From Gemmatimonadota bacterium (GTDB lineage Bacteria > Latescibacterota > UBA2968), in the NCBI GenBank assembly GCA_026706845.1, contig JAPOXY010000135.1:5266-69265 (forward strand): a stretch of 64,000 bases of DNA. The letters are read 5' to 3'. A program made the position numbers and the translations under genes. Below, one piece after another: positions 1 to 64,000 of the stretch. The notes below the pieces were generated by a model, which searched no databases, was not told where the DNA came from, and saw only the letters and a program-made list of their open reading frames with translations. Each line of letters starts with the position of its first letter. The first letter of the stretch is position 1.

Positions 1-2062
1 ATCGGCCCGCCAGTTCTATGGACTCGGACACGGTTGTGAAGTTCGCAACGGCGATCACGTCGCCGGTGCGGGACCGAAAGCGATAGGCTCTGATCCCGTT
101 CTGGTCTATTTGCAGTCTCTCCATGCCATGGCCTATGCGGCGCGCTCCAGCACGTCCCTGGCGTATGACACATGCGTAGTCTCGGGCGGTTCCACCGCTC
201 ACTTCAGGACGCAGGAATACGCGATCCTGGAGCAAGTTTTTCCACCGCTCGGGCGTATTTCTCTCCGAGGCATCTTCATACAGAAGCTGCTCGCCACACG
301 TCTCGATCCCCAAACATCCCGCGATCTTGATCCAGGTCGAGCCGGTTTCAATCACTCGTGTACGTCCGCCGACGCCTCGTATGGTGCGACGACCGCCTTC
401 GAAGGAGATCGGGACCCGGTTGCCGTTCAGGAAATCGTTCATGATATAGACGCCAAATCCCTCGTTCAGCGAGAGCTCGACATCCGCGACGGTCCAGTCT
501 ATCACGAGCGAAGTTTCCCCGTCTTCGAGCGCGACGACGGCGATTGATTGTCGAATGCGGCCATCCGCGTACTCGATTGCGCCCGTGGTTGTGAAGCCTT
601 TCTCCGATGTGTGATCGCTGTGATAGAGCGGTGTGGGAATCAGACGCTCGCCGTTGATTTCGAAACGTCCTATGAAGGCGTCCTGATCCGATCCCAGCGT
701 GTCCTCTCCGCCGGCTGGTACGACCATCCCCATCACGCTGTGTGATAGGGATCGCCAGGCGAATGAGAACAGGCCCTGCTTGCTGCGGCGAACCTGTAGC
801 CAGACATAGGGATAGGTCTCAGTTCCGACCTGATCGCGTCTGAATTCCTCGACGGGTATCGGCGAGACATCGGGTACGCCGGCAATCACGAGAGTGCCCA
901 GCTGCCCCATGACGCCCGTTTCGAACTGGAAGTAGCGACCACCAGCCGCGTGTGGCATTCGGGCGTTGAATCGGCCGTCTTCTGCGTCCCGCATCGATCC
1001 GTCCAGATACACGAGGTTCTGCCACAGCATATGACCTGCAAATCGGTCGCCGAATTCCTCGAACATGACGGCGTGCTGGTAGTTGATGTCGGGTTCGTGG
1101 TAGGTCCAGTCCTGGCCGGATGGATAGGCCGTAAATCCGTTGTAGAGAAAGAAACGCCTCAGCACCTTCCAGGCGTCGTGGACGCGGTGCAGGTAGTGGG
1201 GGGGAGGTGTCTTGCCCGTCAGTGTGAAGGCGAGGCGCCCCATCATCAGGAGGACGCCACAGGCGAGGTACCCCGGATGGAAGGAGCCGTGGTTCTCCAC
1301 GGTGAGGTCGGGGTGGGCTGTTTGCGTGCAGACCCAGTCTTTCAGCGGACGACCGTCGAAGAGTCGCGTATCGACCCGATCGAGGTCGGTGGTGAAGGTG
1401 TTGATGGCGAATAGCTTGCCCCGGTAGAGCCATTCGTCCGCGTGGGGGTGGTCGGGAAGGAGGCAATGCGCCCAGGCGAGAAGATAGCTGTCCCAAGCGT
1501 TTTCCTCCTCCTTCGTGTCGTGCCAGCGTCCGTCCGGGGGATCGACACCGAGAAATCGGTCCGCTTCAAAGGCGAGCACGCGGTGGACGGCTTCGAGCAC
1601 GTCCGGTTCCAGTTCGTCCGCAACGTGGTTGGCTGCCATTGCGATGTCCGCGATCCAGAGGGACGATTCCCAGTCGTCGCCCCACTGGCCATTCCATTCG
1701 AGCGGCTCCGTTTTTCGCGATCCGCTCAGGTGATGCGCACAGATCCAGCGGAGGCATCGGTTTAATCGATCGAGCAGGACGGGTTTCTCGATTCCGGCGA
1801 GCGACGGATCGAAGAACGCGCTTTGATGGAGGGCCGCGTAGCCTCGAAGCTCATCGCCCAGGGATCGGATGATCATTTCGTTGATCGGTCCGCCCGGGGG
1901 CTGAAATTCGTTCACATCGAGGGAGCCAAAGTAGCCGTGTTTCTCATCCTCATCGACCCAGTACTGCTCGATGTAGGGCACGTGCCGACACATCAGGTGA
2001 ACGAGGTCGGCCTCGGACGGAAAAGTCGGCGCGCTCGTGTCGAGTGGGGGGTAGTCGATCAT
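1..2062 (-). CDS. Partial CDS (C-terminus off-window) for a large hypothetical protein. It may be a heparinase II/III- or alginate-lyase-like glycan-active enzyme. Not in the ORF track because no stop codon falls inside the window.
   Basis: Manual translation of the reverse strand from the ATG at 2062..2060 gives 'MIDYPPLDTSAPTFPSEADLVHLMCRHVPYIEQYWVDEDEKHGYFGSLDVNEFQPPGG...'. The reading frame stays open to position 1 (>680 codons). The same frame is absent from the minus-strand ORF list, consistent with an ORF running off the edge. No strong family match by eye. Confidence 0.55.
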   Translation of the reverse strand, partial: MIDYPPLDTSAPTFPSEADLVHLMCRHVPYIEQYWVDEDEKHGYFGSLDVNEFQPPGGPINEMIIRSLGDELRGYAALHQSAFFDPSLAGIEKPVLLDRLNRCLRWICAHHLSGSRKTEPLEWNGQWGDDWESSLWIADIAMAANHVADELEPDVLEAVHRVLAFEADRFLGVDPPDGRWHDTKEEENAWDSYLLAWAHCLLPDHPHADEWLYRGKLFAINTFTTDLDRVDTRLFDGRPLKDWVCTQTAHPDLTVENHGSFHPGYLACGVLLMMGRLAFTLTGKTPPPHYLHRVHDAWKVLRRFFLYNGFTAYPSGQDWTYHEPDINYQHAVMFEEFGDRFAGHMLWQNLVYLDGSMRDAEDGRFNARMPHAAGGRYFQFETGVMGQLGTLVIAGVPDVSPIPVEEFRRDQVGTETYPYVWLQVRRSKQGLFSFAWRSLSHSVMGMVVPAGGEDTLGSDQDAFIGRFEINGERLIPTPLYHSDHTSEKGFTTTGAIEYADGRIRQSIAVVALEDGETSLVIDWTVADVELSLNEGFGVYIMNDFLNGNRVPISFEGGRRTIRGVGGRTRVIETGSTWIKIAGCLGIETCGEQLLYEDASERNTPERWKNLLQDRVFLRPEVSGGTARDYACVIRQGRAGARRIGHGMERLQIDQNGIRAYRFRSRTGDVIAVANFTTVSESIELAGR

Positions 2063-2298
2063 GCAGACGCTCCTGGCTCTACGGTTTCGTGTGGTTCGTC
2101 GCAGCGAAAAACGACGAGTTTGCCGCCGTCGATGCGGTTTTTCACATCCCGCACGAATTCACGGGCGAGATTGGTGTCGTAGAGTACCAGAGCGCCCGGT
2201 GACTGTGTGTGGGTTTGGAGGCGTTCCGATTTTTCACGCCAGGTCGATTGAAGCGTGTCAGATGCATCTCCTTCTGCGATAAGTATGACGTATGCCAT
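2059..2298 (-). CDS. Small hypothetical protein (79 aa), translationally coupled to the downstream partial gene by an ATGA overlap.
   Basis: ORF 'MAYVILIAEGDASDT...VVFRCDEPHETVEPGASA'. A GGGAGAGG Shine-Dalgarno lies 6 nt upstream of the ATG at 2298. The stop overlaps the start of the 1..2062 gene by 4 nt. Confidence 0.45.
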   Translation of the reverse strand: MAYVILIAEGDASDTLQSTWREKSERLQTHTQSPGALVLYDTNLAREFVRDVKNRIDGGKLVVFRCDEPHETVEPGASA

Positions 2299-2315
2299 GT
2301 GGCCTCTCCCTGTTG

Positions 2316-2344
2316 TAGAGAATCCCCACTGGACAACCTATCCA
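2316..2344 (-). terminator. Perfect 11-bp stem / 7-nt loop hairpin between the RND permease stop and the small ORF. Possible terminator or attenuator of the efflux operon.
   Basis: tccccactgga-caaccta-tccagtgggga is a perfect inverted repeat read directly from the sequence. It is followed on the minus strand by only a short T stretch, so intrinsic-terminator status is uncertain. Confidence 0.3.
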
Positions 2345-2441
2345 GTGGGGATCTGTATTTGGGACCAGTCGCAACCTAACAAGATAATTCCGTTTAGCAA
2401 TCAGACAAATGAATTTTCTAATCGGAAAGGTCTTCTGTTTT

Positions 2442-5400
2442 TTAAAACCCGTCCGCCGAACGGCTCAAACTGTACCGGGCATTTGTGACCAGAGAGACAA
2501 CATCCTCCAGAATCATATACAGACAGGGCACTAACAAAAGAATTATAGACGTCGCGAAAACAATACCAAATCCGAGAGAGATTGCCATAGGAATGAGATA
2601 ATAAGCCTGGCGGGATGTCTCCAAAATAATCGGTGTCAAACCACCGAACGTTGTCAACGTCGTCAAAATAATAGGCTTGAAGCGCCGAAGCCCAGCAGTG
2701 TGAATCGCCTCAAAAGCCGAACTATGGGCACGCCTTTTATTTGCATAATCGATCATAATCAGTGAGTCATTTACCACAACACCCGACAGGGCGATCACCC
2801 CCATCAGACTGATAAGCGACAAATCATAACCGAGCAAAATATGACCGATCACAGCGCCCACAATTCCAAATGGAATCGCCACCATCACAATCAGGGGTTG
2901 GACATAGCTGCCAAATGCAATGGCGAGTAACATATACACAATGGCCATCGCCATGGCAAACCCGCCCCATAGCGCCTGCGTTGACTCGCGCATCTCAGCC
3001 TGCGTCCCCTGAAACGTCCAGGTTAATCCCGGATACTCCGCGCGGATTTGTGGCAACACATCGGTTTTAATCGCTTCCATAACGCGCGTCATCGCTCGCT
3101 TGGGTTCCACATCCATACTCACCGTCACCACGCGCCGACCATCTCGCCGATTAATACTTGTAAACGCTTCGCCACGCTCAATGGCTACCACATCCATCAA
3201 CGGCACTTCTGTGCCATCGGGTGTACGCACAACAAATTCTTCGAGGTGGCGAATATCCTTTCGCTCTGCCATCGGTAATTTCACGCGCATTTCAATTTCA
3301 TTTGTACCGCGCAACTGACGCATCGCCAGTGCGCCGTAAAACGCATCGCGCAACTGACGCCCTACCTCAACTGGCGTCAATCCCAAATTTCGGCCTTCCG
3401 GACGCAACACAAAATCAAACTGCGCTTTACCTTTATTGTAATTGTCACTCACATCGTGCGTCTCTTCAAACCCTTCGGCGCGCTCTAAAAATGCCCGGCT
3501 GGCTTTGGCCAACACGTCAATATCCGAATGGCTCAAATCGACGCTGATATCCTGTTGCCAACCGCCCGGTCCACTCTCGGCCTCAAACGTAAACTGACTG
3601 ACACCATCAATATCCCCGATGTTATCGCGCCATAGAGAGATGATCTCTCCTGTCGTCATATCGTGTTCATCGGGCGGTTTCATCACAATTTCTACATCGA
3701 TAAAACTCCCCCCGCGCACATTGGTTTTAATCCCTTCGGCCACGCGATAAAGGTTGTGCGCTTCAAACATGCGATGGGTCGATTCGGTCACATCATGTGC
3801 AACCCGCGCAGCCTGGTCCCGCGTGGTCCCCACAGGCAATCGGATACCCGCCTCAATCTCATCGGCAGAAACTTCGGGCATCATAATCATACCCATATGA
3901 CCGCTGTATCCATAACCGCCCACCACCATCAGCAAAGCCATAGCAGATGCAATCGTAACGTACCGATGCCGAATGCATACATCCAGAAATCTGCGATAGT
4001 GTTGGTCGATAAACCGATTGAAATGGTTGGCAATAGATTGTTGCCAGCGATGCGTGCCATTTACCGGCGAAACAGCGCGTTTTGAAAGGTGCCCGAGGTG
4101 CGCGGGCAAAATAAATAGCGCCTCCAAAAGAGACACGGCCAGCACAGTGATCACAACCGCAGGCAATGGCCACCAGAATTTTCCCGTGGTGCCGGGCATA
4201 AACAAAAGCGGCAGAAAGGCCACAATCGTAGTCAAAATGCTGAACGTAACCGGCCTGGCAATATCATGTGTACCCGCAATGGCCGCCTGCATCGGGCTCA
4301 TACCTCGTTCCCGATATTCATGTATATTTTCACCCACAACAATCGCATCATCGACTACAATGCCGAGCACCACCAAAAATGCAAACATAGAAACCATATT
4401 GATGCTCACATCAATAGCAGGCAAAAACACCAGACCGCCAATGAAAGAAATGGCCATCCCCATCATCACCCAAAATGCAAGCCGAAACTCGAGGAACATC
4501 GCCAGAATAAGCAAAACAATCACAATAGCCAGCCCCCCGTTTTCTATCAGCAAAAACAACCGATCTTTGTAATCCTCTGCACTGTTGCTGTCGATCCGAT
4601 ACTTCACACCAGGCGGCAGGGTGGTCTCAAAATCTGCCATGATATTTTTAACAGCCTCGGCAATCTCAAGTGGCGATTGATTCCCAATCCGATAGATATC
4701 CACACCAACTGTAAGCTGCCGATTAAACCGTTCGTGAAATCCGCCTTCTTCAAAGCCATCCGTGATCTTTGCCAGGTCCGCCAGTGTAACCCCACCACCT
4801 CCTTCTGAAGGGATAATCACAATACGACCATATTCATCGGCCCACTGCTTGCGCTCTTTCATGCGCAACAAAATTTCACCCGTACCCGTCTCCACAGAAC
4901 CCGCGGGAATGTCTTCACTCGACGAAACAATCACGCGTGCCACATCGCGCAGTGTAAGACCGTATTCACGCAACCTGTGCTGAGGAATTTCAATATGCGT
5001 CCTGTATTCTGGCACATTGCCAAGCTCGACCTGTGTAATGGTCGGATCGCTCAGCAATCGATCCCTTAGCTGTTCGGCCAGACTTCTCAGCGTACCGATA
5101 TCCACATCGCCATACAGCCCAATATCCATTACATTGCGCTGTTGTGCCCTCAGGCTGACTTCGGGTTGTTCTATATCATCGGGAAATGTCCGAATCCGAT
5201 TGACTGCCTGATCAATATCCTGAAAGGCTTTCCCTCGGTTGGTACCTGCCACCAGTTCGATGGTCACACTCCCACGCCCCTCGCGAGCCTGCGACGTCAT
5301 TTCCTTGATCCCCTGCACACCGCGCACAGCTTCTTCTATCGGCTGTAGAATCCCCTGCTCCACCTCCGCAGGTGCCGCACCCGGATAGCCCACACTGACC

Positions 5401-5573
5401 GAGACGATATCCAGTTCATACTGTGGATAGACCTCCTTCTGGATATGAAAAGCTGTCCAGATCCCGCCCACAATGAGGATGATCATAAACAGATTGGCCG
5501 CAATAGCATTGCGCGCCATCCAGGCAATCGGACCTCGTGCTTCTTCAAATGTATCCTGTGTCTCATTCATCAC
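2442..5573 (-). CDS. RND efflux transporter permease subunit (AcrB/CzcA superfamily), 1043 aa.
   Basis: Size and 12-TM-like hydrophobic architecture. The N-terminus '[60 protein letters not shown]' is typical of RND pumps. The ATGA overlap with the upstream membrane-fusion protein gene indicates an operon. Confidence 0.9.
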
Positions 5574-6769
5574 CGGGTATCTCCCAGGGTTTTAGGATCT
5601 TCCTCCCCAATGCTTTTCACACGCAATTCTGCACCATCAGCGACTCGAGACAAATTGGTCGTAACCACCCGATCCTTATCTTGCAACCCATCCGATATAT
5701 AAGCATAGTCGGCATCTTGAAAAACGATCTCAACAGATCGAATCCGCAACAGACCGTCTTTCATCACCCAGACCGTATTGCCAGCCCGGATATAATCGCG
5801 TGCCAGACGCACCACATTGGGAATTTCGTTGGCCTCAATATGCGTCTCGACAAATGCGCCAATCATCAACGGAGATAGATGATCAGATCCATCTCGATGA
5901 GCAAGCGGGTCAGAAACGGAAATCAGTACCTGCGCCATACGCGTCTTTTCTGCCAAAGCACCAATGAGTCTGTGAAGAGAGCCTGTGCGATAAGCACCTT
6001 TCTTTTCGGTCACACGATTGCGAATCTGCACCAACGATCCCTTTTCTGCCTCGCTGTTGGGAAAAGAAAGCCACGGAATTTTGGAAAGCGGAATGGTCGT
6101 CACCACCCAGTATGTATCCAGACCAACCAGACGCCCGAGATTATCGCGTGGAGAAACCAGAGAACCCAGATTGGCATTGCGACTTAAAATGTGCGCGTCA
6201 AAAGGCGCTTTAATGGTTGTTCTCTGCAATTCCAGTTCAGCCTGATTCACGGCCGCCTGCGCCGCTTCTACCCGTGCCCGAGCTGCATTGAGCTGAGGTT
6301 GGCGCAGCACAAGCGCTTCAAGCTCATCCGACAGCGTTTCATCTAAAATCTGATAATCTTTCTGCGCCACATTCTGACGTCCCATCTCAATATTCAAATC
6401 AGCAGTGGCACGACGCAGATCGCTCTTTTTTTGCAAAAGTGCATTCTGATAATCTGCCGGATCAATCTGTAACAGTACCTGACCCTTTTTGACAAACCCA
6501 CCCGGCGTAAAAGTTGATGACAGCGAAAGTACCCGTCCACCGACTTGTGGACTCAAGATGATATCCTGTTCTGCTTCAACCGTCCCCGTCGCCACAATCA
6601 CAGGGCGATACGTACCGCGTTGCACCTCAACCACATCGACGAGCATCGCGGTTTTCTTCGTCGCCGCAACGCGAGTCGCTGTAGGCTCCGTCATAAAAAT
6701 CAGCGCAGTAACACCTGCACCCACAATCAAAATACAAAAACAAATAATCAGCGCTTTTTTGCTATCCAC
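5570..6769 (-). CDS. RND efflux periplasmic adaptor (membrane fusion protein, HlyD family).
   Basis: N-terminal TM anchor '[20 protein letters not shown]', then beta-barrel/lipoyl/coiled-coil pattern ('[22 protein letters not shown]', '[18 protein letters not shown]'). Lies between the outer-membrane factor and the RND permease. Confidence 0.85.
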
Positions 6770-6784
6770 GTTATGCCTGTCCGT

Positions 6785-8161
6785 TTATAATGATTTATTA
6801 CGAGCAATTTCAAAACCACCTGCGAGCGCCCGATAAAGCGCAATGCGGAATTCCAGCAAATCGAGTTTCGCAGAGATCAACGCTCGTCGGAGCCTCTGTT
6901 CGTTTGTCAGCGCAGTAAGCACGTCGAGATAATCGCTGATGCCATTTAAATACTCCAGCCTTAACTGATCATACGTCTGCCTCGCCAGAGCGACCTGCGC
7001 TTCGAGACTCGCGATGCGTTCAACCTGTTTTTGTTCTTGAACCAATGCATTTTCCACTTCGGCAAATGCCGTCAAAACCGTCTGCCCATAAGCCGAAAGT
7101 TGCGCGCTTTTGTTGGCTTGATTGCGCTTGATTTCTGCCCCCCGTTCACCACCATCGATAACAGGCAGCAAAAGATTGCCTATCAGATTGCCCACCCAAT
7201 CTTTAAACAGACCACCGCGGTCATCACCCGATGCCAATGCTGTCAGGCTCAAACGCGGATACCGATTGCTGATAGCAACCGCCACATCGCGATCCGCCGC
7301 CAGCAGCAGGTTATAAGCCCTTTTGACATCTGGACGTCGCTGAATCAACTCAACAGGCAAACCCGTATACGGCAGAGGTGGCAGATCTGGCAAAGCGCGA
7401 TGCGTATAGGCAATTCCATCCTGAGGGGCATAGCCCGACAGAACAGCGAGTTGGTGTTCTAACACCTCGATTCTGGATTCTGTAGCGATTTTTTGTTCGC
7501 GTGTGGATTCGATCAATTGCCTTTGTCGCAAGATATCCACACTGCGAATCTGCCCACTGCCAAAACGCGCTCGAATCAGACTCAGCACTTGCTGATTGGT
7601 CTCAATCTGATGCTCAAAAAGTTCGTGCTGATTTTGTGCTTCCATCAATTGAAAATAAGTACGCACGACCTCTGCAGAAAGCGACAATGCCGCAGTCTGA
7701 TAATCCGCCTCAGTCGCCCGCATTCGATAACGCGCGGCATCCACACCCGAACGAATCTGCCCCCACAGATCTATTTCGTATTCAGACGTGATGCCCAAAC
7801 GGATCTGTGCATTATTTTCAGAATCGGGACGTTGAACCTCACCGCGCCCGGATACTTCCAGTGTTGGAAACCGGCCAGCCCCTTCGCGATCCACAACAGC
7901 CTGTGCACTTCGCAACCGATGCCACGCCGTCTCCAAACTGAAATTGGACTGCAATGCGCGATTGACCAGGCTGTCCATACGCGCATCTCCAAAAGCAGTC
8001 CACCACCGTTCAGAAAGCGCCTGTGAGGCATGACTGGAAAAAGCTTTGGGAGGTTCAAAAGGAAGGGTGAGATTTGCAGACCTGGGCGAACACCCAAAAA
8101 CAAACACGGGCCAGATCAAAAGAAACAGGCGAACATATAGCATGTGTAAGATAATTTTCAA
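6785..8161 (-). CDS. Outer-membrane efflux protein (TolC-like outer-membrane factor).
   Basis: Signal peptide, then 'LVNRALQSNFSLETAWHRLRSAQAVVDREGAGRFPTLEVSG'. Duplicated coiled-coil repeats typical of outer-membrane factors. First gene of the OMF-MFP-RND operon. Confidence 0.85.
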   Translation of the reverse strand: MKIILHMLYVRLFLLIWPVFVFGCSPRSANLTLPFEPPKAFSSHASQALSERWWTAFGDARMDSLVNRALQSNFSLETAWHRLRSAQAVVDREGAGRFPTLEVSGRGEVQRPDSENNAQIRLGITSEYEIDLWGQIRSGVDAARYRMRATEADYQTAALSLSAEVVRTYFQLMEAQNQHELFEHQIETNQQVLSLIRARFGSGQIRSVDILRQRQLIESTREQKIATESRIEVLEHQLAVLSGYAPQDGIAYTHRALPDLPPLPYTGLPVELIQRRPDVKRAYNLLLAADRDVAVAISNRYPRLSLTALASGDDRGGLFKDWVGNLIGNLLLPVIDGGERGAEIKRNQANKSAQLSAYGQTVLTAFAEVENALVQEQKQVERIASLEAQVALARQTYDQLRLEYLNGISDYLDVLTALTNEQRLRRALISAKLDLLEFRIALYRALAGGFEIARNKSL

Positions 8162-8289
8162 ATGACCAAGAACATCCGTTTAAATACAAAATGACAGTCT
8201 GTAATGTAAACTGCCACAATATAATAACCAAATAGAATTACGGGATCAAGTAATCGCTTACTTATCTATGTATTGCTGACAGAGAAGCG

Positions 8290-9132
8290 TCAGGTGAGGT
8301 AGTGCGAGGGTGTCCTGAATTCGTGAGATTTCTCGTATTCGCTCGAGGGCTCCGCATCCCGAACTGCTTCGGGTACGTCACCGTCCCACCAACTTGGGGG
8401 ATTGGGAAAGGAAAAGACGTCGTGCCAGGCAAGGAGTAGAGTTCGGCGTTTAGCCGTTTGGTTGGGCCACGCGCCGTGGAGGATGCGCGCGTCTGCGATG
8501 ACCAGATCTCCTGCGTTTAAGGGGATGTCTATCGCATCGGGGTAGTCTGCGAACGCGGGATGCGATAGGTCGTCGATCGCCTGAATCTCCGATCCGTGAG
8601 CTTTGGGCAGGATGTCGTGCAGTTTGTGGCGTTTCCGATGGCTGCCGGGGATCATGCGCAGGCATCCATTCTCGCGCGTGGTGTCCGTCAGGTAGTAAGA
8701 TAAGAAGATGCGTATCGGCCAGGGCGTCGCGGCTTCGGGGCTCTGCCACTTCATGAAGTCCTGATGCCAGTAGAGGGGCGGGCCATATCCGGGCTTGGAC
8801 AGGATGATCACGGTGTCGTCTGCCACGAGATTCTCGAGCCCAATTTGTCGGCAGGCTTCGAGTTGTGCAGGCTGATCGATGATCTCCGCGGCGATCGGAT
8901 CGGGAAACCGATTCTCGGCTGTCGGCGTTCCCTCACGCCATCGGCGTTCCGTGTTGACGAAGATATCGCTGCCCTGGTACCGGATCTTGTGGGGAACTGT
9001 CACGCGTTCGAAGATGCGGTCGGACCATGTCCTGAGCCTGTGCAGCAGATCCGTATCCATCACACCAGGTACGATGGTGTAGCCCGACTCGACCAACTCT
9101 CGCCGCTTTGTCAGCGCCTGCTCATTCGTCAT
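8290..9132 (-). CDS. PhyH-family Fe(II)/2-oxoglutarate dioxygenase (paralog 1 of 9).
   Basis: 'YWHQDFMKW' (H-x-D facial triad) and the later 'ARILHGAWPN' second His. N-terminal 'LVESGYTIVPGVMD' is the PhyH-family start motif. AAAGGA Shine-Dalgarno upstream. Confidence 0.8.
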   Translation of the reverse strand: MTNEQALTKRRELVESGYTIVPGVMDTDLLHRLRTWSDRIFERVTVPHKIRYQGSDIFVNTERRWREGTPTAENRFPDPIAAEIIDQPAQLEACRQIGLENLVADDTVIILSKPGYGPPLYWHQDFMKWQSPEAATPWPIRIFLSYYLTDTTRENGCLRMIPGSHRKRHKLHDILPKAHGSEIQAIDDLSHPAFADYPDAIDIPLNAGDLVIADARILHGAWPNQTAKRRTLLLAWHDVFSFPNPPSWWDGDVPEAVRDAEPSSEYEKSHEFRTPSHYLT

Positions 9133-9312
9133 GTCTCAATCCTTTCGGTTATCAGGGATATTATACCTAATTATGCGAGCTTTTGTTCAAAAAATATGTC
9201 GGTTGCACGATGGATCAAAAACATGGCAGCAGGCTCGTCAAAAGTCAGTTGGTAGTCAACGCCATCGAGCGTATCTTCAATGAGCCGTCTTCAGCCATTG
9301 AGGAGGTCAACT

Positions 9313-11166
9313 ATGAAAGCGGATACAGAACTCCGCAAACAGCACCAGCGTGATGCGATCCTTCGAGATCGTATGCGGAAGGCATTTGACATGGCGTACG
9401 ACACGGATGCTGCGCTCATCGTCCGCTGGAATCCGTTCTTTCCCCGTTTCAACGGCCATACCATCGCCCAGCAATCCCTGGACTACGCCATCCTCCTGCT
9501 TCTGTCCGACGACCGCACCTACGGGACGGACGATGCCGGTGAGGCCAACCGTATCATTCGCCGAATCCTGGACCACCAGGACCTACGACCGAAGTCCGAG
9601 ACCTTCGGCAATTTCTTCTGGATGACCCATTGGGACCGGGTTAAAGACAAGAACGCCGTTTCCTTCCTCACGATCGGCCTGGTCTTCACGTACGTCAACT
9701 TCCAGGACAAGCTGGAGGATGACACAAAGGCTGCGCTCGAGCGCGCCTTTCCAAACGCGTTGCTCGGCATCCGTGACCACAAAGTCCGATGGCAGTACAC
9801 CAACATCTACTTTCTCAACCTCGGCGGCCTGGTCAGTCTTGCCCGTGTGCTGGACGATCCATCGATCCACGCCGAAGCGGTGGCCGACTTCAACACCTGG
9901 GTCGAAGGCACTTCGGAGGACGGCTTCCACGAATTCAACAGCCCGACGTACACACCCGTCACGCTCTCAGGTATGGAAGCGGCGTGGGCTTACACGTCAG
10001 ATGACGAGTTCAAAGACAGACTGCGGCGCACTATGGATTTGATAACCTATCAGATGGCGCTCAACCTGATGCCCGGTGGATTTCTGGCGGGTGCTGCCGC
10101 AAGGGCTTACCAGGGAGATGTGCTGAACGGTTCAATCGGGGCTGCTTCGTATGCCCACGTTAAATTCGGCACCCCTGCTCCGGCCGAGCTTGCGGTCCTG
10201 ATGCCGAGCCTGTTCGACTACGTACCGCCGGAACCTGTTCGGTCCCTGGCGAACGAGATGGCGGACGGAGCCGAGATACTCGATCGGGGAATCTCGCTGG
10301 GTAGCCGACGAACCCACGTCATTACGCAGGCTTACGGGCTGGCATCTCAGAGTTTACAATCTGTGGGCGGCCACTCGCCTCCGTCGTATATCCTGCTGGT
10401 CCGGAACAGCAAGGCCCCGCGACCCAGTGTCCCGTTCCTTCCGGACGAATCCTTTATGCATCAGCCGTGCGCCACATTCCTGTCGCGTCAGAACGGCAGT
10501 CAGGTGATCGGCAGACTGTACTACGATCTGCAGGAGGAGCAACGAAGCAAATTTCTGGACGATCCTACGTTCATTTGTGAACCTCGCGTCCTGTTCGGAC
10601 TAAGGGACCAGATCGAGTCCGTTCGCATCGGCAATGTAGATTGGGGCGGAAAACCCGTGAGCCTTTTGCCAGGGCAATCCGTGGCTGTTTCCTATGGAGA
10701 CATCTACCTGGGTGTTGTCGTCTTGGTGCTAGACTGCGACGGTCAAGCGATTCGTAGCCGCGCGACGCTGGTCTATGGCGAAGATGGTGAACTGCGCCTG
10801 CGAATCAGGCTCCACGGGGGAGAGGACGTGCAGCAGGAAGATAACCCGCTCGTCGCTCTGCTCTACGTCGAAGTTCAGATTCCCGAGGAGAGACATTCGC
10901 TCGAGACATTTGCCGACCAATTGTCGGGCTGGCAGCTTTCCGATCAGAGCGACGGAGAGACGGTCTCCTTCTTGGCCGAGCACGAAGATGGCGCAACCAT
11001 CGCCTATCCCTACACAGAGGCGGATCCGGATCCGATGGGCGATGCGCTGCACCTATCGCCCGGGCTTGTGCTTCAGCCGGGAGATTTTGTCAAGCTGGTG
11101 AACGGGGAGAAGCCTTTGTTCTTCGACTCTGCACAGCAAAACCGGCTTCTTCGAGAAGGTGTATGA
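9313..11166 (+). CDS. Hypothetical cytoplasmic protein, member of a 3-gene paralog family with 43419..46088 and 46451..48550. Possibly polysaccharide lyase / heparinase II/III-like.
   Basis: The track ORF starts at 9280, but a GAGGAGG Shine-Dalgarno precedes the ATG at 9313 (MKADTEL...). Shared block 'HEFNSPTYTPVTLSG...FKDRLRRTMDLITYQMALNLMPGGFLAG' vs 'LENGSPTYMKYTISY...LKKKIGMFLDLMWADWAQLQIAGLRGG' in the 46451 protein. Confidence 0.6.
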   Translation: MKADTELRKQHQRDAILRDRMRKAFDMAYDTDAALIVRWNPFFPRFNGHTIAQQSLDYAILLLLSDDRTYGTDDAGEANRIIRRILDHQDLRPKSETFGNFFWMTHWDRVKDKNAVSFLTIGLVFTYVNFQDKLEDDTKAALERAFPNALLGIRDHKVRWQYTNIYFLNLGGLVSLARVLDDPSIHAEAVADFNTWVEGTSEDGFHEFNSPTYTPVTLSGMEAAWAYTSDDEFKDRLRRTMDLITYQMALNLMPGGFLAGAAARAYQGDVLNGSIGAASYAHVKFGTPAPAELAVLMPSLFDYVPPEPVRSLANEMADGAEILDRGISLGSRRTHVITQAYGLASQSLQSVGGHSPPSYILLVRNSKAPRPSVPFLPDESFMHQPCATFLSRQNGSQVIGRLYYDLQEEQRSKFLDDPTFICEPRVLFGLRDQIESVRIGNVDWGGKPVSLLPGQSVAVSYGDIYLGVVVLVLDCDGQAIRSRATLVYGEDGELRLRIRLHGGEDVQQEDNPLVALLYVEVQIPEERHSLETFADQLSGWQLSDQSDGETVSFLAEHEDGATIAYPYTEADPDPMGDALHLSPGLVLQPGDFVKLVNGEKPLFFDSAQQNRLLREGV

Positions 11167-11623
11167 TTCGGTTGGTAGCTTTCATGTAGTTCTCCCGGCC
11201 GGAGACGTGGAATTTCTGAGAATGAAGCAAGTGTGGCTCTACGGTGGCGATTGCAATCCAGTCGGTTCCTGCGTCGCCTTTTTTATATCCCATCGTGCGC
11301 AGTTGGGTTGTGCCAACGTAGTCGGCACGTTGAACGGCGCGGGTGATGTGCGATATGTCCTGTGCGCGATTGGCTTCGTCGGGTACTGTGCGGCCCACCT
11401 GACCGAGATAAGTGGTGACGGTAAAACCCCGTTCTTTGACACGGTCTGCGACACGGATGAACGTGTCGTCATTTATCTGATCGACCATTTCACCATAGGC
11501 CGCACGCAGTTCAATAAATTTGATGCCAAGTTCATCGAGCACATCCAAACCTTCATCCAGATCCCACGATGGACTGGGTTCGTCGTTAACACCGGCAATG
11601 CAGACTGTTGGCGTTGTGTTCAT
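11090..11623 (-). CDS. Xylose-isomerase-like TIM-barrel (sugar phosphate isomerase/epimerase) protein, apparently truncated. Its 3' end overlaps the convergent 9313..11166 gene by 77 bp.
   Basis: 'MNTTPTVCIAGVNDEPSPSWDLDEGLDVLDELGIKFIELR...' with an AAGAAGG Shine-Dalgarno before the ATG at 11623. Only ~177 aa, versus ~270 aa for the family, with an odd Arg/Pro-rich tail 'AVQSRRTKASPRSPA'. Confidence 0.4.
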   Translation of the reverse strand: MNTTPTVCIAGVNDEPSPSWDLDEGLDVLDELGIKFIELRAAYGEMVDQINDDTFIRVADRVKERGFTVTTYLGQVGRTVPDEANRAQDISHITRAVQRADYVGTTQLRTMGYKKGDAGTDWIAIATVEPHLLHSQKFHVSGRENYMKATNRIIHLLEEAGFAVQSRRTKASPRSPA

Positions 11624-11757
11624 AAAAACCTTCTTTGAGTGACTACTCCCACGGCTAAAGCCTGTGGGCTTCTTGGCGGTCAATCCGCCTGACGTTGTAG
11701 CCCCAACGTCAATATGTTTATCGCAGCAACGATAAGTCTCTTTTTCGTAAAATTTTT

Positions 11758-13392
11758 TTAGTGAATGCCAAACCAGAACAGATCACGTGGAGAAACAGGA
11801 TAATCCTGGCGGATAATCTGTTCCATCAGGCGATCTTTCATCTCCCGGCGTAAAGCGGCATGCTCCGGATCGTTGACAAGATTCTTCTGCTCGTCCGGAT
11901 CCGCCTCGAGGTCGAATAGCTGCTCGCCGTGTCTATCGGGATAAAACGTGTATCGGTATCTGGATGTGCGTACGGTGCGCGCCCAGGCTCCCAGAGTCCC
12001 TGGACCGAAGCATGGAAAAGATTCAACATACGCCTCATCCCGCCAATCGTCCGGCACCTCTCCACGGCAAAGCTCGACCAATGACCTTCCTGAAACTGCT
12101 GGCGCACTGTCGTCCAGGCGGCCACCAAAATGGCGAAAACGCAGGTGAGGCAGGGGCACGCCGGTCATGTTGAGAATAGTGGGACAGATGTCTTCCAGTT
12201 GCACGATTTCCTGGCATATGGCGTTCTTCTTCAGGCCGGGACCCACAATGATTAGTGGCACCCGAATACCGCCATCGTAGTGGCGCTCCTGTTTTTGCCA
12301 GAAGCCGTGATCACCGAGAAATTCACCGTGATCAGACACAAAAATGATGTACGTGTTGTCAAGACGCCCAGCGTCTTGCAAAGCCTTCCTGACCCGACCC
12401 AGTTGTTCGTCCAGGTGGGTAATGTCGGCGAAGTAGCAATGACGCTCATGGCTGAGATCCGGTATCAGGGGGGGCTGTCCATCCGAACCGGATGTAACAG
12501 CTATATCTTTCATCCAAGATGGTCGGTCGTCGCTCTCTCCGTGCAACACCCGCGCCATTTTCCGAAAATATTCGGGTGCGTCAGTATCGTTAAGCCAATC
12601 CGCGGGGACTGGAGCAGGGATTTTCTCCGGGTTGACGCGGTCCATGAATTCGCCTGGGGGACAAAACGGGCCGTGGGGTGCCACGTAGCTGATATGGGCA
12701 AAGAAAGACTGCTCCGAATGGGTGTCGCGGATGAAATTCAGCGCCCTTGCGGTTATCCACGATGACTGCGATACCTCCTCGGGAAACGGCAGCGTATAGG
12801 CCTTGGGAGAGTTCCTGGGCCACGTCTCGGTGGGGTGTGGATAACGCTCTTTAGCGGCGCGTATGGCCGGTCTCAGATCGACGCCGTCGGGACCGTATTC
12901 GGCGTAACCCGGAACAGCGGGCCAGGCCGTTGAAAGGGCCGCTTCATAATGTTCAGGATGCGCCTCTTTGACCCAGTCGAGCCACTCGCCAGCGCGGTCA
13001 TCCTCAGTGCCGTGTACGACATCGAAACCATAGGGGTGGTAGTTGTGTACGAGGCTTTCGTGATGCGGCCTGAGGTGCAGCTTTCCGAAAGCGCCAGTCC
13101 GCCACCCTTCCTTTTGCAGCGCTTGCATAAAGGTCGGAATGGCGGGATTGAGCGCGTACCCGTTCATGATCAAACCATGCGCTCTCGAACAAAGCCCGGT
13201 GGCAATCGTTGCACGGGTAGGTGAGCATACCGGATTGCTGGAGAATGTCCGGGTAAAGGACGTGCCGTTTTCACGCAGCCAGTCCAGGTTCGGCAAGGCA
13301 CAGATTCCTTTGTCCCGAGCCACTTCGAGCCACCTGGCCGACAACTGGTCAACCATAAAAAGGATAACGTTGGGTTTGTTTTGTGACTGCAT
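11758..13392 (-). CDS. Formylglycine-dependent sulfatase (S1 family), no signal peptide.
   Basis: 'PNVILFMVDQLSARW' metal site and 'CSPTRATIATG' (C-x-P-x-R formylglycine motif). Paralog of 21446..23017. Confidence 0.9.
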   Translation of the reverse strand: MQSQNKPNVILFMVDQLSARWLEVARDKGICALPNLDWLRENGTSFTRTFSSNPVCSPTRATIATGLCSRAHGLIMNGYALNPAIPTFMQALQKEGWRTGAFGKLHLRPHHESLVHNYHPYGFDVVHGTEDDRAGEWLDWVKEAHPEHYEAALSTAWPAVPGYAEYGPDGVDLRPAIRAAKERYPHPTETWPRNSPKAYTLPFPEEVSQSSWITARALNFIRDTHSEQSFFAHISYVAPHGPFCPPGEFMDRVNPEKIPAPVPADWLNDTDAPEYFRKMARVLHGESDDRPSWMKDIAVTSGSDGQPPLIPDLSHERHCYFADITHLDEQLGRVRKALQDAGRLDNTYIIFVSDHGEFLGDHGFWQKQERHYDGGIRVPLIIVGPGLKKNAICQEIVQLEDICPTILNMTGVPLPHLRFRHFGGRLDDSAPAVSGRSLVELCRGEVPDDWRDEAYVESFPCFGPGTLGAWARTVRTSRYRYTFYPDRHGEQLFDLEADPDEQKNLVNDPEHAALRREMKDRLMEQIIRQDYPVSPRDLFWFGIH

Positions 13393-13423
13393 AATGACCG
13401 TCCTGATGCGCTGTTTGAGCTTT

Positions 13424-14578
13424 TTAGTCGATAATCTTTGTTCCTACAGTCATTTTATTTATTGCATCCCAATTCCACTCTACGCCCATCCCGGGTCCAT
13501 CTGGTACATCTACATTACCATCTGCATCCACTGCTTCAAGACCATCCTCATATCCTTCGAGAAAAATGTCAGAAGTCAGTTGCAAACATTCTGTATCGGG
13601 ATGGACCCAAACCATTTCATAATAATTCGAATTGCCTATGGCAGACATCACATGTCTTTGCGCTGGGCCAACGCCGTGAATTTCAATATCTGCGCCTACC
13701 GTTTCAGCCGCTGACGCCAGTTTCTTCGTTCCCGTGATTCCATCTCCATTTACATTGCCCCTGATAAAATCTGTCGATCCGGACAACAGCATATTCATCT
13801 TTCCAGAGATACCCGTAACTTTTTCCCCTTGAAGAAGTGGTGTATCGAGAAACTCTTTTAGTCTCTGGTGTCCGTTCTCAGTCGTGCCGTCCCCAACAAA
13901 ATAAGGATCCTCTATCCAATAAAAACCGGCTTCATCGCAGGCCCTTCCAACCTTTAAAGCATCCGCAAATGTTGAATAATAGTTAAATGCATCCAGCATT
14001 AAATCCATCTTTCCTCCGACTCTATCGGCCACAGCGTGTATCAAGTTTATATGGTCTTGAATATCAGGTCTGGGGAATGGATGGATCTTAAATCCTTTAT
14101 AACCGATTTCTAAGCATTGTTCAGCAAAATCAGCGTACGATTCTGGCGTGGATAAGCCCCCTTTTAATCCTTCTTCTCCTCCGTTCATCGTACTGGCATA
14201 AGCGGGCAATTTTTTTCTATATCCTCCCAATAACTCAGATACGGAGAGGTCCGTCATTTTTCCAAGGATATCCCATAATATGATGTCAACAGATGCGTGC
14301 AACCCACCCAGATGAAACGTATTGAAATCTTGCCATATTTCTTCCCTTGCAAGCGGATTTCGTCCCAATAAGTCGTGAGCAATGCGAGAAATATCATGGC
14401 TAATCGGATAGGTTCCGACGACTCCACAATCAGTATAAATACTGGTCATGTGTTTACCCATTGAAAGATTCACGCCCGGGTTATAGGTCATCCACGAAGA
14501 ATATGTGCCAGGTCCACAATCTTTGATTTGCCACTGAATCCTTTTTATTTCAATCTTCTTTATTTTAGGCGATTTCAT
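13424..14578 (-). CDS. Enolase-superfamily (mandelate racemase/muconate lactonizing enzyme) sugar-acid dehydratase-like protein.
   Basis: 'KIHPFPRPD', 'MLDAFNYY' and 'FYWIEDP' metal-ligand blocks typical of MR/MLE acid-sugar dehydratases. AGGAGA Shine-Dalgarno before the internal ATG at 14578. The track ORF extends further, to 14638. Lower GC than its neighbours. Confidence 0.8.
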   Translation of the reverse strand: MKSPKIKKIEIKRIQWQIKDCGPGTYSSWMTYNPGVNLSMGKHMTSIYTDCGVVGTYPISHDISRIAHDLLGRNPLAREEIWQDFNTFHLGGLHASVDIILWDILGKMTDLSVSELLGGYRKKLPAYASTMNGGEEGLKGGLSTPESYADFAEQCLEIGYKGFKIHPFPRPDIQDHINLIHAVADRVGGKMDLMLDAFNYYSTFADALKVGRACDEAGFYWIEDPYFVGDGTTENGHQRLKEFLDTPLLQGEKVTGISGKMNMLLSGSTDFIRGNVNGDGITGTKKLASAAETVGADIEIHGVGPAQRHVMSAIGNSNYYEMVWVHPDTECLQLTSDIFLEGYEDGLEAVDADGNVDVPDGPGMGVEWNWDAINKMTVGTKIID

Positions 14579-14717
14579 TTCTATCTCCTGGTCTGAAACC
14601 ATCGCAGGAAAGACAGTTAGCTTTAGCAGGTTTTTCAATCAACCTGCATAGGTAACGGTTAAACGTTGACAAATAACCTTATACTGAGTATGGACTTGAC
14701 CCGTTTTGGTGAGTATC

Positions 14718-15656
14718 TTATGCTGATTTTCCGGGCGGGCAGATCGCGTCTATTTTTTTCAGAGTAGCTTGATCGAGTTCGCCGTCGGCAGCGGCAGCGT
14801 TCTGTTTTGCCTGCTCGGGTGTCTTCATTCCGGGAATGGGACAGGTGACGGCAGGATTGGCGAGGGTGAACTTGAGCGCGAGATCAACCATGTTCAGGCC
14901 TTCGGGTACTAACTCGCGCAGTGCCGCAACCTTGTCGAGTTTGGCGAGGAAATCATCGCGTTGACTTCCCCCTGGATTCCAGTGATCTCGAACCATGTCT
15001 TCAAACCTTGTATCTGCCGTGAATTTATCCGCCAAAAGACCCTGAGCGATTGGCCCTCGCAATAACACCCCGATATTGTTGTCCAGGCAGTAGGGGAGGA
15101 TGTCATTCTCAGGTCGCCGGTTAAGGAGCGAGTAGTTGATCTGACACGATGCACATGCGTCTCCTGAGTTGAGCGCTTTGAGCGAATCCAGGTCGTTGGT
15201 AGATATCGCGTAGTGACGGATCTTTCCCTCTTTCTTGAGCAACTCAAAGGCTTCGACAAAGATCTCGGGATGTTCTGGGGTTCCGATGTGACACTGATAC
15301 AGGTCGATATAGTCTGTATTGAGCCGGTAAAGGCTTGCGTGACAACAATTGATTATGCTGTATATCGTCTTGTACCCGAGGGGGTCTCCTTGACGGCGTC
15401 CCCAGTTGCCAACCTTTGTCGCGATATAGACCTCAGATCGCTTGCTTTTCAGCGCTTTGCCTGTATAGATTTCACTCTGACCACAACCGTAGCCATCAGC
15501 GGTATCAAACAAATTAACGCCCGCGTCGAGGGCAGCGTTGATGGTGTCGAGGGCCTGCTTTTCTTCAACCGGACCCCACTGTCCGCCGATGCCCCAGCAT
15601 CCCATGGAGACAGCGCTTACATTCCACCCAGTTTTCCCAAGCGTTCTATACTGCAT
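14718..15656 (-). CDS. Aldo/keto reductase.
   Basis: 'YRTLGKTGWNVSAVSMGCWGIGGQWG...LDTINAALDAGVNLFDTADGYG' is the canonical AKR N-terminus. Confidence 0.85.
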   Translation of the reverse strand: MQYRTLGKTGWNVSAVSMGCWGIGGQWGPVEEKQALDTINAALDAGVNLFDTADGYGCGQSEIYTGKALKSKRSEVYIATKVGNWGRRQGDPLGYKTIYSIINCCHASLYRLNTDYIDLYQCHIGTPEHPEIFVEAFELLKKEGKIRHYAISTNDLDSLKALNSGDACASCQINYSLLNRRPENDILPYCLDNNIGVLLRGPIAQGLLADKFTADTRFEDMVRDHWNPGGSQRDDFLAKLDKVAALRELVPEGLNMVDLALKFTLANPAVTCPIPGMKTPEQAKQNAAAADGELDQATLKKIDAICPPGKSA

Positions 15657-15669
15657 GATATTCCTCCGT

Positions 15670-16518
15670 TTATGATTTTTCCCGACGAGGCGTCACGCGC
15701 CAGTCGGTTCGCAGTTTGGCAACGCGGTCGGCTGGCGGCTGCAGGAAGCGCTTGACTCTTTCACTGGCTTTCGCTTGCAGCTCAGGCCCGGCGAGTTCCC
15801 AGGCATTGTAGAACAGCCGGTCGCTGTTTGGTACGATGCGGATGTTCAGGGTGCGCCGGGGCTTGTGAGTCTGATTTACGCCCGCGCAATGCAGTCCCCC
15901 CGCGTTTACAATCAGTAGATCACCCGGATCGCCGGTTGCCTGGATCTTGTTGCTGTCTGAATCCGGCTCGGGATCCATCATTTCGGGTTCGTCGGCTTTG
16001 AAACAATGTGTGCGCGGAACCAACCGGGTGCCGCCGTTTTCCGCTGAATAGCCGTCGAGCATAAAGAAGAACCATAGGCCGTTGTGCTTGCCTTTGTTCG
16101 TGAGACCGGGCCTGAAGTCGCGATGGAAGCGCCCCTGCCGCGCTTCCGGATGATAGCGTACGGTGTTGGCAACGAGATCTAAAAAATGGTAGGTGCCCAG
16201 AGCGCGTTCGCAGATCCCGTGAACGGTGTCGTGGTCGAGCAAATCCATGGCCGCTTTACCCCACATGAAACAGGCGCGGGCGTTCGGATTGATTGTGAAG
16301 TTGCGTTTTCCATTTCCATCAAGAATGCGCACTTCAGGCAACTTCATCCCTCCTCGCCACTCGGCGATGTAATCATCCGCAGCACGCTGGGCGATATCCC
16401 GAAGAGGGTCAAGATACTCGGGTGCGATTTGTTCCCGCAGGATGACATAACCGTTTTCTTGCAGATCAGCTACGTGTGCGTCCAATTCCCCGTCGCTCAT
16501 TGGATGGACTGGTTGCAT
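15670..16518 (-). CDS. PhyH-family Fe(II)/2OG dioxygenase (paralog 2).
   Basis: 'LQENGYVILREQI', 'RFHRDFRPG' (H-x-D), 'GGLHCAGVN' (distal His). The stop is 13 bp from the AKR start. Confidence 0.8.
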   Translation of the reverse strand: MQPVHPMSDGELDAHVADLQENGYVILREQIAPEYLDPLRDIAQRAADDYIAEWRGGMKLPEVRILDGNGKRNFTINPNARACFMWGKAAMDLLDHDTVHGICERALGTYHFLDLVANTVRYHPEARQGRFHRDFRPGLTNKGKHNGLWFFFMLDGYSAENGGTRLVPRTHCFKADEPEMMDPEPDSDSNKIQATGDPGDLLIVNAGGLHCAGVNQTHKPRRTLNIRIVPNSDRLFYNAWELAGPELQAKASERVKRFLQPPADRVAKLRTDWRVTPRREKS

Positions 16519-16557
16519 AGGTTGATCTCCTTATTGTTCGTCCACAATGTTTGTCCT

Positions 16558-19104
16558 TCAGTCTTTTTTTAACTCGGGAATATTGTTCGGCATAAAAGAT
16601 ATCTCTCGCATACCTTCGTCGCCCAAAAACTGAATTGTAACACCACCTATAGATAGCATGTGCTGCAAATCCTCAATATTTCTCACCTTCTCATTGTCCA
16701 CAGACAAAATCACAGTATCGCCCAATAACCCTACCTGAGCAGCTTCTGACTCTGCTGGAACATCAATTACCAAAACACCATCATTGTGCTCTAATTCCAC
16801 AGCCCCAATCACCGCAGATTCCCTACCATAATTTACCAGACTACGCAAGGTCGCCCCCATCCAGTCATACAGATCAGCATTGACATAGGTGCCCCAAAAC
16901 TCAGCGTTTTTATCAAACGCTTGCCCCAGACCAGACCAGATGCGCACGTCAGATTTGAACCTCGAATCTTGCACACCAAATTGATCCATAGGGAAATTTT
17001 CAAATCCGACCTCAGATCCAAATTTCGCCCGATAATCTCCAGATGATGGATTGTAAAAACCTGGATCACATGTTTTCGAATGCACGTCCAGACCCAACGC
17101 CCTGTGATCTTCCGGAGGCTCATAAACCGCAAACAGATTTTCATCCACCAAATTATCTTCTCCCCGGCAACCCGCCATTCCCATTCCGCGCGGTGAATAA
17201 GCTTCTCGACGAACAAGAATATTTCGCCGAACCACATCGCCGCTATTGGGATACCAAACGTGTGGGCTGAATAAGGTAGAAATATTGTTCTCTACAGTTC
17301 GAAAAAAGCCTTCACGCAACTTGATACCACCTTGCAAGCACAAATTGCCATAAATGTGATAATGCCCAGACCCATCGTCTAAATCAATATCGTATCCATG
17401 CGCACATTGAATCCGATTGTGGCGCAAAACAATTGGATCGACACAATCCAGCTTCGCCATCGTGCGCATGCGGGCGAATTCTTCAGGTGTTGCCTCGCCC
17501 TTTAGCTTCATCCAGTACCGATCCCGTCCCCACGAATTATAAGCTCCGTGTTCTCGCGTGGCCATTGACGTATCAAAAATATCGTTCCATTCAATCACAT
17601 GTCCACCCCAACATCCATCGTTCACATTGATCGCAGCACGCGGCACATCGTAAATACTATTATGACTGACTGTAATCTCTTTGGCCTTAGAAATGAACAC
17701 ACCTGCAATCTGTTTCTCTACACTGCCCAACTGCGTCATCAAATTGTCGTGAATCACACACCGGGCCGGATAATTATTGTTCTGAGGCCCTGCTTCTAAA
17801 TCGACCAACTCATGTCCTTCATCCAGCATTTCAGACGGCAACTTTGCCATACTCTCATTCTCAAATGGCCTGCCATTTACCATCGGTGTTTCACCCCGCA
17901 TACCTTCAGGCCACCCCCACCAATGTGCCCATCGCGACCTCACGGCAGAATTATTTCCCTCAAGTAAAACAGCACTCGCACCCGTCTTTACAAACCGACA
18001 CCCGCTCACAGTGACGTCCCGACTATAATCTTGAATAAAAACCCCATTCCCACCTATGCGCTCAAACGAGCAATTTTGAACGGTGCACAATTCAGCGCCT
18101 TCAAAAACAACAGCGCCTCCCCGATACACCTTCCAATCGCCACCACTTGGTATGACATCCGTTTCCATAAACGTGTAAGACGTATGGGTCAGTGTCAGCC
18201 CATCCAGAGTGATATAACAAACGGGGTTGTCCTCCGACCCTCGAAACTCAAACAAATGCCTCAGCACCACGACTTCCACTGTTGCATCGTCAAGAGTCTG
18301 TCCTTCTTCAGGCTTGAAATACAGTGTATGAGTTTCTCGATCTAAAAACCATTCTTTAGGCGCGTCCAATTCTTCAAACACGTTTTCAATAAACATCCGC
18401 CCTTCAGCCAACACATCATACGGATTGGTTCTTCGCCCACTGTTTTGCCACCCACCTTCTACCTTCCGATCCTTCTCGTACTCAAAGGTGTAAACCCCAT
18501 CTGGATCTTTTTCCAAAATACGAAAGTGCAATGTACCCCACCCCAGCGACATCATCCCGTGTACAAAAGCACCCACCGGATTGGCATATCCTTTTAAGCG
18601 CGCCGAATCAATGGCATCTTGAGAGGTCTCTGGCGAAACCCATCGAATGCTGCCATCAAAAAACCCATCTCGCGGATCAGCATTTGGATGGCGACAGCGA
18701 ACCATCTTTTCACCATTGATAAAAAGCTGATCAAAATCCAAGCCCTCAGGCACCTTAGCCTTCACCAGCCCATCTCCGGCGTCTTCCCAAATCAAGTCCA
18801 CAGACTCTGCTCCACTAACAACAACCTCTTCGTCCTCATAAGCCCGATAAACAATGGGCGCATCTTTCGTCCCAGAATCTTCTGCACCAAAAATGAGCGT
18901 CTCGTTCAAATAGTAAGTTCCCTGTCTCAAACACACTGTTATCGGCCCGTTTTGTTTGCATGCACGAACAACCTCTTGCGCCCGTTTTAGCGTAGCAAGA
19001 GGTTGTTCTTCGGTGCCAGAATTTCTATCGTCACCTTTAGATGAAACAAAAAGCGTCTGCCCCATAAAATCACTCCTTATCATAACCTGTTTTTCGATCT
19101 CCAT
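16558..19104 (-). CDS. Right-handed parallel beta-helix (pectin-lyase-fold) protein with a C-terminal PDZ-like segment. Candidate polysaccharide lyase/hydrolase. No signal peptide.
   Basis: 'TLFVSSKGDDRNSGTEEQPLATLKRAQEVVRA' is the typical beta-helix (DUF1565-like) N-terminus. Repeated 'N..I..N' rungs such as 'ITVSHNSIYDVPRAAINVNDG'. C-terminal 'GLLGDTVILSVDNEKVRNIEDLQ'. AAGGAAG Shine-Dalgarno before the ATG at 19104. Confidence 0.65.
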   Translation of the reverse strand: MEIEKQVMIRSDFMGQTLFVSSKGDDRNSGTEEQPLATLKRAQEVVRACKQNGPITVCLRQGTYYLNETLIFGAEDSGTKDAPIVYRAYEDEEVVVSGAESVDLIWEDAGDGLVKAKVPEGLDFDQLFINGEKMVRCRHPNADPRDGFFDGSIRWVSPETSQDAIDSARLKGYANPVGAFVHGMMSLGWGTLHFRILEKDPDGVYTFEYEKDRKVEGGWQNSGRRTNPYDVLAEGRMFIENVFEELDAPKEWFLDRETHTLYFKPEEGQTLDDATVEVVVLRHLFEFRGSEDNPVCYITLDGLTLTHTSYTFMETDVIPSGGDWKVYRGGAVVFEGAELCTVQNCSFERIGGNGVFIQDYSRDVTVSGCRFVKTGASAVLLEGNNSAVRSRWAHWWGWPEGMRGETPMVNGRPFENESMAKLPSEMLDEGHELVDLEAGPQNNNYPARCVIHDNLMTQLGSVEKQIAGVFISKAKEITVSHNSIYDVPRAAINVNDGCWGGHVIEWNDIFDTSMATREHGAYNSWGRDRYWMKLKGEATPEEFARMRTMAKLDCVDPIVLRHNRIQCAHGYDIDLDDGSGHYHIYGNLCLQGGIKLREGFFRTVENNISTLFSPHVWYPNSGDVVRRNILVRREAYSPRGMGMAGCRGEDNLVDENLFAVYEPPEDHRALGLDVHSKTCDPGFYNPSSGDYRAKFGSEVGFENFPMDQFGVQDSRFKSDVRIWSGLGQAFDKNAEFWGTYVNADLYDWMGATLRSLVNYGRESAVIGAVELEHNDGVLVIDVPAESEAAQVGLLGDTVILSVDNEKVRNIEDLQHMLSIGGVTIQFLGDEGMREISFMPNNIPELKKD

Positions 19105-19235
19105 CGACTTCCTTAGACCAGGTCGCGTACAGTTCCCAGGCATTAATGCTTTTCATCTCTTATCCTGTCTCTGTGGATGTGTAAAAGGGCTGATCACGAT
19201 ATTCGGGTAGGAACCGCTGTTGTTATCACCCATCA

Positions 19236-20543
19236 TCACGATCCTTTCGCCCGTTGAAACCAGTCAATGAGTTGGCTTTTAAGATCGTTATAAATCTCAG
19301 GATATTGACTGGCCAAATCATTGGCTTCGCCAATATCCTGATCGAGCTTGTACAATTCAAATTGCAATTCTTCAATAGCCGGAATAGCCTCGGCAAATTG
19401 CCCGCGATGATTAGGGCCTGTACCAACCAGTTTCCAATCGTCTTTTACCGCTCCCATTTTCCCAAACAAATCCCAAAACACATACCGTCCTGGCAAATCT
19501 TCTTGCCCATGTGATCTCAAATGCGCAAGCAAACTCACTCCATGAACTGGATGCTGTCCATTCATTTTGGGAATCTCAATGCCAGCCGCATCCAGCACAG
19601 TGGCAAACAAATCAAAATGCACAGCACCTGCATCAGATACCATCCCTTTGGGAATAACACCCGGCCACTGCATCACCGCAGGCACGCGGATTCCACCCTC
19701 ATATGTCATTCCTTTTTGCCCGCGTAAAGGGCCATTATTGCCCGGAAATTTATCAATCATTGCACCATTATCGCTCAAGTAGATGACAAGTGTGTTATCT
19801 ACGATAGCCAACTCATGCAATGTCGCCATGATTTTACCCACACCATCATCCATATGATCCAGCACCGCACAATAGTCGCGCTTGGGGAACTCAATACCGC
19901 GATCTTCATACTTTTTTAACCACTCGGCTTTGCCCGATGTTTTGGGTGCCTGTTCTCGCCACAAGGGACCATGCACAGCATTGTAAGGCACATAACAAAA
20001 AAACGGCTTATCACGATGTTTCCGAATAAAGTCAATCGCATAACCAGTAAACACATCCGTCAAATGATCTTCATGCACCATGGGCTGGTCATTGTGCAAA
20101 AGGCGACTACCATCAAAAGGCCAATAGGGGTGTGCACCACCCAAAAATCCGACAAATTCTTCAAAACCGCGTTCATTGGGCACATTGGGTGCATCATATC
20201 CCAAATGCCACTTGCCAAACATGCCAGTTTTATATCCTGCTTCCTTCAAAAACTCGGGCAAAAGTTTTACATCATCATGAATGCGCCTTGGCAACGTATC
20301 TGTTTTCTGCCCCGGCAGTGATGGGCCACGCCACATGCCGCATCCCAAAGAATACTGCCCAGAAAAAAGAGATGCACGCGTTGGCGCACAAAGTGGATTG
20401 ACCCTCAACTGTGTAAAACGCACCCCATTTTTTGCAATCGCATCCATCGTTGGTGTATCGACCTCTGTATCCCAATAACAACCCGCATCTCCATACCCCT
20501 GATCGTCTGTAACAATGATGAGAAAATTTGGTTTTGTGGCCAT
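19236..20543 (-). CDS. Formylglycine-dependent sulfatase, no signal peptide.
   Basis: 'MATKPNFLIIVTDDQGYGD', 'CAPTRASLFSG'. AAGGAA Shine-Dalgarno. The PhyH stop (20549..20551) lies 5 nt upstream of this start. Confidence 0.9.
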   Translation of the reverse strand: MATKPNFLIIVTDDQGYGDAGCYWDTEVDTPTMDAIAKNGVRFTQLRVNPLCAPTRASLFSGQYSLGCGMWRGPSLPGQKTDTLPRRIHDDVKLLPEFLKEAGYKTGMFGKWHLGYDAPNVPNERGFEEFVGFLGGAHPYWPFDGSRLLHNDQPMVHEDHLTDVFTGYAIDFIRKHRDKPFFCYVPYNAVHGPLWREQAPKTSGKAEWLKKYEDRGIEFPKRDYCAVLDHMDDGVGKIMATLHELAIVDNTLVIYLSDNGAMIDKFPGNNGPLRGQKGMTYEGGIRVPAVMQWPGVIPKGMVSDAGAVHFDLFATVLDAAGIEIPKMNGQHPVHGVSLLAHLRSHGQEDLPGRYVFWDLFGKMGAVKDDWKLVGTGPNHRGQFAEAIPAIEELQFELYKLDQDIGEANDLASQYPEIYNDLKSQLIDWFQRAKGS

Positions 20544-20550
20544 AATGATC
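20497..20550. repeat. 54-nt segment spanning the start codon of sulfatase 19236..20543. It is 53/54 identical to 27220..27273, the 5' end of sulfatase 25881..27266.
   Basis: ccctgatcgtctgtaacaatgatgagaaaatttggttttgtg[g/c]ccataatgatc is present at both loci. The proteins diverge immediately after the encoded 'TKPNFLIIVTDDQGYGD'. Confidence 0.7.
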
Positions 20551-21391
20551 ATTCCTTGAGCGCGGCAATATCCTCAGCGATCCACTCTTCCCATCTTTTT
20601 TCGTCGGGTTGCATAAATCCACTGTTGGCTCGCCGAAATACATTTGCATCTTCGCCCAGGAGGCGCAGTAGTCGACGATTGCCAGTCTCTCGTGCTCGCG
20701 CTTTGACTGCTTGAGAAATTGGTCCTGAATAATTGGCTCTGTGTTTAAGCCAGGAGTGATTCATCGTTAAAAAGAAGAGATACCGATAGTCCTTTGAATA
20801 ATTGGCTGTTCCCGAGTGCACTATCGCATTGTGGAATACGGCTATATCTCCAGATTTGGGATAAAGGATGACTTCGTCAGGATGGGGTTGCTTTCTTTCT
20901 TCGGCCGTTAAAGACATGGCTTTCATGTGTGAGCCTGGAATAATACGCAGGGGACCATTTTCATCTGTGAGATCCTGTAAATAGCTCAGGGCATTGAAGA
21001 GTAAGGGCCTTTGGTAAACGCCTTCTTGAGGAAACTCGGCGAACATGTCCCGGTGAAAACCCAGTACCGGGTTTGTGTTTGGGTCCTGTGGTGCCGTGCG
21101 CCGGTATGTGATGGATTCGAGTTGGACATGCGGGCCCACGATCATTTCAGCAAAGTCCAGGAGGCGCTTATTTGACAAGGCAGAGAGAATGAGATCGGGT
21201 TTGTGTTCTAACACATCGACAAAGACCTGGGGTCGGCTGCCATCGGGATTGGGGAGGCGATCACCGATTTCTTCAAATGAATCTCGCATGGCTTTGACCC
21301 AGACATCGTCCAGCATCTTTGGGAAAAGTGTAAATCCAACTGTTTTGAATTCTTCCAGGTGTTCTTCGAGAGATTTGGGATCTTTTTGCAT
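20549..21391 (-). CDS. PhyH-family Fe(II)/2OG dioxygenase (paralog 3), tightly coupled to the downstream sulfatase.
   Basis: 'FKTVGFTLFPKML', 'GFHRDMFAE' (H-x-D), 'AIVHSGTAN'. Confidence 0.8.
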   Translation of the reverse strand: MQKDPKSLEEHLEEFKTVGFTLFPKMLDDVWVKAMRDSFEEIGDRLPNPDGSRPQVFVDVLEHKPDLILSALSNKRLLDFAEMIVGPHVQLESITYRRTAPQDPNTNPVLGFHRDMFAEFPQEGVYQRPLLFNALSYLQDLTDENGPLRIIPGSHMKAMSLTAEERKQPHPDEVILYPKSGDIAVFHNAIVHSGTANYSKDYRYLFFLTMNHSWLKHRANYSGPISQAVKARARETGNRRLLRLLGEDANVFRRANSGFMQPDEKRWEEWIAEDIAALKE

Positions 21392-21445
21392 TTCAGCCTC
21401 CTGGTGTTTCAGTTTTCAATGGGTTTGTTGCGCGAATCTGTACTT

Positions 21446-23017
21446 CTAATGGGCGCCGATCACCACCAGGTCACGCGGTGGTAGCGGGAATTCCTGGAGC
21501 ATGACGCGGTGCATCATTTCCTTCATCAGTTGCTGACGCGCCTGCTGGTACGCCGGATCATGCACGACGTTGACCAGTTCGTCTGGGTCCCTGGTGAGAT
21601 CAAAGAGTTCTTCCCCGTCATCGCGCCCTGGCGTGACCGAGTAGCGGAACTCGCGGTTTCGCAGTGTCTCTTTCCAGGGGAACTTCATGATCCCCTCATG
21701 GAAGGGCGACTCGCACAGGCCGCCAAACGACTCGGAGAATGCCGACTGCCGCCAGTCCGAGACCCGCTCTCCCTTGCACAGAGGCATCAGCGAACGGCCG
21801 GCACATAGCGGATGGCCATCGCCGACCCCACGCCTCGACAGGGGCCTCGGGTGCTGTGCCAGAAGTGTTTCGTGCATATCCAACACGGTCGGGCAGATGT
21901 CCTCGTGCTGCACGAAGAGGTCGCAAGTGCTGCCCTGCTTCAGACCTGGTCCGGCTACAATCAGCGGGATGCGGATGACGGCGTCGTAGTGTCTGGCGGA
22001 TTTTCCACCCAGATTGTGGTCCATGAGCATCTCGCCGTGGTCAGACACAAAGATGAAGTAGCTGTTCTCCATTCTGCCGACCTGTTCCAATCGCTCCAGG
22101 ATGCGGCCGATCTGTTCGTCGAGGTGGATAAAATCGGCAAAGTAGAGCTTGCGGTAGTAGCGCCAGTCCGGTATCCGGTCAGGCCCATTCCAGTGGTCCG
22201 TGCCGTAACCGACAGGGTCGGGGATGAGATCCTCGTTGACCATATCCAGGAATCGCGCAGGTGGATGAAACGGGGGGTGGGGCTGCACATAGCTGATGTG
22301 GGTGTAGAGGGGTTGATCCGCGGGCGTTTCATCGATGAAATTCAGGGCATGTTCCGTAATCCAGTTGGTCTGCGAGATCTCTTCCGGGAAGGGTAGGGGG
22401 TAGTAGCCTTCGGTTCGGGTTTTGTTCCCTCCGTCATCGCCTTTAGCCCATGCCATTTTCTTTTTTGCCCGGCGCATCCTTTCGGTCAGGTTGATCTTCT
22501 GTTCGCCATACGAATCGTAATAAGGCAACTGAGAATTCCAATTCGCCGGGGTTGCCATGATCGCATCATAGTGTTCGGGATGCTCCTTTTCGATCCAGTC
22601 GTGCCACTCGCCAGTCCGGTTGTCTTCGGTGTTGTGTACCACATCCCAGCCGTACTCCCTGTAGTCCGGGTACGGGTAGTATTCTGAGTCAAACGGATAG
22701 AAGTGGATCTTGCCGAACGCGCCGGTTCGCCATCCGGCCATCTGCAGTGTCTTCATGAAAGTGGGGATGTCGGGATTGAGTCGGTAGCCATTGGAGAGCA
22801 GACCGTGGCCCCGGCTGGTCAGGCCCGTGGCAATGCCCGCCCGAGCCGGACAGCAGACCGGGTTGTTGGAAAACGCATTGGTGAAGGTCACGCCCATGCT
22901 CTGGAGGCGTTTCAGGTTGGGCAGGTCACAGATGCCATTCATGGCCGCTTCCAGCCACTTCGCCCCCATCTGATCGACCATGAAGAAGATGATGTTGGGT
23001 TTATTTTGTAACTGCAT
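21446..23017 (-). CDS. Formylglycine-dependent sulfatase, no signal peptide.
   Basis: 'PNIIFFMVDQMGAKW', 'CCPARAGIATG'. Confidence 0.9.
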   Translation of the reverse strand: MQLQNKPNIIFFMVDQMGAKWLEAAMNGICDLPNLKRLQSMGVTFTNAFSNNPVCCPARAGIATGLTSRGHGLLSNGYRLNPDIPTFMKTLQMAGWRTGAFGKIHFYPFDSEYYPYPDYREYGWDVVHNTEDNRTGEWHDWIEKEHPEHYDAIMATPANWNSQLPYYDSYGEQKINLTERMRRAKKKMAWAKGDDGGNKTRTEGYYPLPFPEEISQTNWITEHALNFIDETPADQPLYTHISYVQPHPPFHPPARFLDMVNEDLIPDPVGYGTDHWNGPDRIPDWRYYRKLYFADFIHLDEQIGRILERLEQVGRMENSYFIFVSDHGEMLMDHNLGGKSARHYDAVIRIPLIVAGPGLKQGSTCDLFVQHEDICPTVLDMHETLLAQHPRPLSRRGVGDGHPLCAGRSLMPLCKGERVSDWRQSAFSESFGGLCESPFHEGIMKFPWKETLRNREFRYSVTPGRDDGEELFDLTRDPDELVNVVHDPAYQQARQQLMKEMMHRVMLQEFPLPPRDLVVIGAH

Positions 23018-23044
23018 AAAATGTTCTTACCTCTATAGCAGAAA

Positions 23045-24391
23045 TCAGGATTGGAAAATCGTCCCGGGCCATGGGTAAGCGTTGGATCCAGCATCATCAT
23101 CGATGGGGCCTTCCGGCAGTGTGGCTTGCCAATCCATGACCTGCTCTGACATCTGTTGGACCACGGTCTCTTCAAATTTGGCGTGATTGATGAGTTCCAT
23201 CGGGTCTGCAGGAATGTTGTACAGCTCGACACGGCTTCTGTCCGGGTTGAGAAGCAGCTTCCAGTCACCCTCGCGGATTGAAAGGATCGGGCTTTTGTGA
23301 AGGCAATGGCCGTGAACCCGAAATCGCCACTCCCACATCAACGGCGTCGTGCGATCTACCGAGTTACCTCGAAAGGCGGCTGTCATATCCTCGCCCTGCA
23401 GACCAATGTTGTCGGGAATATCTATGCCAGCGATGGTACAAAAAGTAGGCAACAGGTCTATGGCACATAAGGGCGTCGTGTTGTCAACTTTGCCTTTTGG
23501 TCCGCCGCTGCCTGGCCACCGAAGAATGAAAGGGGTTCGCACACCGCCTTCGTAGAGGCTTCTTTTTCGACCTCGAAAGGGACCAGAAGAACCGACGCCA
23601 CTGTGTGACGCATTTCGAACGTGGATATCCTCAGGGCCGTTGTCAGCTGAGAAGATGACAATCGTGTTGTCGGAAAGGCCCAGTTGATCCAGCCGATCCA
23701 TGAGCCGTCCTATGTGGTAATCCGCGTTGGTAACGACAGAATAGTAGATGCGTAGTGCACCTTTGTGTTTGTCTTCCAGGCCTTGAGCGGTAAGATTCAT
23801 ATAGGGTTCCATCTGCTCCTCTGTAGGATCCAGAGTGGCGTGGGTGTCAAGCAACCACGCTTGAACAAAGAAAGGCTCATCTTGATGTCTTTCGATGAAG
23901 GATATGGTTTCATCTATGATTACCTCTGTAGATTGAGATCTGCCTTCGGGAATCTCAATGGGGGGTCCGACCGCATTGAATGTTTTGGATTCGTCAATTC
24001 CATAAGCCGTGGTATTGGGTGCTTCTTCGCCGCTTCCCAGGTGCCACTTGCCAAAGTGTCCAACAGCATAGCCACTTTGTTGCAGGAGACCCGTGATGGT
24101 CGTTGCATCGGGATCCAACCAGTCTGGCATGCCGCGTAGGGCGTTCTGCTCGTGACGAGCAAAATGGCCATGTATGCCCCAGTGGGCAGGAAATCGACCC
24201 GTCATGACCGCTGCCCGGCTGGGTGAGCACACCCCCGAGCAAACATAGAATTGTGAGAAGAGAATGCCCTGCGAAGCGAGCCGATCCAGATTTGGCGTTT
24301 TTACAAACTGGTGGCCGTAGCAACTCAAGTCACCCCACCCCCAATCGTCGGCGAAGACAAATACGATATTGGGTCTTTTCGATTCAGCCAT
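23045..24391 (-). CDS. Formylglycine-dependent sulfatase, no signal peptide.
   Basis: 'RPNIVFVFADDWGWGDLSCYG', 'CSPSRAAVMTG'. AAAGGAGAA Shine-Dalgarno before the ATG at 24391. The track ORF start at 24427 would overlap the upstream gene. Confidence 0.9.
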   Translation of the reverse strand: MAESKRPNIVFVFADDWGWGDLSCYGHQFVKTPNLDRLASQGILFSQFYVCSGVCSPSRAAVMTGRFPAHWGIHGHFARHEQNALRGMPDWLDPDATTITGLLQQSGYAVGHFGKWHLGSGEEAPNTTAYGIDESKTFNAVGPPIEIPEGRSQSTEVIIDETISFIERHQDEPFFVQAWLLDTHATLDPTEEQMEPYMNLTAQGLEDKHKGALRIYYSVVTNADYHIGRLMDRLDQLGLSDNTIVIFSADNGPEDIHVRNASHSGVGSSGPFRGRKRSLYEGGVRTPFILRWPGSGGPKGKVDNTTPLCAIDLLPTFCTIAGIDIPDNIGLQGEDMTAAFRGNSVDRTTPLMWEWRFRVHGHCLHKSPILSIREGDWKLLLNPDRSRVELYNIPADPMELINHAKFEETVVQQMSEQVMDWQATLPEGPIDDDAGSNAYPWPGTIFQS

Positions 24392-24404
24392 TGCGGTTCT
24401 CCTT

Positions 24405-25877
24405 TCAACGAGGGTCGCCAGCTTCAATTGTTCGTTCCAGCAGCCTGCTGCGCATGGCTTCTTCCCGATCTCGATAATCCGGGTTTCCTGCCAGATTCAC
24501 CAGTTCGCCCGGGTCGTTCTGCAAGTCGTAAAGTTCAGAACGATCATTCACATAATGTGCGTATTTCCACTTCTCGTTTCGAACCATGCGACCCCGAGAA
24601 AGGAAGAACGTTCCCGACTCAACCAGCGGCAATTCAGGTACGGGTTCAGTCCGACTTATGCCGGCTTTCAGCGCGTCCAGTTCTGCTTCTGGTCCTCCCT
24701 CTGGCAATGGCTGACGGCTACCAACTTCCGCATAGGTGCAGTCTCTCTCTGGGACCATACCTGACATCATTTCGGTCACACTTCTACCCTGAACACCCGG
24801 CGGGATCGAGATTCCGCTACTCTGGAGTAATGTGGGCATCAAGTCGATTTGCTCAATTTGCAGTGCGTTCGTTGCACCATCCCGTGCATGTTCCAAACCC
24901 CTTACGATCAATGGGACCTGGACAATGCAGTCGTAGAATGCAGCAGTTTTCCGAATGAGTCCGTGTTCGCCCAGGTACTCACCGTGGTCACCTGTGGCAA
25001 CAATGATGGTGTCGTCCCAACGACCAAGCGCTTTGAGTCCATCAAAGAATTTGCCCAGGCATTCATCCAGGTGCCTGAGCATGCCGTAGTAATACGCCAT
25101 TGTCTGGCGCAGTTGCTCGTCATCCATGAGATGCAGCCACCCGCCGTGATAATAGACTTGCTGAACGAACGGTTTTGAGTCCAATTCACTCTCTGGTCTA
25201 TGTGGGAGAGGCATGTCCTCGGGTCTGTACATCGTGGCAAAAGGTTCGGGAGCCCGATAGGGCGGATGAACATCGGAAAAGCTCAACCACACAAACGAAG
25301 GCTCGTCACCCTTCCGTTCAAGATAATCGAGGGCATGATTCACGTTGGCTCTTGCTGGCGTTTCAGCAGGACCGAAAGGGTAGGTTCCGCCATACCAGAT
25401 TGGATTTGGGTGATCTCCCCAACGGAAACGTCTTGTTTGTGATTCGAACACGGATGGGTTGATGGGTATTGCAGGCCCAGGAAATGGCTTCCCATAGGCT
25501 TCTCGCTGCTTGTGCCGAAGTGGCGACTCTTCAATACACGCTTCAAATCCTGCAGTTTCGGCATCTGGGAAACAGTGGTTTTTCCCAAATAGGCCACAGC
25601 CGACGCCAGCATCTTTCAAGAGCCCTGGAAGATGAAACCCTTCCTTTTCTTGCATCAACAGCGTGTTGTCTCTGGAACCAGTAACGCTGGGATAACGACC
25701 CGTGAAAAATGCGACCCGTGATGCGACGCAGAGCGGAGAAGGTACGGTGCAGTTTTCAAACCTGATGGCTTCGCTGGCAAAGCGATCCAGATGAGGTGTC
25801 GCTCCGACGGGATTGCCATAGCATCCCAATGCGCGAGCGGCAAGATGCTCAATGGTGATCACCACAATGTTTTTCAT
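24405..25877 (-). CDS. Sulfatase with variant motifs: C-x-A-x-R, and E-H in place of the first D-D metal site. No signal peptide.
   Basis: 'NIVVITIEHLAARALGCYG', 'CVASRVAFFTG'. Confidence 0.85.
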   Translation of the reverse strand: MKNIVVITIEHLAARALGCYGNPVGATPHLDRFASEAIRFENCTVPSPLCVASRVAFFTGRYPSVTGSRDNTLLMQEKEGFHLPGLLKDAGVGCGLFGKNHCFPDAETAGFEACIEESPLRHKQREAYGKPFPGPAIPINPSVFESQTRRFRWGDHPNPIWYGGTYPFGPAETPARANVNHALDYLERKGDEPSFVWLSFSDVHPPYRAPEPFATMYRPEDMPLPHRPESELDSKPFVQQVYYHGGWLHLMDDEQLRQTMAYYYGMLRHLDECLGKFFDGLKALGRWDDTIIVATGDHGEYLGEHGLIRKTAAFYDCIVQVPLIVRGLEHARDGATNALQIEQIDLMPTLLQSSGISIPPGVQGRSVTEMMSGMVPERDCTYAEVGSRQPLPEGGPEAELDALKAGISRTEPVPELPLVESGTFFLSRGRMVRNEKWKYAHYVNDRSELYDLQNDPGELVNLAGNPDYRDREEAMRSRLLERTIEAGDPR

Positions 25878-25880
25878 CTC

Positions 25881-27266
25881 TTAGCTCCTATCGACTTCCT
25901 CAGACCAGGCTCTGTACAACTCCTGCAGGTGCTCAACGACCCTGGGATGCTGATCAATCAGATCTTGACTCTCGGAGGGATCTTCCTTCAGGTTAAACAG
26001 GCAGGTATTCTGGAGAAGCTCTGTGCGTTCAACGATCCCATCGCAGGGCTCTCGACCTCTCCTGCCACCTTTATGCAACAGTTTCCAATCACCAGAGCGC
26101 ACGGCATAACTGTCGCCCCAGCGCCAGAAGAGGTCTCGCTCGTCTGCGATTTTTGTGACATCTTTTGGAATGGGGTGACCATCCAAACCTTCTGGCTGAT
26201 TGATGTCTGCCGCCTGTAAACAGGTCGGAAGAATATCGAGCGTTGAGATCGTCCTGTCACAGATCGTTCCAGATGCCGACTCATTTGGACGGGCGAGGAT
26301 AAATGGCACGCGAATCCCGCCCTCCCAGAGCGTAAACTTGCTCCCGGCAAGCGGCAGATTGCAGGCACCGGTGTTCGGTGCGCCTCCGTTGTCTGAAAAC
26401 ATAATCACGATGGTGTTGTCGGCAAGCGATAGCTGATCCAACGTGTCCAGAAGGCGACCGATATTGTCGTCGAGGCAATTCAGGTTCGCCAGATAGTATC
26501 TGCGAAACTCGTCGGCATTGATCTCGCCGAGGATTCTATACCTTTTGAACCAGTCCCCATACCCGCCCATGGTCTCCGGGTCGTAGTTTGGAATCTCCCT
26601 TACGCCGTGCTTGTCGAGGTATCGCCTGGGCACCTGGTGAATCAGGTGATGCACGGAGTTGTAAGAGAGCGTCACAAAGAAAGGTTCTTCCTGGTGGCTC
26701 TCGAGAAAATCGATTGTCGCGTCGGTAAAGATCTCCGTCAGATAACCTTCTCCAAATTCTTTGTAATCCCGGTTGTGCATAAGCGGTCCAACAACCGCGC
26801 TGTGCCCTTTTGGATCGGGCGTGCGATCTTCGATGTCTTTGGTGAGGAGGAAATAGTCGTGGCCGTGTGCTGAGAATCCGAGAAACTCGTCATAGCCATG
26901 GTTCAACGGATATTCGTGAGCCTCGTGATCGTGAAAGCCCAGGCCGTAATCGTTCTTGCCGAAACGCGCTGTGGTATAGCCGTTAGCCTTCATGATTTCG
27001 GCGATGTTCTTTTCTGTTTCAGGATGTCCGCATAAAAAGGAGGATTTCGGATCCCAACGCACCTGGTGTCGCCCTGTATTCCACCCGGCACGCGAAGGGC
27101 TGCATACGGGAGCTGTCACATAGGCCTGTGAAAAGAGAACGCCGCGCTCAGCGAGCCGGTCCATGTTTGGCGTTTGCACGTCTGGCGCATGGTGTTTGAA
27201 TGCGGTCAGATCGCCGTAGCCCTGATCGTCTGTAACAATGATGAGAAAATTTGGTTTTGTGCCCAT
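25881..27266 (-). CDS. Formylglycine-dependent sulfatase, no signal peptide. Its first 54 nt are 53/54 identical to the 5' end of 19236..20543.
   Basis: 'MGTKPNFLIIVTDDQGYGD', 'CSPSRAGWNTG'. Confidence 0.9.
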   Translation of the reverse strand: MGTKPNFLIIVTDDQGYGDLTAFKHHAPDVQTPNMDRLAERGVLFSQAYVTAPVCSPSRAGWNTGRHQVRWDPKSSFLCGHPETEKNIAEIMKANGYTTARFGKNDYGLGFHDHEAHEYPLNHGYDEFLGFSAHGHDYFLLTKDIEDRTPDPKGHSAVVGPLMHNRDYKEFGEGYLTEIFTDATIDFLESHQEEPFFVTLSYNSVHHLIHQVPRRYLDKHGVREIPNYDPETMGGYGDWFKRYRILGEINADEFRRYYLANLNCLDDNIGRLLDTLDQLSLADNTIVIMFSDNGGAPNTGACNLPLAGSKFTLWEGGIRVPFILARPNESASGTICDRTISTLDILPTCLQAADINQPEGLDGHPIPKDVTKIADERDLFWRWGDSYAVRSGDWKLLHKGGRRGREPCDGIVERTELLQNTCLFNLKEDPSESQDLIDQHPRVVEHLQELYRAWSEEVDRS

Positions 27267-27273
27267 AATGATC
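27220..27273. repeat. Second copy of the 54-nt near-identical sulfatase 5' segment (see 20497..20550).
   Basis: Same string with a single mismatch. Confidence 0.7.
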
Positions 27274-27367
27274 TACCCGGTAATCTTGAACCGGTTGTCG
27301 ATTTTCCCAGGTCGCCAGTTTTTATTTCGTTTGAAACGCCTGGATTTTTACCAGAATGTGGAAGAAC

Positions 27368-28846
27368 TCACGCAAACCCGCCGAGAAGCTGCTCTCTGGT
27401 CATTATCTTGACTGGTGGCAGGTTATCGACCATTCCCGCGTCCGTGCGTCGAAGCTCATCAATGGTCCCTTGCCGAAGTTGGGCAAGCAACTCGTGGTAA
27501 TCGGATTCCAAAGCGAGGTTTTCCAGTTCCTCGGGGTCATTCTCGAGATCGTACATCTCTTCGATCTCCCCGGGGACGAGCCAGCGGATATATTTGTACT
27601 TTCCCGTGCACAGAGATACCCACCAGGGGATAGGAGGATTGCCTATTGGCTCGCCACAGCCGACATCGGTGTCTTCGCCAAAATAATGACCCGTACACTC
27701 CATCAGCAGCGGGCGATCCCATTCGGCGTTGGGATCGGAGAGCAATGGTGTCAGGTCCTTCCCGTGCATCTTCCAGGGTTGTTCCATGCCGATCAACGAG
27801 AGAAAGGTAGGCGGGATATCCTGGCCGCCGATTGGCACATCGCATACTGTGCCTGCGGGAATCCGTCCCGGCAGCCGCATGATCATCGGCGCTTTGATAT
27901 TGGCATCATAGGGTGCCACCTTGAGTCGAAAGCCGTGCTGTCCCCAGGCAAATCCCTGGTCCGACGTAAAGACGACCAGGGTATCATCTAATTGCCCCAT
28001 CTCCTCTATGGCGCCGATCACCCTGCCAACCCCTTCATCCAGAGCGCGCACGCCCCGGTTGTATTGTTGTTCCCAATCGGTGAGGGTCCGTCCATCCCGG
28101 ATGCCTACAGGTTGGCCCTGATCTCCCTCGCGCCAAACACCATAGTCCCGCATATGTGTCGCCTTGGTCGGGCGCGGCGGATAGATGTCTTCTGGCGTGG
28201 GGACCTGGGAAACATCTGGATAATCCTGGAGATGGCGGTCAGCCACTTTCCAGGGGCCGTGTACTGCGTCATAGCACAGCCAGAGGTGCCAGGGCTTATC
28301 CGGTTCTTCTGCCCGTCCACGGAGAAATTCAAGTGCATACTCCGTGTAGTTATCGGTAGAATAGCCGCCAACCGGTTCCGGCGGTCCCCCGTTGATACTC
28401 ATGCTCTGATTGACATAATAGGGCCCGTATTTCTCGGGTTGGCTGTGGTCCCAGATGGCAGAAAAATCCCAGTACCGACCGTGACCATGATCGGGACCTG
28501 TGTGCCATTTGCCGACGATGCCTGTGTACCAACCATTCTCACGGAGATTCTCGAGCCAGTACGGACACTGGTCTGGATCGCGGACATAGTTTGGGTAGCT
28601 CGTGGGCAGGTGCATGCTCATCACGCCATGCGGCAATTTTCCGGTCAGGTACGTGGCGCGTGAAGGCGCACACCAGGCACTGGTATAGCAGTTGGAAAAA
28701 CGCATCCCCTCATGGGCGAGACGATCGATGTTTGGCGTACTGATCCACGAATGCGCCTCGGGATAGCAACTCACAGACCGAAAGCTCTGATCGTCGGTGA
28801 AGATGTATAAAATGTTGCTCGGACGGTTCAATTGATCATCGTTCAT
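27368..28846 (-). CDS. Formylglycine-dependent sulfatase, no signal peptide.
   Basis: 'SNILYIFTDDQSFRS', 'CAPSRATYLTG'. Confidence 0.9.
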   Translation of the reverse strand: MNDDQLNRPSNILYIFTDDQSFRSVSCYPEAHSWISTPNIDRLAHEGMRFSNCYTSAWCAPSRATYLTGKLPHGVMSMHLPTSYPNYVRDPDQCPYWLENLRENGWYTGIVGKWHTGPDHGHGRYWDFSAIWDHSQPEKYGPYYVNQSMSINGGPPEPVGGYSTDNYTEYALEFLRGRAEEPDKPWHLWLCYDAVHGPWKVADRHLQDYPDVSQVPTPEDIYPPRPTKATHMRDYGVWREGDQGQPVGIRDGRTLTDWEQQYNRGVRALDEGVGRVIGAIEEMGQLDDTLVVFTSDQGFAWGQHGFRLKVAPYDANIKAPMIMRLPGRIPAGTVCDVPIGGQDIPPTFLSLIGMEQPWKMHGKDLTPLLSDPNAEWDRPLLMECTGHYFGEDTDVGCGEPIGNPPIPWWVSLCTGKYKYIRWLVPGEIEEMYDLENDPEELENLALESDYHELLAQLRQGTIDELRRTDAGMVDNLPPVKIMTREQLLGGFA

Positions 28847-28866
28847 TTTGGTTCTCCGTAATCTAT

Positions 28867-28887
28867 ATGGTCAGGTAACCAGACCAT
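28867..28887 (-). other. Near-palindromic 21-nt intergenic hairpin between two minus-strand operon genes.
   Basis: atggtcaggtaaccagaccat: ATGGTC...GACCAT arms plus an inner GGT/ACC, with one A.A mismatch. Confidence 0.25.
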
Positions 28888-28957
28888 GGTTCGCTTCTAT
28901 TTTCTCTTGATTGCAATATGAAAATCCTATGCCAAATTGGGTCGCAAATCCATTAGC

Positions 28958-30427
28958 TCAGCGTTTTACCTGGGTATAGGGGCTTGAAATATACTGCTTG
29001 TAGCCGTTAACATCTCGTCCATGATTGCTGAAGAAATCGATCCGAGAAAACCCCTCCTTTAACGGTATGGTTGCAGTCCAGGCACCCGTCTTTGCATCGC
29101 GTTCCATATCCATCCATTGGTCTTCGGGGATTTGCTCGTGCAAGAAGGGGGCGGAACCTGCCGGAGCGCGATCATAGATCCACCATATGCGTCCGTTTAT
29201 CGGCTGAGGTCCTTCATTAAAACGCACGCTGACACTTAGTTTGTCCTTGGAGATTTTATAATTTGACTTCGGAGGCTGTAGCAAAGGCTCGCCACCAAAG
29301 AAGTGATGCCAGAGGAAGGCGTCTTTATTCTGTTCGTCCTTTGCAGCAGCGACATGCGGCGTTTGCGAGTGCCCACCGTTAGGTTCGTAATAGACAGGCA
29401 ACTGGGGATGGTTTTGCGCTCCCCAGAGAATATCGTAGGCGACATAGTCATGCGTTCCCGGCTGAAAAAGAATATCAACGCCGCGCGCCATCAGACGATC
29501 CCAATTCTCCGTAACGCTCACCCCGGGCCGTAAGCGATCCGCAAAGCTTTGCATATCGTCCAGGGATTTCCCCATTTTCAGCGCCATCTTACCCATACTG
29601 CGCTCAGATCCCACCATAACGCCTTGATACAATTTGGCGCGTTTTGGATCCAGGTCGATATCGCCGGCCTTTACAGCCTCAAAGAATGCTTTGTTTGCCT
29701 CTTCAGCTTTCGCCGTTGCTTCCCTGTCGGCTCTTCGAGTCGGCGAAAAGTAAGCAAACGCATGGTTGGAGCATGTCGCGGTAAAACGCTCGTCATGTAT
29801 CAAGGCGACCGCAGGCGACATGCCGTTCTTGGAGCTGCCCGAACCGGCCACTTTGCCTTTTTCGAAGTAGTCGGTTTCCGCATACGCCGCGGTGGTTGCC
29901 CGCATTAAGGTCATCGACCAAATCCAGAGAGTCGTGTATCGAGGATTCAGGTCTTTCATGAACCTGCGCATCATTTTTTGCTCCAAACCCTGTTTCCCCG
30001 GAATCTGCCTAAACGCCTTGACGTGCGTCTTAACGAGGCCAACGCCACCTGCCAGCAGTTTTGCCTGAAAGTCGGTTGGGCGCGAGTCTTTCATCAACGT
30101 CTCATAGGGATTGGCTCCCGTAATGCTAAAGCCCTTCGCCTTGCCTTCGAGCGGCACAATCATACGCACCGGGATCCGATAATCTTGTCCCGGCCACCAT
30201 TCGGCGACATTGATTTCGATGAGCTTTTGTCGCGTCGTGCCTGTCACCTCATCTACATGCCAGTCCTTCAACGTCTTTATATCCAGCGTGCTTTCGTCAA
30301 GAATCTCTTCACTATTGAACATGTCGCAATTCATACCAGAATCCTTTTCAGAATCGGCAGCAAACGCTACGGAAATCGCAAAAGTCGCGAGAATAACCAG
30401 CGATGCCATTATTCTAATTCTATCCAT
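28958..30427 (-). CDS. Secreted hypothetical protein (489 aa) with a signal peptide. Function unknown.
   Basis: 'MASLVILATFAISVAFA|ADSEKD' signal. No recognisable catalytic motif by eye. Confidence 0.6.
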   Translation of the reverse strand: MDRIRIMASLVILATFAISVAFAADSEKDSGMNCDMFNSEEILDESTLDIKTLKDWHVDEVTGTTRQKLIEINVAEWWPGQDYRIPVRMIVPLEGKAKGFSITGANPYETLMKDSRPTDFQAKLLAGGVGLVKTHVKAFRQIPGKQGLEQKMMRRFMKDLNPRYTTLWIWSMTLMRATTAAYAETDYFEKGKVAGSGSSKNGMSPAVALIHDERFTATCSNHAFAYFSPTRRADREATAKAEEANKAFFEAVKAGDIDLDPKRAKLYQGVMVGSERSMGKMALKMGKSLDDMQSFADRLRPGVSVTENWDRLMARGVDILFQPGTHDYVAYDILWGAQNHPQLPVYYEPNGGHSQTPHVAAAKDEQNKDAFLWHHFFGGEPLLQPPKSNYKISKDKLSVSVRFNEGPQPINGRIWWIYDRAPAGSAPFLHEQIPEDQWMDMERDAKTGAWTATIPLKEGFSRIDFFSNHGRDVNGYKQYISSPYTQVKR

Positions 30428-30508
30428 TGCCTTCTCCTTTGCAAATTTGGTGTGACTCGCTAAGACCTATTTTGGTTCCAGGCTGTCTCTTAGACAACCG
30501 GCCTGATT

Positions 30509-31603
30509 TCAGACGCTCCGTCTCGCCGATGGCCTCGATGCGAAAGAAGCTGCAACCGTGCGAACAGCCTCGCTCCAATCATCCCAAAGCCCCGGACCTT
30601 CCGGGCGAGGCTCTGGCGGGGGAACTTCTGGCCCAAGTTCAAGTTCGTGGAGTTTTCTCACGTTGGGCGGTGGCGATGGTCGTGGCCCTTTGACATAACG
30701 GCCGTTATATACTCTGTCATATACAGATTTTTTGTAAGCATCATAAAGAATCATCTGTCGAATCTGCGGAGGATTGCTGTAGTTCCGCGTTGCCGAGTGG
30801 AACATTCGCCCGTGCCACAAAACCACATCGCCCTCGTCACCAAAAAACTCAAAGGGTTCAATGTCGGCGAGTGCGTCCTTGAGTCCTGCAGGCTGCGGCA
30901 AAACAAATGCCGCAGCGCCGCTTTCCGGATGGGGCGAATGTAGAATTGAATAGCGGGCAAGATCTACAGAGTCCGGCTCTGCTTCGTAGAGCAAGCGGTG
31001 ACTGCCGGGAAAAAGGGCGATGCCACCTCCACCCTTGGGAACCTGGTCAACGTATGCGCTTGCCACCAGATGCACCGGCTCGGGATCAATGTGTGCACCG
31101 GCACGGACGGCATCCGCCAGAGCAGGTGAGTCGCCAGGACGCTCTCTCGGCAGCACGCAATACATACCGCGCAACTCCTTGCCACCCCAGACTGGCCAAC
31201 CACGCAACCGACTTCCACGCGGATCTGGATCGGCCGCGGAGGAAGTTACCTCTGGTGTCACAACTTCACCTTCGCCGAGAAGTTGCTCAAACCACGGGAA
31301 TACACGGCGTGGAAGCAAGTTGATTAAGTCCTCGTCGCCAGAGAGTTCACGCAATCGCCAGCCGTGGTCACCGGTGCGATCATTCATGCCATCAGGCGTG
31401 CTTTGACGATCTGCCTCCGGAAGACCGTTTAGCCAGGTTTGAGGATCGTCTCGGCGCAAATGACTTGAGGTGTTTCCCGCCCACAGCCTGTCCCGCGCTG
31501 CAGCACAAAGTTTGGGGTCGAGAATATTTCGTTTAACGAGGAATCCGTTCGTAATAAATTGTTGGATCTCTTCTGTACTCAGTGCTGCCAATGCTGTATT
31601 CAT
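30509..31603 (-). CDS. PhyH-like Fe(II)/2OG dioxygenase (paralog 4) with an extended Pro-rich C-terminus. First gene of the long minus-strand sulfatase operon.
   Basis: 'FITNGFLVKRNIL', 'GAHIDPEP' (H-x-D), 'RMFHSATRN'. AAGAGGG Shine-Dalgarno. Confidence 0.7.
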   Translation of the reverse strand: MNTALAALSTEEIQQFITNGFLVKRNILDPKLCAAARDRLWAGNTSSHLRRDDPQTWLNGLPEADRQSTPDGMNDRTGDHGWRLRELSGDEDLINLLPRRVFPWFEQLLGEGEVVTPEVTSSAADPDPRGSRLRGWPVWGGKELRGMYCVLPRERPGDSPALADAVRAGAHIDPEPVHLVASAYVDQVPKGGGGIALFPGSHRLLYEAEPDSVDLARYSILHSPHPESGAAAFVLPQPAGLKDALADIEPFEFFGDEGDVVLWHGRMFHSATRNYSNPPQIRQMILYDAYKKSVYDRVYNGRYVKGPRPSPPPNVRKLHELELGPEVPPPEPRPEGPGLWDDWSEAVRTVAASFASRPSARRSV

Positions 31604-31620
31604 GGAATAAGCCCTCTTTC

Positions 31621-31666
31621 TTCAATATTGAACCATTGTACTAACTTCAATACTGAACCATTGTAC
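31621..31666. promoter_or_regulatory. Tandem 21-bp direct repeat TTCAATA(T/C)TGAACCATTGTAC (two copies, 4-bp spacer) lying 18-63 bp upstream of the PhyH/sulfatase operon start, in a divergent intergenic region. Candidate operator. Copy 1 contains a perfect 12-bp palindrome.
   Basis: Seen directly in the sequence: ttcaatattgaaccattgtac taac ttcaatactgaaccattgtac. Confidence 0.4.
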
Positions 31667-31770
31667 AAAAAAAAGAGTTGGATTTCAACAATTCTTAAAA
31701 GACAGGTACTTACGGAAGGCGATGTATGTTATTTGGAATTTTGCTCGGAAATCACCCTGAACAAATTCGC

Positions 31771-31800
31771 TTGCTTCATGTCCGTCCCTTGTTGTAGTAT
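31771..31800 (+). promoter_or_regulatory. Candidate sigma70-like promoter for 31871..33415 (TTGCTT, 18-nt spacer, TAGTAT).
   Basis: Hexamers read from the sequence, about 70 nt upstream of the start codon. Weak, pattern-based only. Confidence 0.2.
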
Positions 31801-31870
31801 GCATCCGGATCCTGCCCCTGGACACCAGCAGTAGTTTTGGTGATTTCAAATGCATTGAGGAGGAAGAAAG

Positions 31871-33415
31871 ATGAAAGCAAGACCATTCAAAGGTGCGAAG
31901 ATAGGCAGGGGTCTGACCATTGCATTGCTATTGGCTTTGACCTCGGGCAACGTCGCGGCCCAAAGCCCCACCGAGCTGCCAGCCAAAGATTTGAGCACGA
32001 TTGATTTGTCAAAATCGGAAGGTGCTAAATACTTTCTCATAGTAAAGGCTTATGCCGATTATATGATTACCCGCGGGCGCGACCGTTACGGAAAAGAACA
32101 TTCGCCCCTTTTTGCCACAACGCTTAACCGGGAAACCGGAAATGTATATCGCGAAAATCCTCCCGATGCACCCAAAGGTATCCGCAATGGCGATCGCACT
32201 TGGCGTGGTTCAAATACGTCAAAAGATAATGGTTTATACAGCATACTTTATCACTTGACGGAAATCACAGGAGATGACAAGTATGCACGGGAAGCGGATA
32301 AAGCAATCAAATGGTTTTTTGCCAACTGCCAAAGTCCTGAAACGGGATTTATGGCCTGGGGAGAACACATCGGTTGGGATTTTTTTACAGAGGCGCCTAT
32401 TAAAATGGGTACTCGATCTTTGACACACGAGTACAAAATTTTCAATTATTGGGACAAGGTGTGGGAATTTAATCCGGAAGCTGCTGAAAAGTTTGCACTG
32501 GGATTATGGGAACACCAGATTTATGCGCACGAAGGACCAGAAGCGGGCGAGTTTAGCCGACATGCCAGTTATGACACACATAGTCCTGGAAAAGGAAGAG
32601 CTTTTCCCGCACATGGCGGCAATTATATCTATGTTTGGACAAAAGCATATCGGGAAACTGGCAAAGAAGTTTTTTTAACCGCCATTGAAACCGTATTGAA
32701 TTATTATGAGCGAAATACAACCGATAAAGGTGCGATCTTATATGCATCAGATTTTCCTGAGCAATATTCTTTGAAACAAAGTATGAATCTGGCATCCAAT
32801 CTCTATCGCGCAAAGGATTTTATGCCCGCAGACCTTGCAAATAGGATGAAGAAATTGTCAGAAGGAACAGATTCTTTGTATTTAAGTTTTGATCACGATC
32901 CGTCAAAAGGCGGAAAAGGATTTCTTGAATCCGCCAACCTTATGACCCTTGTACCGGGGAATTTTCGGAGGTCAAGTACTGGAACGGATGCCTGGACTGA
33001 AATGTGGTCGGCTGGTTATGGGGTGGGATCGGGAAGTACCGAGCAGGCAAACAAATGTTATGCGCGGTATAAACTAACAGGTATTGAAGGCTATAGAATC
33101 CTTTTTATGAAAGCGGTGAATGCCTATTACAACGAAGATCCTCCGCCGTCAGCAGTACTTTATCCCAGCAATTATTCCAGCATATTTAATATGATGATGA
33201 GTGCGTATGAATTAACAGGGGCAGAACGTTTTTTAAGCAAAGCAAAAACGTATATGGACTTATCGGTAGAAACTTTTTTGAGTGATCAATCCCCTCTGCC
33301 AAAAGCATCAAACCAAAGTGAACATTATGAGGCCATAACAGGTGGCCCAGAATTAATGGAAAATGTGCTGCGTTTATGGATGGTAATGAACCCTCAGGAT
33401 CGTGCTGGAGAATAG
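31871..33415 (+). CDS. Secreted hypothetical protein (514 aa). Possible alpha/alpha-toroid glycan-active enzyme.
   Basis: Signal peptide 'LTIALLLALTSGNVAAQSP'. GAGGAGG Shine-Dalgarno. Low GC (~42%). No confident family assignment. Confidence 0.6.
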   Translation: MKARPFKGAKIGRGLTIALLLALTSGNVAAQSPTELPAKDLSTIDLSKSEGAKYFLIVKAYADYMITRGRDRYGKEHSPLFATTLNRETGNVYRENPPDAPKGIRNGDRTWRGSNTSKDNGLYSILYHLTEITGDDKYAREADKAIKWFFANCQSPETGFMAWGEHIGWDFFTEAPIKMGTRSLTHEYKIFNYWDKVWEFNPEAAEKFALGLWEHQIYAHEGPEAGEFSRHASYDTHSPGKGRAFPAHGGNYIYVWTKAYRETGKEVFLTAIETVLNYYERNTTDKGAILYASDFPEQYSLKQSMNLASNLYRAKDFMPADLANRMKKLSEGTDSLYLSFDHDPSKGGKGFLESANLMTLVPGNFRRSSTGTDAWTEMWSAGYGVGSGSTEQANKCYARYKLTGIEGYRILFMKAVNAYYNEDPPPSAVLYPSNYSSIFNMMMSAYELTGAERFLSKAKTYMDLSVETFLSDQSPLPKASNQSEHYEAITGGPELMENVLRLWMVMNPQDRAGE

Positions 33416-33452
33416 AGCTATAATCAGAAATCCCAAAAATACAGAGGGGATT

Positions 33453-34880
33453 CTAAACACTCGGCAAAGGCACAGTATCTCCTGTTTCATGTTGCCACAA
33501 TCGAATCTTCGCCGCCATATCGCGAATGCGATCGCGATGTTCAGGAACATCAAACAGATTGTTTTCTTCATAAGGATCTGTATTAAGGTCGAACAACTCA
33601 CACTGATCACCAGCACACAAATTCAACTTCCAGCGATCACCCGTCACCACAGATCGCCAGGGCAATGTCGCCATCAAGTTAATGCTTGGATTCCCTAAAT
33701 TGCGATCGCCAATCCCATTCCACTCCATAAATGCAACGTGATCCTTCAAATCGCGCTCACCGGTGAGTGCACCAGCCAAACTCTCCCCTTCACACTGATC
33801 TGAAACTTCAACGCCCGCCAGATCCAAAAGCGTCGGCACCAAATCCGCATGCCCAAACACACCATCGATTCGTTTCTGTTCCTTATTCAACCACGGCACA
33901 CTGAGCAAAAACGGCACTCGCGCAGACTCTTCGTAAAACGTCCGCTTTTCCATCATGGCATGATCGCCCACCATTTCCCCATGATCACTCGTGTAAGCAA
34001 TAATCGTATTCTCCAGTTGCCCTGTCTCTTCCAATGCCTGAATGATCCGCCCCACAGCATCATCCACAATCTTCATATTTCCGAAGTATTGCGATCTCAC
34101 TTTCCGCCATCCCAATTCCGTACTTAAATCTTCACCTGCCTCCTTCTTCGTTGCATAATGCTCTGCTCGCACCCGATTAAATCGCGAATGTCCTTCAGGC
34201 TGTTTCAAAAACGTCGGGCCAACCGGCAATTTCTCAGGATCATACAAACCGTCATACGGCCCTGTATATGGAGGGTGCGGTTCAAACGTACTGCACACCA
34301 GTAACCAGGGCTGATCGACATTTTCTCGAATAAACCGATCCGCTTCCTGCGCGACAAACGCCCCGACCTGTTGTTCCGCTGGCAAACGCGCGCGATCTCC
34401 TGCAGAAAATTGTTTCAAGTCCGGTGCCAAATGCGAGGGTGGTTCAACGCCCTGCGCCACCAACCACTCATAGTGGGAACTCATCGGCGCATCTTGAATC
34501 GTATTCAAATGCCGCAAATTATCCTGAATACTGATCCACTCATCAAACCCATGTTGGCGAACGGTATCGTTGCCCAAATGCCATTTGCCCATATATGCCT
34601 TGCGATATGTATCTGGCATCATTTCCGCAATCGACTTTGTATCTTCTCGTAGATGAATCCCATTCGCCACACATCCGTGCGAATGAGGGTACAACCCAGA
34701 CATCAGCGTACCCCGCGATGGCGTACACACAGCCTGACCAACATACGCATTCTCAAAAACAAAAGACCGCTCCGAAAGCGCATTCAAATGCGGCGATTGA
34801 ATCCAATCATTGCCGTAACACGACATGGTATCTGTGCGTTGCTGATCTGTGAACACAAAAAGAATATTCGGTTGATTCAT
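33453..34880 (-). CDS. Formylglycine-dependent sulfatase, no signal peptide.
   Basis: 'MNQPNILFVFTDQQRTD', 'CTPSRGTLMSG'. Confidence 0.9.
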   Translation of the reverse strand: MNQPNILFVFTDQQRTDTMSCYGNDWIQSPHLNALSERSFVFENAYVGQAVCTPSRGTLMSGLYPHSHGCVANGIHLREDTKSIAEMMPDTYRKAYMGKWHLGNDTVRQHGFDEWISIQDNLRHLNTIQDAPMSSHYEWLVAQGVEPPSHLAPDLKQFSAGDRARLPAEQQVGAFVAQEADRFIRENVDQPWLLVCSTFEPHPPYTGPYDGLYDPEKLPVGPTFLKQPEGHSRFNRVRAEHYATKKEAGEDLSTELGWRKVRSQYFGNMKIVDDAVGRIIQALEETGQLENTIIAYTSDHGEMVGDHAMMEKRTFYEESARVPFLLSVPWLNKEQKRIDGVFGHADLVPTLLDLAGVEVSDQCEGESLAGALTGERDLKDHVAFMEWNGIGDRNLGNPSINLMATLPWRSVVTGDRWKLNLCAGDQCELFDLNTDPYEENNLFDVPEHRDRIRDMAAKIRLWQHETGDTVPLPSV

Positions 34881-34998
34881 ATCTATCCCTCAAATTTGTC
34901 GTTCAAAATGCCGATCTTCTGTCGTTCGCGGTATTCCCTACTTGTTAAACCAAAGAAGCTGCAATCCGTTTTCGCTCACAGTACTTTTTAATTTTCGT

Positions 34999-36348
34999 TT
35001 ACATTTGTTTCCTGCGAAATGCGTGGGGATTTACCATTTCATATCCCCATTGATCCAACAATTCCTGCCCGTTCTCAAACGCGTCGTTCTGTTCCTTCAA
35101 CAGATCTGAAAGCAAACCTTCCAGATGCGTTTGAACAGATTCTACCTCAGGCCGACCACAAAGGTTCTCCAACTGATAAGGATCTGCCTCATTGTCATAT
35201 AGCAACCAGGGCCCCTCCAGGTCACGCACATAAGTATAACGGCTCGTGCGAACGCCTCGATATTCCCTGCCACCATGTTCATAAGAATAATTGGCAAACG
35301 GAACGTAGCATCCAAAAAGTGAAGCCTCCAAAGGCGCATCGGCTTCACCGAGCATGTGTTTGGCAAAACTCACCCCTTCGACGCCTTCCGGTACAGGCGC
35401 GCCTACCAGATCCAACAACGTCGGCATCATATCTGGTATGCCAAAAGGGGTGTCGATTTGACGACCAATCCCATCTGGCAAACGCAACAGAAAGGGCACA
35501 AGAATAGATTCATCCCAGGGCCGTATTTTCCGATCATGGCCTTGCGACCCATTCATTTCACCGTGATCAGAGGTAAACACAAGAATTGTATCCTCTGTCA
35601 CCCCGAGGCGTTTAAGTGCTTCTTCAACACGCCCAACACAGTGATCAAGTGCCGTAATATGCGCATAATAACCCCACATATCATTCCGGGCAGTCGCTAC
35701 ACTCTCAGCAGGCACATTGTCTCTCAATACGATTTCATCTTCATTGTAGAGCGCTCTGTATTCTTCCGGCACTTTGTGGAAAGGGTTATGAGGCGGGCCG
35801 TAGGATACAAACAGGAAAAAGGGATCGTCTTCATCCTGCCTGCCCTCCAGATACTCAATCGCACAATCGGTCTGTGCAAACGCATCGTATCCTTCCCACT
35901 TTTTCATAATGCCCGAGTCATCATAATAGGGCGAATCGTAATAATTGTGCGAGCATTCGTGCGCGCGCCAAAAGTCAAAGCCCAACCGTCGCTCAGGTGG
36001 GATGAAATTTTGCTCGTGGGTATCTCCGTCCAAATGCCACTTGCCAATGTATGCGGTGTCATAACCGTGTGACTTTAGAACCTCAGCGAATGTGGTTGTA
36101 TTGGGCTCAAGCCGAATTTGGTTTAAAAAGATCCCATGCGTCAGTGGATATTGCCCGGTCAAAAGACAGGCACGAGCTGGACAACAAACCGGGCACGTTG
36201 ACACAGTCGTATCCAACCGAATACTCTTTTGAGCCAGGGCATCGAGATTGGGTGTCTTAACATTTGGATCTCCCGCATACCCCGTCGCCTGTGCGCGCCA
36301 CTGATCGGTCAAAATGAATACAATATTGGGCTTCTCTTTGTTGGCCAC
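34999..36348 (-). CDS. Formylglycine-dependent sulfatase, GTG start, no signal peptide.
   Basis: 'VANKEKPNIVFILTDQWRAQ', 'CCPARACLLTG'. GGGAGG Shine-Dalgarno 5 nt before the GTG at 36348. The track ORF extends to 36456 without a credible start. Confidence 0.85.
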   Translation of the reverse strand: MANKEKPNIVFILTDQWRAQATGYAGDPNVKTPNLDALAQKSIRLDTTVSTCPVCCPARACLLTGQYPLTHGIFLNQIRLEPNTTTFAEVLKSHGYDTAYIGKWHLDGDTHEQNFIPPERRLGFDFWRAHECSHNYYDSPYYDDSGIMKKWEGYDAFAQTDCAIEYLEGRQDEDDPFFLFVSYGPPHNPFHKVPEEYRALYNEDEIVLRDNVPAESVATARNDMWGYYAHITALDHCVGRVEEALKRLGVTEDTILVFTSDHGEMNGSQGHDRKIRPWDESILVPFLLRLPDGIGRQIDTPFGIPDMMPTLLDLVGAPVPEGVEGVSFAKHMLGEADAPLEASLFGCYVPFANYSYEHGGREYRGVRTSRYTYVRDLEGPWLLYDNEADPYQLENLCGRPEVESVQTHLEGLLSDLLKEQNDAFENGQELLDQWGYEMVNPHAFRRKQM

Positions 36349-36432
36349 AAAAACCTCCCTACTTAATTGCACAACAATCAGAATGCAATCACGATACGAA
36401 AAAGTTGTCCATACCTCATGATAATCAAACAA

Positions 36433-36449
36433 ATATTGATAATCAATAT
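36433..36449. promoter_or_regulatory. 17-bp palindrome ATATTGAT-a-ATCAATAT in the divergent sulfatase/PhyH intergenic region. Shares CAATAT/ATATTG cores with the 31621 repeat.
   Basis: Seen directly in the sequence. Flanked by the direct repeat TGATAATCAA (36417..36426, 36438..36447). Confidence 0.3.
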
Positions 36450-36554
36450 AGCCCACAAAAACAAAAAATGAAGAGTATTTGCCGTAGTTCAGAAATTAAC
36501 TTATTATGGGACATGGCAGAAAAGGCTTGTAAACCATCGAATGAGGAATACTCT

Positions 36555-37322
36555 ATGGCTCTAAACGAAGATCAGCTCACCTTTTACCGACAAAACGGCT
36601 ACTTGCTGGCCTCCGGCCTGATTTCTGATCAGATCGCGGCTCAAGCCGAAGCGGCGATGTGGAAGCTGATGGACATGGACGCGGGGGATGCGTCCACCTG
36701 GTCGACGGTGCCGGAGACCGCCGATACGTATAACAAAGGCAGCGGTGCGGTGATCTTTAACGGGGTGCAGGATCCCGATTTGATGGCCTGCGCCACAGAC
36801 GACTACCTCAACGCTGTAGCGCAGCTGCTGGGCGAACCGATTGATTCGTTGCACTCACCCGAAGCGATCTTTGCACTAAATTTGTTGGGGCGTCCGGGGC
36901 AATGGACCATGCCACGGCACCCGCACATCGACGGCCTCAACCCGAAGCATGTGCCCAAGACCTTTCCCGGGCCCTATCGCATCACCAGCCTCCTCTATCT
37001 AAGCGATATCGAACCGCAGGGCGGCGGGACCTGTGTTTGGCCTGGTTCGCCCAGCAAGATACGCGCCCTGGCTGAATCCGATCCGGTCAAGTACGAGCAC
37101 CTGAAAGATCTGAACAAGGATATCCCCTCGTTAGATCTGGAACCCGGTATCGAACTGACACCGAAGCGCGGTGATATCCTTTTTTTTTCACACTTGTTCG
37201 GCCACAATGGGTCGGTCAATACTGCGGCTAAACCACGTTTTATGATGCGCTTTTTTTGTTCGTGCGAAAAATGCTACACGACCTGGCCCAAGGCGGATCA
37301 TTGGGGTTTTTGGACGCCATAG
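36555..37322 (+). CDS. PhyH-like Fe(II)/2OG dioxygenase (paralog 5).
   Basis: 'LTFYRQNGYLLASGLIS', 'PRHPHIDGL' (H-x-D), 'HLFGHNGSVN'. GAGGAA Shine-Dalgarno before the ATG at 36555. The track ORF starts earlier, at 36405. Confidence 0.7.
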   Translation: MALNEDQLTFYRQNGYLLASGLISDQIAAQAEAAMWKLMDMDAGDASTWSTVPETADTYNKGSGAVIFNGVQDPDLMACATDDYLNAVAQLLGEPIDSLHSPEAIFALNLLGRPGQWTMPRHPHIDGLNPKHVPKTFPGPYRITSLLYLSDIEPQGGGTCVWPGSPSKIRALAESDPVKYEHLKDLNKDIPSLDLEPGIELTPKRGDILFFSHLFGHNGSVNTAAKPRFMMRFFCSCEKCYTTWPKADHWGFWTP

Positions 37323-37398
37323 GCCTCATCCCATAATACCGCGTTACACAAAAGCGCGTCAACGAATCACAGAAATATCAAAAATATTTGATTCCTTC

Positions 37399-38253
37399 TT
37401 AAACAACCGGTCTGATCTCTGGCGCGCCATTCTCTTCGCACCACGGCGTAAGTGGGCTATCTCCGCCACCAGCTTTGTAACCCTCTATCTTTGGATATCT
37501 TTCACCAACCAGATATCGGCCCAATTCATCCAGTTTATCCATAAAGGCAGGCTCCTGGCTTCGATAATCCAGCGGCATCACCCAACGATAGCCATAACCA
37601 ATCATGATCGCCTTTCGCATGTTACCCGATGTGTTTATCCCTGCTGCATGCCCGGTTCGATTTTCAAAGAATAGGCAATCACCCGCCTTTAAAGAAGCTT
37701 CAACATAACCTTTTGGTCCAGGCTCTCCTTCAGGGACTTCAATGGGGTTGCTATGGCGATTGGAGCCAGGCGCAACCAGCGTCATACCCGAGTTTGGTTC
37801 GGTCAGATCATTGAGATAAAACGCGCACTTTAACAACACACGGGGCACATGATTTCCCAATACTTTTGTCGCTGCACCATAATCGCGATGCCATCCGACC
37901 CGCCGAACTTTCTTCGAGGGATCGGAAGAGCCTCTATAAGCAAGTTGTGATACCATCAGTTGGATATGTGCACCCAAAAGCTGTACCGCAACCGACAGCG
38001 ATTTGGCGTGGGTTAGCAGTGGAATAAAAGCATCATCTTTCACAATACAATTCTTAAAGCCCAGTCGTCCCGTGCGCATGTGTTGGTCGTCACTCGCAAT
38101 CAACCGATCAGCAGCCTCAACGACCCGGTCAATCATGTCCTGATCGAGCACGTCGCGCACGATGAGATAGCCTTGCTCATCAAATTGCCTGATTTCTTGT
38201 TCTGAAAGCGCATGCCAGTCCAAATCAATCGACGATTCTGTCATCTGAGCCAT
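37399..38253 (-). CDS. PhyH-family Fe(II)/2OG dioxygenase (paralog 6).
   Basis: 'FDEQGYLIVRDVLD', 'GWHRDYGAA' (H-x-D), 'NRTGHAAGIN'. AAAGGAGAG Shine-Dalgarno before the ATG at 38253. Confidence 0.8.
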   Translation of the reverse strand: MAQMTESSIDLDWHALSEQEIRQFDEQGYLIVRDVLDQDMIDRVVEAADRLIASDDQHMRTGRLGFKNCIVKDDAFIPLLTHAKSLSVAVQLLGAHIQLMVSQLAYRGSSDPSKKVRRVGWHRDYGAATKVLGNHVPRVLLKCAFYLNDLTEPNSGMTLVAPGSNRHSNPIEVPEGEPGPKGYVEASLKAGDCLFFENRTGHAAGINTSGNMRKAIMIGYGYRWVMPLDYRSQEPAFMDKLDELGRYLVGERYPKIEGYKAGGGDSPLTPWCEENGAPEIRPVV

Positions 38254-38284
38254 TGTTTGCTCTCCTTTCATTTTGGCGCGGTGG

Positions 38285-39895
38285 TCATTCTCCCGTAACA
38301 TTCGGAATGAGTGCCGACAAGCCCAGGTTTGTTAGCCGCTCGATTTCCTCCTGGAGTTCGTCGCCCTCCAGCGGACCCGCGTAGGGGGCCTGCTCGAAGC
38401 GACATGGAGACTCCACCAGGCGTGGGTCGTCGTTCTCCCATAGGAGACCCATGAGTTCGTTCGCCAGGTCTTTGCGGATCTGATCGTAGTCCGGGTTCGT
38501 GGCGACATTGTTCATGTAGTGGGGATCGACCCGAAGGTCGTAGAGTTCCTCTCGAGGACGTTTACCGAAGCCGATCTCAAAGAGGGGCTGTACATCTTTG
38601 TCGGCGCGGTGGTGAATCATCCAGGCCTTGGTTGGACCCCCATCCATGTCGGAATACGCCGGGCGCGAGCTGGCCAGGAGACTGTCCCAGGACGGCGCCT
38701 CCGCATTGGGGTCGTCGAGCCCTCGGGGATCCCCCACAGGCCAACGGTCGGGCTCAAAGTTGTGGATGTAGAGAAAGTCCCGGGTGCGGATCGCACGCAT
38801 CGGATAGGGCATGCCATCTCTCGCCATGACATTGTGGCGCTCCCGGCCCGTAACGACGGCCGTGCGCTCTGCTTCTACCTGTCCACTCCTGTTGCTTTCG
38901 AGCACAGGTAGAAGGCTGCGAGCCGTCATGCTGTCTGGGATGTCAACGCCCGCGGCGTCGAGGAAAGTGGGCGCCAGATCCATCAGGTTGACGAAGTCAT
39001 CGACGACGCGGGCAGAAGGGATGCGTTCTGGCCACCGGGCGGCCAGCGCTACCTCGCAACCGATGTTGTAAAGGTTGCACTTGGCGCGCGGGAAGCCCGG
39101 AATGCCGTGGTCGCCGCTGACGACGATGAGTGTATTGTCCAGTTCGCCGATGGCCTCGAGGCGATCGATCAGGACACCCAGACCCGCATCTACCGCCAGA
39201 CACTCTCCCAGGTAGTCGTTTACGTCTTCACGGATGTCGTGGACGTCGGGGAGGAAGGCCGGAAGGCGACCTTCCAGGTCGTCGGGCTCCAGCCCCCATA
39301 GCGCCTTGCCGGAGCCGCGCTCCCAGGTACGGTGGGTGTTGGTCGGACCCCACCAGTAGCAGAAGGGCTTTTCCGCTGGCCTCGCCTCCAGGAAGGCGTC
39401 GAAGTTCTGCCGCGTCTCTTCGAGGAGCATCTCTTTGGCCCCGTCGATTCCGAGCTCAGATGCCCGTTCGGTCGCGACGTGAGAGAAGCGGTTGTACAGC
39501 CTGCCAGCCGGCTCGTACCGCGTGCGCTCTGCGCCGTAGGGGGCGTTCATGGTTCTTCCCGGAGACCAGACCTTGTACGTGTACCCGATGTGGTAGCCAT
39601 TTTCCTCGAGAATGAGGGGATAGGTCGGAATGGTCTCGTCCCACACAGCGCCCTGCAGGATGGCGCCGAGGCCCGTCTGCCAGAAGTACTGTCCCGAGAG
39701 GATGGAACTCCGGCAGGGCGTGCAACTGGGCGCCGGAACAAAGGCGTTTCGGAAGAGCACACCTTCCTCGGCAATCCGGTCGAAGTTTGGGGTGTCGAGG
39801 AGTGCGTTAATCGCGTTTTCGCCCTCGACGGGACGGTATGCGCTGGCATAACGTCCCCAGTCGTCCGCAAAGGCAAAGAGTATGTTGGGGGGCAT
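38285..39895 (-). CDS. Formylglycine-dependent sulfatase, no signal peptide.
   Basis: 'MPPNILFAFADDWGRY', 'CTPCRSSILSG'. GGAGAA Shine-Dalgarno before the ATG at 39895. Confidence 0.9.
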   Translation of the reverse strand: MPPNILFAFADDWGRYASAYRPVEGENAINALLDTPNFDRIAEEGVLFRNAFVPAPSCTPCRSSILSGQYFWQTGLGAILQGAVWDETIPTYPLILEENGYHIGYTYKVWSPGRTMNAPYGAERTRYEPAGRLYNRFSHVATERASELGIDGAKEMLLEETRQNFDAFLEARPAEKPFCYWWGPTNTHRTWERGSGKALWGLEPDDLEGRLPAFLPDVHDIREDVNDYLGECLAVDAGLGVLIDRLEAIGELDNTLIVVSGDHGIPGFPRAKCNLYNIGCEVALAARWPERIPSARVVDDFVNLMDLAPTFLDAAGVDIPDSMTARSLLPVLESNRSGQVEAERTAVVTGRERHNVMARDGMPYPMRAIRTRDFLYIHNFEPDRWPVGDPRGLDDPNAEAPSWDSLLASSRPAYSDMDGGPTKAWMIHHRADKDVQPLFEIGFGKRPREELYDLRVDPHYMNNVATNPDYDQIRKDLANELMGLLWENDDPRLVESPCRFEQAPYAGPLEGDELQEEIERLTNLGLSALIPNVTGE

Positions 39896-39916
39896 CAATT
39901 CTCCATTCAACAATTT

Positions 39917-41908
39917 TTAAAAGTTAGCGGACAGTTCGATTCTCTTCATCACCCGCTCCAATACCCACACCCTGACGATGCCATCCCGCTGCCCACCAAG
40001 CCCGCTTGTGTAATTGTTCTTTTCGAGTTGCGCATTGTGTTCCGGTCCGAACATCTCCTGTTTATTTATGGCCTGCTCCAGGGCGGGAATAAGCGGTTTC
40101 ATGGGCTGGAGTTCTTCGCGACTGCGGTATGACAGATAGGCACCGGCTCGTAGCCTCGCCCAGAGGATATCGCTCGACAGCGCGCGCTCAAAAGCAGGCA
40201 GGGCCAGGGCGCCTTCGCCTGCCCGCACCAGATAGTCCCCAGCGGCCAGGCTGACGCTGATTGAGGGATCGTCAAGAAGGGGGGACAGGCGCTCGATCAT
40301 CTCGCGTTCCACACCGAGCGAGCAAAGGCCGGTAACAGCCCAGAAACGCACGGCGCAGTCGGGATCACCAAGTCGTTTTGCGAGTTCTTCCTTTGCTTCG
40401 TCACCCAGGCGCGCCAGGTCTGCTGTTTCCAGAATACGCTCGTAATTATCACAGTGCGCCCCGACTGCATGGCTAATGCCGTTGTACTGCTCTGCTCGCG
40501 CAGCAATTTCTGGTTCATCGATCAAGCCTAGATCGCGGGTCTCGATCATCCAGCCGAACAGGTTCTGTCGCAACCCATCCTTCACATTGCTGTAAGCAGG
40601 ATCATCTGCCAGGTTATTTATCTCTTCGGGATCGTTCTCGATGTCATACAACTCTTCGGCGGGTTTGTGATCCTGCCAGATTTGGAACTGCTGGTAGTGC
40701 TCAGGCAACCCGTCCTGTTTGATCATGACCGGCGGGCCGAGCATCAGAAATACGCCGTCGGGGTCGTGGACCTTCTGTTTGCCCGGTAGGCAAGAGGTCT
40801 CCCAGAAGGCGCGTTCCGGAGTTCCTTCCTCTGGCACTGTGGCAAAGAATCCGCCGTCTGGATAGAACGAAGCGTATGGCTGGTGGGGGAGGAAGTTGCG
40901 GAAGTAACGGTATTTTTTTGTGCGGATTGTGCGGATTACTTCTGGGTTGTTGTCCAGCCGATCCCTGGCACTGCAGACGAATTCTCTCGGTTCATCTCTG
41001 TTGGGACCGCACAGGTTGCGGCTCTGGATGTGTTCGGCAATAGGGATGCCTGATAGCTGCAGGGTCGTCGCGCAGAGGTCCATGTGCAGGACGAGTTCAT
41101 CAACCGCACTGCCGGGTTCTGCCGGGGATAGGTGCTGATACTTCTCCGGGAATCGCATGATCAGCGGGATATTCAGTCCGTCGTCGTAGGCGTGGATTTT
41201 GCCTCGGGGATAACCCGTGCCATGGTCTCCCCAATAGACCACAATAGTGTCTTCACTGTGCCCCTGCGCTTCAAGCTCGTCCAGGATCTCTCCTACTTGC
41301 TTATCGACGTTGGTAAGGGCGTCGTAGAAGAGCGCCATTCGTTCGCGGAACAGGGGGGTGTCGGGAACGAAGCTCGGAACCGGCACATCATTCGGGTCGT
41401 GCAACTCGTCGTCGCTCAAGAGCGAGGAACGCGCTTTCCGCGCATCCTCGGGCGTCAGTTTGAATACACTGGCGTGGGAACTGCCCAGTCTGTAATACAT
41501 GAAGAACGGCTTGTCTTCAGGGCGATTCTCCCAGAAATCTTCAGCGTTGTAATACTGTTCACGCTCCTCTTTGGAGACGTATAGATTGATGTCATTATCC
41601 GGCTGCGTGCAGGCGTAACCGGCGTCCGTCAGCATTGTGTTTAACAACTCAACCCCTTCAGGGCGGATGATCGCGCTGCGGTGATGATGCGTGCCCAGTG
41701 TCGTCGGATGCATGCCGGTATAGATGCCCGTGCGCGACGGTGAGCAGATTGGGCCAGCGGTGAACGCGTTGGTGTAGCGCACACCTTCTGCCGATAGGCG
41801 GTCAATATTCGGGGTATGCGCGTATTGATCTCCGTAGCAACATTATTTCCAGGCTCTGGAGTCGTGATTACTGATCAAGTGGAAATTGGGTCTGTCTTGT
41901 TTTGTCAT
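39917..41908 (-). pseudogene. Sulfatase interrupted by an in-frame TAA (41843..41845) after residue 21, carrying a C-terminal HEAT/PBS-lyase-repeat extension. Downstream of the stop, the ORF runs 621 codons from a GTG.
   Basis: The ATG at 41908 with a GGAGAA Shine-Dalgarno gives 'MTKQDRPNFHLISNHDSRAWK*CCYGDQYAHTPNIDRLSAEGVRYTNAFTAGPICSPSRTG...' in one frame. C-terminal 'LGDPDCAVRFWAVTGLCSLG...LLDDPSISVSLAAGDYLVRAG' is HEAT-like. Confidence 0.55.
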
Positions 41909-41971
41909 ATATCTGGTTCTCCAAATGTATCAGACGATAAAAATGCGAACTGCCAATCGCGTTGTAACCTC

Positions 41972-43399
41972 TCACCATTTTTGATCTATAATCAGAAATC
42001 CTTTCGCTTTACACAGTTCACTGTCTTTCCACCCGTAAAAGAGGAGCATGCCATCTCTTACATTTCCTTTTGGATCTTTGATCGGTTGAATATTGTTAAA
42101 TTTCCAACCGGCATACTCCGGGGCACGTGGCGTCAAATCTCTCACTCTTTGCCAGGTGAATCCACTATCTGTGGAGATCCACTCTTCAATATCTCCTCCA
42201 CCTTTGGAGTCCATGTTGCCACGTTTTCCTTTTATAAATTTGTGATCACCTACTATCAGATAAGCATGCAGCGTGCCACTTTCATCCTGCCTGAGATAGC
42301 AACTGTTCCAATCATCAGTGGCAGGGGTGATAACCGTCTGTATCCATTCATGGTTAATATACCTCACATAATAGTAATTGCACCTGTCGGGCACGTCTTC
42401 TGATAGCACATGCAAAAAGGCCGGATTGTCATTTTCATCTATGACAATATCAGGTGGAACGCCTGCGCCTCTCCAATCGGTATTCCAAATCTTGCATTTG
42501 TCATTTGCAGTGCCAATGTCAATGGGCGTTCTGACTGTCTCGCCATCAAAATTCGCAACCTCATGCGTTTGAAGGTTGATTTTTACATAATAGAGATTGT
42601 ATTTGAGCCCGAGATTCTTTTTGGTTCCATAACGGGGATTGTAAAACTTTTCTGGGATATCCTTCTTATTGTCATCATAAGAACAAAATACGGCGTGCAA
42701 AAACTTTCCATCTTTACTCGGAAAGCAAGTGTGATAAGAAGACCACTCATTCAAGTCCATCGGATTATCTACTGTTGCCGTTTCTTCCCCCATGTTTAAA
42801 TCTGTGACATCATTTTCAGGCCCTGACCAGGTTTTACCTTCATTGTCTGAAATTAAATATGACCACGAACTTCTGTGCTCTCCTGTTCGGAAATAAACCA
42901 CTTGTCTATTATTGTATATGTGATAAACCGTAGGGTAAGAAAGCGAGTTTCTTATTTCAGGGGCTGGAGACCAGTCTTCTACACTGTTTCCAATATCCGC
43001 TACCTTTTTGGATATTAAATGTGTTCCTGGCGTTTTGTGACAACCTGACAAAATATGTAAAAAGTCATCATTATCAGCCCAGATTATGGGGCAATAATGC
43101 TGGTCGTTTGAGCCTTTGGTTCCCAGCTGTATGGGGGATGAGGAGGACTTTGTCTCGGGGTTAAAAGAGATAACAAAAGGATATGTCTTTTCCCTGACCT
43201 CAGCATCCATTGGTGCCCCGCCATTATAGACGATATATACTCGATTGTTGATAAAGATGGCTTGAGGGCGCTGCCTTCTGTCATAGATCATTTTTAATTG
43301 TCCCCCACTTCCAAAGGGAACAACAGAAAAATCCGTTTGTTTCTCAGTGTCCACAGCCTGACCTCCAAATGCAATCGGTGAAATAAGAAGGACTCTCAA
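41972..43399 (-). CDS. BNR/Asp-box repeat (sialidase-fold beta-propeller) glycoside-hydrolase-like protein.
   Basis: Asp-box repeats 'SDNEGKTWSG' and 'STDSGFTWQ' (S-x-D-x-G-x-T-W). Low GC. Confidence 0.65.
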   Translation of the reverse strand: MRVLLISPIAFGGQAVDTEKQTDFSVVPFGSGGQLKMIYDRRQRPQAIFINNRVYIVYNGGAPMDAEVREKTYPFVISFNPETKSSSSPIQLGTKGSNDQHYCPIIWADNDDFLHILSGCHKTPGTHLISKKVADIGNSVEDWSPAPEIRNSLSYPTVYHIYNNRQVVYFRTGEHRSSWSYLISDNEGKTWSGPENDVTDLNMGEETATVDNPMDLNEWSSYHTCFPSKDGKFLHAVFCSYDDNKKDIPEKFYNPRYGTKKNLGLKYNLYYVKINLQTHEVANFDGETVRTPIDIGTANDKCKIWNTDWRGAGVPPDIVIDENDNPAFLHVLSEDVPDRCNYYYVRYINHEWIQTVITPATDDWNSCYLRQDESGTLHAYLIVGDHKFIKGKRGNMDSKGGGDIEEWISTDSGFTWQRVRDLTPRAPEYAGWKFNNIQPIKDPKGNVRDGMLLFYGWKDSELCKAKGFLIIDQKW

Positions 43400-43418
43400 T
43401 TTTCAGGAGTGCCACCAT

Positions 43419-46088
43419 TTACTTCCTGGTGGGGGTTCCTTCAGGATCTACTGTAGCGCCTGTTACAAATAATAAGGCATCTTTGGAAAGCTTCTTGCCG
43501 CCCACGTACATACCCCATCGAAAGGTACTGCGACCACTGGGTCTTTCCCAGTCGTGGCGTCCTATAAATTCTCCATTGATGTAGCATTCAGATGTATGGC
43601 CGTTGTCGCGAATGCGGACATCAAAAGACTTGCCTTCCATGTTCTTTAATACTGTCTTAGAAGTCGCTCTGCGCGGCTGGAATACGACGTCACCATCAGC
43701 GGTCATAACCAACATTATAGACCAGTCTTCACCGCTGTTTTTCACCTGAAAGATGCCACACCCCTGCGCTTTCACAATCGTGTAGGTGCCAATCCATTCA
43801 TGCCAGGTACCGCGGTTCCACCTCTTTTTGCTAAATGCCTCAATCCGGGCCGCATTGGCACGTGCATTGCGCACATTGTGCTCGCCATCAAAAAGGCGAA
43901 ATACCTGTGTGTTTCCGTCCTCTTGATACCATCGCGACCATTTGTGAAACTCACGTCGAGGAATCAAACTGTTGCCCGGTGTGTGAATATTGATTTCACT
44001 TTCTATAGGGCGAAAGGCATGAGGACCTTTTTCTACCACCTTGTTATTGACGTCAATTATCGAACCTGTTATTCCCGCAGAGGAGTTCGTACCGATCGGA
44101 ATCTGTTTCTCTTCGAGAATGGACGACCAGGAAGGATCACTGCCCTGCCTGGTGTAAAGGACCTGATCGGGGTCGTCTGTTGTAAAATCCAGGATCTTCT
44201 TTCGCGTTCCCTTGGTGATGGTGACAACCCCGCTGTTCCACTCAGCATTGAGAAAGGGGCTTTCAAAGACTTTCTTTGGCGCATAGTCGATTGGCTTGCC
44301 ATTGATTGAGGGTACGGCTTTGGCGCTGGTATCAAAGGTCAACTGATCGCCATAGATGGTTTTGTAGCGCAGCACCGTCCCATCTATATGAACTTCACAG
44401 GCTTTTACCTTTTTTTTGAAAGCGTCGAAACTCGTGACATCGCTCCTGGCCATGACTTCAATGATCACTGGTGCGTATTCATCATTGGGGATCATGGTCG
44501 CGTTTTCGGGAACAAAGCGATCCGTTTCAAACTCGCCATCCATCCACTTGAAACCGCCTGTGGACACGCGGATCGCCGCATAAGCGCCTTTGGCCTCCAC
44601 ATAGACCACGCCATCCTCTTCTACTGGCGCGCTCAACCCGCTCTTCGACATCCAGATGATCATCTCGGCACCGTCCTTATGGTGCTTGAGCTTCTGGGTA
44701 ATCAAGCTGCCTTTGCTCTGCACGGACCACTGTGCATTCAGGGCCACCCGGTTGTCTTTGGGGCGAACGATGGGAACAATACGCGCATCGTGTTCGCCGG
44801 CAAAGATCACGCCTTGCCAGCGGTTTTGCACACTGATCGCAGCCCAATCCTCCAGGGGCCTCGCTTCCGTCATTGGCGTTCCCATGATGAAGGCGGGATC
44901 ACAGTAGCTGTAGCGCAGAATACCCCCTCCATCGGTTCGCATCCTGGTCGGCACTTGTGTATCAGCAGTCTTCAAAGGGCGACCCGTTTTTCCCAGACCC
45001 TGGGGACGCTGCCGCACCTCGTAGCGTCCTCGTCCTGCCACGTCGATTGCGATATCGGCCACCACGGCTGGTGGTCGGTAGTCGCTGAGAGCCGCGTTCA
45101 CGTCATGACCATAAACAGCAGGCTGCTTGCCGATGCCAAAGTAGAACCAGGCCAGCGGCGCATTGCCATGATCCCGATTTTGCTTAAGCCCTTTCCAGAA
45201 ATAGATCCGCGACCGCCCACCACCTTGAACGCCGTCAATCTGTTCCTGCGCCCAATAGGCAAAATAAAGATCGAGCAACAGCCCGGCTGACCGTCTCACC
45301 TGCGGGTCACCAAAGTCGTAGAAATTGTAGAACCCCTTGATCAATGTGCTGTTATAATCGTCGCACATCATCTCGATGCACAGGCTTTTGCGCGCACGTT
45401 CACGGCAGTAAACCACAAAATACGCATTCCAGGCCCGATAATGTTCCGCCGCCGTAGCGCCGTCATCATACTTGAGATTCTTGTATTCGGGCCGATCTTT
45501 CGCGATTTTGGCAAATTGCCAGCAGACCGTAAAACTCATGGCATGATGATTCTCTGACAGGTAGATGTGCCAGGTCTTAGATTTCTCGTATTCCGCCTTA
45601 TCAAGCCGGGAAACCTTCCTGACGTATTCCCAAATTGGCTTGAGAGCGAGGGCTTCGGTCTTTTTGGTGATGCGATTACTACCGTTGGCGCCGTACATCT
45701 CAATCAGCCGCATGACGATCTCCGCATGCCAGTGAAAACTGTCGCGATCATTGATGTCCATGGGGTTGTCGAGATAATGCTGGGCATTTTCGACAAGTGC
45801 GGCATTGGCTTCTTCCAGCATCTCGTTCAGGTAGAGGCAACGTGCAGCAAACCCCACCATGGAATAGGAATAGGCCCGCACATAATTTCCTCGCCCGGGA
45901 TCGAGTGGCTTCTGTTTTTTTGCTCGCACCAACGGCTTGCCGGATTCAGCGCGAAACATCGCATCCACTCGCTGGTCAAAGCCAGCTACGACCGCTTCGG
46001 GGGTAAAATTCTTCTTCACTGGTTCCGCTCCTTGTGTCTGCCCAGTTATAAGTATAACGATCAGCATTATGCGGTTTATAATTCGCAT
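43419..46088 (-). CDS. Secreted large protein (~889 aa), paralog of 46451..48550 and 9313..11166. Candidate polysaccharide lyase (heparinase II/III-like) with beta-sandwich C-terminal domains.
   Basis: Signal peptide 'MRIINRIMLIVILITGQTQGA' from the ATG at 46088 (weak Shine-Dalgarno). Block 'LSENHHAMS...CDDYNSTLIKGFYNFYDF...GLLLDLYFAYWAQEQIDGVQGGGRSR' aligns with the 46451 protein. Confidence 0.6.
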   Translation of the reverse strand: MRIINRIMLIVILITGQTQGAEPVKKNFTPEAVVAGFDQRVDAMFRAESGKPLVRAKKQKPLDPGRGNYVRAYSYSMVGFAARCLYLNEMLEEANAALVENAQHYLDNPMDINDRDSFHWHAEIVMRLIEMYGANGSNRITKKTEALALKPIWEYVRKVSRLDKAEYEKSKTWHIYLSENHHAMSFTVCWQFAKIAKDRPEYKNLKYDDGATAAEHYRAWNAYFVVYCRERARKSLCIEMMCDDYNSTLIKGFYNFYDFGDPQVRRSAGLLLDLYFAYWAQEQIDGVQGGGRSRIYFWKGLKQNRDHGNAPLAWFYFGIGKQPAVYGHDVNAALSDYRPPAVVADIAIDVAGRGRYEVRQRPQGLGKTGRPLKTADTQVPTRMRTDGGGILRYSYCDPAFIMGTPMTEARPLEDWAAISVQNRWQGVIFAGEHDARIVPIVRPKDNRVALNAQWSVQSKGSLITQKLKHHKDGAEMIIWMSKSGLSAPVEEDGVVYVEAKGAYAAIRVSTGGFKWMDGEFETDRFVPENATMIPNDEYAPVIIEVMARSDVTSFDAFKKKVKACEVHIDGTVLRYKTIYGDQLTFDTSAKAVPSINGKPIDYAPKKVFESPFLNAEWNSGVVTITKGTRKKILDFTTDDPDQVLYTRQGSDPSWSSILEEKQIPIGTNSSAGITGSIIDVNNKVVEKGPHAFRPIESEINIHTPGNSLIPRREFHKWSRWYQEDGNTQVFRLFDGEHNVRNARANAARIEAFSKKRWNRGTWHEWIGTYTIVKAQGCGIFQVKNSGEDWSIMLVMTADGDVVFQPRRATSKTVLKNMEGKSFDVRIRDNGHTSECYINGEFIGRHDWERPSGRSTFRWGMYVGGKKLSKDALLFVTGATVDPEGTPTRK

Positions 46089-46101
46089 TATAAACACTCT
46101 G

Positions 46102-46416
46102 TTAATCCTGGTGAAAAACTTCCTGTAGCGGTATGCAGACCGGCGAGTTGTCGGGGTTGGTGTCCATGATATCGGCCATGTAGGCCCACCATTTCTTGAC
46201 GATTGCGGTCTCCGGCAACTCATCTGCAGTATTGTCGTCGGCCAGCTTCTGCACGGCAAAGAGTGTCAGTGTCTCTTCATCGAGAAAAATTGAATAGTCC
46301 GAGACGCCAGCTTTGCCCAATTCTTCAGCCAGTTCGGGCCAAATTTCATCGTGGCGCTTTTTGTACTCGGCTTCGTAGCCGGGCTTTAGCTGCATCTTGA
46401 AAGCATTGCGTTGCAT
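46102..46416 (-). CDS. rhaM: L-rhamnose mutarotase.
   Basis: 104 aa 'MQRNAFKMQLKPGYEAEYKKRHDEIWPEL...KKWWAYMADIMDTNPDNSPVCIPLQEVF', near-collinear with E. coli RhaM/YiiL ('KAFVMQVNP..EEYQRRHNPIWPEL...[26 protein letters not shown]'). AGGAG Shine-Dalgarno. The longer track ORF (to 46680) is an out-of-frame overlap with the upstream gene. Confidence 0.85.
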   Translation of the reverse strand: MQRNAFKMQLKPGYEAEYKKRHDEIWPELAEELGKAGVSDYSIFLDEETLTLFAVQKLADDNTADELPETAIVKKWWAYMADIMDTNPDNSPVCIPLQEVFHQD

Positions 46417-46450
46417 GATATTTTGCTCCTGACTTTGAGGTTGAAGGGTG

Positions 46451-48550
46451 TTAGTATTCGTCCCTTGAATTGTTGTTAAAGTCGAGGTTGAGTTTGTAAT
46501 CGCCTTTGCAAATTTCAATCTGGCCGCTATCATAATTGGATTGGATATAAGGGCTGTCGAAAACTTTTGGGTGCTCATAATCGACATACTTTCCACCAAC
46601 TGTAGGCACATCGCTTGTATTGGCCGCATTAAATACCATTTCTGCCATTTCAGGCGCGGCACTCTTGTAAACGACAACAATGCCTGTTTCTCTTGTTACC
46701 ACGGTTCTATAGAGTGTGAGTTCGCCCTGCAAAATCATACGCTTAAAACTTTCCAATGTTGGGTGATCTGCCTTGCGACCTGCTTCTATCAGAACGGGAC
46801 TGTATCTGTTGGTCAGTTGCACAATCGTCTGATCGTTATTGAATCTATAGCTGTCGTTTCTAAGAACCACATTGCCCCGGTACCTGTCGGTCCCTTTTGC
46901 CCAGGCTTTGGCATCGGCCTCTGCTTCCAAAAGAATAACCCGTATTGCCACATAGACATTTCTCTTCTCTGCAAATATCCATCCATCTGCTTCATCAATA
47001 CGATCCCATCCGTTGCCTAAAAATAACCCGAATTCCCGATCATACCGATTGTCATTGGCTGGATACCAGTCTGGATTGGATTGTGCCCAACGTCTTCTTT
47101 GTTGGGTGATCAGCACTTGCTTATGCTGGACGCTGTGATACACCAATTCCATATCGTAGATATTTTCACCTTCGCGTTCTCCTTCTGGCGTATCCAGTGC
47201 AATGGTTGCCAGACGGGTATTGGGATCTTTGGTCACCAGACCTTGCCAGCGCCCGGCAGTTGATAGGTGGTTGTAAAGCGCATAAGGGTGATCCATTTGA
47301 GTACCCAGCACATAATCTGGCGTTACCCAGGTGTATTTGACAAACCGCGATGGCGTATCTCCCATCACGGTGCGCTCCGTGCCCAATGGACGGGGGCTGG
47401 TAGGTTCTTCTTCTCCAATGCCCCGAGAGAGATATGCAAATGACCCGAGCCCTTTTCGATCCAGAGCCAATTCCCATACGATTCTTGGCCAGGCATAGTC
47501 GCTTAAGAGTTGTTGCGGATAGTTGAACGAGGTTTTGCCCTCACCACCCAGATAGAAAATGGCGAGATCCGACATAGAATCGTATCCACCAGCAGTCTTG
47601 TGGTGGCGCGTTTTGGGACCACCTCGTAAACCTGCAATTTGTAGCTGTGCCCAATCGGCCCACATCAGATCTAAAAACATGCCAATTTTCTTTTTTAGCC
47701 CCTCATCACCACAGAAATTGTAGAGCATAAGAATATAACTGATGGTGTACTTCATATAGGTAGGCGAACCATTTTCAAGAAAGAATCCCCGCTTTGCACG
47801 CTCAGTGAAATAGTCATTGAGATAGGGCAACCAGGCATCGTAATGATCGGCTGCGTTATAAGATTTTCCATCCGCCCAATTTGCACGCCCACCACCGTGT
47901 CGATCATTGCTGCCCTGCCCACAATAGCCCGATTCGCCGTATCCGATGCCATCTCCATAACCGAGGTCGGGATAAATGCGGTCAACATACTCGGGTTCAT
48001 TGGCAAAAATACGCGCACTTAAAAGATTACAGGCTTTTGTATTCAGGTCGTGATTCTCACTACCCGCGATCCACCAGGTGCTCTTTTTTGCGACAGAAAT
48101 ATCATTTTTGTACCTGGTTCGCGCCCATAGTAAAGCCAGCAAAGTTCGCTCTGTTTCAGGCGTGAGTCGATTTGGCATCTGTGTACTTTTAGACCCAAAC
48201 CAATTGTAGAATGTAATCAGCCTTGGATTGCGCCACAGGCTGTAGAGACTCTGCCCGGGTTGTATGCCTTTCTCCTCACATTCTGCGAGATTTGCCAGTT
48301 CGATTTGAAAATCTATCGTCAATTCTTTGTTGACTTCGTTTAGATTTTGGTTGAGCCACATCTGATCAAACATCTGACGGTCTTTGCCCGAGAAGTCTGA
48401 TTTTGCACCTGCTTCAAAGGCTTGTTGAATGCGTTGTGGACGCGTTTCCAATTCTTCTGCCATTAATTCGGTGATACGCTTGTCGATGGGTGAATCACCA
48501 AATTCCAGAAGGGATCGAAACCAACTGTTTTTAGCATCTGCTTCAGGCAT
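46451..48550 (-). CDS. Cytoplasmic paralog (699 aa) of the 43419 and 9313 proteins. Candidate polysaccharide lyase-like.
   Basis: 'GSENHDLNT...FLENGSPTYMKYTISYILMLYNF...GMFLDLMWADWAQLQIAGLRGGPKTR'. No signal peptide. Confidence 0.65.
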   Translation of the reverse strand: MPEADAKNSWFRSLLEFGDSPIDKRITELMAEELETRPQRIQQAFEAGAKSDFSGKDRQMFDQMWLNQNLNEVNKELTIDFQIELANLAECEEKGIQPGQSLYSLWRNPRLITFYNWFGSKSTQMPNRLTPETERTLLALLWARTRYKNDISVAKKSTWWIAGSENHDLNTKACNLLSARIFANEPEYVDRIYPDLGYGDGIGYGESGYCGQGSNDRHGGGRANWADGKSYNAADHYDAWLPYLNDYFTERAKRGFFLENGSPTYMKYTISYILMLYNFCGDEGLKKKIGMFLDLMWADWAQLQIAGLRGGPKTRHHKTAGGYDSMSDLAIFYLGGEGKTSFNYPQQLLSDYAWPRIVWELALDRKGLGSFAYLSRGIGEEEPTSPRPLGTERTVMGDTPSRFVKYTWVTPDYVLGTQMDHPYALYNHLSTAGRWQGLVTKDPNTRLATIALDTPEGEREGENIYDMELVYHSVQHKQVLITQQRRRWAQSNPDWYPANDNRYDREFGLFLGNGWDRIDEADGWIFAEKRNVYVAIRVILLEAEADAKAWAKGTDRYRGNVVLRNDSYRFNNDQTIVQLTNRYSPVLIEAGRKADHPTLESFKRMILQGELTLYRTVVTRETGIVVVYKSAAPEMAEMVFNAANTSDVPTVGGKYVDYEHPKVFDSPYIQSNYDSGQIEICKGDYKLNLDFNNNSRDEY

Positions 48551-48568
48551 ATTATTGCTCCACCTCGC

Positions 48569-50803
48569 TCACACTGAGCAGTCCCCGGCGTCTGTTGTAC
48601 CGGTATCAAATGTCCATCCGTCCCACATGTTGTCAACGGTCGCTGGCACATCCTCTCGAAAGTTTCGGGTATCGACCCACCACTGACGGTTTGGTGCTGG
48701 TCCATGCGACAGGTTAAAATATGGCGTCATACCATCTCGTTGATACTCACAGGGAACAACGAGACGCACGACAGGTCGATCGCGGTCAGCAGAGCGATTG
48801 ACACCTCCCCCGTGAATAAGGCGAGGATGCCAGAAAACAACGTCCCCTGCTTTGCCGGAAAACTCCACTGGCGCAATCTCTCTCAGCACATTGTCACGGG
48901 CTTTGCTATATGGCTCTGCGAGGTCGGGGTCAAGGGGACCGTAAACAGTAGTGTGATACAAGTGACTCATGTAATGTGACCCCGGCCAGATTGTAAAGCC
49001 ACCAGAGTGCGGAGGCACCGTATCTACAAAAACCATTGCAGACAATTGAGCCGCTGTATGGTCTCCATGGGGGGCCAAACGACTTTCCGAATTTGGTGGT
49101 TTTGGAAATATACAATAGACCCCTCGCACCCGGTTTGAACGTTTAACCGGCTCGCCGATGAACAATGAAACCAACTGCCGCATACGTGGGTGGTTGGCGA
49201 TCTTATCGACAAAAAAAGGCTCTGTACCAATTTTACGCGAGCGCATCTTCCAGGTGCCGCGCGCAAATTGTCCTGCCTTTTCGGCATCCGCCGCTGTCCA
49301 CTGCCCGTGTGGCGCATCGAACCACGTTTGCACATCGTCGCGTTTGACAATCTCACGCGGCACATTTTCCCACACATAATCCACGATCCGGTCAAACGTC
49401 TCCTTCTCTTGCAGAAACCCGCGTTTCACAAGAAAACCATTCTCTTTGAAAAACGCGACTTCGGCTTCACTGAGGGTTGGGTCTCCATTCACAAATTCTG
49501 GATCGGGCAAGAGGGCGGGGTCTCCGTTCGCTAATTCTGGATCGACCAATACCTGGGGATCACGGATGACGACGTCTTCGGAAATTCTGAGCGCGTGTAA
49601 ACCGCTCCCTTCAAATGGCGGCACTAAAAGATTGTAGATTTGTTGCGCTTTCTCTTTCTGATTCATGCATGCCAATTCGGCTTTCACAGGCTCAAAATCC
49701 ATATTTAAATAAAGGTAAGCAGCGAGCCTCAGACATCTAAATGCGGGCTCTCCAGAAAAGGGTTGAATCTGTGGAAGTGTCCACTCGCGATCGCCCACCC
49801 AGTAGGGATAAAGCCAATCAAAGGCGCGTCGCATGGATCGCCCATCGGTAGATTCATAATTGGCGAGATCAATACCCCACTGTCGGCCAATTTCAGCGAG
49901 TTCTAAAAGAAGCTCCAAATTCATACTCGCGTATCCAAGTGCCTTTGTGCGTGCGAGTTCCAGAGGCTGTTGACCATCTGGCTCAATCTGATCGGCAATC
50001 CTTCTTTCTCCCACCCCTTTTAATATCATTCGCGCAAGATCTGATTGCCCCACAAAAAGCGCGAATGTCACAACCTGAATATCATAAGAACTCGAATGGT
50101 TATTGCCATGACGCGCTTCGTCAACCCCATAAGGATGCTTCAACATCCATTCGAGAAACGCGTGAAACCAGGCCTGCAAATCTTCCATATCTTTTTGGGA
50201 CCAGTTCTTAGAGTCGCGCAAAAAACTGACCGCAGGGAGCATCTCGCGTGCAAATGCCGCTGTCTCAATAAGCCCGATACCTCGCCCTTCGCATATCCCG
50301 GGTATGGCCTGTCCAAACAACAGGTTTGGGTTCATCTTGGTTTCGGGATTCATAAACCATGTTCGCAACAACAATGCAGCATGCGCCGCGTAGTCTTCTC
50401 GCTGTGTAAAACCATACGCTAACCCCAGCGTTTTCACCGTTGAAATGAATTTTGCCAACAAAGGGCGGTCCGTTTTCTCGACCTCGGGATTGACCTCGCC
50501 ATCTCGTCGGATATAAGGCAAACCGTCAGGCTTATCGGGGTCTGGCCACCAGTAAGGTCCAACACTCATGTAATCGTGTTTGTCACTACTGGCAGGCAAG
50601 ATCGGTTTGTTCACAATGGTCAGCGGTTCCTGCTTCAAAGCGGCATCCGCTTTCACAAGCAGGGCTTTAAGGGCTTGCCCACACGGGTTATCTTCCCGTT
50701 TGCTCAACGAGCGCGCCCGCTTGATATAATCGGGATCTACTGTAAATATGGGTTCAGCAGGTGAAAACGCCTTGAGCAGATCAGCTTCTTTGTCTGGATA
50801 CAT
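48569..50803 (-). CDS. Two-domain fusion: N-terminal alginate-lyase/heparinase-N-like alpha/alpha-toroid domain (~430 aa) plus a C-terminal PhyH-family Fe(II)/2OG dioxygenase domain (paralog 7).
   Basis: N-terminal 'DKHDYMSVGPYWWPDPDKPDGLPYIRRDGEVNP' is alginate-lyase-like (uncertain). C-terminal 'EAEVAFFKENGFLVKRGFL', 'APHGDHTAAQ' (H-x-D), 'HPRLIHGGGVN'. Single uninterrupted 744-aa ORF. Confidence 0.7.
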   Translation of the reverse strand: MYPDKEADLLKAFSPAEPIFTVDPDYIKRARSLSKREDNPCGQALKALLVKADAALKQEPLTIVNKPILPASSDKHDYMSVGPYWWPDPDKPDGLPYIRRDGEVNPEVEKTDRPLLAKFISTVKTLGLAYGFTQREDYAAHAALLLRTWFMNPETKMNPNLLFGQAIPGICEGRGIGLIETAAFAREMLPAVSFLRDSKNWSQKDMEDLQAWFHAFLEWMLKHPYGVDEARHGNNHSSSYDIQVVTFALFVGQSDLARMILKGVGERRIADQIEPDGQQPLELARTKALGYASMNLELLLELAEIGRQWGIDLANYESTDGRSMRRAFDWLYPYWVGDREWTLPQIQPFSGEPAFRCLRLAAYLYLNMDFEPVKAELACMNQKEKAQQIYNLLVPPFEGSGLHALRISEDVVIRDPQVLVDPELANGDPALLPDPEFVNGDPTLSEAEVAFFKENGFLVKRGFLQEKETFDRIVDYVWENVPREIVKRDDVQTWFDAPHGQWTAADAEKAGQFARGTWKMRSRKIGTEPFFVDKIANHPRMRQLVSLFIGEPVKRSNRVRGVYCIFPKPPNSESRLAPHGDHTAAQLSAMVFVDTVPPHSGGFTIWPGSHYMSHLYHTTVYGPLDPDLAEPYSKARDNVLREIAPVEFSGKAGDVVFWHPRLIHGGGVNRSADRDRPVVRLVVPCEYQRDGMTPYFNLSHGPAPNRQWWVDTRNFREDVPATVDNMWDGWTFDTGTTDAGDCSV

Positions 50804-50827
50804 GTGAATGCTCCTGTTTTAAGTTGG

Positions 50828-52762
50828 TTATTGTAAATCGATTTCCAGTTGCAAATAATCGTACATAACGCCAAAGTGAGGATAGTTCTGTCGTTGTCCG
50901 CGGTGTTTTTTTAGTGGGAGGAGGTCGAGTGTCAACACATTCTCTCCTGCACGCAACAGCGACGCATCAAACGCAATAAAGTGCTCACTGAAGCGCCCGT
51001 AGATGCCACTGCGAGGAAGCGCACTGTCGTTCTCCAAACCGGTAATCTCGTCCAGAGGTTTGCCATTGAGGCCGATAGCGATACCCCCATCGCGATTCAC
51101 CGCCGCCAGGGCGATTGTGAGGGTCGCACGTCCGGACACTGGCTTATCATCGTATTGAAATCGGATCTTCCAGGCAGGCAGTCGCCAGTTGCCTTCTCCA
51201 GTCCGGTCAGCAGGCTGTATGCGGGGTTGCCATCCGCCTTTCTCTTCCCAAATTGCCATCTGTGCATAATTCCAGTCGCTTCGCTCTTTGCTCTTTCCGA
51301 CCGCGAAATCGACATCCTCGGGAAAATCCTTCTGGTAATTGAACCATAGCCCCCAGTGGCGATGGTCATCTCCGCGTCGAAATTCAGCAGCAGTTCGGTC
51401 TGGTTTTCCGACACGCCAGAGCAACTTGCCGAAAGAACGGGGTGACCACTGCAGACTGCCGAGTTTGACTTCGCCGGTTGCGTCGATCGTGACGTCATCT
51501 TTTCTAAACTCGCCAATCATGTCAGGGGCAAATGCATAAAGCGTATATCTTCCTTTTCGGACAGCCGGTATTGCAAAGGAACCATCAGCCGCCATCCTGG
51601 CGCGGTAGATGTAGTTCTCTGCGCCTTGCTGCTGCCAGTCCAGTCCTCGATATTCCTGGGGCCGCGCCAGAACGACCCATCCATTGCTGTGGTGTGTCAG
51701 ACCCGTATCTTTGAATTGTCCCGTAACCACAGCCCTGTCGATCGGGTACTCCGGATGTTGTAGCCAGCTGTAGGGCCAGTGCTTTCGGTGTTTTTCACCC
51801 TCGCGCTTTGCATCATACCACAAATGCCGGGCATCTTCACCTTTGTTCATATAAACAAATACCGGCCCGAAGATCTTCTCCCATTTACCGCTGACGTAAT
51901 CCCCTCTGCTGCCGTAGTGGTGAGAATAGAGCAGCTTCAGGATGATCGGACCCCGATCAGTCGCGTGGCTGGTATTGTGTTGTTTTGTCGGACCGCCGCA
52001 GAGGTATTCATTGCTCGGCGTGACCATCCACACGCCCTGCTTTCCATTGTGCAAACCGTGTACAAGAGCCTCCTGAGTTGGAGATGACCAGTTATACTTT
52101 GTATCCACTTCTCCCGATTGGAGCGCATGTGTGGCATCCATCACCATGCCCTTTGCGCTGGATATTGCCTTGCTATCCGGAATCACACCAGAGAGTTTGT
52201 CATTGACCCTGATATTCACCATCGAATCGTTTAGGCGCATCCCAAAACGAAGCTGTGTCAGTACGGCGTCGCCCGTATCCCCGGGTTTGCTGGCCACAAC
52301 ATAATAATAGAACCCCGAATCACCCGCTCTCAAGACATAATGGAGTTCCATCTTGAACGGGAAACCTGCGGGTTGTTTGGGGGTGAATGAAACATCGATC
52401 ATTTCCGGGTTGTTGACGTGGATGTTGAACTCGGGGTTTTGGTCGCGCAAAAATTTTGCCCTCGCACTCGACTCTTTACCCGCCATATAGTTTGTATCCG
52501 AATCATCGACATAACTGGCCAGGATGGTGAAATATCCAAACTGCCTGGGAGATAGGAGAGAGTCCCCCTGATGTTCCAACGAGATAATCCGCCCCGTAGA
52601 TTTTTGGATCGTCATCGAAACGGAATTGTTCTCGAGGATGATTCTATTGCCAGATTCAACAAGCATCGAAGCCTCTGCGAAAACCGGCGTGCTGATCATA
52701 CACTGGATGGATATAAGCAGAATGCACGCCGCGAATCTGCCAAATCCAATCTTTTTGAACAT
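50828..52762 (-). CDS. Secreted polysaccharide-lyase-like protein. The weak resemblance to PL4 rhamnogalacturonan lyase architecture is an unverified impression.
   Basis: Signal peptide 'MFKKIGFGRFAACILLISIQCMISTPVFAEA'. ~640 aa of beta-sandwich-like sequence. Family assignment tentative. Confidence 0.55.
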   Translation of the reverse strand: MFKKIGFGRFAACILLISIQCMISTPVFAEASMLVESGNRIILENNSVSMTIQKSTGRIISLEHQGDSLLSPRQFGYFTILASYVDDSDTNYMAGKESSARAKFLRDQNPEFNIHVNNPEMIDVSFTPKQPAGFPFKMELHYVLRAGDSGFYYYVVASKPGDTGDAVLTQLRFGMRLNDSMVNIRVNDKLSGVIPDSKAISSAKGMVMDATHALQSGEVDTKYNWSSPTQEALVHGLHNGKQGVWMVTPSNEYLCGGPTKQHNTSHATDRGPIILKLLYSHHYGSRGDYVSGKWEKIFGPVFVYMNKGEDARHLWYDAKREGEKHRKHWPYSWLQHPEYPIDRAVVTGQFKDTGLTHHSNGWVVLARPQEYRGLDWQQQGAENYIYRARMAADGSFAIPAVRKGRYTLYAFAPDMIGEFRKDDVTIDATGEVKLGSLQWSPRSFGKLLWRVGKPDRTAAEFRRGDDHRHWGLWFNYQKDFPEDVDFAVGKSKERSDWNYAQMAIWEEKGGWQPRIQPADRTGEGNWRLPAWKIRFQYDDKPVSGRATLTIALAAVNRDGGIAIGLNGKPLDEITGLENDSALPRSGIYGRFSEHFIAFDASLLRAGENVLTLDLLPLKKHRGQRQNYPHFGVMYDYLQLEIDLQ

Positions 52763-52916
52763 TTTGTGTTTTTCTATGAAGTGTTGCACAACGAAATATC
52801 TTGATTGAGGTTCATTTTTGTATGTACTATTATACCAGTAGTTCTACACTCACGTTGTCTTGCGCTACACCGATCCGGTAGCGCGGACTGAACTCGAAAC
52901 AATGGGAAGAATACAT

Positions 52917-54326
52917 ATGACACAAGAACGACCACACATACTCATTCTTACGGCGGACCAGCTACGGGCGGATTCTATGGGTTGCGCCGGTCATCCACGG
53001 GTCAAAACGCCGGTCATTGACTCGCTTGCCAACGACGGCATGCGGTTCAGCAATTGCCACACCGTGTCGCCGGTCTGCCAGCCGTCGCGCGTGTCGTTCA
53101 TCACTGGCACCTACCCTCACAACCACGGCATCTGGTACAACCGCGGCGAACTGCCGATCAACTACCCGACGCTATTCTCCCAATTGCGGGACGCTGGCTA
53201 CCACACGGCAACCGTGGGCAAGTCTCACCTCTGGAGCCACAAGAAGGTGTCTCATTTGCGCGAAGGCGAGCCGTATCTGCAAGCGCTCGGCTTTGACGAC
53301 ATTGACGAACTCGGTGGACCGCGGGGGAGTCTCAACTCGGACTCGTACTTCACCGACTACCTGCGCGAGAAAGATCTGTTCGAGCTCTTCGTCAGCGACA
53401 CGCGCGAACGGGTTCGCGACCCAAAGCTCGTCAAACCGGCGGTGTTTGAGGAGGACGACCACATGGACGGGTACGTGGGCAGGCGCTCGGTCGAGTTCGT
53501 CGATTCTGCGCCCGGGGACCGTCCGACCTGTCTGTTCGTCAATTTCCCCGGACCACATGACCCGTGGGACGCGCCGGGGAAGTACGCCACCATGTACGAT
53601 CCGTCCGATTCGCCACCCGCCATCGGCGTGCCACCACGCCCCGCCACGCTCCCCGACGAGGTCGCCCAAAAGGAGGACTTCAAGACGGAGCCGGGCCTGA
53701 CCGCCGAAATCGCCGCTGCGATCCGGGCAAATTACGATGGCAAGATCACATTCGTCGATCACTGGTGCGGTGAGATCCTTGCGGCGTATGAACGACGTGG
53801 CTGGCTCGATGATCTCTGCGTCGTGTTCTGGTCCGATCACGGCGAAATGACCGGCGATCACGGCAGGGTGTTCAAACGCACCTTTCACGAATCTGCATTG
53901 CGGGTCCCCCTGATCCTGCGCTGGCCCGGACGGATACCGGCCGGTACTGTCTGCGACGCACTGGTGGAAACCATTGACGTCGGCCCTGCCTTGCTGGAAG
54001 CCTTGGGGCTCGACCAGTTGCAGATGTCCCTTGGGCAGTCGCTGGGGCATCTGTTCGCGGATCCGACCGCGCACCACCGCACCGAGGTGTTGTCAGAGAT
54101 TTTCTACGGCGGTTCGCGCAATACGATGGTGAAAACCGAACGCCACAAGTACGTCATGGATCAGCACGGCAGGGGGTACATGCTGTACGACATGCAGCAG
54201 GACCCGGATGAGCAGCACAATCTGATCGGCGATCCCGAGCATCGGGATACGGAAAACGAGATGCGGGACACGCTGCTTCGTCGCCTCGCTGCCAGCGCGT
54301 TTGTCATGGACAGCGTGAACCTTTGA
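52917..54326 (+). CDS. Formylglycine-dependent sulfatase, no signal peptide.
   Basis: 'MTQERPHILILTADQLRADSMGCAG', 'CQPSRVSFITG'. The track ORF begins at the TTG at 52860; the ATG at 52917 is preferred. Confidence 0.9.
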   Translation: MTQERPHILILTADQLRADSMGCAGHPRVKTPVIDSLANDGMRFSNCHTVSPVCQPSRVSFITGTYPHNHGIWYNRGELPINYPTLFSQLRDAGYHTATVGKSHLWSHKKVSHLREGEPYLQALGFDDIDELGGPRGSLNSDSYFTDYLREKDLFELFVSDTRERVRDPKLVKPAVFEEDDHMDGYVGRRSVEFVDSAPGDRPTCLFVNFPGPHDPWDAPGKYATMYDPSDSPPAIGVPPRPATLPDEVAQKEDFKTEPGLTAEIAAAIRANYDGKITFVDHWCGEILAAYERRGWLDDLCVVFWSDHGEMTGDHGRVFKRTFHESALRVPLILRWPGRIPAGTVCDALVETIDVGPALLEALGLDQLQMSLGQSLGHLFADPTAHHRTEVLSEIFYGGSRNTMVKTERHKYVMDQHGRGYMLYDMQQDPDEQHNLIGDPEHRDTENEMRDTLLRRLAASAFVMDSVNL

Positions 54327-54350
54327 AAACAGCCTCCGAGACCTGCACGT

Positions 54351-55277
54351 CTAATTAGCAACGATTCTCTGATCAGAAGCACGCGTTTCGCTATTTTCAT
54401 CCCCAAAAGCCGCGTTGTCTTCGTCATAATACCTGTTGTATCGTATGTTATTCCCACCGCTTACCCACACGGCGCGAAACAGCGTTTGCCGTTTTGGCGG
54501 CATTGTAGCAATCACTTCTTTGGGTACGCTACGACCTCCCCACCTGCTATTTACGGCATTGTAGAGGTGAAATAAGCTCAACCGCTGGCGATTTTTGTTT
54601 GTCCACCGAGTACCGGTATGGCATAGTGCTTCTGTGAAGATCAGCGCAGAACCTGCAGGACATGTATATGTATCCCAAATTTCGCTCTCGCGGTTGCTCA
54701 ATGACTCAGGTCGGCTAAATGCTGCCTTGTGGCTACCAGAAGCCAGCATGGTGCCCCCGTCACCCGGCCCGATCTCATTCAATTCCCAAACCACGCGTGT
54801 CAAACCTGAATGCACCTTGCCTGGAAGCATCTGGTAGATGTGTGAATTTCCGATGAGATTGAAATAGCCGCTGCCCCCGTGAGGCTTGAATTGATCGTAT
54901 CCCACCTCGCGATAGTCAGTGCGTGTGCGCTCAAATGTAAACCCATAACAGTCCTCGGTTGCCAACTGCTGACTTGCAACAATCTCATTCAAAATCCCGA
55001 CAATCACGGGATGATCCAGCAGTGCTTGAGAAGGTCCTCCCACCGGATTCCGTTCTTCTGGCGGGAGTGACTCAGGCTCCTTAACGAGCTTCATCTGGTG
55101 TTCGTGAATCTCTGCCAACTGATCGCCCTCAACCAATCCCGGCAGGCAAATCCAGCCTTTCATATCAAACAGGTACTTGTGCTCTTCGGTCATAGGAATG
55201 ACCGGGAGCCCATCGGCATTGGTTGTCGGTAACATTTTGCCCGCATCAGGCTCCAGGTTTGGACGTCCTCGATTCAT
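54351..55277 (-). CDS. PhyH-like Fe(II)/2OG dioxygenase (paralog 8).
   Basis: 'YLFDMKGWICLPGLVEG', 'KPHGGSGY', 'EALCHTGTRW'. AAAGGAG Shine-Dalgarno before the ATG at 55277. Divergent family member, lower confidence on exact fold. Confidence 0.65.
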   Translation of the reverse strand: MNRGRPNLEPDAGKMLPTTNADGLPVIPMTEEHKYLFDMKGWICLPGLVEGDQLAEIHEHQMKLVKEPESLPPEERNPVGGPSQALLDHPVIVGILNEIVASQQLATEDCYGFTFERTRTDYREVGYDQFKPHGGSGYFNLIGNSHIYQMLPGKVHSGLTRVVWELNEIGPGDGGTMLASGSHKAAFSRPESLSNRESEIWDTYTCPAGSALIFTEALCHTGTRWTNKNRQRLSLFHLYNAVNSRWGGRSVPKEVIATMPPKRQTLFRAVWVSGGNNIRYNRYYDEDNAAFGDENSETRASDQRIVAN

Positions 55278-55461
55278 AGCACCTAACTCCTTTCTGTCAT
55301 TGCGGTTTTCCTTCAGGTTGTTGGGATAAGGCATGTTAATACGTTAATCGCTTGCTGGCAATTCAATTTGCTGAGTGTTCTGAGCCTGATGTCAAAAAAA
55401 GCAGGGAGTTGACATTTCCTTTGCAGGGTTTGCGTGAATGCTCAAAATGTAGTCACAAAAA

Positions 55462-55491
55462 AATGCCAATCAGCGATTGGCATTTTTTTGT
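55462..55491. terminator. Bidirectional rho-independent terminator: A-run, 10-bp stem aatgccaatc / gattggcatt with a 4-nt loop, then T-run.
   Basis: aaaaaaatgccaatcagcgattggcatttttttg read directly. Sits 3' of the sigma-fusion gene and 5' of the PhyH gene. Confidence 0.6.
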
Positions 55492-55525
55492 TATGTATTA
55501 CGCCATAAAAAACCGACCGGAGGCA

Positions 55526-57754
55526 TCAATCCGAATTGCGCTGCACCTGATTGATGCTACCGATAAATCCAAATGAGCCTAAGGGCACGTCGTCGTGGCA
55601 GCCATCCAGAATTTGCCTGCACCCTTCAAGCGTATCTTGCAGAGCCACGGTTTCGCCCGGCTTGCCTATCCAAGATTCTGTACCGTGATAGGGTTGTGTG
55701 AGAAAGAGGGCCAAACGCCGGGCGCGTAATGCAAGATCTCTTATATTTTCATCAATCAGGCTTTCAACCAGACGCCCTTCTTTGAATGCCGCCTGTAGAT
55801 TCTGGTTATCGTATTGCACAAGCGTTTGTCTCACCTGCGCCACCGTTTCTTTGTGAGCCATCTCAAGCCGGTTGTCACTCAGAAGGATTGAGCGCGACCG
55901 CTGAGGATCAATTGCTGGATACAGAGCCTCCTTGGCTCGGTGACCGCTCATGGCAATAACAGCATCTAAAAAACCGAAAGTATTACCATTGAGATCTGAG
56001 GGTTGACATCCCCAATAAAAGGTGGTAATGGCTGCTTCTGGTGTGACGAGCGCGCGCGATCTGAGAAATGGGATGATGCCTTTTTTTTGCGCCAATCCAG
56101 CTTCTACGATCAGCAGGACATTATGGCCCTGGTTGTGAAAGCCATCGGCTATGGTCAGGCCTGTTTCAACAACATGGTGGTGCCTGGTTTCAGCGTCTTT
56201 TTCACGAGCCAGTACAAAGACGGTGTTCTCTTCTAACAGCTTGCCATCGCAAACGAACTCCCGCCATTCTTTAAACTTCACCGCTGGATCTTCTCCGGCA
56301 AATCCCACAAAAACGATTCGGCCATTATGTTGCGCAATAAAGTTGCGGGCAATCTGCTCACCCAGCATCAGTACGCCCACACCAATGCACTTCTCCACAC
56401 CAACGTGGCCACCCCGCTTAAATGGCGCAAAAAGATCTACGGCCTTAATGCCGGTTTCAAGAATCGGCAAAACAGCGTCTTTAACCCCACCGCATACAAG
56501 CTGTTGCTCCGAATCGCTTATTGGATCTTCGCTGTCTATGGGTGCGCAGTCTGCATCTATCATGCGTCCGAGAACCGAAGCACCGGCAATGACTGAGCGA
56601 GATTGAGATACAGGTTTTGTTTTTTCCAATGGTTTGCGTACGGGAACACTTGGCTTTTTTGCCCCGCGCTTCACCAAAAGATTCACCAAATTCTGGCGGC
56701 CCTTTAGCGCTGCCCAGTCAGTGGCGGTATAGCCTTTTGCATCTACGGCCTCGATTTCGGCATTTGCATTGAGAAGCAGTTCTACCAGGACCTCGTCGCC
56801 GCGCATCACTGCGCGATGCAATGGCGTGTGTTTACACCAGCCTCTCGCTTCGACGTTGGCCTTTCTGTCCAGCAGCATTTGAGCCATCTGGTGCTGTCCC
56901 TGCATAACTGCATTCAATAGTGGGGTGTTTCCGCCCTTGTCTGCGGTGTTTATGTCTACCCCATGTTTGAGCAATAGATCCACCATGGGCTCATCACCGA
57001 CCGATGTCGCCCATGTCATGGGTGTCGTTCCCGGGTTGACATTCTGGTCGGCGCCTGTCCACCAATCGGCTTCAGCCTGGGCGAGTGAAGCATCGGCGTC
57101 TAACAATGTTGAAGCTGTTTCTATATCTCTCTGTTTCAAAGCGATAAAGAATCGCACTCTCGTAGCAAACGATTCGTCTGGTTGGTTTTGTTGCAGTGTT
57201 TCTTTGACCATGTTCTCCATCCTTTTTTTCAGCCCTTTTCGGGCATCGTAAAGTCGTTTCCCAACGGTTCCGACCGACACACCCAAGAACTTCGCGATTT
57301 CCTTTTGTGAATACCCCTCCAGGTAGAAGAGGGCAATGGCTTCGCGTTGTGCGCTCGGCAAAGCATTAATGGCGTCTCGCACTTCATGGCGGGTTTGCTG
57401 TTGGGTGAAAAGCACCTCTGGATTGGGCAGATCTGAAGGCAGGGTTTGAATCTCTGCTGGATCCATCATTAGAGGCCGCGACTTGCGCAGTTGGCGGTCG
57501 CTGTGTTTAACCACAAAGCGGCGAAACCAGGCCGGAAACGCAGCGGGTTCTCGCAAAGTATCCAGGCAGAGAAAAGCCTCAATAAAAGCTTCCTGTGCGG
57601 CATCCTGAGCCAGGTGAAAATCGCCGGTCTGAGCATAAGCGCTGGCATATGCCATGCTCTGGTAACGAGAAACAATATGCCCGAAAGCTTCGCTTTTGCC
57701 CAACTGAGCTGCTCGAACCAGGGTGTCTAACTTTTTTGTCTTTGGTGTTTCCAT
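55526..57754 (-). CDS. Fusion protein of an ECF sigma-70 factor (regions 2 and 4), ankyrin repeats, and a degenerate F1/T3SS-ATPase beta-subunit-like domain (pseudo-ATPase).
   Basis: Sigma region 2 'GHIVSRYQSMAYASAYAQTGDFHLAQDAAQEAFIEAF' and region 4 'SAQREAIALFYLEGYSQKEIAKFLGVSVGTVGKRLYDARKGL'. Ankyrin repeats 'GNTPLLNAVMQG..', 'HTPLHRAVMRGDEVLVELLL', 'GYTATDWAALKG'. ATPase-beta-like blocks 'LETGIKAVDLFAPFKRGGHVGV', 'GHNVLLIVEAG', 'ALYPAIDP', 'RRLALFLTQPY', 'QILDGCHDDVPLGSFGFIGSI'. The Walker A position reads 'EKCIGVGVL' (no GKT). Start codon uncertain: the track ORF starts at the TTG at 57799; the ATG at 57754 lies 15 nt after an AGGAGG. Confidence 0.75.
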   Translation of the reverse strand: METPKTKKLDTLVRAAQLGKSEAFGHIVSRYQSMAYASAYAQTGDFHLAQDAAQEAFIEAFLCLDTLREPAAFPAWFRRFVVKHSDRQLRKSRPLMMDPAEIQTLPSDLPNPEVLFTQQQTRHEVRDAINALPSAQREAIALFYLEGYSQKEIAKFLGVSVGTVGKRLYDARKGLKKRMENMVKETLQQNQPDESFATRVRFFIALKQRDIETASTLLDADASLAQAEADWWTGADQNVNPGTTPMTWATSVGDEPMVDLLLKHGVDINTADKGGNTPLLNAVMQGQHQMAQMLLDRKANVEARGWCKHTPLHRAVMRGDEVLVELLLNANAEIEAVDAKGYTATDWAALKGRQNLVNLLVKRGAKKPSVPVRKPLEKTKPVSQSRSVIAGASVLGRMIDADCAPIDSEDPISDSEQQLVCGGVKDAVLPILETGIKAVDLFAPFKRGGHVGVEKCIGVGVLMLGEQIARNFIAQHNGRIVFVGFAGEDPAVKFKEWREFVCDGKLLEENTVFVLAREKDAETRHHHVVETGLTIADGFHNQGHNVLLIVEAGLAQKKGIIPFLRSRALVTPEAAITTFYWGCQPSDLNGNTFGFLDAVIAMSGHRAKEALYPAIDPQRSRSILLSDNRLEMAHKETVAQVRQTLVQYDNQNLQAAFKEGRLVESLIDENIRDLALRARRLALFLTQPYHGTESWIGKPGETVALQDTLEGCRQILDGCHDDVPLGSFGFIGSINQVQRNSD

Positions 57755-57928
57755 AAATACTGTAGAAGGCCTCCTATATTTAAGTCCCATTTGGGTCAAA
57801 AAATATTACATGGTCAAAGAAATTATTTTTGAACACGGTTTGTTTTCAAACAGAGAGAATTTGCCCACGAGATTGATTAAATGCATGTGTGAAGAAGATG
57901 AGGCAGGTTTGGTGAGAAAATCAAGTGA

Positions 57929-58735
57929 TTACTGGCTGAGGCACACCCGTTGTCGAGTGGCGATTTCCTTTTTGTCGGTGTAGTGCGCCGTTTCGAGCAA
58001 TTCGAGTGTTTCGGGCGCCAGCCGCTCTTTGACCGCCTCAGGAATGGGACGGCCGGGCTGGCGGTGGTGTGGGCGGTAGCGCAACGTTAACACCCGGCGT
58101 TGGCGATCGACGGGTTTCCAGGGCAGGACCCCGTGGGTAAGGCATTCGGGTATAATGACCACATCCCCAGCTGAGGGCGTGATATTGATGACTCCCAACG
58201 GTACTTCTCCTTCGATGCGACCCTGGGAAAATAGCTGCGGTGGCCGGTCAAACTGGCTTTTGTGCGAACCCGGGAGCACGAGGAGCCCGCCATCACCTGG
58301 ATGTACATCGTCCAGGTAGGGAAACACCACAAAGTCGTCGCAATAGATACGGCCCTGATGTATCTCGTAACGGGCGCTCTCAAAGCCGTAGTCGTCGCGG
58401 GCGCAGTGCAGCGGACTCGCCTCGGTGTGTCCGTCGGGATCGTCGACCATGAGGGTACCGCTGGCGAGCATAGGTTTGCCGTTTGTCAGCTCCAGCACGA
58501 TGGGCCAGACTGCGGGCAGAAAGACCAGATTTTCCAGCGCCCGGTCAAAGGCGAAGCCGTGAGCAAAGCCCTTGAGATTTTCTGATTGTCCGAAATGCGG
58601 CGGCAGGTCTTCCGGTGCGCTGTCGATGTAGCGCCTGGCAGCCTCCGAAGCCGCATCCAGTTCCTCCGGAGTCAGGACGTTCTTCAGGTGCAGAAAACCG
58701 CATAGATCAAAAAGATAGCGTTGTTCTTCGGTCAT
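57929..58735 (-). CDS. PhyH-family Fe(II)/2OG dioxygenase (paralog 9).
   Basis: 'LFDLCGFLHLKNVLTPEEL', 'PLHCARDDY', 'ECLTHGVLPW'. Confidence 0.75.
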   Translation of the reverse strand: MTEEQRYLFDLCGFLHLKNVLTPEELDAASEAARRYIDSAPEDLPPHFGQSENLKGFAHGFAFDRALENLVFLPAVWPIVLELTNGKPMLASGTLMVDDPDGHTEASPLHCARDDYGFESARYEIHQGRIYCDDFVVFPYLDDVHPGDGGLLVLPGSHKSQFDRPPQLFSQGRIEGEVPLGVINITPSAGDVVIIPECLTHGVLPWKPVDRQRRVLTLRYRPHHRQPGRPIPEAVKERLAPETLELLETAHYTDKKEIATRQRVCLSQ

Positions 58736-59015
58736 TATCGTCAGCCTTGCCTTTCGTCAAAACAGTGAATTTGGACCCCTTAGAATCAAAGAAGCTATTT
58801 TCCGTTGTTGTCATAGTCCCACCGCGAACACTCACGCACCATCGGCAGTGGGCGAGATGTAAAATCATCTTTGAACAGTTTCTAAACTTTGTTAAGTTTT
58901 TGTTATGATCTTGCCCAGTTCCCAACCCTATTGAGGCTTAAGTCTATGAAACCCATGGCGCGTTTGTCGTTTTGCATACCTGCAGATCAGCGAGTAGATT
59001 TCCAGGAGGCCTTCC

Positions 59016-60062
59016 ATGGCTGATCCCAAAATCCTGGTGCTGGGCGGTCCCGAGCGCGATCTCTATCTGGCCCCGGCCGATCTGGAGCGCCTGGATAGCT
59101 TTGCGAATTGGACATGGCTCCCCTGTGAAGCGGGTCAGGTCCAGTCCGGTCACCAGACCGAATTGTCGCGACGGCTGGCGTCCGTCCAGGCCCTGGTCGT
59201 CTATTCGGGGGCGCCCCATATCGGCCCCGAACTCATGGAACAGGCCCCCGAGCTACGCCTCATCGGCGAATTGAACGGCGATCGTTTCGCCGAGCGCATC
59301 GACGTGGAGGCGGCCTGGCAACGGGATATCCGCGTTGTTGACACCACCAATGGCTCGTCCTACCCTGTCTCTGAGTGGGCCCTGGGCCTTATTCTCGTAT
59401 CGTTGCGCAACGCCGGTTATTATCTGCGCCGCTACATGGAGGGAAATTGCCGCAAAACCCGCGACAACCCCAGCTTCCTGCGCGGCGAATTAACCGGCAA
59501 GACCGTGGGACTGATCGGCTGCGGCCATGCCGGCCGTCGCCTAATAGAATTGCTGCGCCCTTTCCGGGTCGCCATTCAGGTTTACGACCCCTACCTGCCT
59601 GGAACCATGGCCGAAGCTCTGGGCTTTCTCCTGACCTCACTCGAACAGGTCCTGTCGAGCTCCGATGCGATTGTCTGTCTGGCCCCGCAGACCCCCGGGA
59701 CCCAGGGCATGATCGGTCGGGCAGAACTGGATCTGATCCCCTCGGGGGCTGTACTGGTCAACGTCTCCCGCGGTCCCATCATTGATTCGGTCGCCCTGGT
59801 CGAACGCCTCAAGCGCGGCGATATTATCGCTGGCCTCGATGTTTTCGACCCCGACCCTATCCCCGACGGCCACGAAATAACCGGGCTGGACAATGTATTC
59901 CTTACGCCCCATATCGCCGGCGTCACCCGGGCCGCCTACTGGCGCTTTTTCGAGCTGATGGTGGACGAACTGGACCGCTTTTTCCACGGCTTTGAGCCCT
60001 ATTTCGAATTGACCCAGCGCACCCTGGACGACCGCAGTGGCCGTCGCCCCGCCACTTATTAA
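59016..60062 (+). CDS. D-isomer-specific 2-hydroxyacid dehydrogenase (NAD-binding) family protein.
   Basis: Rossmann 'GKTVGLIGCGHAGRRL', 'LVNVSRGPIID', 'LDVFDPDP', 'FLTPHIAG'. AGGAGG Shine-Dalgarno. Confidence 0.85.
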   Translation: MADPKILVLGGPERDLYLAPADLERLDSFANWTWLPCEAGQVQSGHQTELSRRLASVQALVVYSGAPHIGPELMEQAPELRLIGELNGDRFAERIDVEAAWQRDIRVVDTTNGSSYPVSEWALGLILVSLRNAGYYLRRYMEGNCRKTRDNPSFLRGELTGKTVGLIGCGHAGRRLIELLRPFRVAIQVYDPYLPGTMAEALGFLLTSLEQVLSSSDAIVCLAPQTPGTQGMIGRAELDLIPSGAVLVNVSRGPIIDSVALVERLKRGDIIAGLDVFDPDPIPDGHEITGLDNVFLTPHIAGVTRAAYWRFFELMVDELDRFFHGFEPYFELTQRTLDDRSGRRPATY

Positions 60063-60123
60063 AAAGAGGTCGGTTTAGTGATTACTCCCACCCTAAAGGA
60101 CAAATATTTATGGTCTTCATTTT

Positions 60124-61107
60124 TTAAGTCTCTTTGGGTGAAAGCAGAAAATGGTCAAACCACGCGACCATCTGATCGAAGTACTCAACGAGAAAGCGAT
60201 GATTGCCGTCGGGTTGATAGACTTTGAAATGATCATCGTACCCTGTTGCTACATAGGCTTTTTTTACAACGGGTATAAGGGCATTGACGCCTTGACGCGG
60301 CATGTCTTCGTCCCGGGTGGGCGAGATCATCATAAAGGGTCGCGGGGGCATGCAGGTGGCTACGACGCGCGGATGATCAAAGTGACACAGGAAGTTGGGG
60401 ATGTAGTAATAAGCACTGTGTCGTTCGTTGTCACTATGGTGAATGACGCTGGCCAGGCTGCCAAGGCCACCACAGACAGTTACGCCTGCCGCGATCCAGG
60501 GTGCGCACGCCATCGAATACCAGGTTGCGTTGCCGCCAAGCGACATGCCTGTCAGGCCAATGCGGCTTTTGTCAACGCCATTTGTCGCGCAAAGAATTCG
60601 AGCGGCTCTGAGTGTTTCTTCGACGAGAATGCCCATCTGGCTTCGTCCATACGGAGCCAGGAGCTTGTTCTCGGTTGCCCATTCTTCAATGCTGCGGCGC
60701 CTTCCTTCTGTGCCTTTGATCGAGAGGGCCAGTGTCGTGAACCCTCTTCGCGCGAGTTCACGTCCCCAGCCAATCAATGGACCATCGGGAGATTGATGGA
60801 ATTGTGGATGCGCGACCCGTTCTGCAGAGCCGGATGTGCCAGAAATGCATACGATTCCCGGTTGCAATTTTCCCGTATGTCCAGGCGGTTCCATGAGGAT
60901 GGCGGGAACGGTTTCGCGCAGTGAGTTCTGATAGCTCAGGTGGGTGACGCGAACGTCTCCGGTTTCGCGCGTTTCTGAGGTTGTGAAATCTACGCTGTCG
61001 GGGATTGTAGCCAGTCCCAGAAGCTCTATGAGCTTTGCACGGATATCTGAGTCGGCAAGGTCAGATGTGGATGCTGGCTGGATGTCAGGTGGTATGATAG
61101 GTGACAT
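60124..61107 (-). CDS. Alpha/beta-hydrolase (dienelactone-hydrolase / esterase-like).
   Basis: Nucleophile elbow 'GLTGMSLGG' (G-x-S-x-G). Size ~327 aa. Confidence 0.75.
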   Translation of the reverse strand: MSPIIPPDIQPASTSDLADSDIRAKLIELLGLATIPDSVDFTTSETRETGDVRVTHLSYQNSLRETVPAILMEPPGHTGKLQPGIVCISGTSGSAERVAHPQFHQSPDGPLIGWGRELARRGFTTLALSIKGTEGRRRSIEEWATENKLLAPYGRSQMGILVEETLRAARILCATNGVDKSRIGLTGMSLGGNATWYSMACAPWIAAGVTVCGGLGSLASVIHHSDNERHSAYYYIPNFLCHFDHPRVVATCMPPRPFMMISPTRDEDMPRQGVNALIPVVKKAYVATGYDDHFKVYQPDGNHRFLVEYFDQMVAWFDHFLLSPKET

Positions 61108-61127
61108 ATCGAGAAACCTTTATCATC

Positions 61128-62588
61128 TCACGGTTTTTGCACGACAAATTCCGGCCGTGGAATCATGCGTTCTGGATTCCGTTCGTAACCTCGTTTCCAC
61201 AACTCCTCCACAAGCCTTCCACTTTTAGCCAGTTCTTCGCGAAGCGCCTGCTGGTCCGCCTTTGCCCTCTGATCAATCGCTTCCGGGCAGCACACCTGGT
61301 ATAGAATTCGCCGAAGCCGAGCCAGTTTCTGAGACGCCTCGGGACGCTCCGCAAGATCTTGCATCTCCAAAGGATCCTCTGCAAGGTCAAACAACATCGG
61401 TCTTTCCCCAACGCACGCCACATATTTATCTGAACCCGATCGAAGAGCAAATGCGCTTCCCGGAAGGCCCGGCCCATGGAATTCACTGATCGCGAATTCG
61501 GGAAGCGCTGCACCCGGTTCGCCCCTCAAGGATCCCAGCAAGGATGTCCCCCGCATGTGTGTTGGTGAAGGCAATTCCAGGGCTTCCGAGAATGTCTGGA
61601 AAAGATCGAGATGTGAAACGGGTGCAGGCTCGGACCCTCCTGACTCTATGCCGGGTCCAGCCACGATCATGGGTACGCGAATTGAATCCTCATACATCGA
61701 TCCCATTCCGGAATTGCGATGTGCCCCCATGCTGCCACCGTGATCCGAAGCATAGGCGACCAGCGTCGAATCCCAGAGATTCTCGGTGTCTATGGCTCTG
61801 AGCACGCGTCCCACGTTGCGATCTGCCATCTCACAGATGCCGTGGTAGCCTACCAGACCACGGCGCAACTCTTCGGGTGTGCAAAGATCGCTGCACGTGT
61901 AACGAACAAAATCCCGGTGAAAGGGGTGTAGTCGAGAAATGGGTTCCGAGTAGCGCTCGTCCAGGTCTTCGGTTCGCACCAGCGGATCGTAGTAATCCCA
62001 TAGCTCCTGTGGCGGATTCCATCCGGGATGGGGCTGTTTGATATTCACGATCAGGACCCAGGGGCGATCTTGCGGGCGTTCATTCATCAGCCACTGTACC
62101 GCTTCTTGCGCGACCTGCGCGTCGTGCTGGTGTTCCCCACGCCCACTTGCAGGACCCGCTTCCCGCAATCGATGCAGGTGGTGGTATCGGGGTTGCACAC
62201 GGCCCTCTTCGAACAGCGTGTGTACGTCCAGACTCTCCCGTGTCTTGGCCAGACGACTGTCTTCCACTCCAGCATCACTGCCCGGTTTGTAATCGAGCTT
62301 GCCAATGGTCGTAAGCACGACACCATTTTCTGCAAAGTAATGCCCCCAGCCTCTGGGCACTCCTGAATAGGGAAACGCATTGTCCCAGGTGGAGATCTCG
62401 TGGACATACCGTCCCGCCATCATCGCTCCCCGCGAAGGCGCGCACAGAGGACTTGGACAATAGGCACTGTCGAATCTCTTTCCTCGCCTGGCGAGCGCAT
62501 CGATGTGAGGCGTACGGGTAATGGGACTACCGTAACAACCAGAAAACTCAGGGTTGTGCCGATCGGTCATGATATAAACGACATTCAT
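61128..62588 (-). CDS. Formylglycine-dependent sulfatase, no signal peptide.
   Basis: 'MNVVYIMTDRHNPEFSGCYG', 'CAPSRGAMMAG'. GAGGTGA Shine-Dalgarno before the ATG at 62588. The track ORF extends to 62792. Confidence 0.9.
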   Translation of the reverse strand: MNVVYIMTDRHNPEFSGCYGSPITRTPHIDALARRGKRFDSAYCPSPLCAPSRGAMMAGRYVHEISTWDNAFPYSGVPRGWGHYFAENGVVLTTIGKLDYKPGSDAGVEDSRLAKTRESLDVHTLFEEGRVQPRYHHLHRLREAGPASGRGEHQHDAQVAQEAVQWLMNERPQDRPWVLIVNIKQPHPGWNPPQELWDYYDPLVRTEDLDERYSEPISRLHPFHRDFVRYTCSDLCTPEELRRGLVGYHGICEMADRNVGRVLRAIDTENLWDSTLVAYASDHGGSMGAHRNSGMGSMYEDSIRVPMIVAGPGIESGGSEPAPVSHLDLFQTFSEALELPSPTHMRGTSLLGSLRGEPGAALPEFAISEFHGPGLPGSAFALRSGSDKYVACVGERPMLFDLAEDPLEMQDLAERPEASQKLARLRRILYQVCCPEAIDQRAKADQQALREELAKSGRLVEELWKRGYERNPERMIPRPEFVVQKP

Positions 62589-62625
62589 CGAAGTCACCTC
62601 GTTGCGAGTTGTCAATGGCGGCATC

Positions 62626-63504
62626 TTAAGCCGTTGGAACATATCCCAGTTGATCGTTATATGCCACAGCTTCGGGAAAGGTCTCGTGAAGGTGGTCGAG
62701 AACCCTATCAATCTTACACCTGCACAAAGAGCTGGGATAGGGCATCTCGCCGGTACGCCGGAAAAATGCCCCGTTCTTTTCGTGAAAATCACCCCGCCGG
62801 TCCATGAACTGCCCCCAGTGTCCCATCGTGTATCGCATCTCTGTCCTTCTCTCAGCGCTCTGAATCCAGGCGTCGGGAAACAGCATTTGAAACCGCGGTG
62901 CCGAATTCAACCAACTGCCGCATCGAACCACTTTTACTTCCGGCCGACGTACTTGCGAATCTCTGAGCAGCCTGATTAGCGATGCCGCAAACTGTATGTG
63001 CATATCACTGAGGGGAGATTTTGGCTGGTAAACATTGGCAATATGAAGACTCAACGAGTCCTCGTGCTTGTAGTCATAATTCCAACATTCGTGTGAACGA
63101 TCGCCAGGTCCGGGCTGTTCATTGCCCAACTTGCGAATGCGCGCTTCCATAAGTGGCCAGAGGATCGCAAGTCCCCTGATCTCCACGGATTCACTATCAT
63201 TACCATACTTGTCGAAGATTTCTCCCAACTGCCCTACAATGACGTTCCATTCGAGATCTTCGTCTCCCGCTGCCGGATGGTGGTTGCCGTTGTAGAGTGA
63301 GGTATTCCGGTACAGATTGACTCGCACGTTAACGGTATCTTCCAGGTCTCCAGGGTTTTCCCGCAGCCGTTTGTTCGCGTACCAAAGGCTCAACCGGGTG
63401 AATTCCCGAACATAATGCACGCGAATCGGATCCAGATTGGACATTGATTCTACCCCCGTTGTTCGTATTGGGTTAATCTTTTCCTCTGCCGGATTTTGCG
63501 CCAT
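62626..63504 (-). CDS. Hypothetical protein (292 aa).
   Basis: Long ORF with moderate-GC codon usage. No recognisable motif. Confidence 0.45.
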   Translation of the reverse strand: MAQNPAEEKINPIRTTGVESMSNLDPIRVHYVREFTRLSLWYANKRLRENPGDLEDTVNVRVNLYRNTSLYNGNHHPAAGDEDLEWNVIVGQLGEIFDKYGNDSESVEIRGLAILWPLMEARIRKLGNEQPGPGDRSHECWNYDYKHEDSLSLHIANVYQPKSPLSDMHIQFAASLIRLLRDSQVRRPEVKVVRCGSWLNSAPRFQMLFPDAWIQSAERRTEMRYTMGHWGQFMDRRGDFHEKNGAFFRRTGEMPYPSSLCRCKIDRVLDHLHETFPEAVAYNDQLGYVPTA

Positions 63505-64000
63505 AATCTTGCCAGCCCCAATCCAGATGGATTCGGGGTATGGAAAACTCGTAATACCAGCGAATACTCACGGGTTCGTGTTGAGGTTCCAGGTATGCAT
63601 AAAAAAGAGCAGATCGGCCGGTCACTTCATCCAGCATCCCTGCAGGGGTGAGTTCCGACAACAGGTTCGGATCTTCTTCCACTTCCAGGTAACGCAGCAA
63701 ATCATTTGTGTGGTTTTCGGCGCCGCTGGAACTCACCTGAACGGGTGTCTCATGTTCATTCCACCACGGCAAGTCCGATGCTGGCTGAGATTCTCCGTCT
63801 GCCGCCTTTGCCCAGATCGGTGTACTCCAGGCAAACTCTCCATCGTTCTGGCGAAGCCGTATGTAGTAGGCATTCTCTTTGAGCGGATGCTCATCCACGT
63901 AAGTCAGATCTACGTCCAGCGTGTTCGGACGCCAGGTCTTCAAGCGTCGATCATTCCGGATGAGATCTACGCGCTGCACGGTTGAGCATGCGTGAGCTAC
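63473..64000 (-). CDS. Partial hypothetical CDS (N-terminus off-window). Overlaps the previous gene by 32 bp.
   Basis: The frame stays open beyond the ORF-track start at 63979 (upstream in-frame codons have no stop up to 64000). Confidence 0.4.
   Translation of the reverse strand, partial: VAHACSTVQRVDLIRNDRRLKTWRPNTLDVDLTYVDEHPLKENAYYIRLRQNDGEFAWSTPIWAKAADGESQPASDLPWWNEHETPVQVSSSGAENHTNDLLRYLEVEEDPNLLSELTPAGMLDEVTGRSALFYAYLEPQHEPVSIRWYYEFSIPRIHLDWGWQDYGAKSGRGKD

Follow-up and report, generated by a model that had tools for sequence, protein, structure and literature searches.

ECF sigma factors form a major bacterial signalling family, and for most of the groups that bear an extension in place of an anti-sigma factor, both the signal and the mechanism are obscure. 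ECF41, ECF42, and ECF238, among others, each join a sigma2-sigma4 core to a long C-terminal extension (SnoaL-like, TPR, and Cys-rich, respectively) and have no adjacent anti-sigma gene (PMC7826278). Such fused-extension factors are cytoplasmic and resemble one-component regulators, and cores that are close in phylogeny bear the same type of extension. RpoE-RseA and SigW-RsiW represent a second arrangement, an autoregulated operon in which the partner gene lies directly 3' of the sigma gene and is translationally coupled to it. Soluble cytoplasmic sigma partners with an ATPase-type fold also exist. SpoIIAB and RsbW are active enzymes of the GHKL kinase fold that rely on partner switching, in which an anti-anti-sigma factor takes part.

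The window (the whole 64-kb stretch of DNA analysed here) contains a gene for a fusion of an ECF sigma factor, an ankyrin domain, and a degenerate paralogue of the F1-ATPase beta subunit, pseudo-beta (Table 1). The product resembles the fused-extension factors in all the respects listed above. Unlike them, it has an extension of ankyrin repeats plus an F1-ATPase beta paralogue, which the accessible descriptions do not mention; in addition, pseudo-beta also occurs as a separate +1 gene, an arrangement not met in the available descriptions of those groups, and the promoter motif differs. This split form has the operon layout of RpoE-RseA and SigW-RsiW, with an apparently autoregulated promoter and a translationally coupled partner directly 3'. 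However, the partner lacks both an ASD/ZAS domain and a membrane span and has a RecA-like ATPase fold, and the sigma factor bears ankyrin repeats. SpoIIAB and RsbW are likewise soluble and of an ATPase-type fold, but these proteins have no homology to pseudo-beta.

The minus-strand ORF runs without interruption from 55526 to 57799, 757 codons when counted from a TTG, as the preliminary description of this DNA had it, and all the peptide strings quoted there are found in it. The TTG at 57799, however, lies within the gene's own predicted promoter and is very unlikely to be the start. The true start is almost certainly the ATG at 57754, giving a protein of 742 residues, because a 96%-identical orthologue is called from the corresponding METPKT, relatives also begin there, and the upstream TTG and ATG both fall within the conserved promoter. 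A terminator hairpin begins 35 nt 3' of the stop codon, and an Rfam search around the gene gave no significant match. The division of the protein into three modules, also proposed earlier, is confirmed by Pfam and NCBIfam profile searches. The AlphaFold2 model has a pLDDT of 85.6 and a pTM of 0.79, and for a three-module chain of this length the latter suggests a defined arrangement of the domains. A membrane-anchored system was considered and rejected, as the protein has no transmembrane segment (maximum hydropathy 1.38).

Table 1. Features of the sigma-ankyrin-pseudo-beta gene and its flanks (positions in the window)
Feature	Position	Strand	Basis or remark
Bidirectional intrinsic terminator hairpin	55455..55491		17-pair stem, T-runs on both sides
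CDS, 742 aa + stop: ECF sigma - ankyrin - pseudo-F1-beta fusion	55526..57754	-	
C-terminal helical domain of F1 beta	55529..55873	-	85 bits to F1 beta for this part by itself (phmmer)
Degenerate nucleotide-binding domain of F1-ATPase beta, without N-terminal barrel	55874..56602	-	
Walker A loop remnant GVEKCIGVGVLM	56366..56401	-	Ungapped alignment to F1 beta
Lys/Pro-rich linker between ankyrin and beta-like domains	56603..56659	-	Lower pLDDT; position of the gene split in other lineages
Ankyrin domain, N-cap + four repeats	56660..57175	-	Pfam Ank, Ank_2
Sigma region 4 (helix-turn-helix)	57224..57388	-	Pfam PF08281, PF04545
Sigma region 2	57479..57673	-	Pfam PF04542
Near-palindrome TAGGAGGCCTTCTA	57763..57776		4-5 nt downstream of the -10 element
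Predicted ECF-type promoter GTAATATTTTTTGACCCAAATGGGACTTA	57781..57809	-	Family conservation
Sigma-70-like promoter match TTGAAA-16-AATAAT, 10/12	57822..57849	-	Consensus scan

The N-terminal part is an intact ECF core. Sigma70_r2 scores 33.5 bits (cut-off 24), Sigma70_r4_2 61 bits (cut-off 25.7), and the NCBIfam sigma70-ECF model TIGR02937 84.6 bits (cut-off 42.9), bearing out the earlier assignment of regions 2 and 4. Membership in the ECF family (group 4) is indicated by matches above cut-off to PF04542, PF08281, and PF07638, by the lack of a region 1.1 or region 3 match, and by a two-part promoter, recognised from conservation, whose -35 element contains AAC. The sigma2 and sigma4 motifs are invariant in 61 aligned family sequences, including DAAQEAF and FPAWF in region 2, and region 4 is followed by a clade-specific motif, MV..L...P.(D/E).FA..V. 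Beyond the core, where at least three ankyrin repeats had been noted, the Pfam models count four, and the AlphaFold model places their helix pairs (four plus an N-cap) at residues 194-362 with pLDDT mostly >90.

The ~360 C-terminal residues are homologous to F1-ATPase beta. ATP-synt_ab matches with 54.5 bits (cut-off 29.5), and the closest NCBIfam models are those of F-type beta (alt-F1 beta, 148 bits; atpD, 143 bits). In the PDB, phmmer matches F1 beta chains over two collinear stretches (E = 3e-42), and Foldseek aligns the AlphaFold2 model to F1 beta over ~390 columns (E ~1e-20, target-normalised TM 0.55-0.61). The F1-beta-like domain proposed earlier from the sequence is thus borne out. An origin from the FliI/T3SS-type ATPases is rejected, since FliI (~68 bits) and SctN (62 bits) score far below F-type beta (143-148 bits) and the best PDB matches are all F1 beta. 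The part closest to genuine beta is the C-terminal helical domain (RARRLALFLTQPY...). Pseudo-beta has the fold and order of the AtpD nucleotide-binding and C-terminal domains and shares with AtpD the motifs YPAIDP and RARR.Q.FLTQPF; the window protein is 27-30% identical to it, and stand-alone forms ~43%. Unlike AtpD, it lies outside any atp operon, has no N-terminal beta-barrel, no GK[T/S], and no phosphate-binding Arg, and has lost ~25 residues after Walker B. The barrel is missing by two measures (no PF02874 match, and an alignment that starts at about residue 80 of beta, past the barrel), and the ankyrin repeats stand in its place. The whole-protein score to the AtpD equivalog TIGR01039 (143.1 bits) is far under the cut-off of 462.85.

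The changes in pseudo-beta extend to the catalytic residues. In the ungapped phmmer alignment to F1 beta, the Walker A Lys-Thr is replaced by Val-Leu, the window reading G-V-G-V-L, as had been proposed. GK[S/T] is present in 7/7 genuine betas and in none of 144 family members (0/88 fused, 0/56 stand-alone). Judged by these residues, the domain cannot be a canonical ATPase, because GK[S/T] is found in no family member, and the earlier prediction of a non-hydrolysing pseudo-ATPase stands in that sense. The companion claim, that the ERTRE stretch is replaced, agrees with phmmer as regards the Arg, which aligns with Asp there and is mostly lost across the family. As regards the Glu it is ambiguous, since phmmer still pairs a Glu with the catalytic Glu, but hmmalign shifts the GERTRE segment relative to phmmer. 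Against the orthologue (only 58 substitutions in all), the beta-like domain has 21 synonymous and 14 non-synonymous differences, and with a pN/pS of 0.21 it is, by this comparison, under purifying selection.

The architecture is widespread. More than 80 non-identical full-length relatives were found, mainly in Chloroflexota, Gemmatimonadota, and Latescibacterota MAGs, and proteins 30-96% identical, from several phyla and assembled independently, conserve the architecture. Among named relatives, the closest come from MAGs of Gemmatimonadota and Latescibacterota (49-61% identity). In many lineages, the protein is instead encoded by two adjacent, often overlapping genes, sigma-Ank and then a stand-alone pseudo-beta in the +1 position, the usual place of anti-sigma genes. 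At nine loci the break coincides exactly with the Ank/beta linker, and an ATG of its own, with either a Shine-Dalgarno sequence or an ATGA overlap, opens the pseudo-beta ORF. In an independent sample picked by beta similarity, every stand-alone pseudo-beta gene (4/4) immediately follows a sigma-Ank gene, the remaining neighbours being different, and 48 stand-alone representatives occur among the best 150 matches of an exhaustive search. In a quick NJ tree of the sigma core alone, without support values, fused and split Ank-beta forms group together, apart from relatives with ankyrin repeats only or with other extensions. For ECF41 and ECF42, the same clustering pattern was read as contact between core and extension (PMC7826278).

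The adjacent two-gene form suggests recruitment of part of the cell's ATP synthase to serve the sigma factor as a private regulator. This fits the earlier proposal that the C-terminal modules are a fused regulator, which gains strong indirect support from the position of pseudo-beta as a separate gene directly 3' of sigma-Ank in many genomes and from the lack of a classical anti-sigma gene nearby. No ASD/ZAS-type anti-sigma gene is present among the neighbours in the window or at eight homologous loci, as is typical of ECF groups with extensions.

Upstream of the gene lies a conserved promoter motif. The family consensus GTAACCTTT-N11-TGGGACTT corresponds to a -35 element GTAACC, a spacer of 15 nt, and a -10 element GGGAC, and it is found at fixed spacing before the sigma gene in 23/25 non-redundant family loci. 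The -35 hexamer and the ECF-like bipartite layout are those of the Caulobacter sigmaF (ECF16) promoter, GTAACC-N16-CGAA, whose sigma factor has a membrane-bound regulator and no extension (PMC3511200); the -10 element differs (GGGACTT vs CGAA), and the spacer is one base shorter. Scored with a matrix built without the window, the window site reaches 25.0 bits, against a maximum of 16.4 in ten simulations of 64 kb, and no other place in the window comes within 3 mismatches of the motif (0.02 matches expected). Among 86 family loci scanned (947 kb in all), 62 have one match of at least 17 bits, in 61 of the 62 on the strand of the sigma gene and just upstream of it. Neither the 64-kb window nor the 947 kb of related loci contains a second site. 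The single occurrence, before the sigma gene, implies that the promoter is autoregulatory. A metagenome-wide scan for the exact motif returned 111 sites, 43 of them before genes of the sigma clade and 50 others before unrelated genes; on a rough estimate, a motif with 17 specified bases would by chance alone give about as many of the latter. Window, related loci, and metagenome scan together yield no target beyond the sigma gene itself. So precise a motif can serve in reporter assays and regulon prediction.

Between promoter and gene is a near-palindrome (family consensus TAGAAGGCCTTC, palindrome TAGAAGGCCTTCTA), present at the same offset in about 11/24 family promoters and at several of the metagenome sites. 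It contains the likely ribosome-binding site, AGGAGG. The TTGAAA-16-AATAAT match further upstream is a possible basal promoter; sigma-70-like matches in this region are no more numerous than in shuffled sequence.

Taken together, these features probably describe a soluble ECF sigma factor of the cytoplasm that autoregulates its gene and is under the control of a partner fused to it, a non-hydrolysing derivative of F1 beta. The sigma factor would drive its own transcription from the GTAACC-N15-GGGAC promoter, and its activity would be governed by a built-in partner, an ankyrin adaptor plus a beta paralogue without the hexamer-forming N-terminal barrel and the ATP-hydrolysing residues. The fusion would be a single-chain version of the cassette of sigma-Ank and stand-alone pseudo-beta. 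The ankyrin and pseudo-beta modules may dock on the sigma2/sigma4 core or clamp it, thereby setting its binding to RNA polymerase, an anti-sigma-like control in cis; both the docking and the sign of the control are put forward here as a proposal. A cytoplasmic cue sensed by pseudo-beta would shift the equilibrium. Candidate cues are a ligand bound in the adenine-type pocket, whose aromatic character is retained, and a protein recognising the beta-like surface; either would act through the hinge between nucleotide-binding and C-terminal domains that beta typically has. The response would then be amplified by positive autoregulation. Such a protein would represent a class of its own among cytoplasmic sigma regulators, new and unusual in that a subunit of ATP synthase has been put to use in gene regulation. 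Pseudo-beta is a recognisable paralogue of a well understood machine and offers testable features (dead P-loop, retained aromatic pocket, two-domain hinge), and since it occurs both fused and separate, binding and in vitro transcription experiments are straightforward.

The same fused/split and co-clustering data are also accounted for if the extension is a co-activator, that is, if ankyrin repeats and pseudo-beta are needed for sigma activity, whether by holding the factor in an RNAP-competent conformation or by contacting RNAP or DNA. A tightly coupled autoregulated operon would suit an obligate co-factor, and extensions needed for activity have a precedent: Wu et al. in 2019 reportedly found the TPR extension of ECF42 to be required for activity rather than inhibitory. 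However, relatives of the same clade with the same promoter motif carry different extensions or ankyrin repeats alone, so the core can presumably recognise the promoter without pseudo-beta, and co-activation is the less likely reading.

Rather unlikely is a sensor of energy or adenine nucleotides, in which the degenerate site would bind ADP, ATP, or another adenine compound without hydrolysis and its occupancy would control the sigma factor, by a logic analogous to that of SpoIIAB and RsbW, anti-sigma factors that depend on nucleotide. The residues equivalent to the adenine pocket of bovine beta (Y345, F418, and F424) stay aromatic or hydrophobic: the first position is Y/W/F in 81/88 fused and 56/56 stand-alone members, and the residue at P346 does not vary. 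A Lys persists in the P-loop of 36/56 stand-alone and 30/88 fused members, and most have an acidic residue at the Walker B position. Yet the Mg-coordinating Thr/Ser is present in no member, the R189-equivalent Arg is gone in most, many have Thr-Pro for the first P-loop glycines, and the aromatic conservation may be purely structural. For the window protein, with Val-Leu in place of Lys-Thr, the loss of the P-loop Lys makes nucleotide sensing doubtful.

The sigma clade to which this protein belongs also includes fusions to copies of a PheS-like aaRS core, PurC, the Rho RNA-binding domain, and T2SS-F, a sign that fusion of sigma factors to copied housekeeping enzymes is a broader phenomenon. It is improbable, if conceivable, that the clade is a family of enzyme-mimic or integrated-decoy sensors paired with essential housekeeping copies. 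Its members would have the core, the post-sigma4 motif, and the promoter in common, and the copies of ATP-synthase beta, the PheRS alpha core, PurC, and the Rho RNA-binding domain would report attack on their counterparts or the ligand status of these and convert it into transcription; with F1 beta as the copy, the sigma factor would act as a transcriptional alarm linked to ATP synthase. In a narrower form, pseudo-beta would be a decoy or guard that mimics real beta and captures an inhibitor, toxin, or phage protein, freeing the sigma factor for counter-measures. The other housekeeping fusions agree with this, as does the ~43% identity of the least diverged stand-alone form to genuine beta, which is as expected of a mimic. 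But this argument is purely circumstantial, the loci examined have no defence-island context, and metabolite sensing explains enzyme-derived domains equally well. The decoy is distinctly improbable.

Very improbable is the role first suggested for the gene, that of a regulator dedicated to the surrounding sulfatase/dioxygenase locus, whose genes are of the sulfatase, PhyH-dioxygenase, and polysaccharide-lyase types. The gene lies between PhyH-like and sulfatase genes, as does the 96%-identical orthologue, but among the homologous loci compared no conserved neighbourhood extends further, and eight more distant homologues have unrelated surroundings. Promoter and terminator are the gene's own, and the one copy of the motif in the window precedes the sigma gene. 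Thus, with neighbours neither conserved nor preceded by the motif, the idea is unsupported. Finally, an assembly chimera or frameshift joining unrelated genes, which only the oddness of the combination favours, has a negligible chance of being correct, given collinear modules in >80 non-identical ENA, JGI, NCBI, and Logan sequences and the 96%-identical copy on a 4.8-Mb contig (ERZ24894577:ctg522435l).

The main texts of Casas-Pastor 2021, Pinto 2020, and a 2022 review, and those reached by full-text searches, make no mention of ankyrin or ATP-synthase extensions, and no earlier description was found in the main texts of the searchable literature; the family may nevertheless correspond to a numbered ECF group. 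In public databases, the architecture is already present under no name or a wrong one, with several members called 'F-type ATPase subunit beta', a recurrent annotation error.

The gene under study encodes an ECF sigma factor joined to what is probably a novel regulator derived from F1 β; the system is documented in fused and split forms and together with its putative promoter. The ORF listing bears out the single frame claimed in the preliminary description, 757 codons from TTG without interruption (55526..57799, minus strand). The proposed TTG start at 57799 is not retained. Because this TTG, and also an ATG three codons on, fall within the conserved promoter, the real start is the ATG at 57754, which yields a protein of 742 aa; annotation of the 96% identical orthologue also begins here (METPKT), and family members have an equivalent start. 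All of the Pfam modules proposed earlier (Sigma70_r2, Sigma70_r4, Ank, and ATP-synt_ab) score above their curated cut-offs. Against the sigma70-ECF superfamily model TIGR02937 of NCBIfam, the N-terminus scores 84.6 bits (cut-off 42.9), which assigns the protein to the ECF sigma superfamily. An AlphaFold2 model, computed from a 61-sequence family alignment, has a mean pLDDT of 85.6 and a pTM of 0.79, the latter suggesting that the three modules keep a fixed mutual arrangement.

Features of the sigma gene, its product, the surrounding window and related loci
Feature	Location	Strand	Remark
Sigma70_r2	residues 43-107		Pfam, above cut-off
Sigma70_r4_2	residues 138-188		Pfam, above cut-off
Four ankyrin repeats	residues about 220-390		Pfam, above cut-off
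ATP-synt_ab	from residue 450		Pfam, above cut-off
Putative ECF-type promoter GTAATATTTTTTGACCCAAATGGGACTTA	57781-57809	minus	25.0 bits
Palindrome TAGGAGGCCTTCTA	57763-57776		4-5 nt downstream of -10 element, round expected transcription start
Bidirectional terminator	55455-55491		17-bp stem, after stop codon of sigma gene
744-aa ORF	48569-50803	minus	alginate lyase (PF05426, E = 4e-86) plus PhyH dioxygenase domain
Sulfatase/lyase/efflux entry	11758-13392, 21446-23017, 38285-41782, 52860-54326, 61128-62792; 2442-8161		
SAICAR synthetase (PurC) extension	L081:5998-7434		E = 3.5e-73
Rho RNA-binding domain extension	L085:5995-7158		

The nearest NCBIfam models of the C-terminus are those of F-type β, alternate-F1 β (148 bits) and atpD (143 bits), with both scores far below the equivalog cut-offs; the FliI/SctN models reach only about 62-68 bits. 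When residues 400-757 are compared with PDB sequences (phmmer), F1 β chains are retrieved (E = 3e-42 to 1e-33) in two collinear stretches that jointly span the nucleotide-binding and C-terminal domains. The Foldseek comparison suggested earlier, made with the AlphaFold2 model, also places F1 β chains at the top of the PDB matches (E about 1e-20, about 390 columns). The N-terminal β-barrel is absent, with the ankyrin repeats in its place, and KCIGVGVL aligns without gaps to the P-loop GGAGVGKT, with Val in place of Lys and Leu in place of Thr. The protein resembles AtpD in fold alone and departs from it in score, Walker A, barrel domain, and operon context; it is no AtpD.

Residues were surveyed in an alignment of 88 fused (non-identical), 56 stand-alone, and 7 genuine β sequences. 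The canonical GK[S/T], present in 7/7 genuine βs, is found in 0/88 fused and 0/56 stand-alone members, which argues that the whole family is a pseudo-ATPase as regards hydrolysis; this part of the preliminary interpretation stands (0/144 members). The Walker A Lys itself is retained in 30/88 fused and 36/56 stand-alone members (genuine β, 7/7), the position following it is nearly always L, M, I, V or F, and most fused members have Thr-Pro at the first P-loop glycines. The Walker B position is D or E in 73 of the 88 and 50 of the 56 (all seven genuine βs have D). Other positions were assigned to what we take to be their equivalents in the bovine F1 structure. The R189 equivalent is gone in most members; that of Y345 is Y, W or F in 81/88 fused, 56/56 stand-alone, and 7/7 genuine sequences and is followed by an invariant Pro; and those of F418 and F424, in the adenine pocket, are still aromatic or hydrophobic. 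RARRL..FLTQPF is strongly conserved, and the DELSEED region is variable, with indels. Leftover binding of an adenine ligand is conceivable in members keeping the Walker A Lys and doubtful in the window protein. Comparison of its β-like domain with that of the orthologue gives 21 synonymous and 14 non-synonymous differences (pN/pS 0.21), small numbers that are consistent with purifying selection. Several fused members (P0018, P0029, P0047, P0053, P0059) are named 'F-type H+-transporting ATPase subunit beta' by JGI, and stand-alone pseudo-βs (P0256, P0258-P0260) carry the same name in their source annotation; for both forms this is a systematic misannotation.

A database search for the architecture, as proposed earlier, yields about 65 clusters with sigma, Ank, and ATP-synt_ab among 5.8 billion proteins (30-96% identity, with query coverage of 91-98% in nearly all). 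An assembly artefact is ruled out by this conserved family, with copies across genomes. Among genomes scanned at one per species, full-length copies occur in Chloroflexota (Caldilineales, Anaerolineales, Aggregatilineales), Gemmatimonadota, and one gammaproteobacterial MAG; a deltaproteobacterial MAG has an uncertain copy. All of the genomes with copies in the scan are MAGs. The matched copies in Herpetosiphonaceae, Ktedonobacteraceae, Chloroflexia, and one Latescibacterota MAG are split forms, and a fused Latescibacteria protein is present among the protein-database matches.

Extraction of the sigma cores revealed nine related loci in which different ORFs encode the sigma-Ank and β-like parts: L017 and L021 (Herpetosiphonaceae), L019 and L035 (Chloroflexia), L022 (Latescibacterota), L024, L025, and L031 (Ktedonobacteraceae), and L030 (Chloroflexales). 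The break lies in the Ank/β linker every time. A separate ATG starts the β-like ORF (343-376 aa); it either follows a GGAGG-like sequence or forms an ATGA overlap with the stop codon upstream. Since two loci have in-frame stops and the remainder frame changes, random sequencing errors are excluded as the cause. In Chloroflexia locus L035 (5967-8300), sigma, Ank, and pseudo-β are apparently three separate ORFs; the arrangement in L018, L028, and L040 is unclear and may reflect frameshifts.

Stand-alone forms also make up 48 of the best 150 representatives, beside fused ones, in an exhaustive HMMER search with the window C-terminal domain (316-395 aa, most 340-375). As an independent test, stand-alone pseudo-βs were chosen on β similarity alone and their contigs then inspected. 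A sigma-Ank gene lies immediately upstream on the same strand in 4/4 (P0136, P0258, P0259, P0256), with the two genes overlapping by up to 71 nt or separated by up to 26 nt, and the remaining neighbours are unrelated. Together, the fused and split forms provide classical Rosetta-stone evidence that the sigma-Ank protein has the pseudo-β as its dedicated partner, encoded in split loci at +1, where anti-sigma genes normally lie. The least diverged stand-alone pseudo-β has about 43% identity to genuine β over 96% of the length, which points to recruitment from atpD. In a small sister group (P0082, P0071, P0081), sigma is joined directly to a barrel-retaining β, without Ank.

The clade of the sigma core shares a motif after sigma region 4 (RPS.DD.FA..V) and a promoter, and its members carry various other extensions: a PheS-like class II aaRS core (P0116, E = 2e-40; L060, L062, L082, L053), PurC, the Rho RNA-binding domain, T2SS-F (P0119), a weak GNAT match (L079), TPR repeats, and long ankyrin arrays. 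This variety suggests a general strategy in which copies of housekeeping proteins are wired to a sigma factor, as ligand sensors or as decoys, of which the decoy reading seems improbable. Relatives consisting of sigma-Ank only (about 420-460 aa; L038, L039, L041, L045, L047, L061, L064-L066), from Acidobacteriota and other MAGs, are followed by a gene for a conserved ankyrin-repeat protein of about 260 aa, often with stop/start overlap and with a signal-peptide-like segment at its N-terminus.

The clade promoter, GTAACCTTT-N11-TGGGACTT(A), is found upstream in 23/25 non-redundant family loci, with fixed spacing and 25-165 nt ahead of the start codon. The window copy, scored with a matrix built without the window, exceeds the null maximum of 16.4 bits in ten simulated 64-kb sequences, and it is the sole window match at up to 3 mismatches (0.02 expected). 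One match of at least 17 bits is present in each of 62 of 86 fetched loci (947 kb), relatives with other extensions included, and none has a second; 61 of the 62 lie just upstream of the sigma gene on its strand. We read this conserved motif as a putative promoter through which the sigma gene is positively autoregulated, as is usual among ECF sigma factors. Its -35 hexamer is that of the Caulobacter sigmaF promoter, GTAACC-N16-CGAA (PMC3511200). In about half of the family promoters, a palindrome, TAGAAGGCCTTC(TA), lies 4-5 nt past the -10 element (equivalent position in L003, L006, L008, L009, L011, L012, L016, L018, L021, L026) and could be an operator or a piece of the initial transcribed region. 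In L005 the promoter (7308-7336) lies about 690 nt upstream, before a phosphoribosyltransferase gene preceding the sigma gene, which suggests a two-gene operon. One Caldilineaceae MAG (L026, L052, L063) and one Gemmatimonas MAG (L007, L056) each contain several sigma-clade paralogues (Ank-β, Ank-only), with near-identical motifs ahead of L026, L052, L007, and L056 and no match of at least 17 bits at L063, raising the question of cross-activation within one genome.

The protein, then, has an intact ECF core, a self-directed putative promoter, and no membrane anchor, with no transmembrane-type hydrophobic segment (maximum 19-residue hydropathy 1.38). No classical anti-sigma factor is found among the neighbours in the window or in eight homologous loci. 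The partner module is stoichiometric, either fused or translationally coupled, and unable to hydrolyse ATP. In a neighbour-joining tree of sigma cores only (no support values), the fused and split Ank-β forms cluster apart from Ank-only and other-extension relatives, a pattern that the authors of the ECF reclassification interpreted as pointing to contact between core and extension (PMC7826278). Ank and pseudo-β probably keep the sigma core in a conformation or complex that governs its access to RNA polymerase; the pseudo-β would receive a cytoplasmic cue, ligand or protein, that alters this state, and autoregulation would amplify the output. The pseudo-β module could act as an inhibitor or as a co-activator. 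As in ECF41, ECF42, and others, a fused extension replaces the anti-sigma factor, and the split form resembles a sigma/anti-sigma operon. No description of an ankyrin or ATP-synthase-β extension of an ECF sigma factor was found in the accessible literature.

Sulfatase, polysaccharide-lyase, and PhyH genes make the window an island of these functions, and the preliminary description suggested that the sigma factor could be the dedicated regulator of the sulfatase locus. This suggestion is unsupported on grounds of synteny and motif, since eight more distant loci have no shared neighbours and no promoter motif precedes other genes of the 64-kb window; indirect or degenerate sites at window genes are possible. 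Across metagenomes, the exact motif occurs at 111 sites, with 43 ahead of sigma-clade genes, 18 at contig ends, and 50 before assorted genes, the last being close to a roughly estimated chance frequency. The orthologue locus (L001) is syntenic with the window apart from an IS605/TnpB (Cas12f-like) gene (7698-8822) that separates the 2-hydroxyacid dehydrogenase gene from the PhyH gene and is absent at about 58736-59015 of the window. Further PhyH-like ORFs flank the sigma gene, and the window contains at least six Pfam-confirmed sulfatase genes and polysaccharide lyases (PL4-like, pectate-lyase-like). Its genes for an RND efflux pump and the accompanying outer-membrane factor imply a diderm organism.
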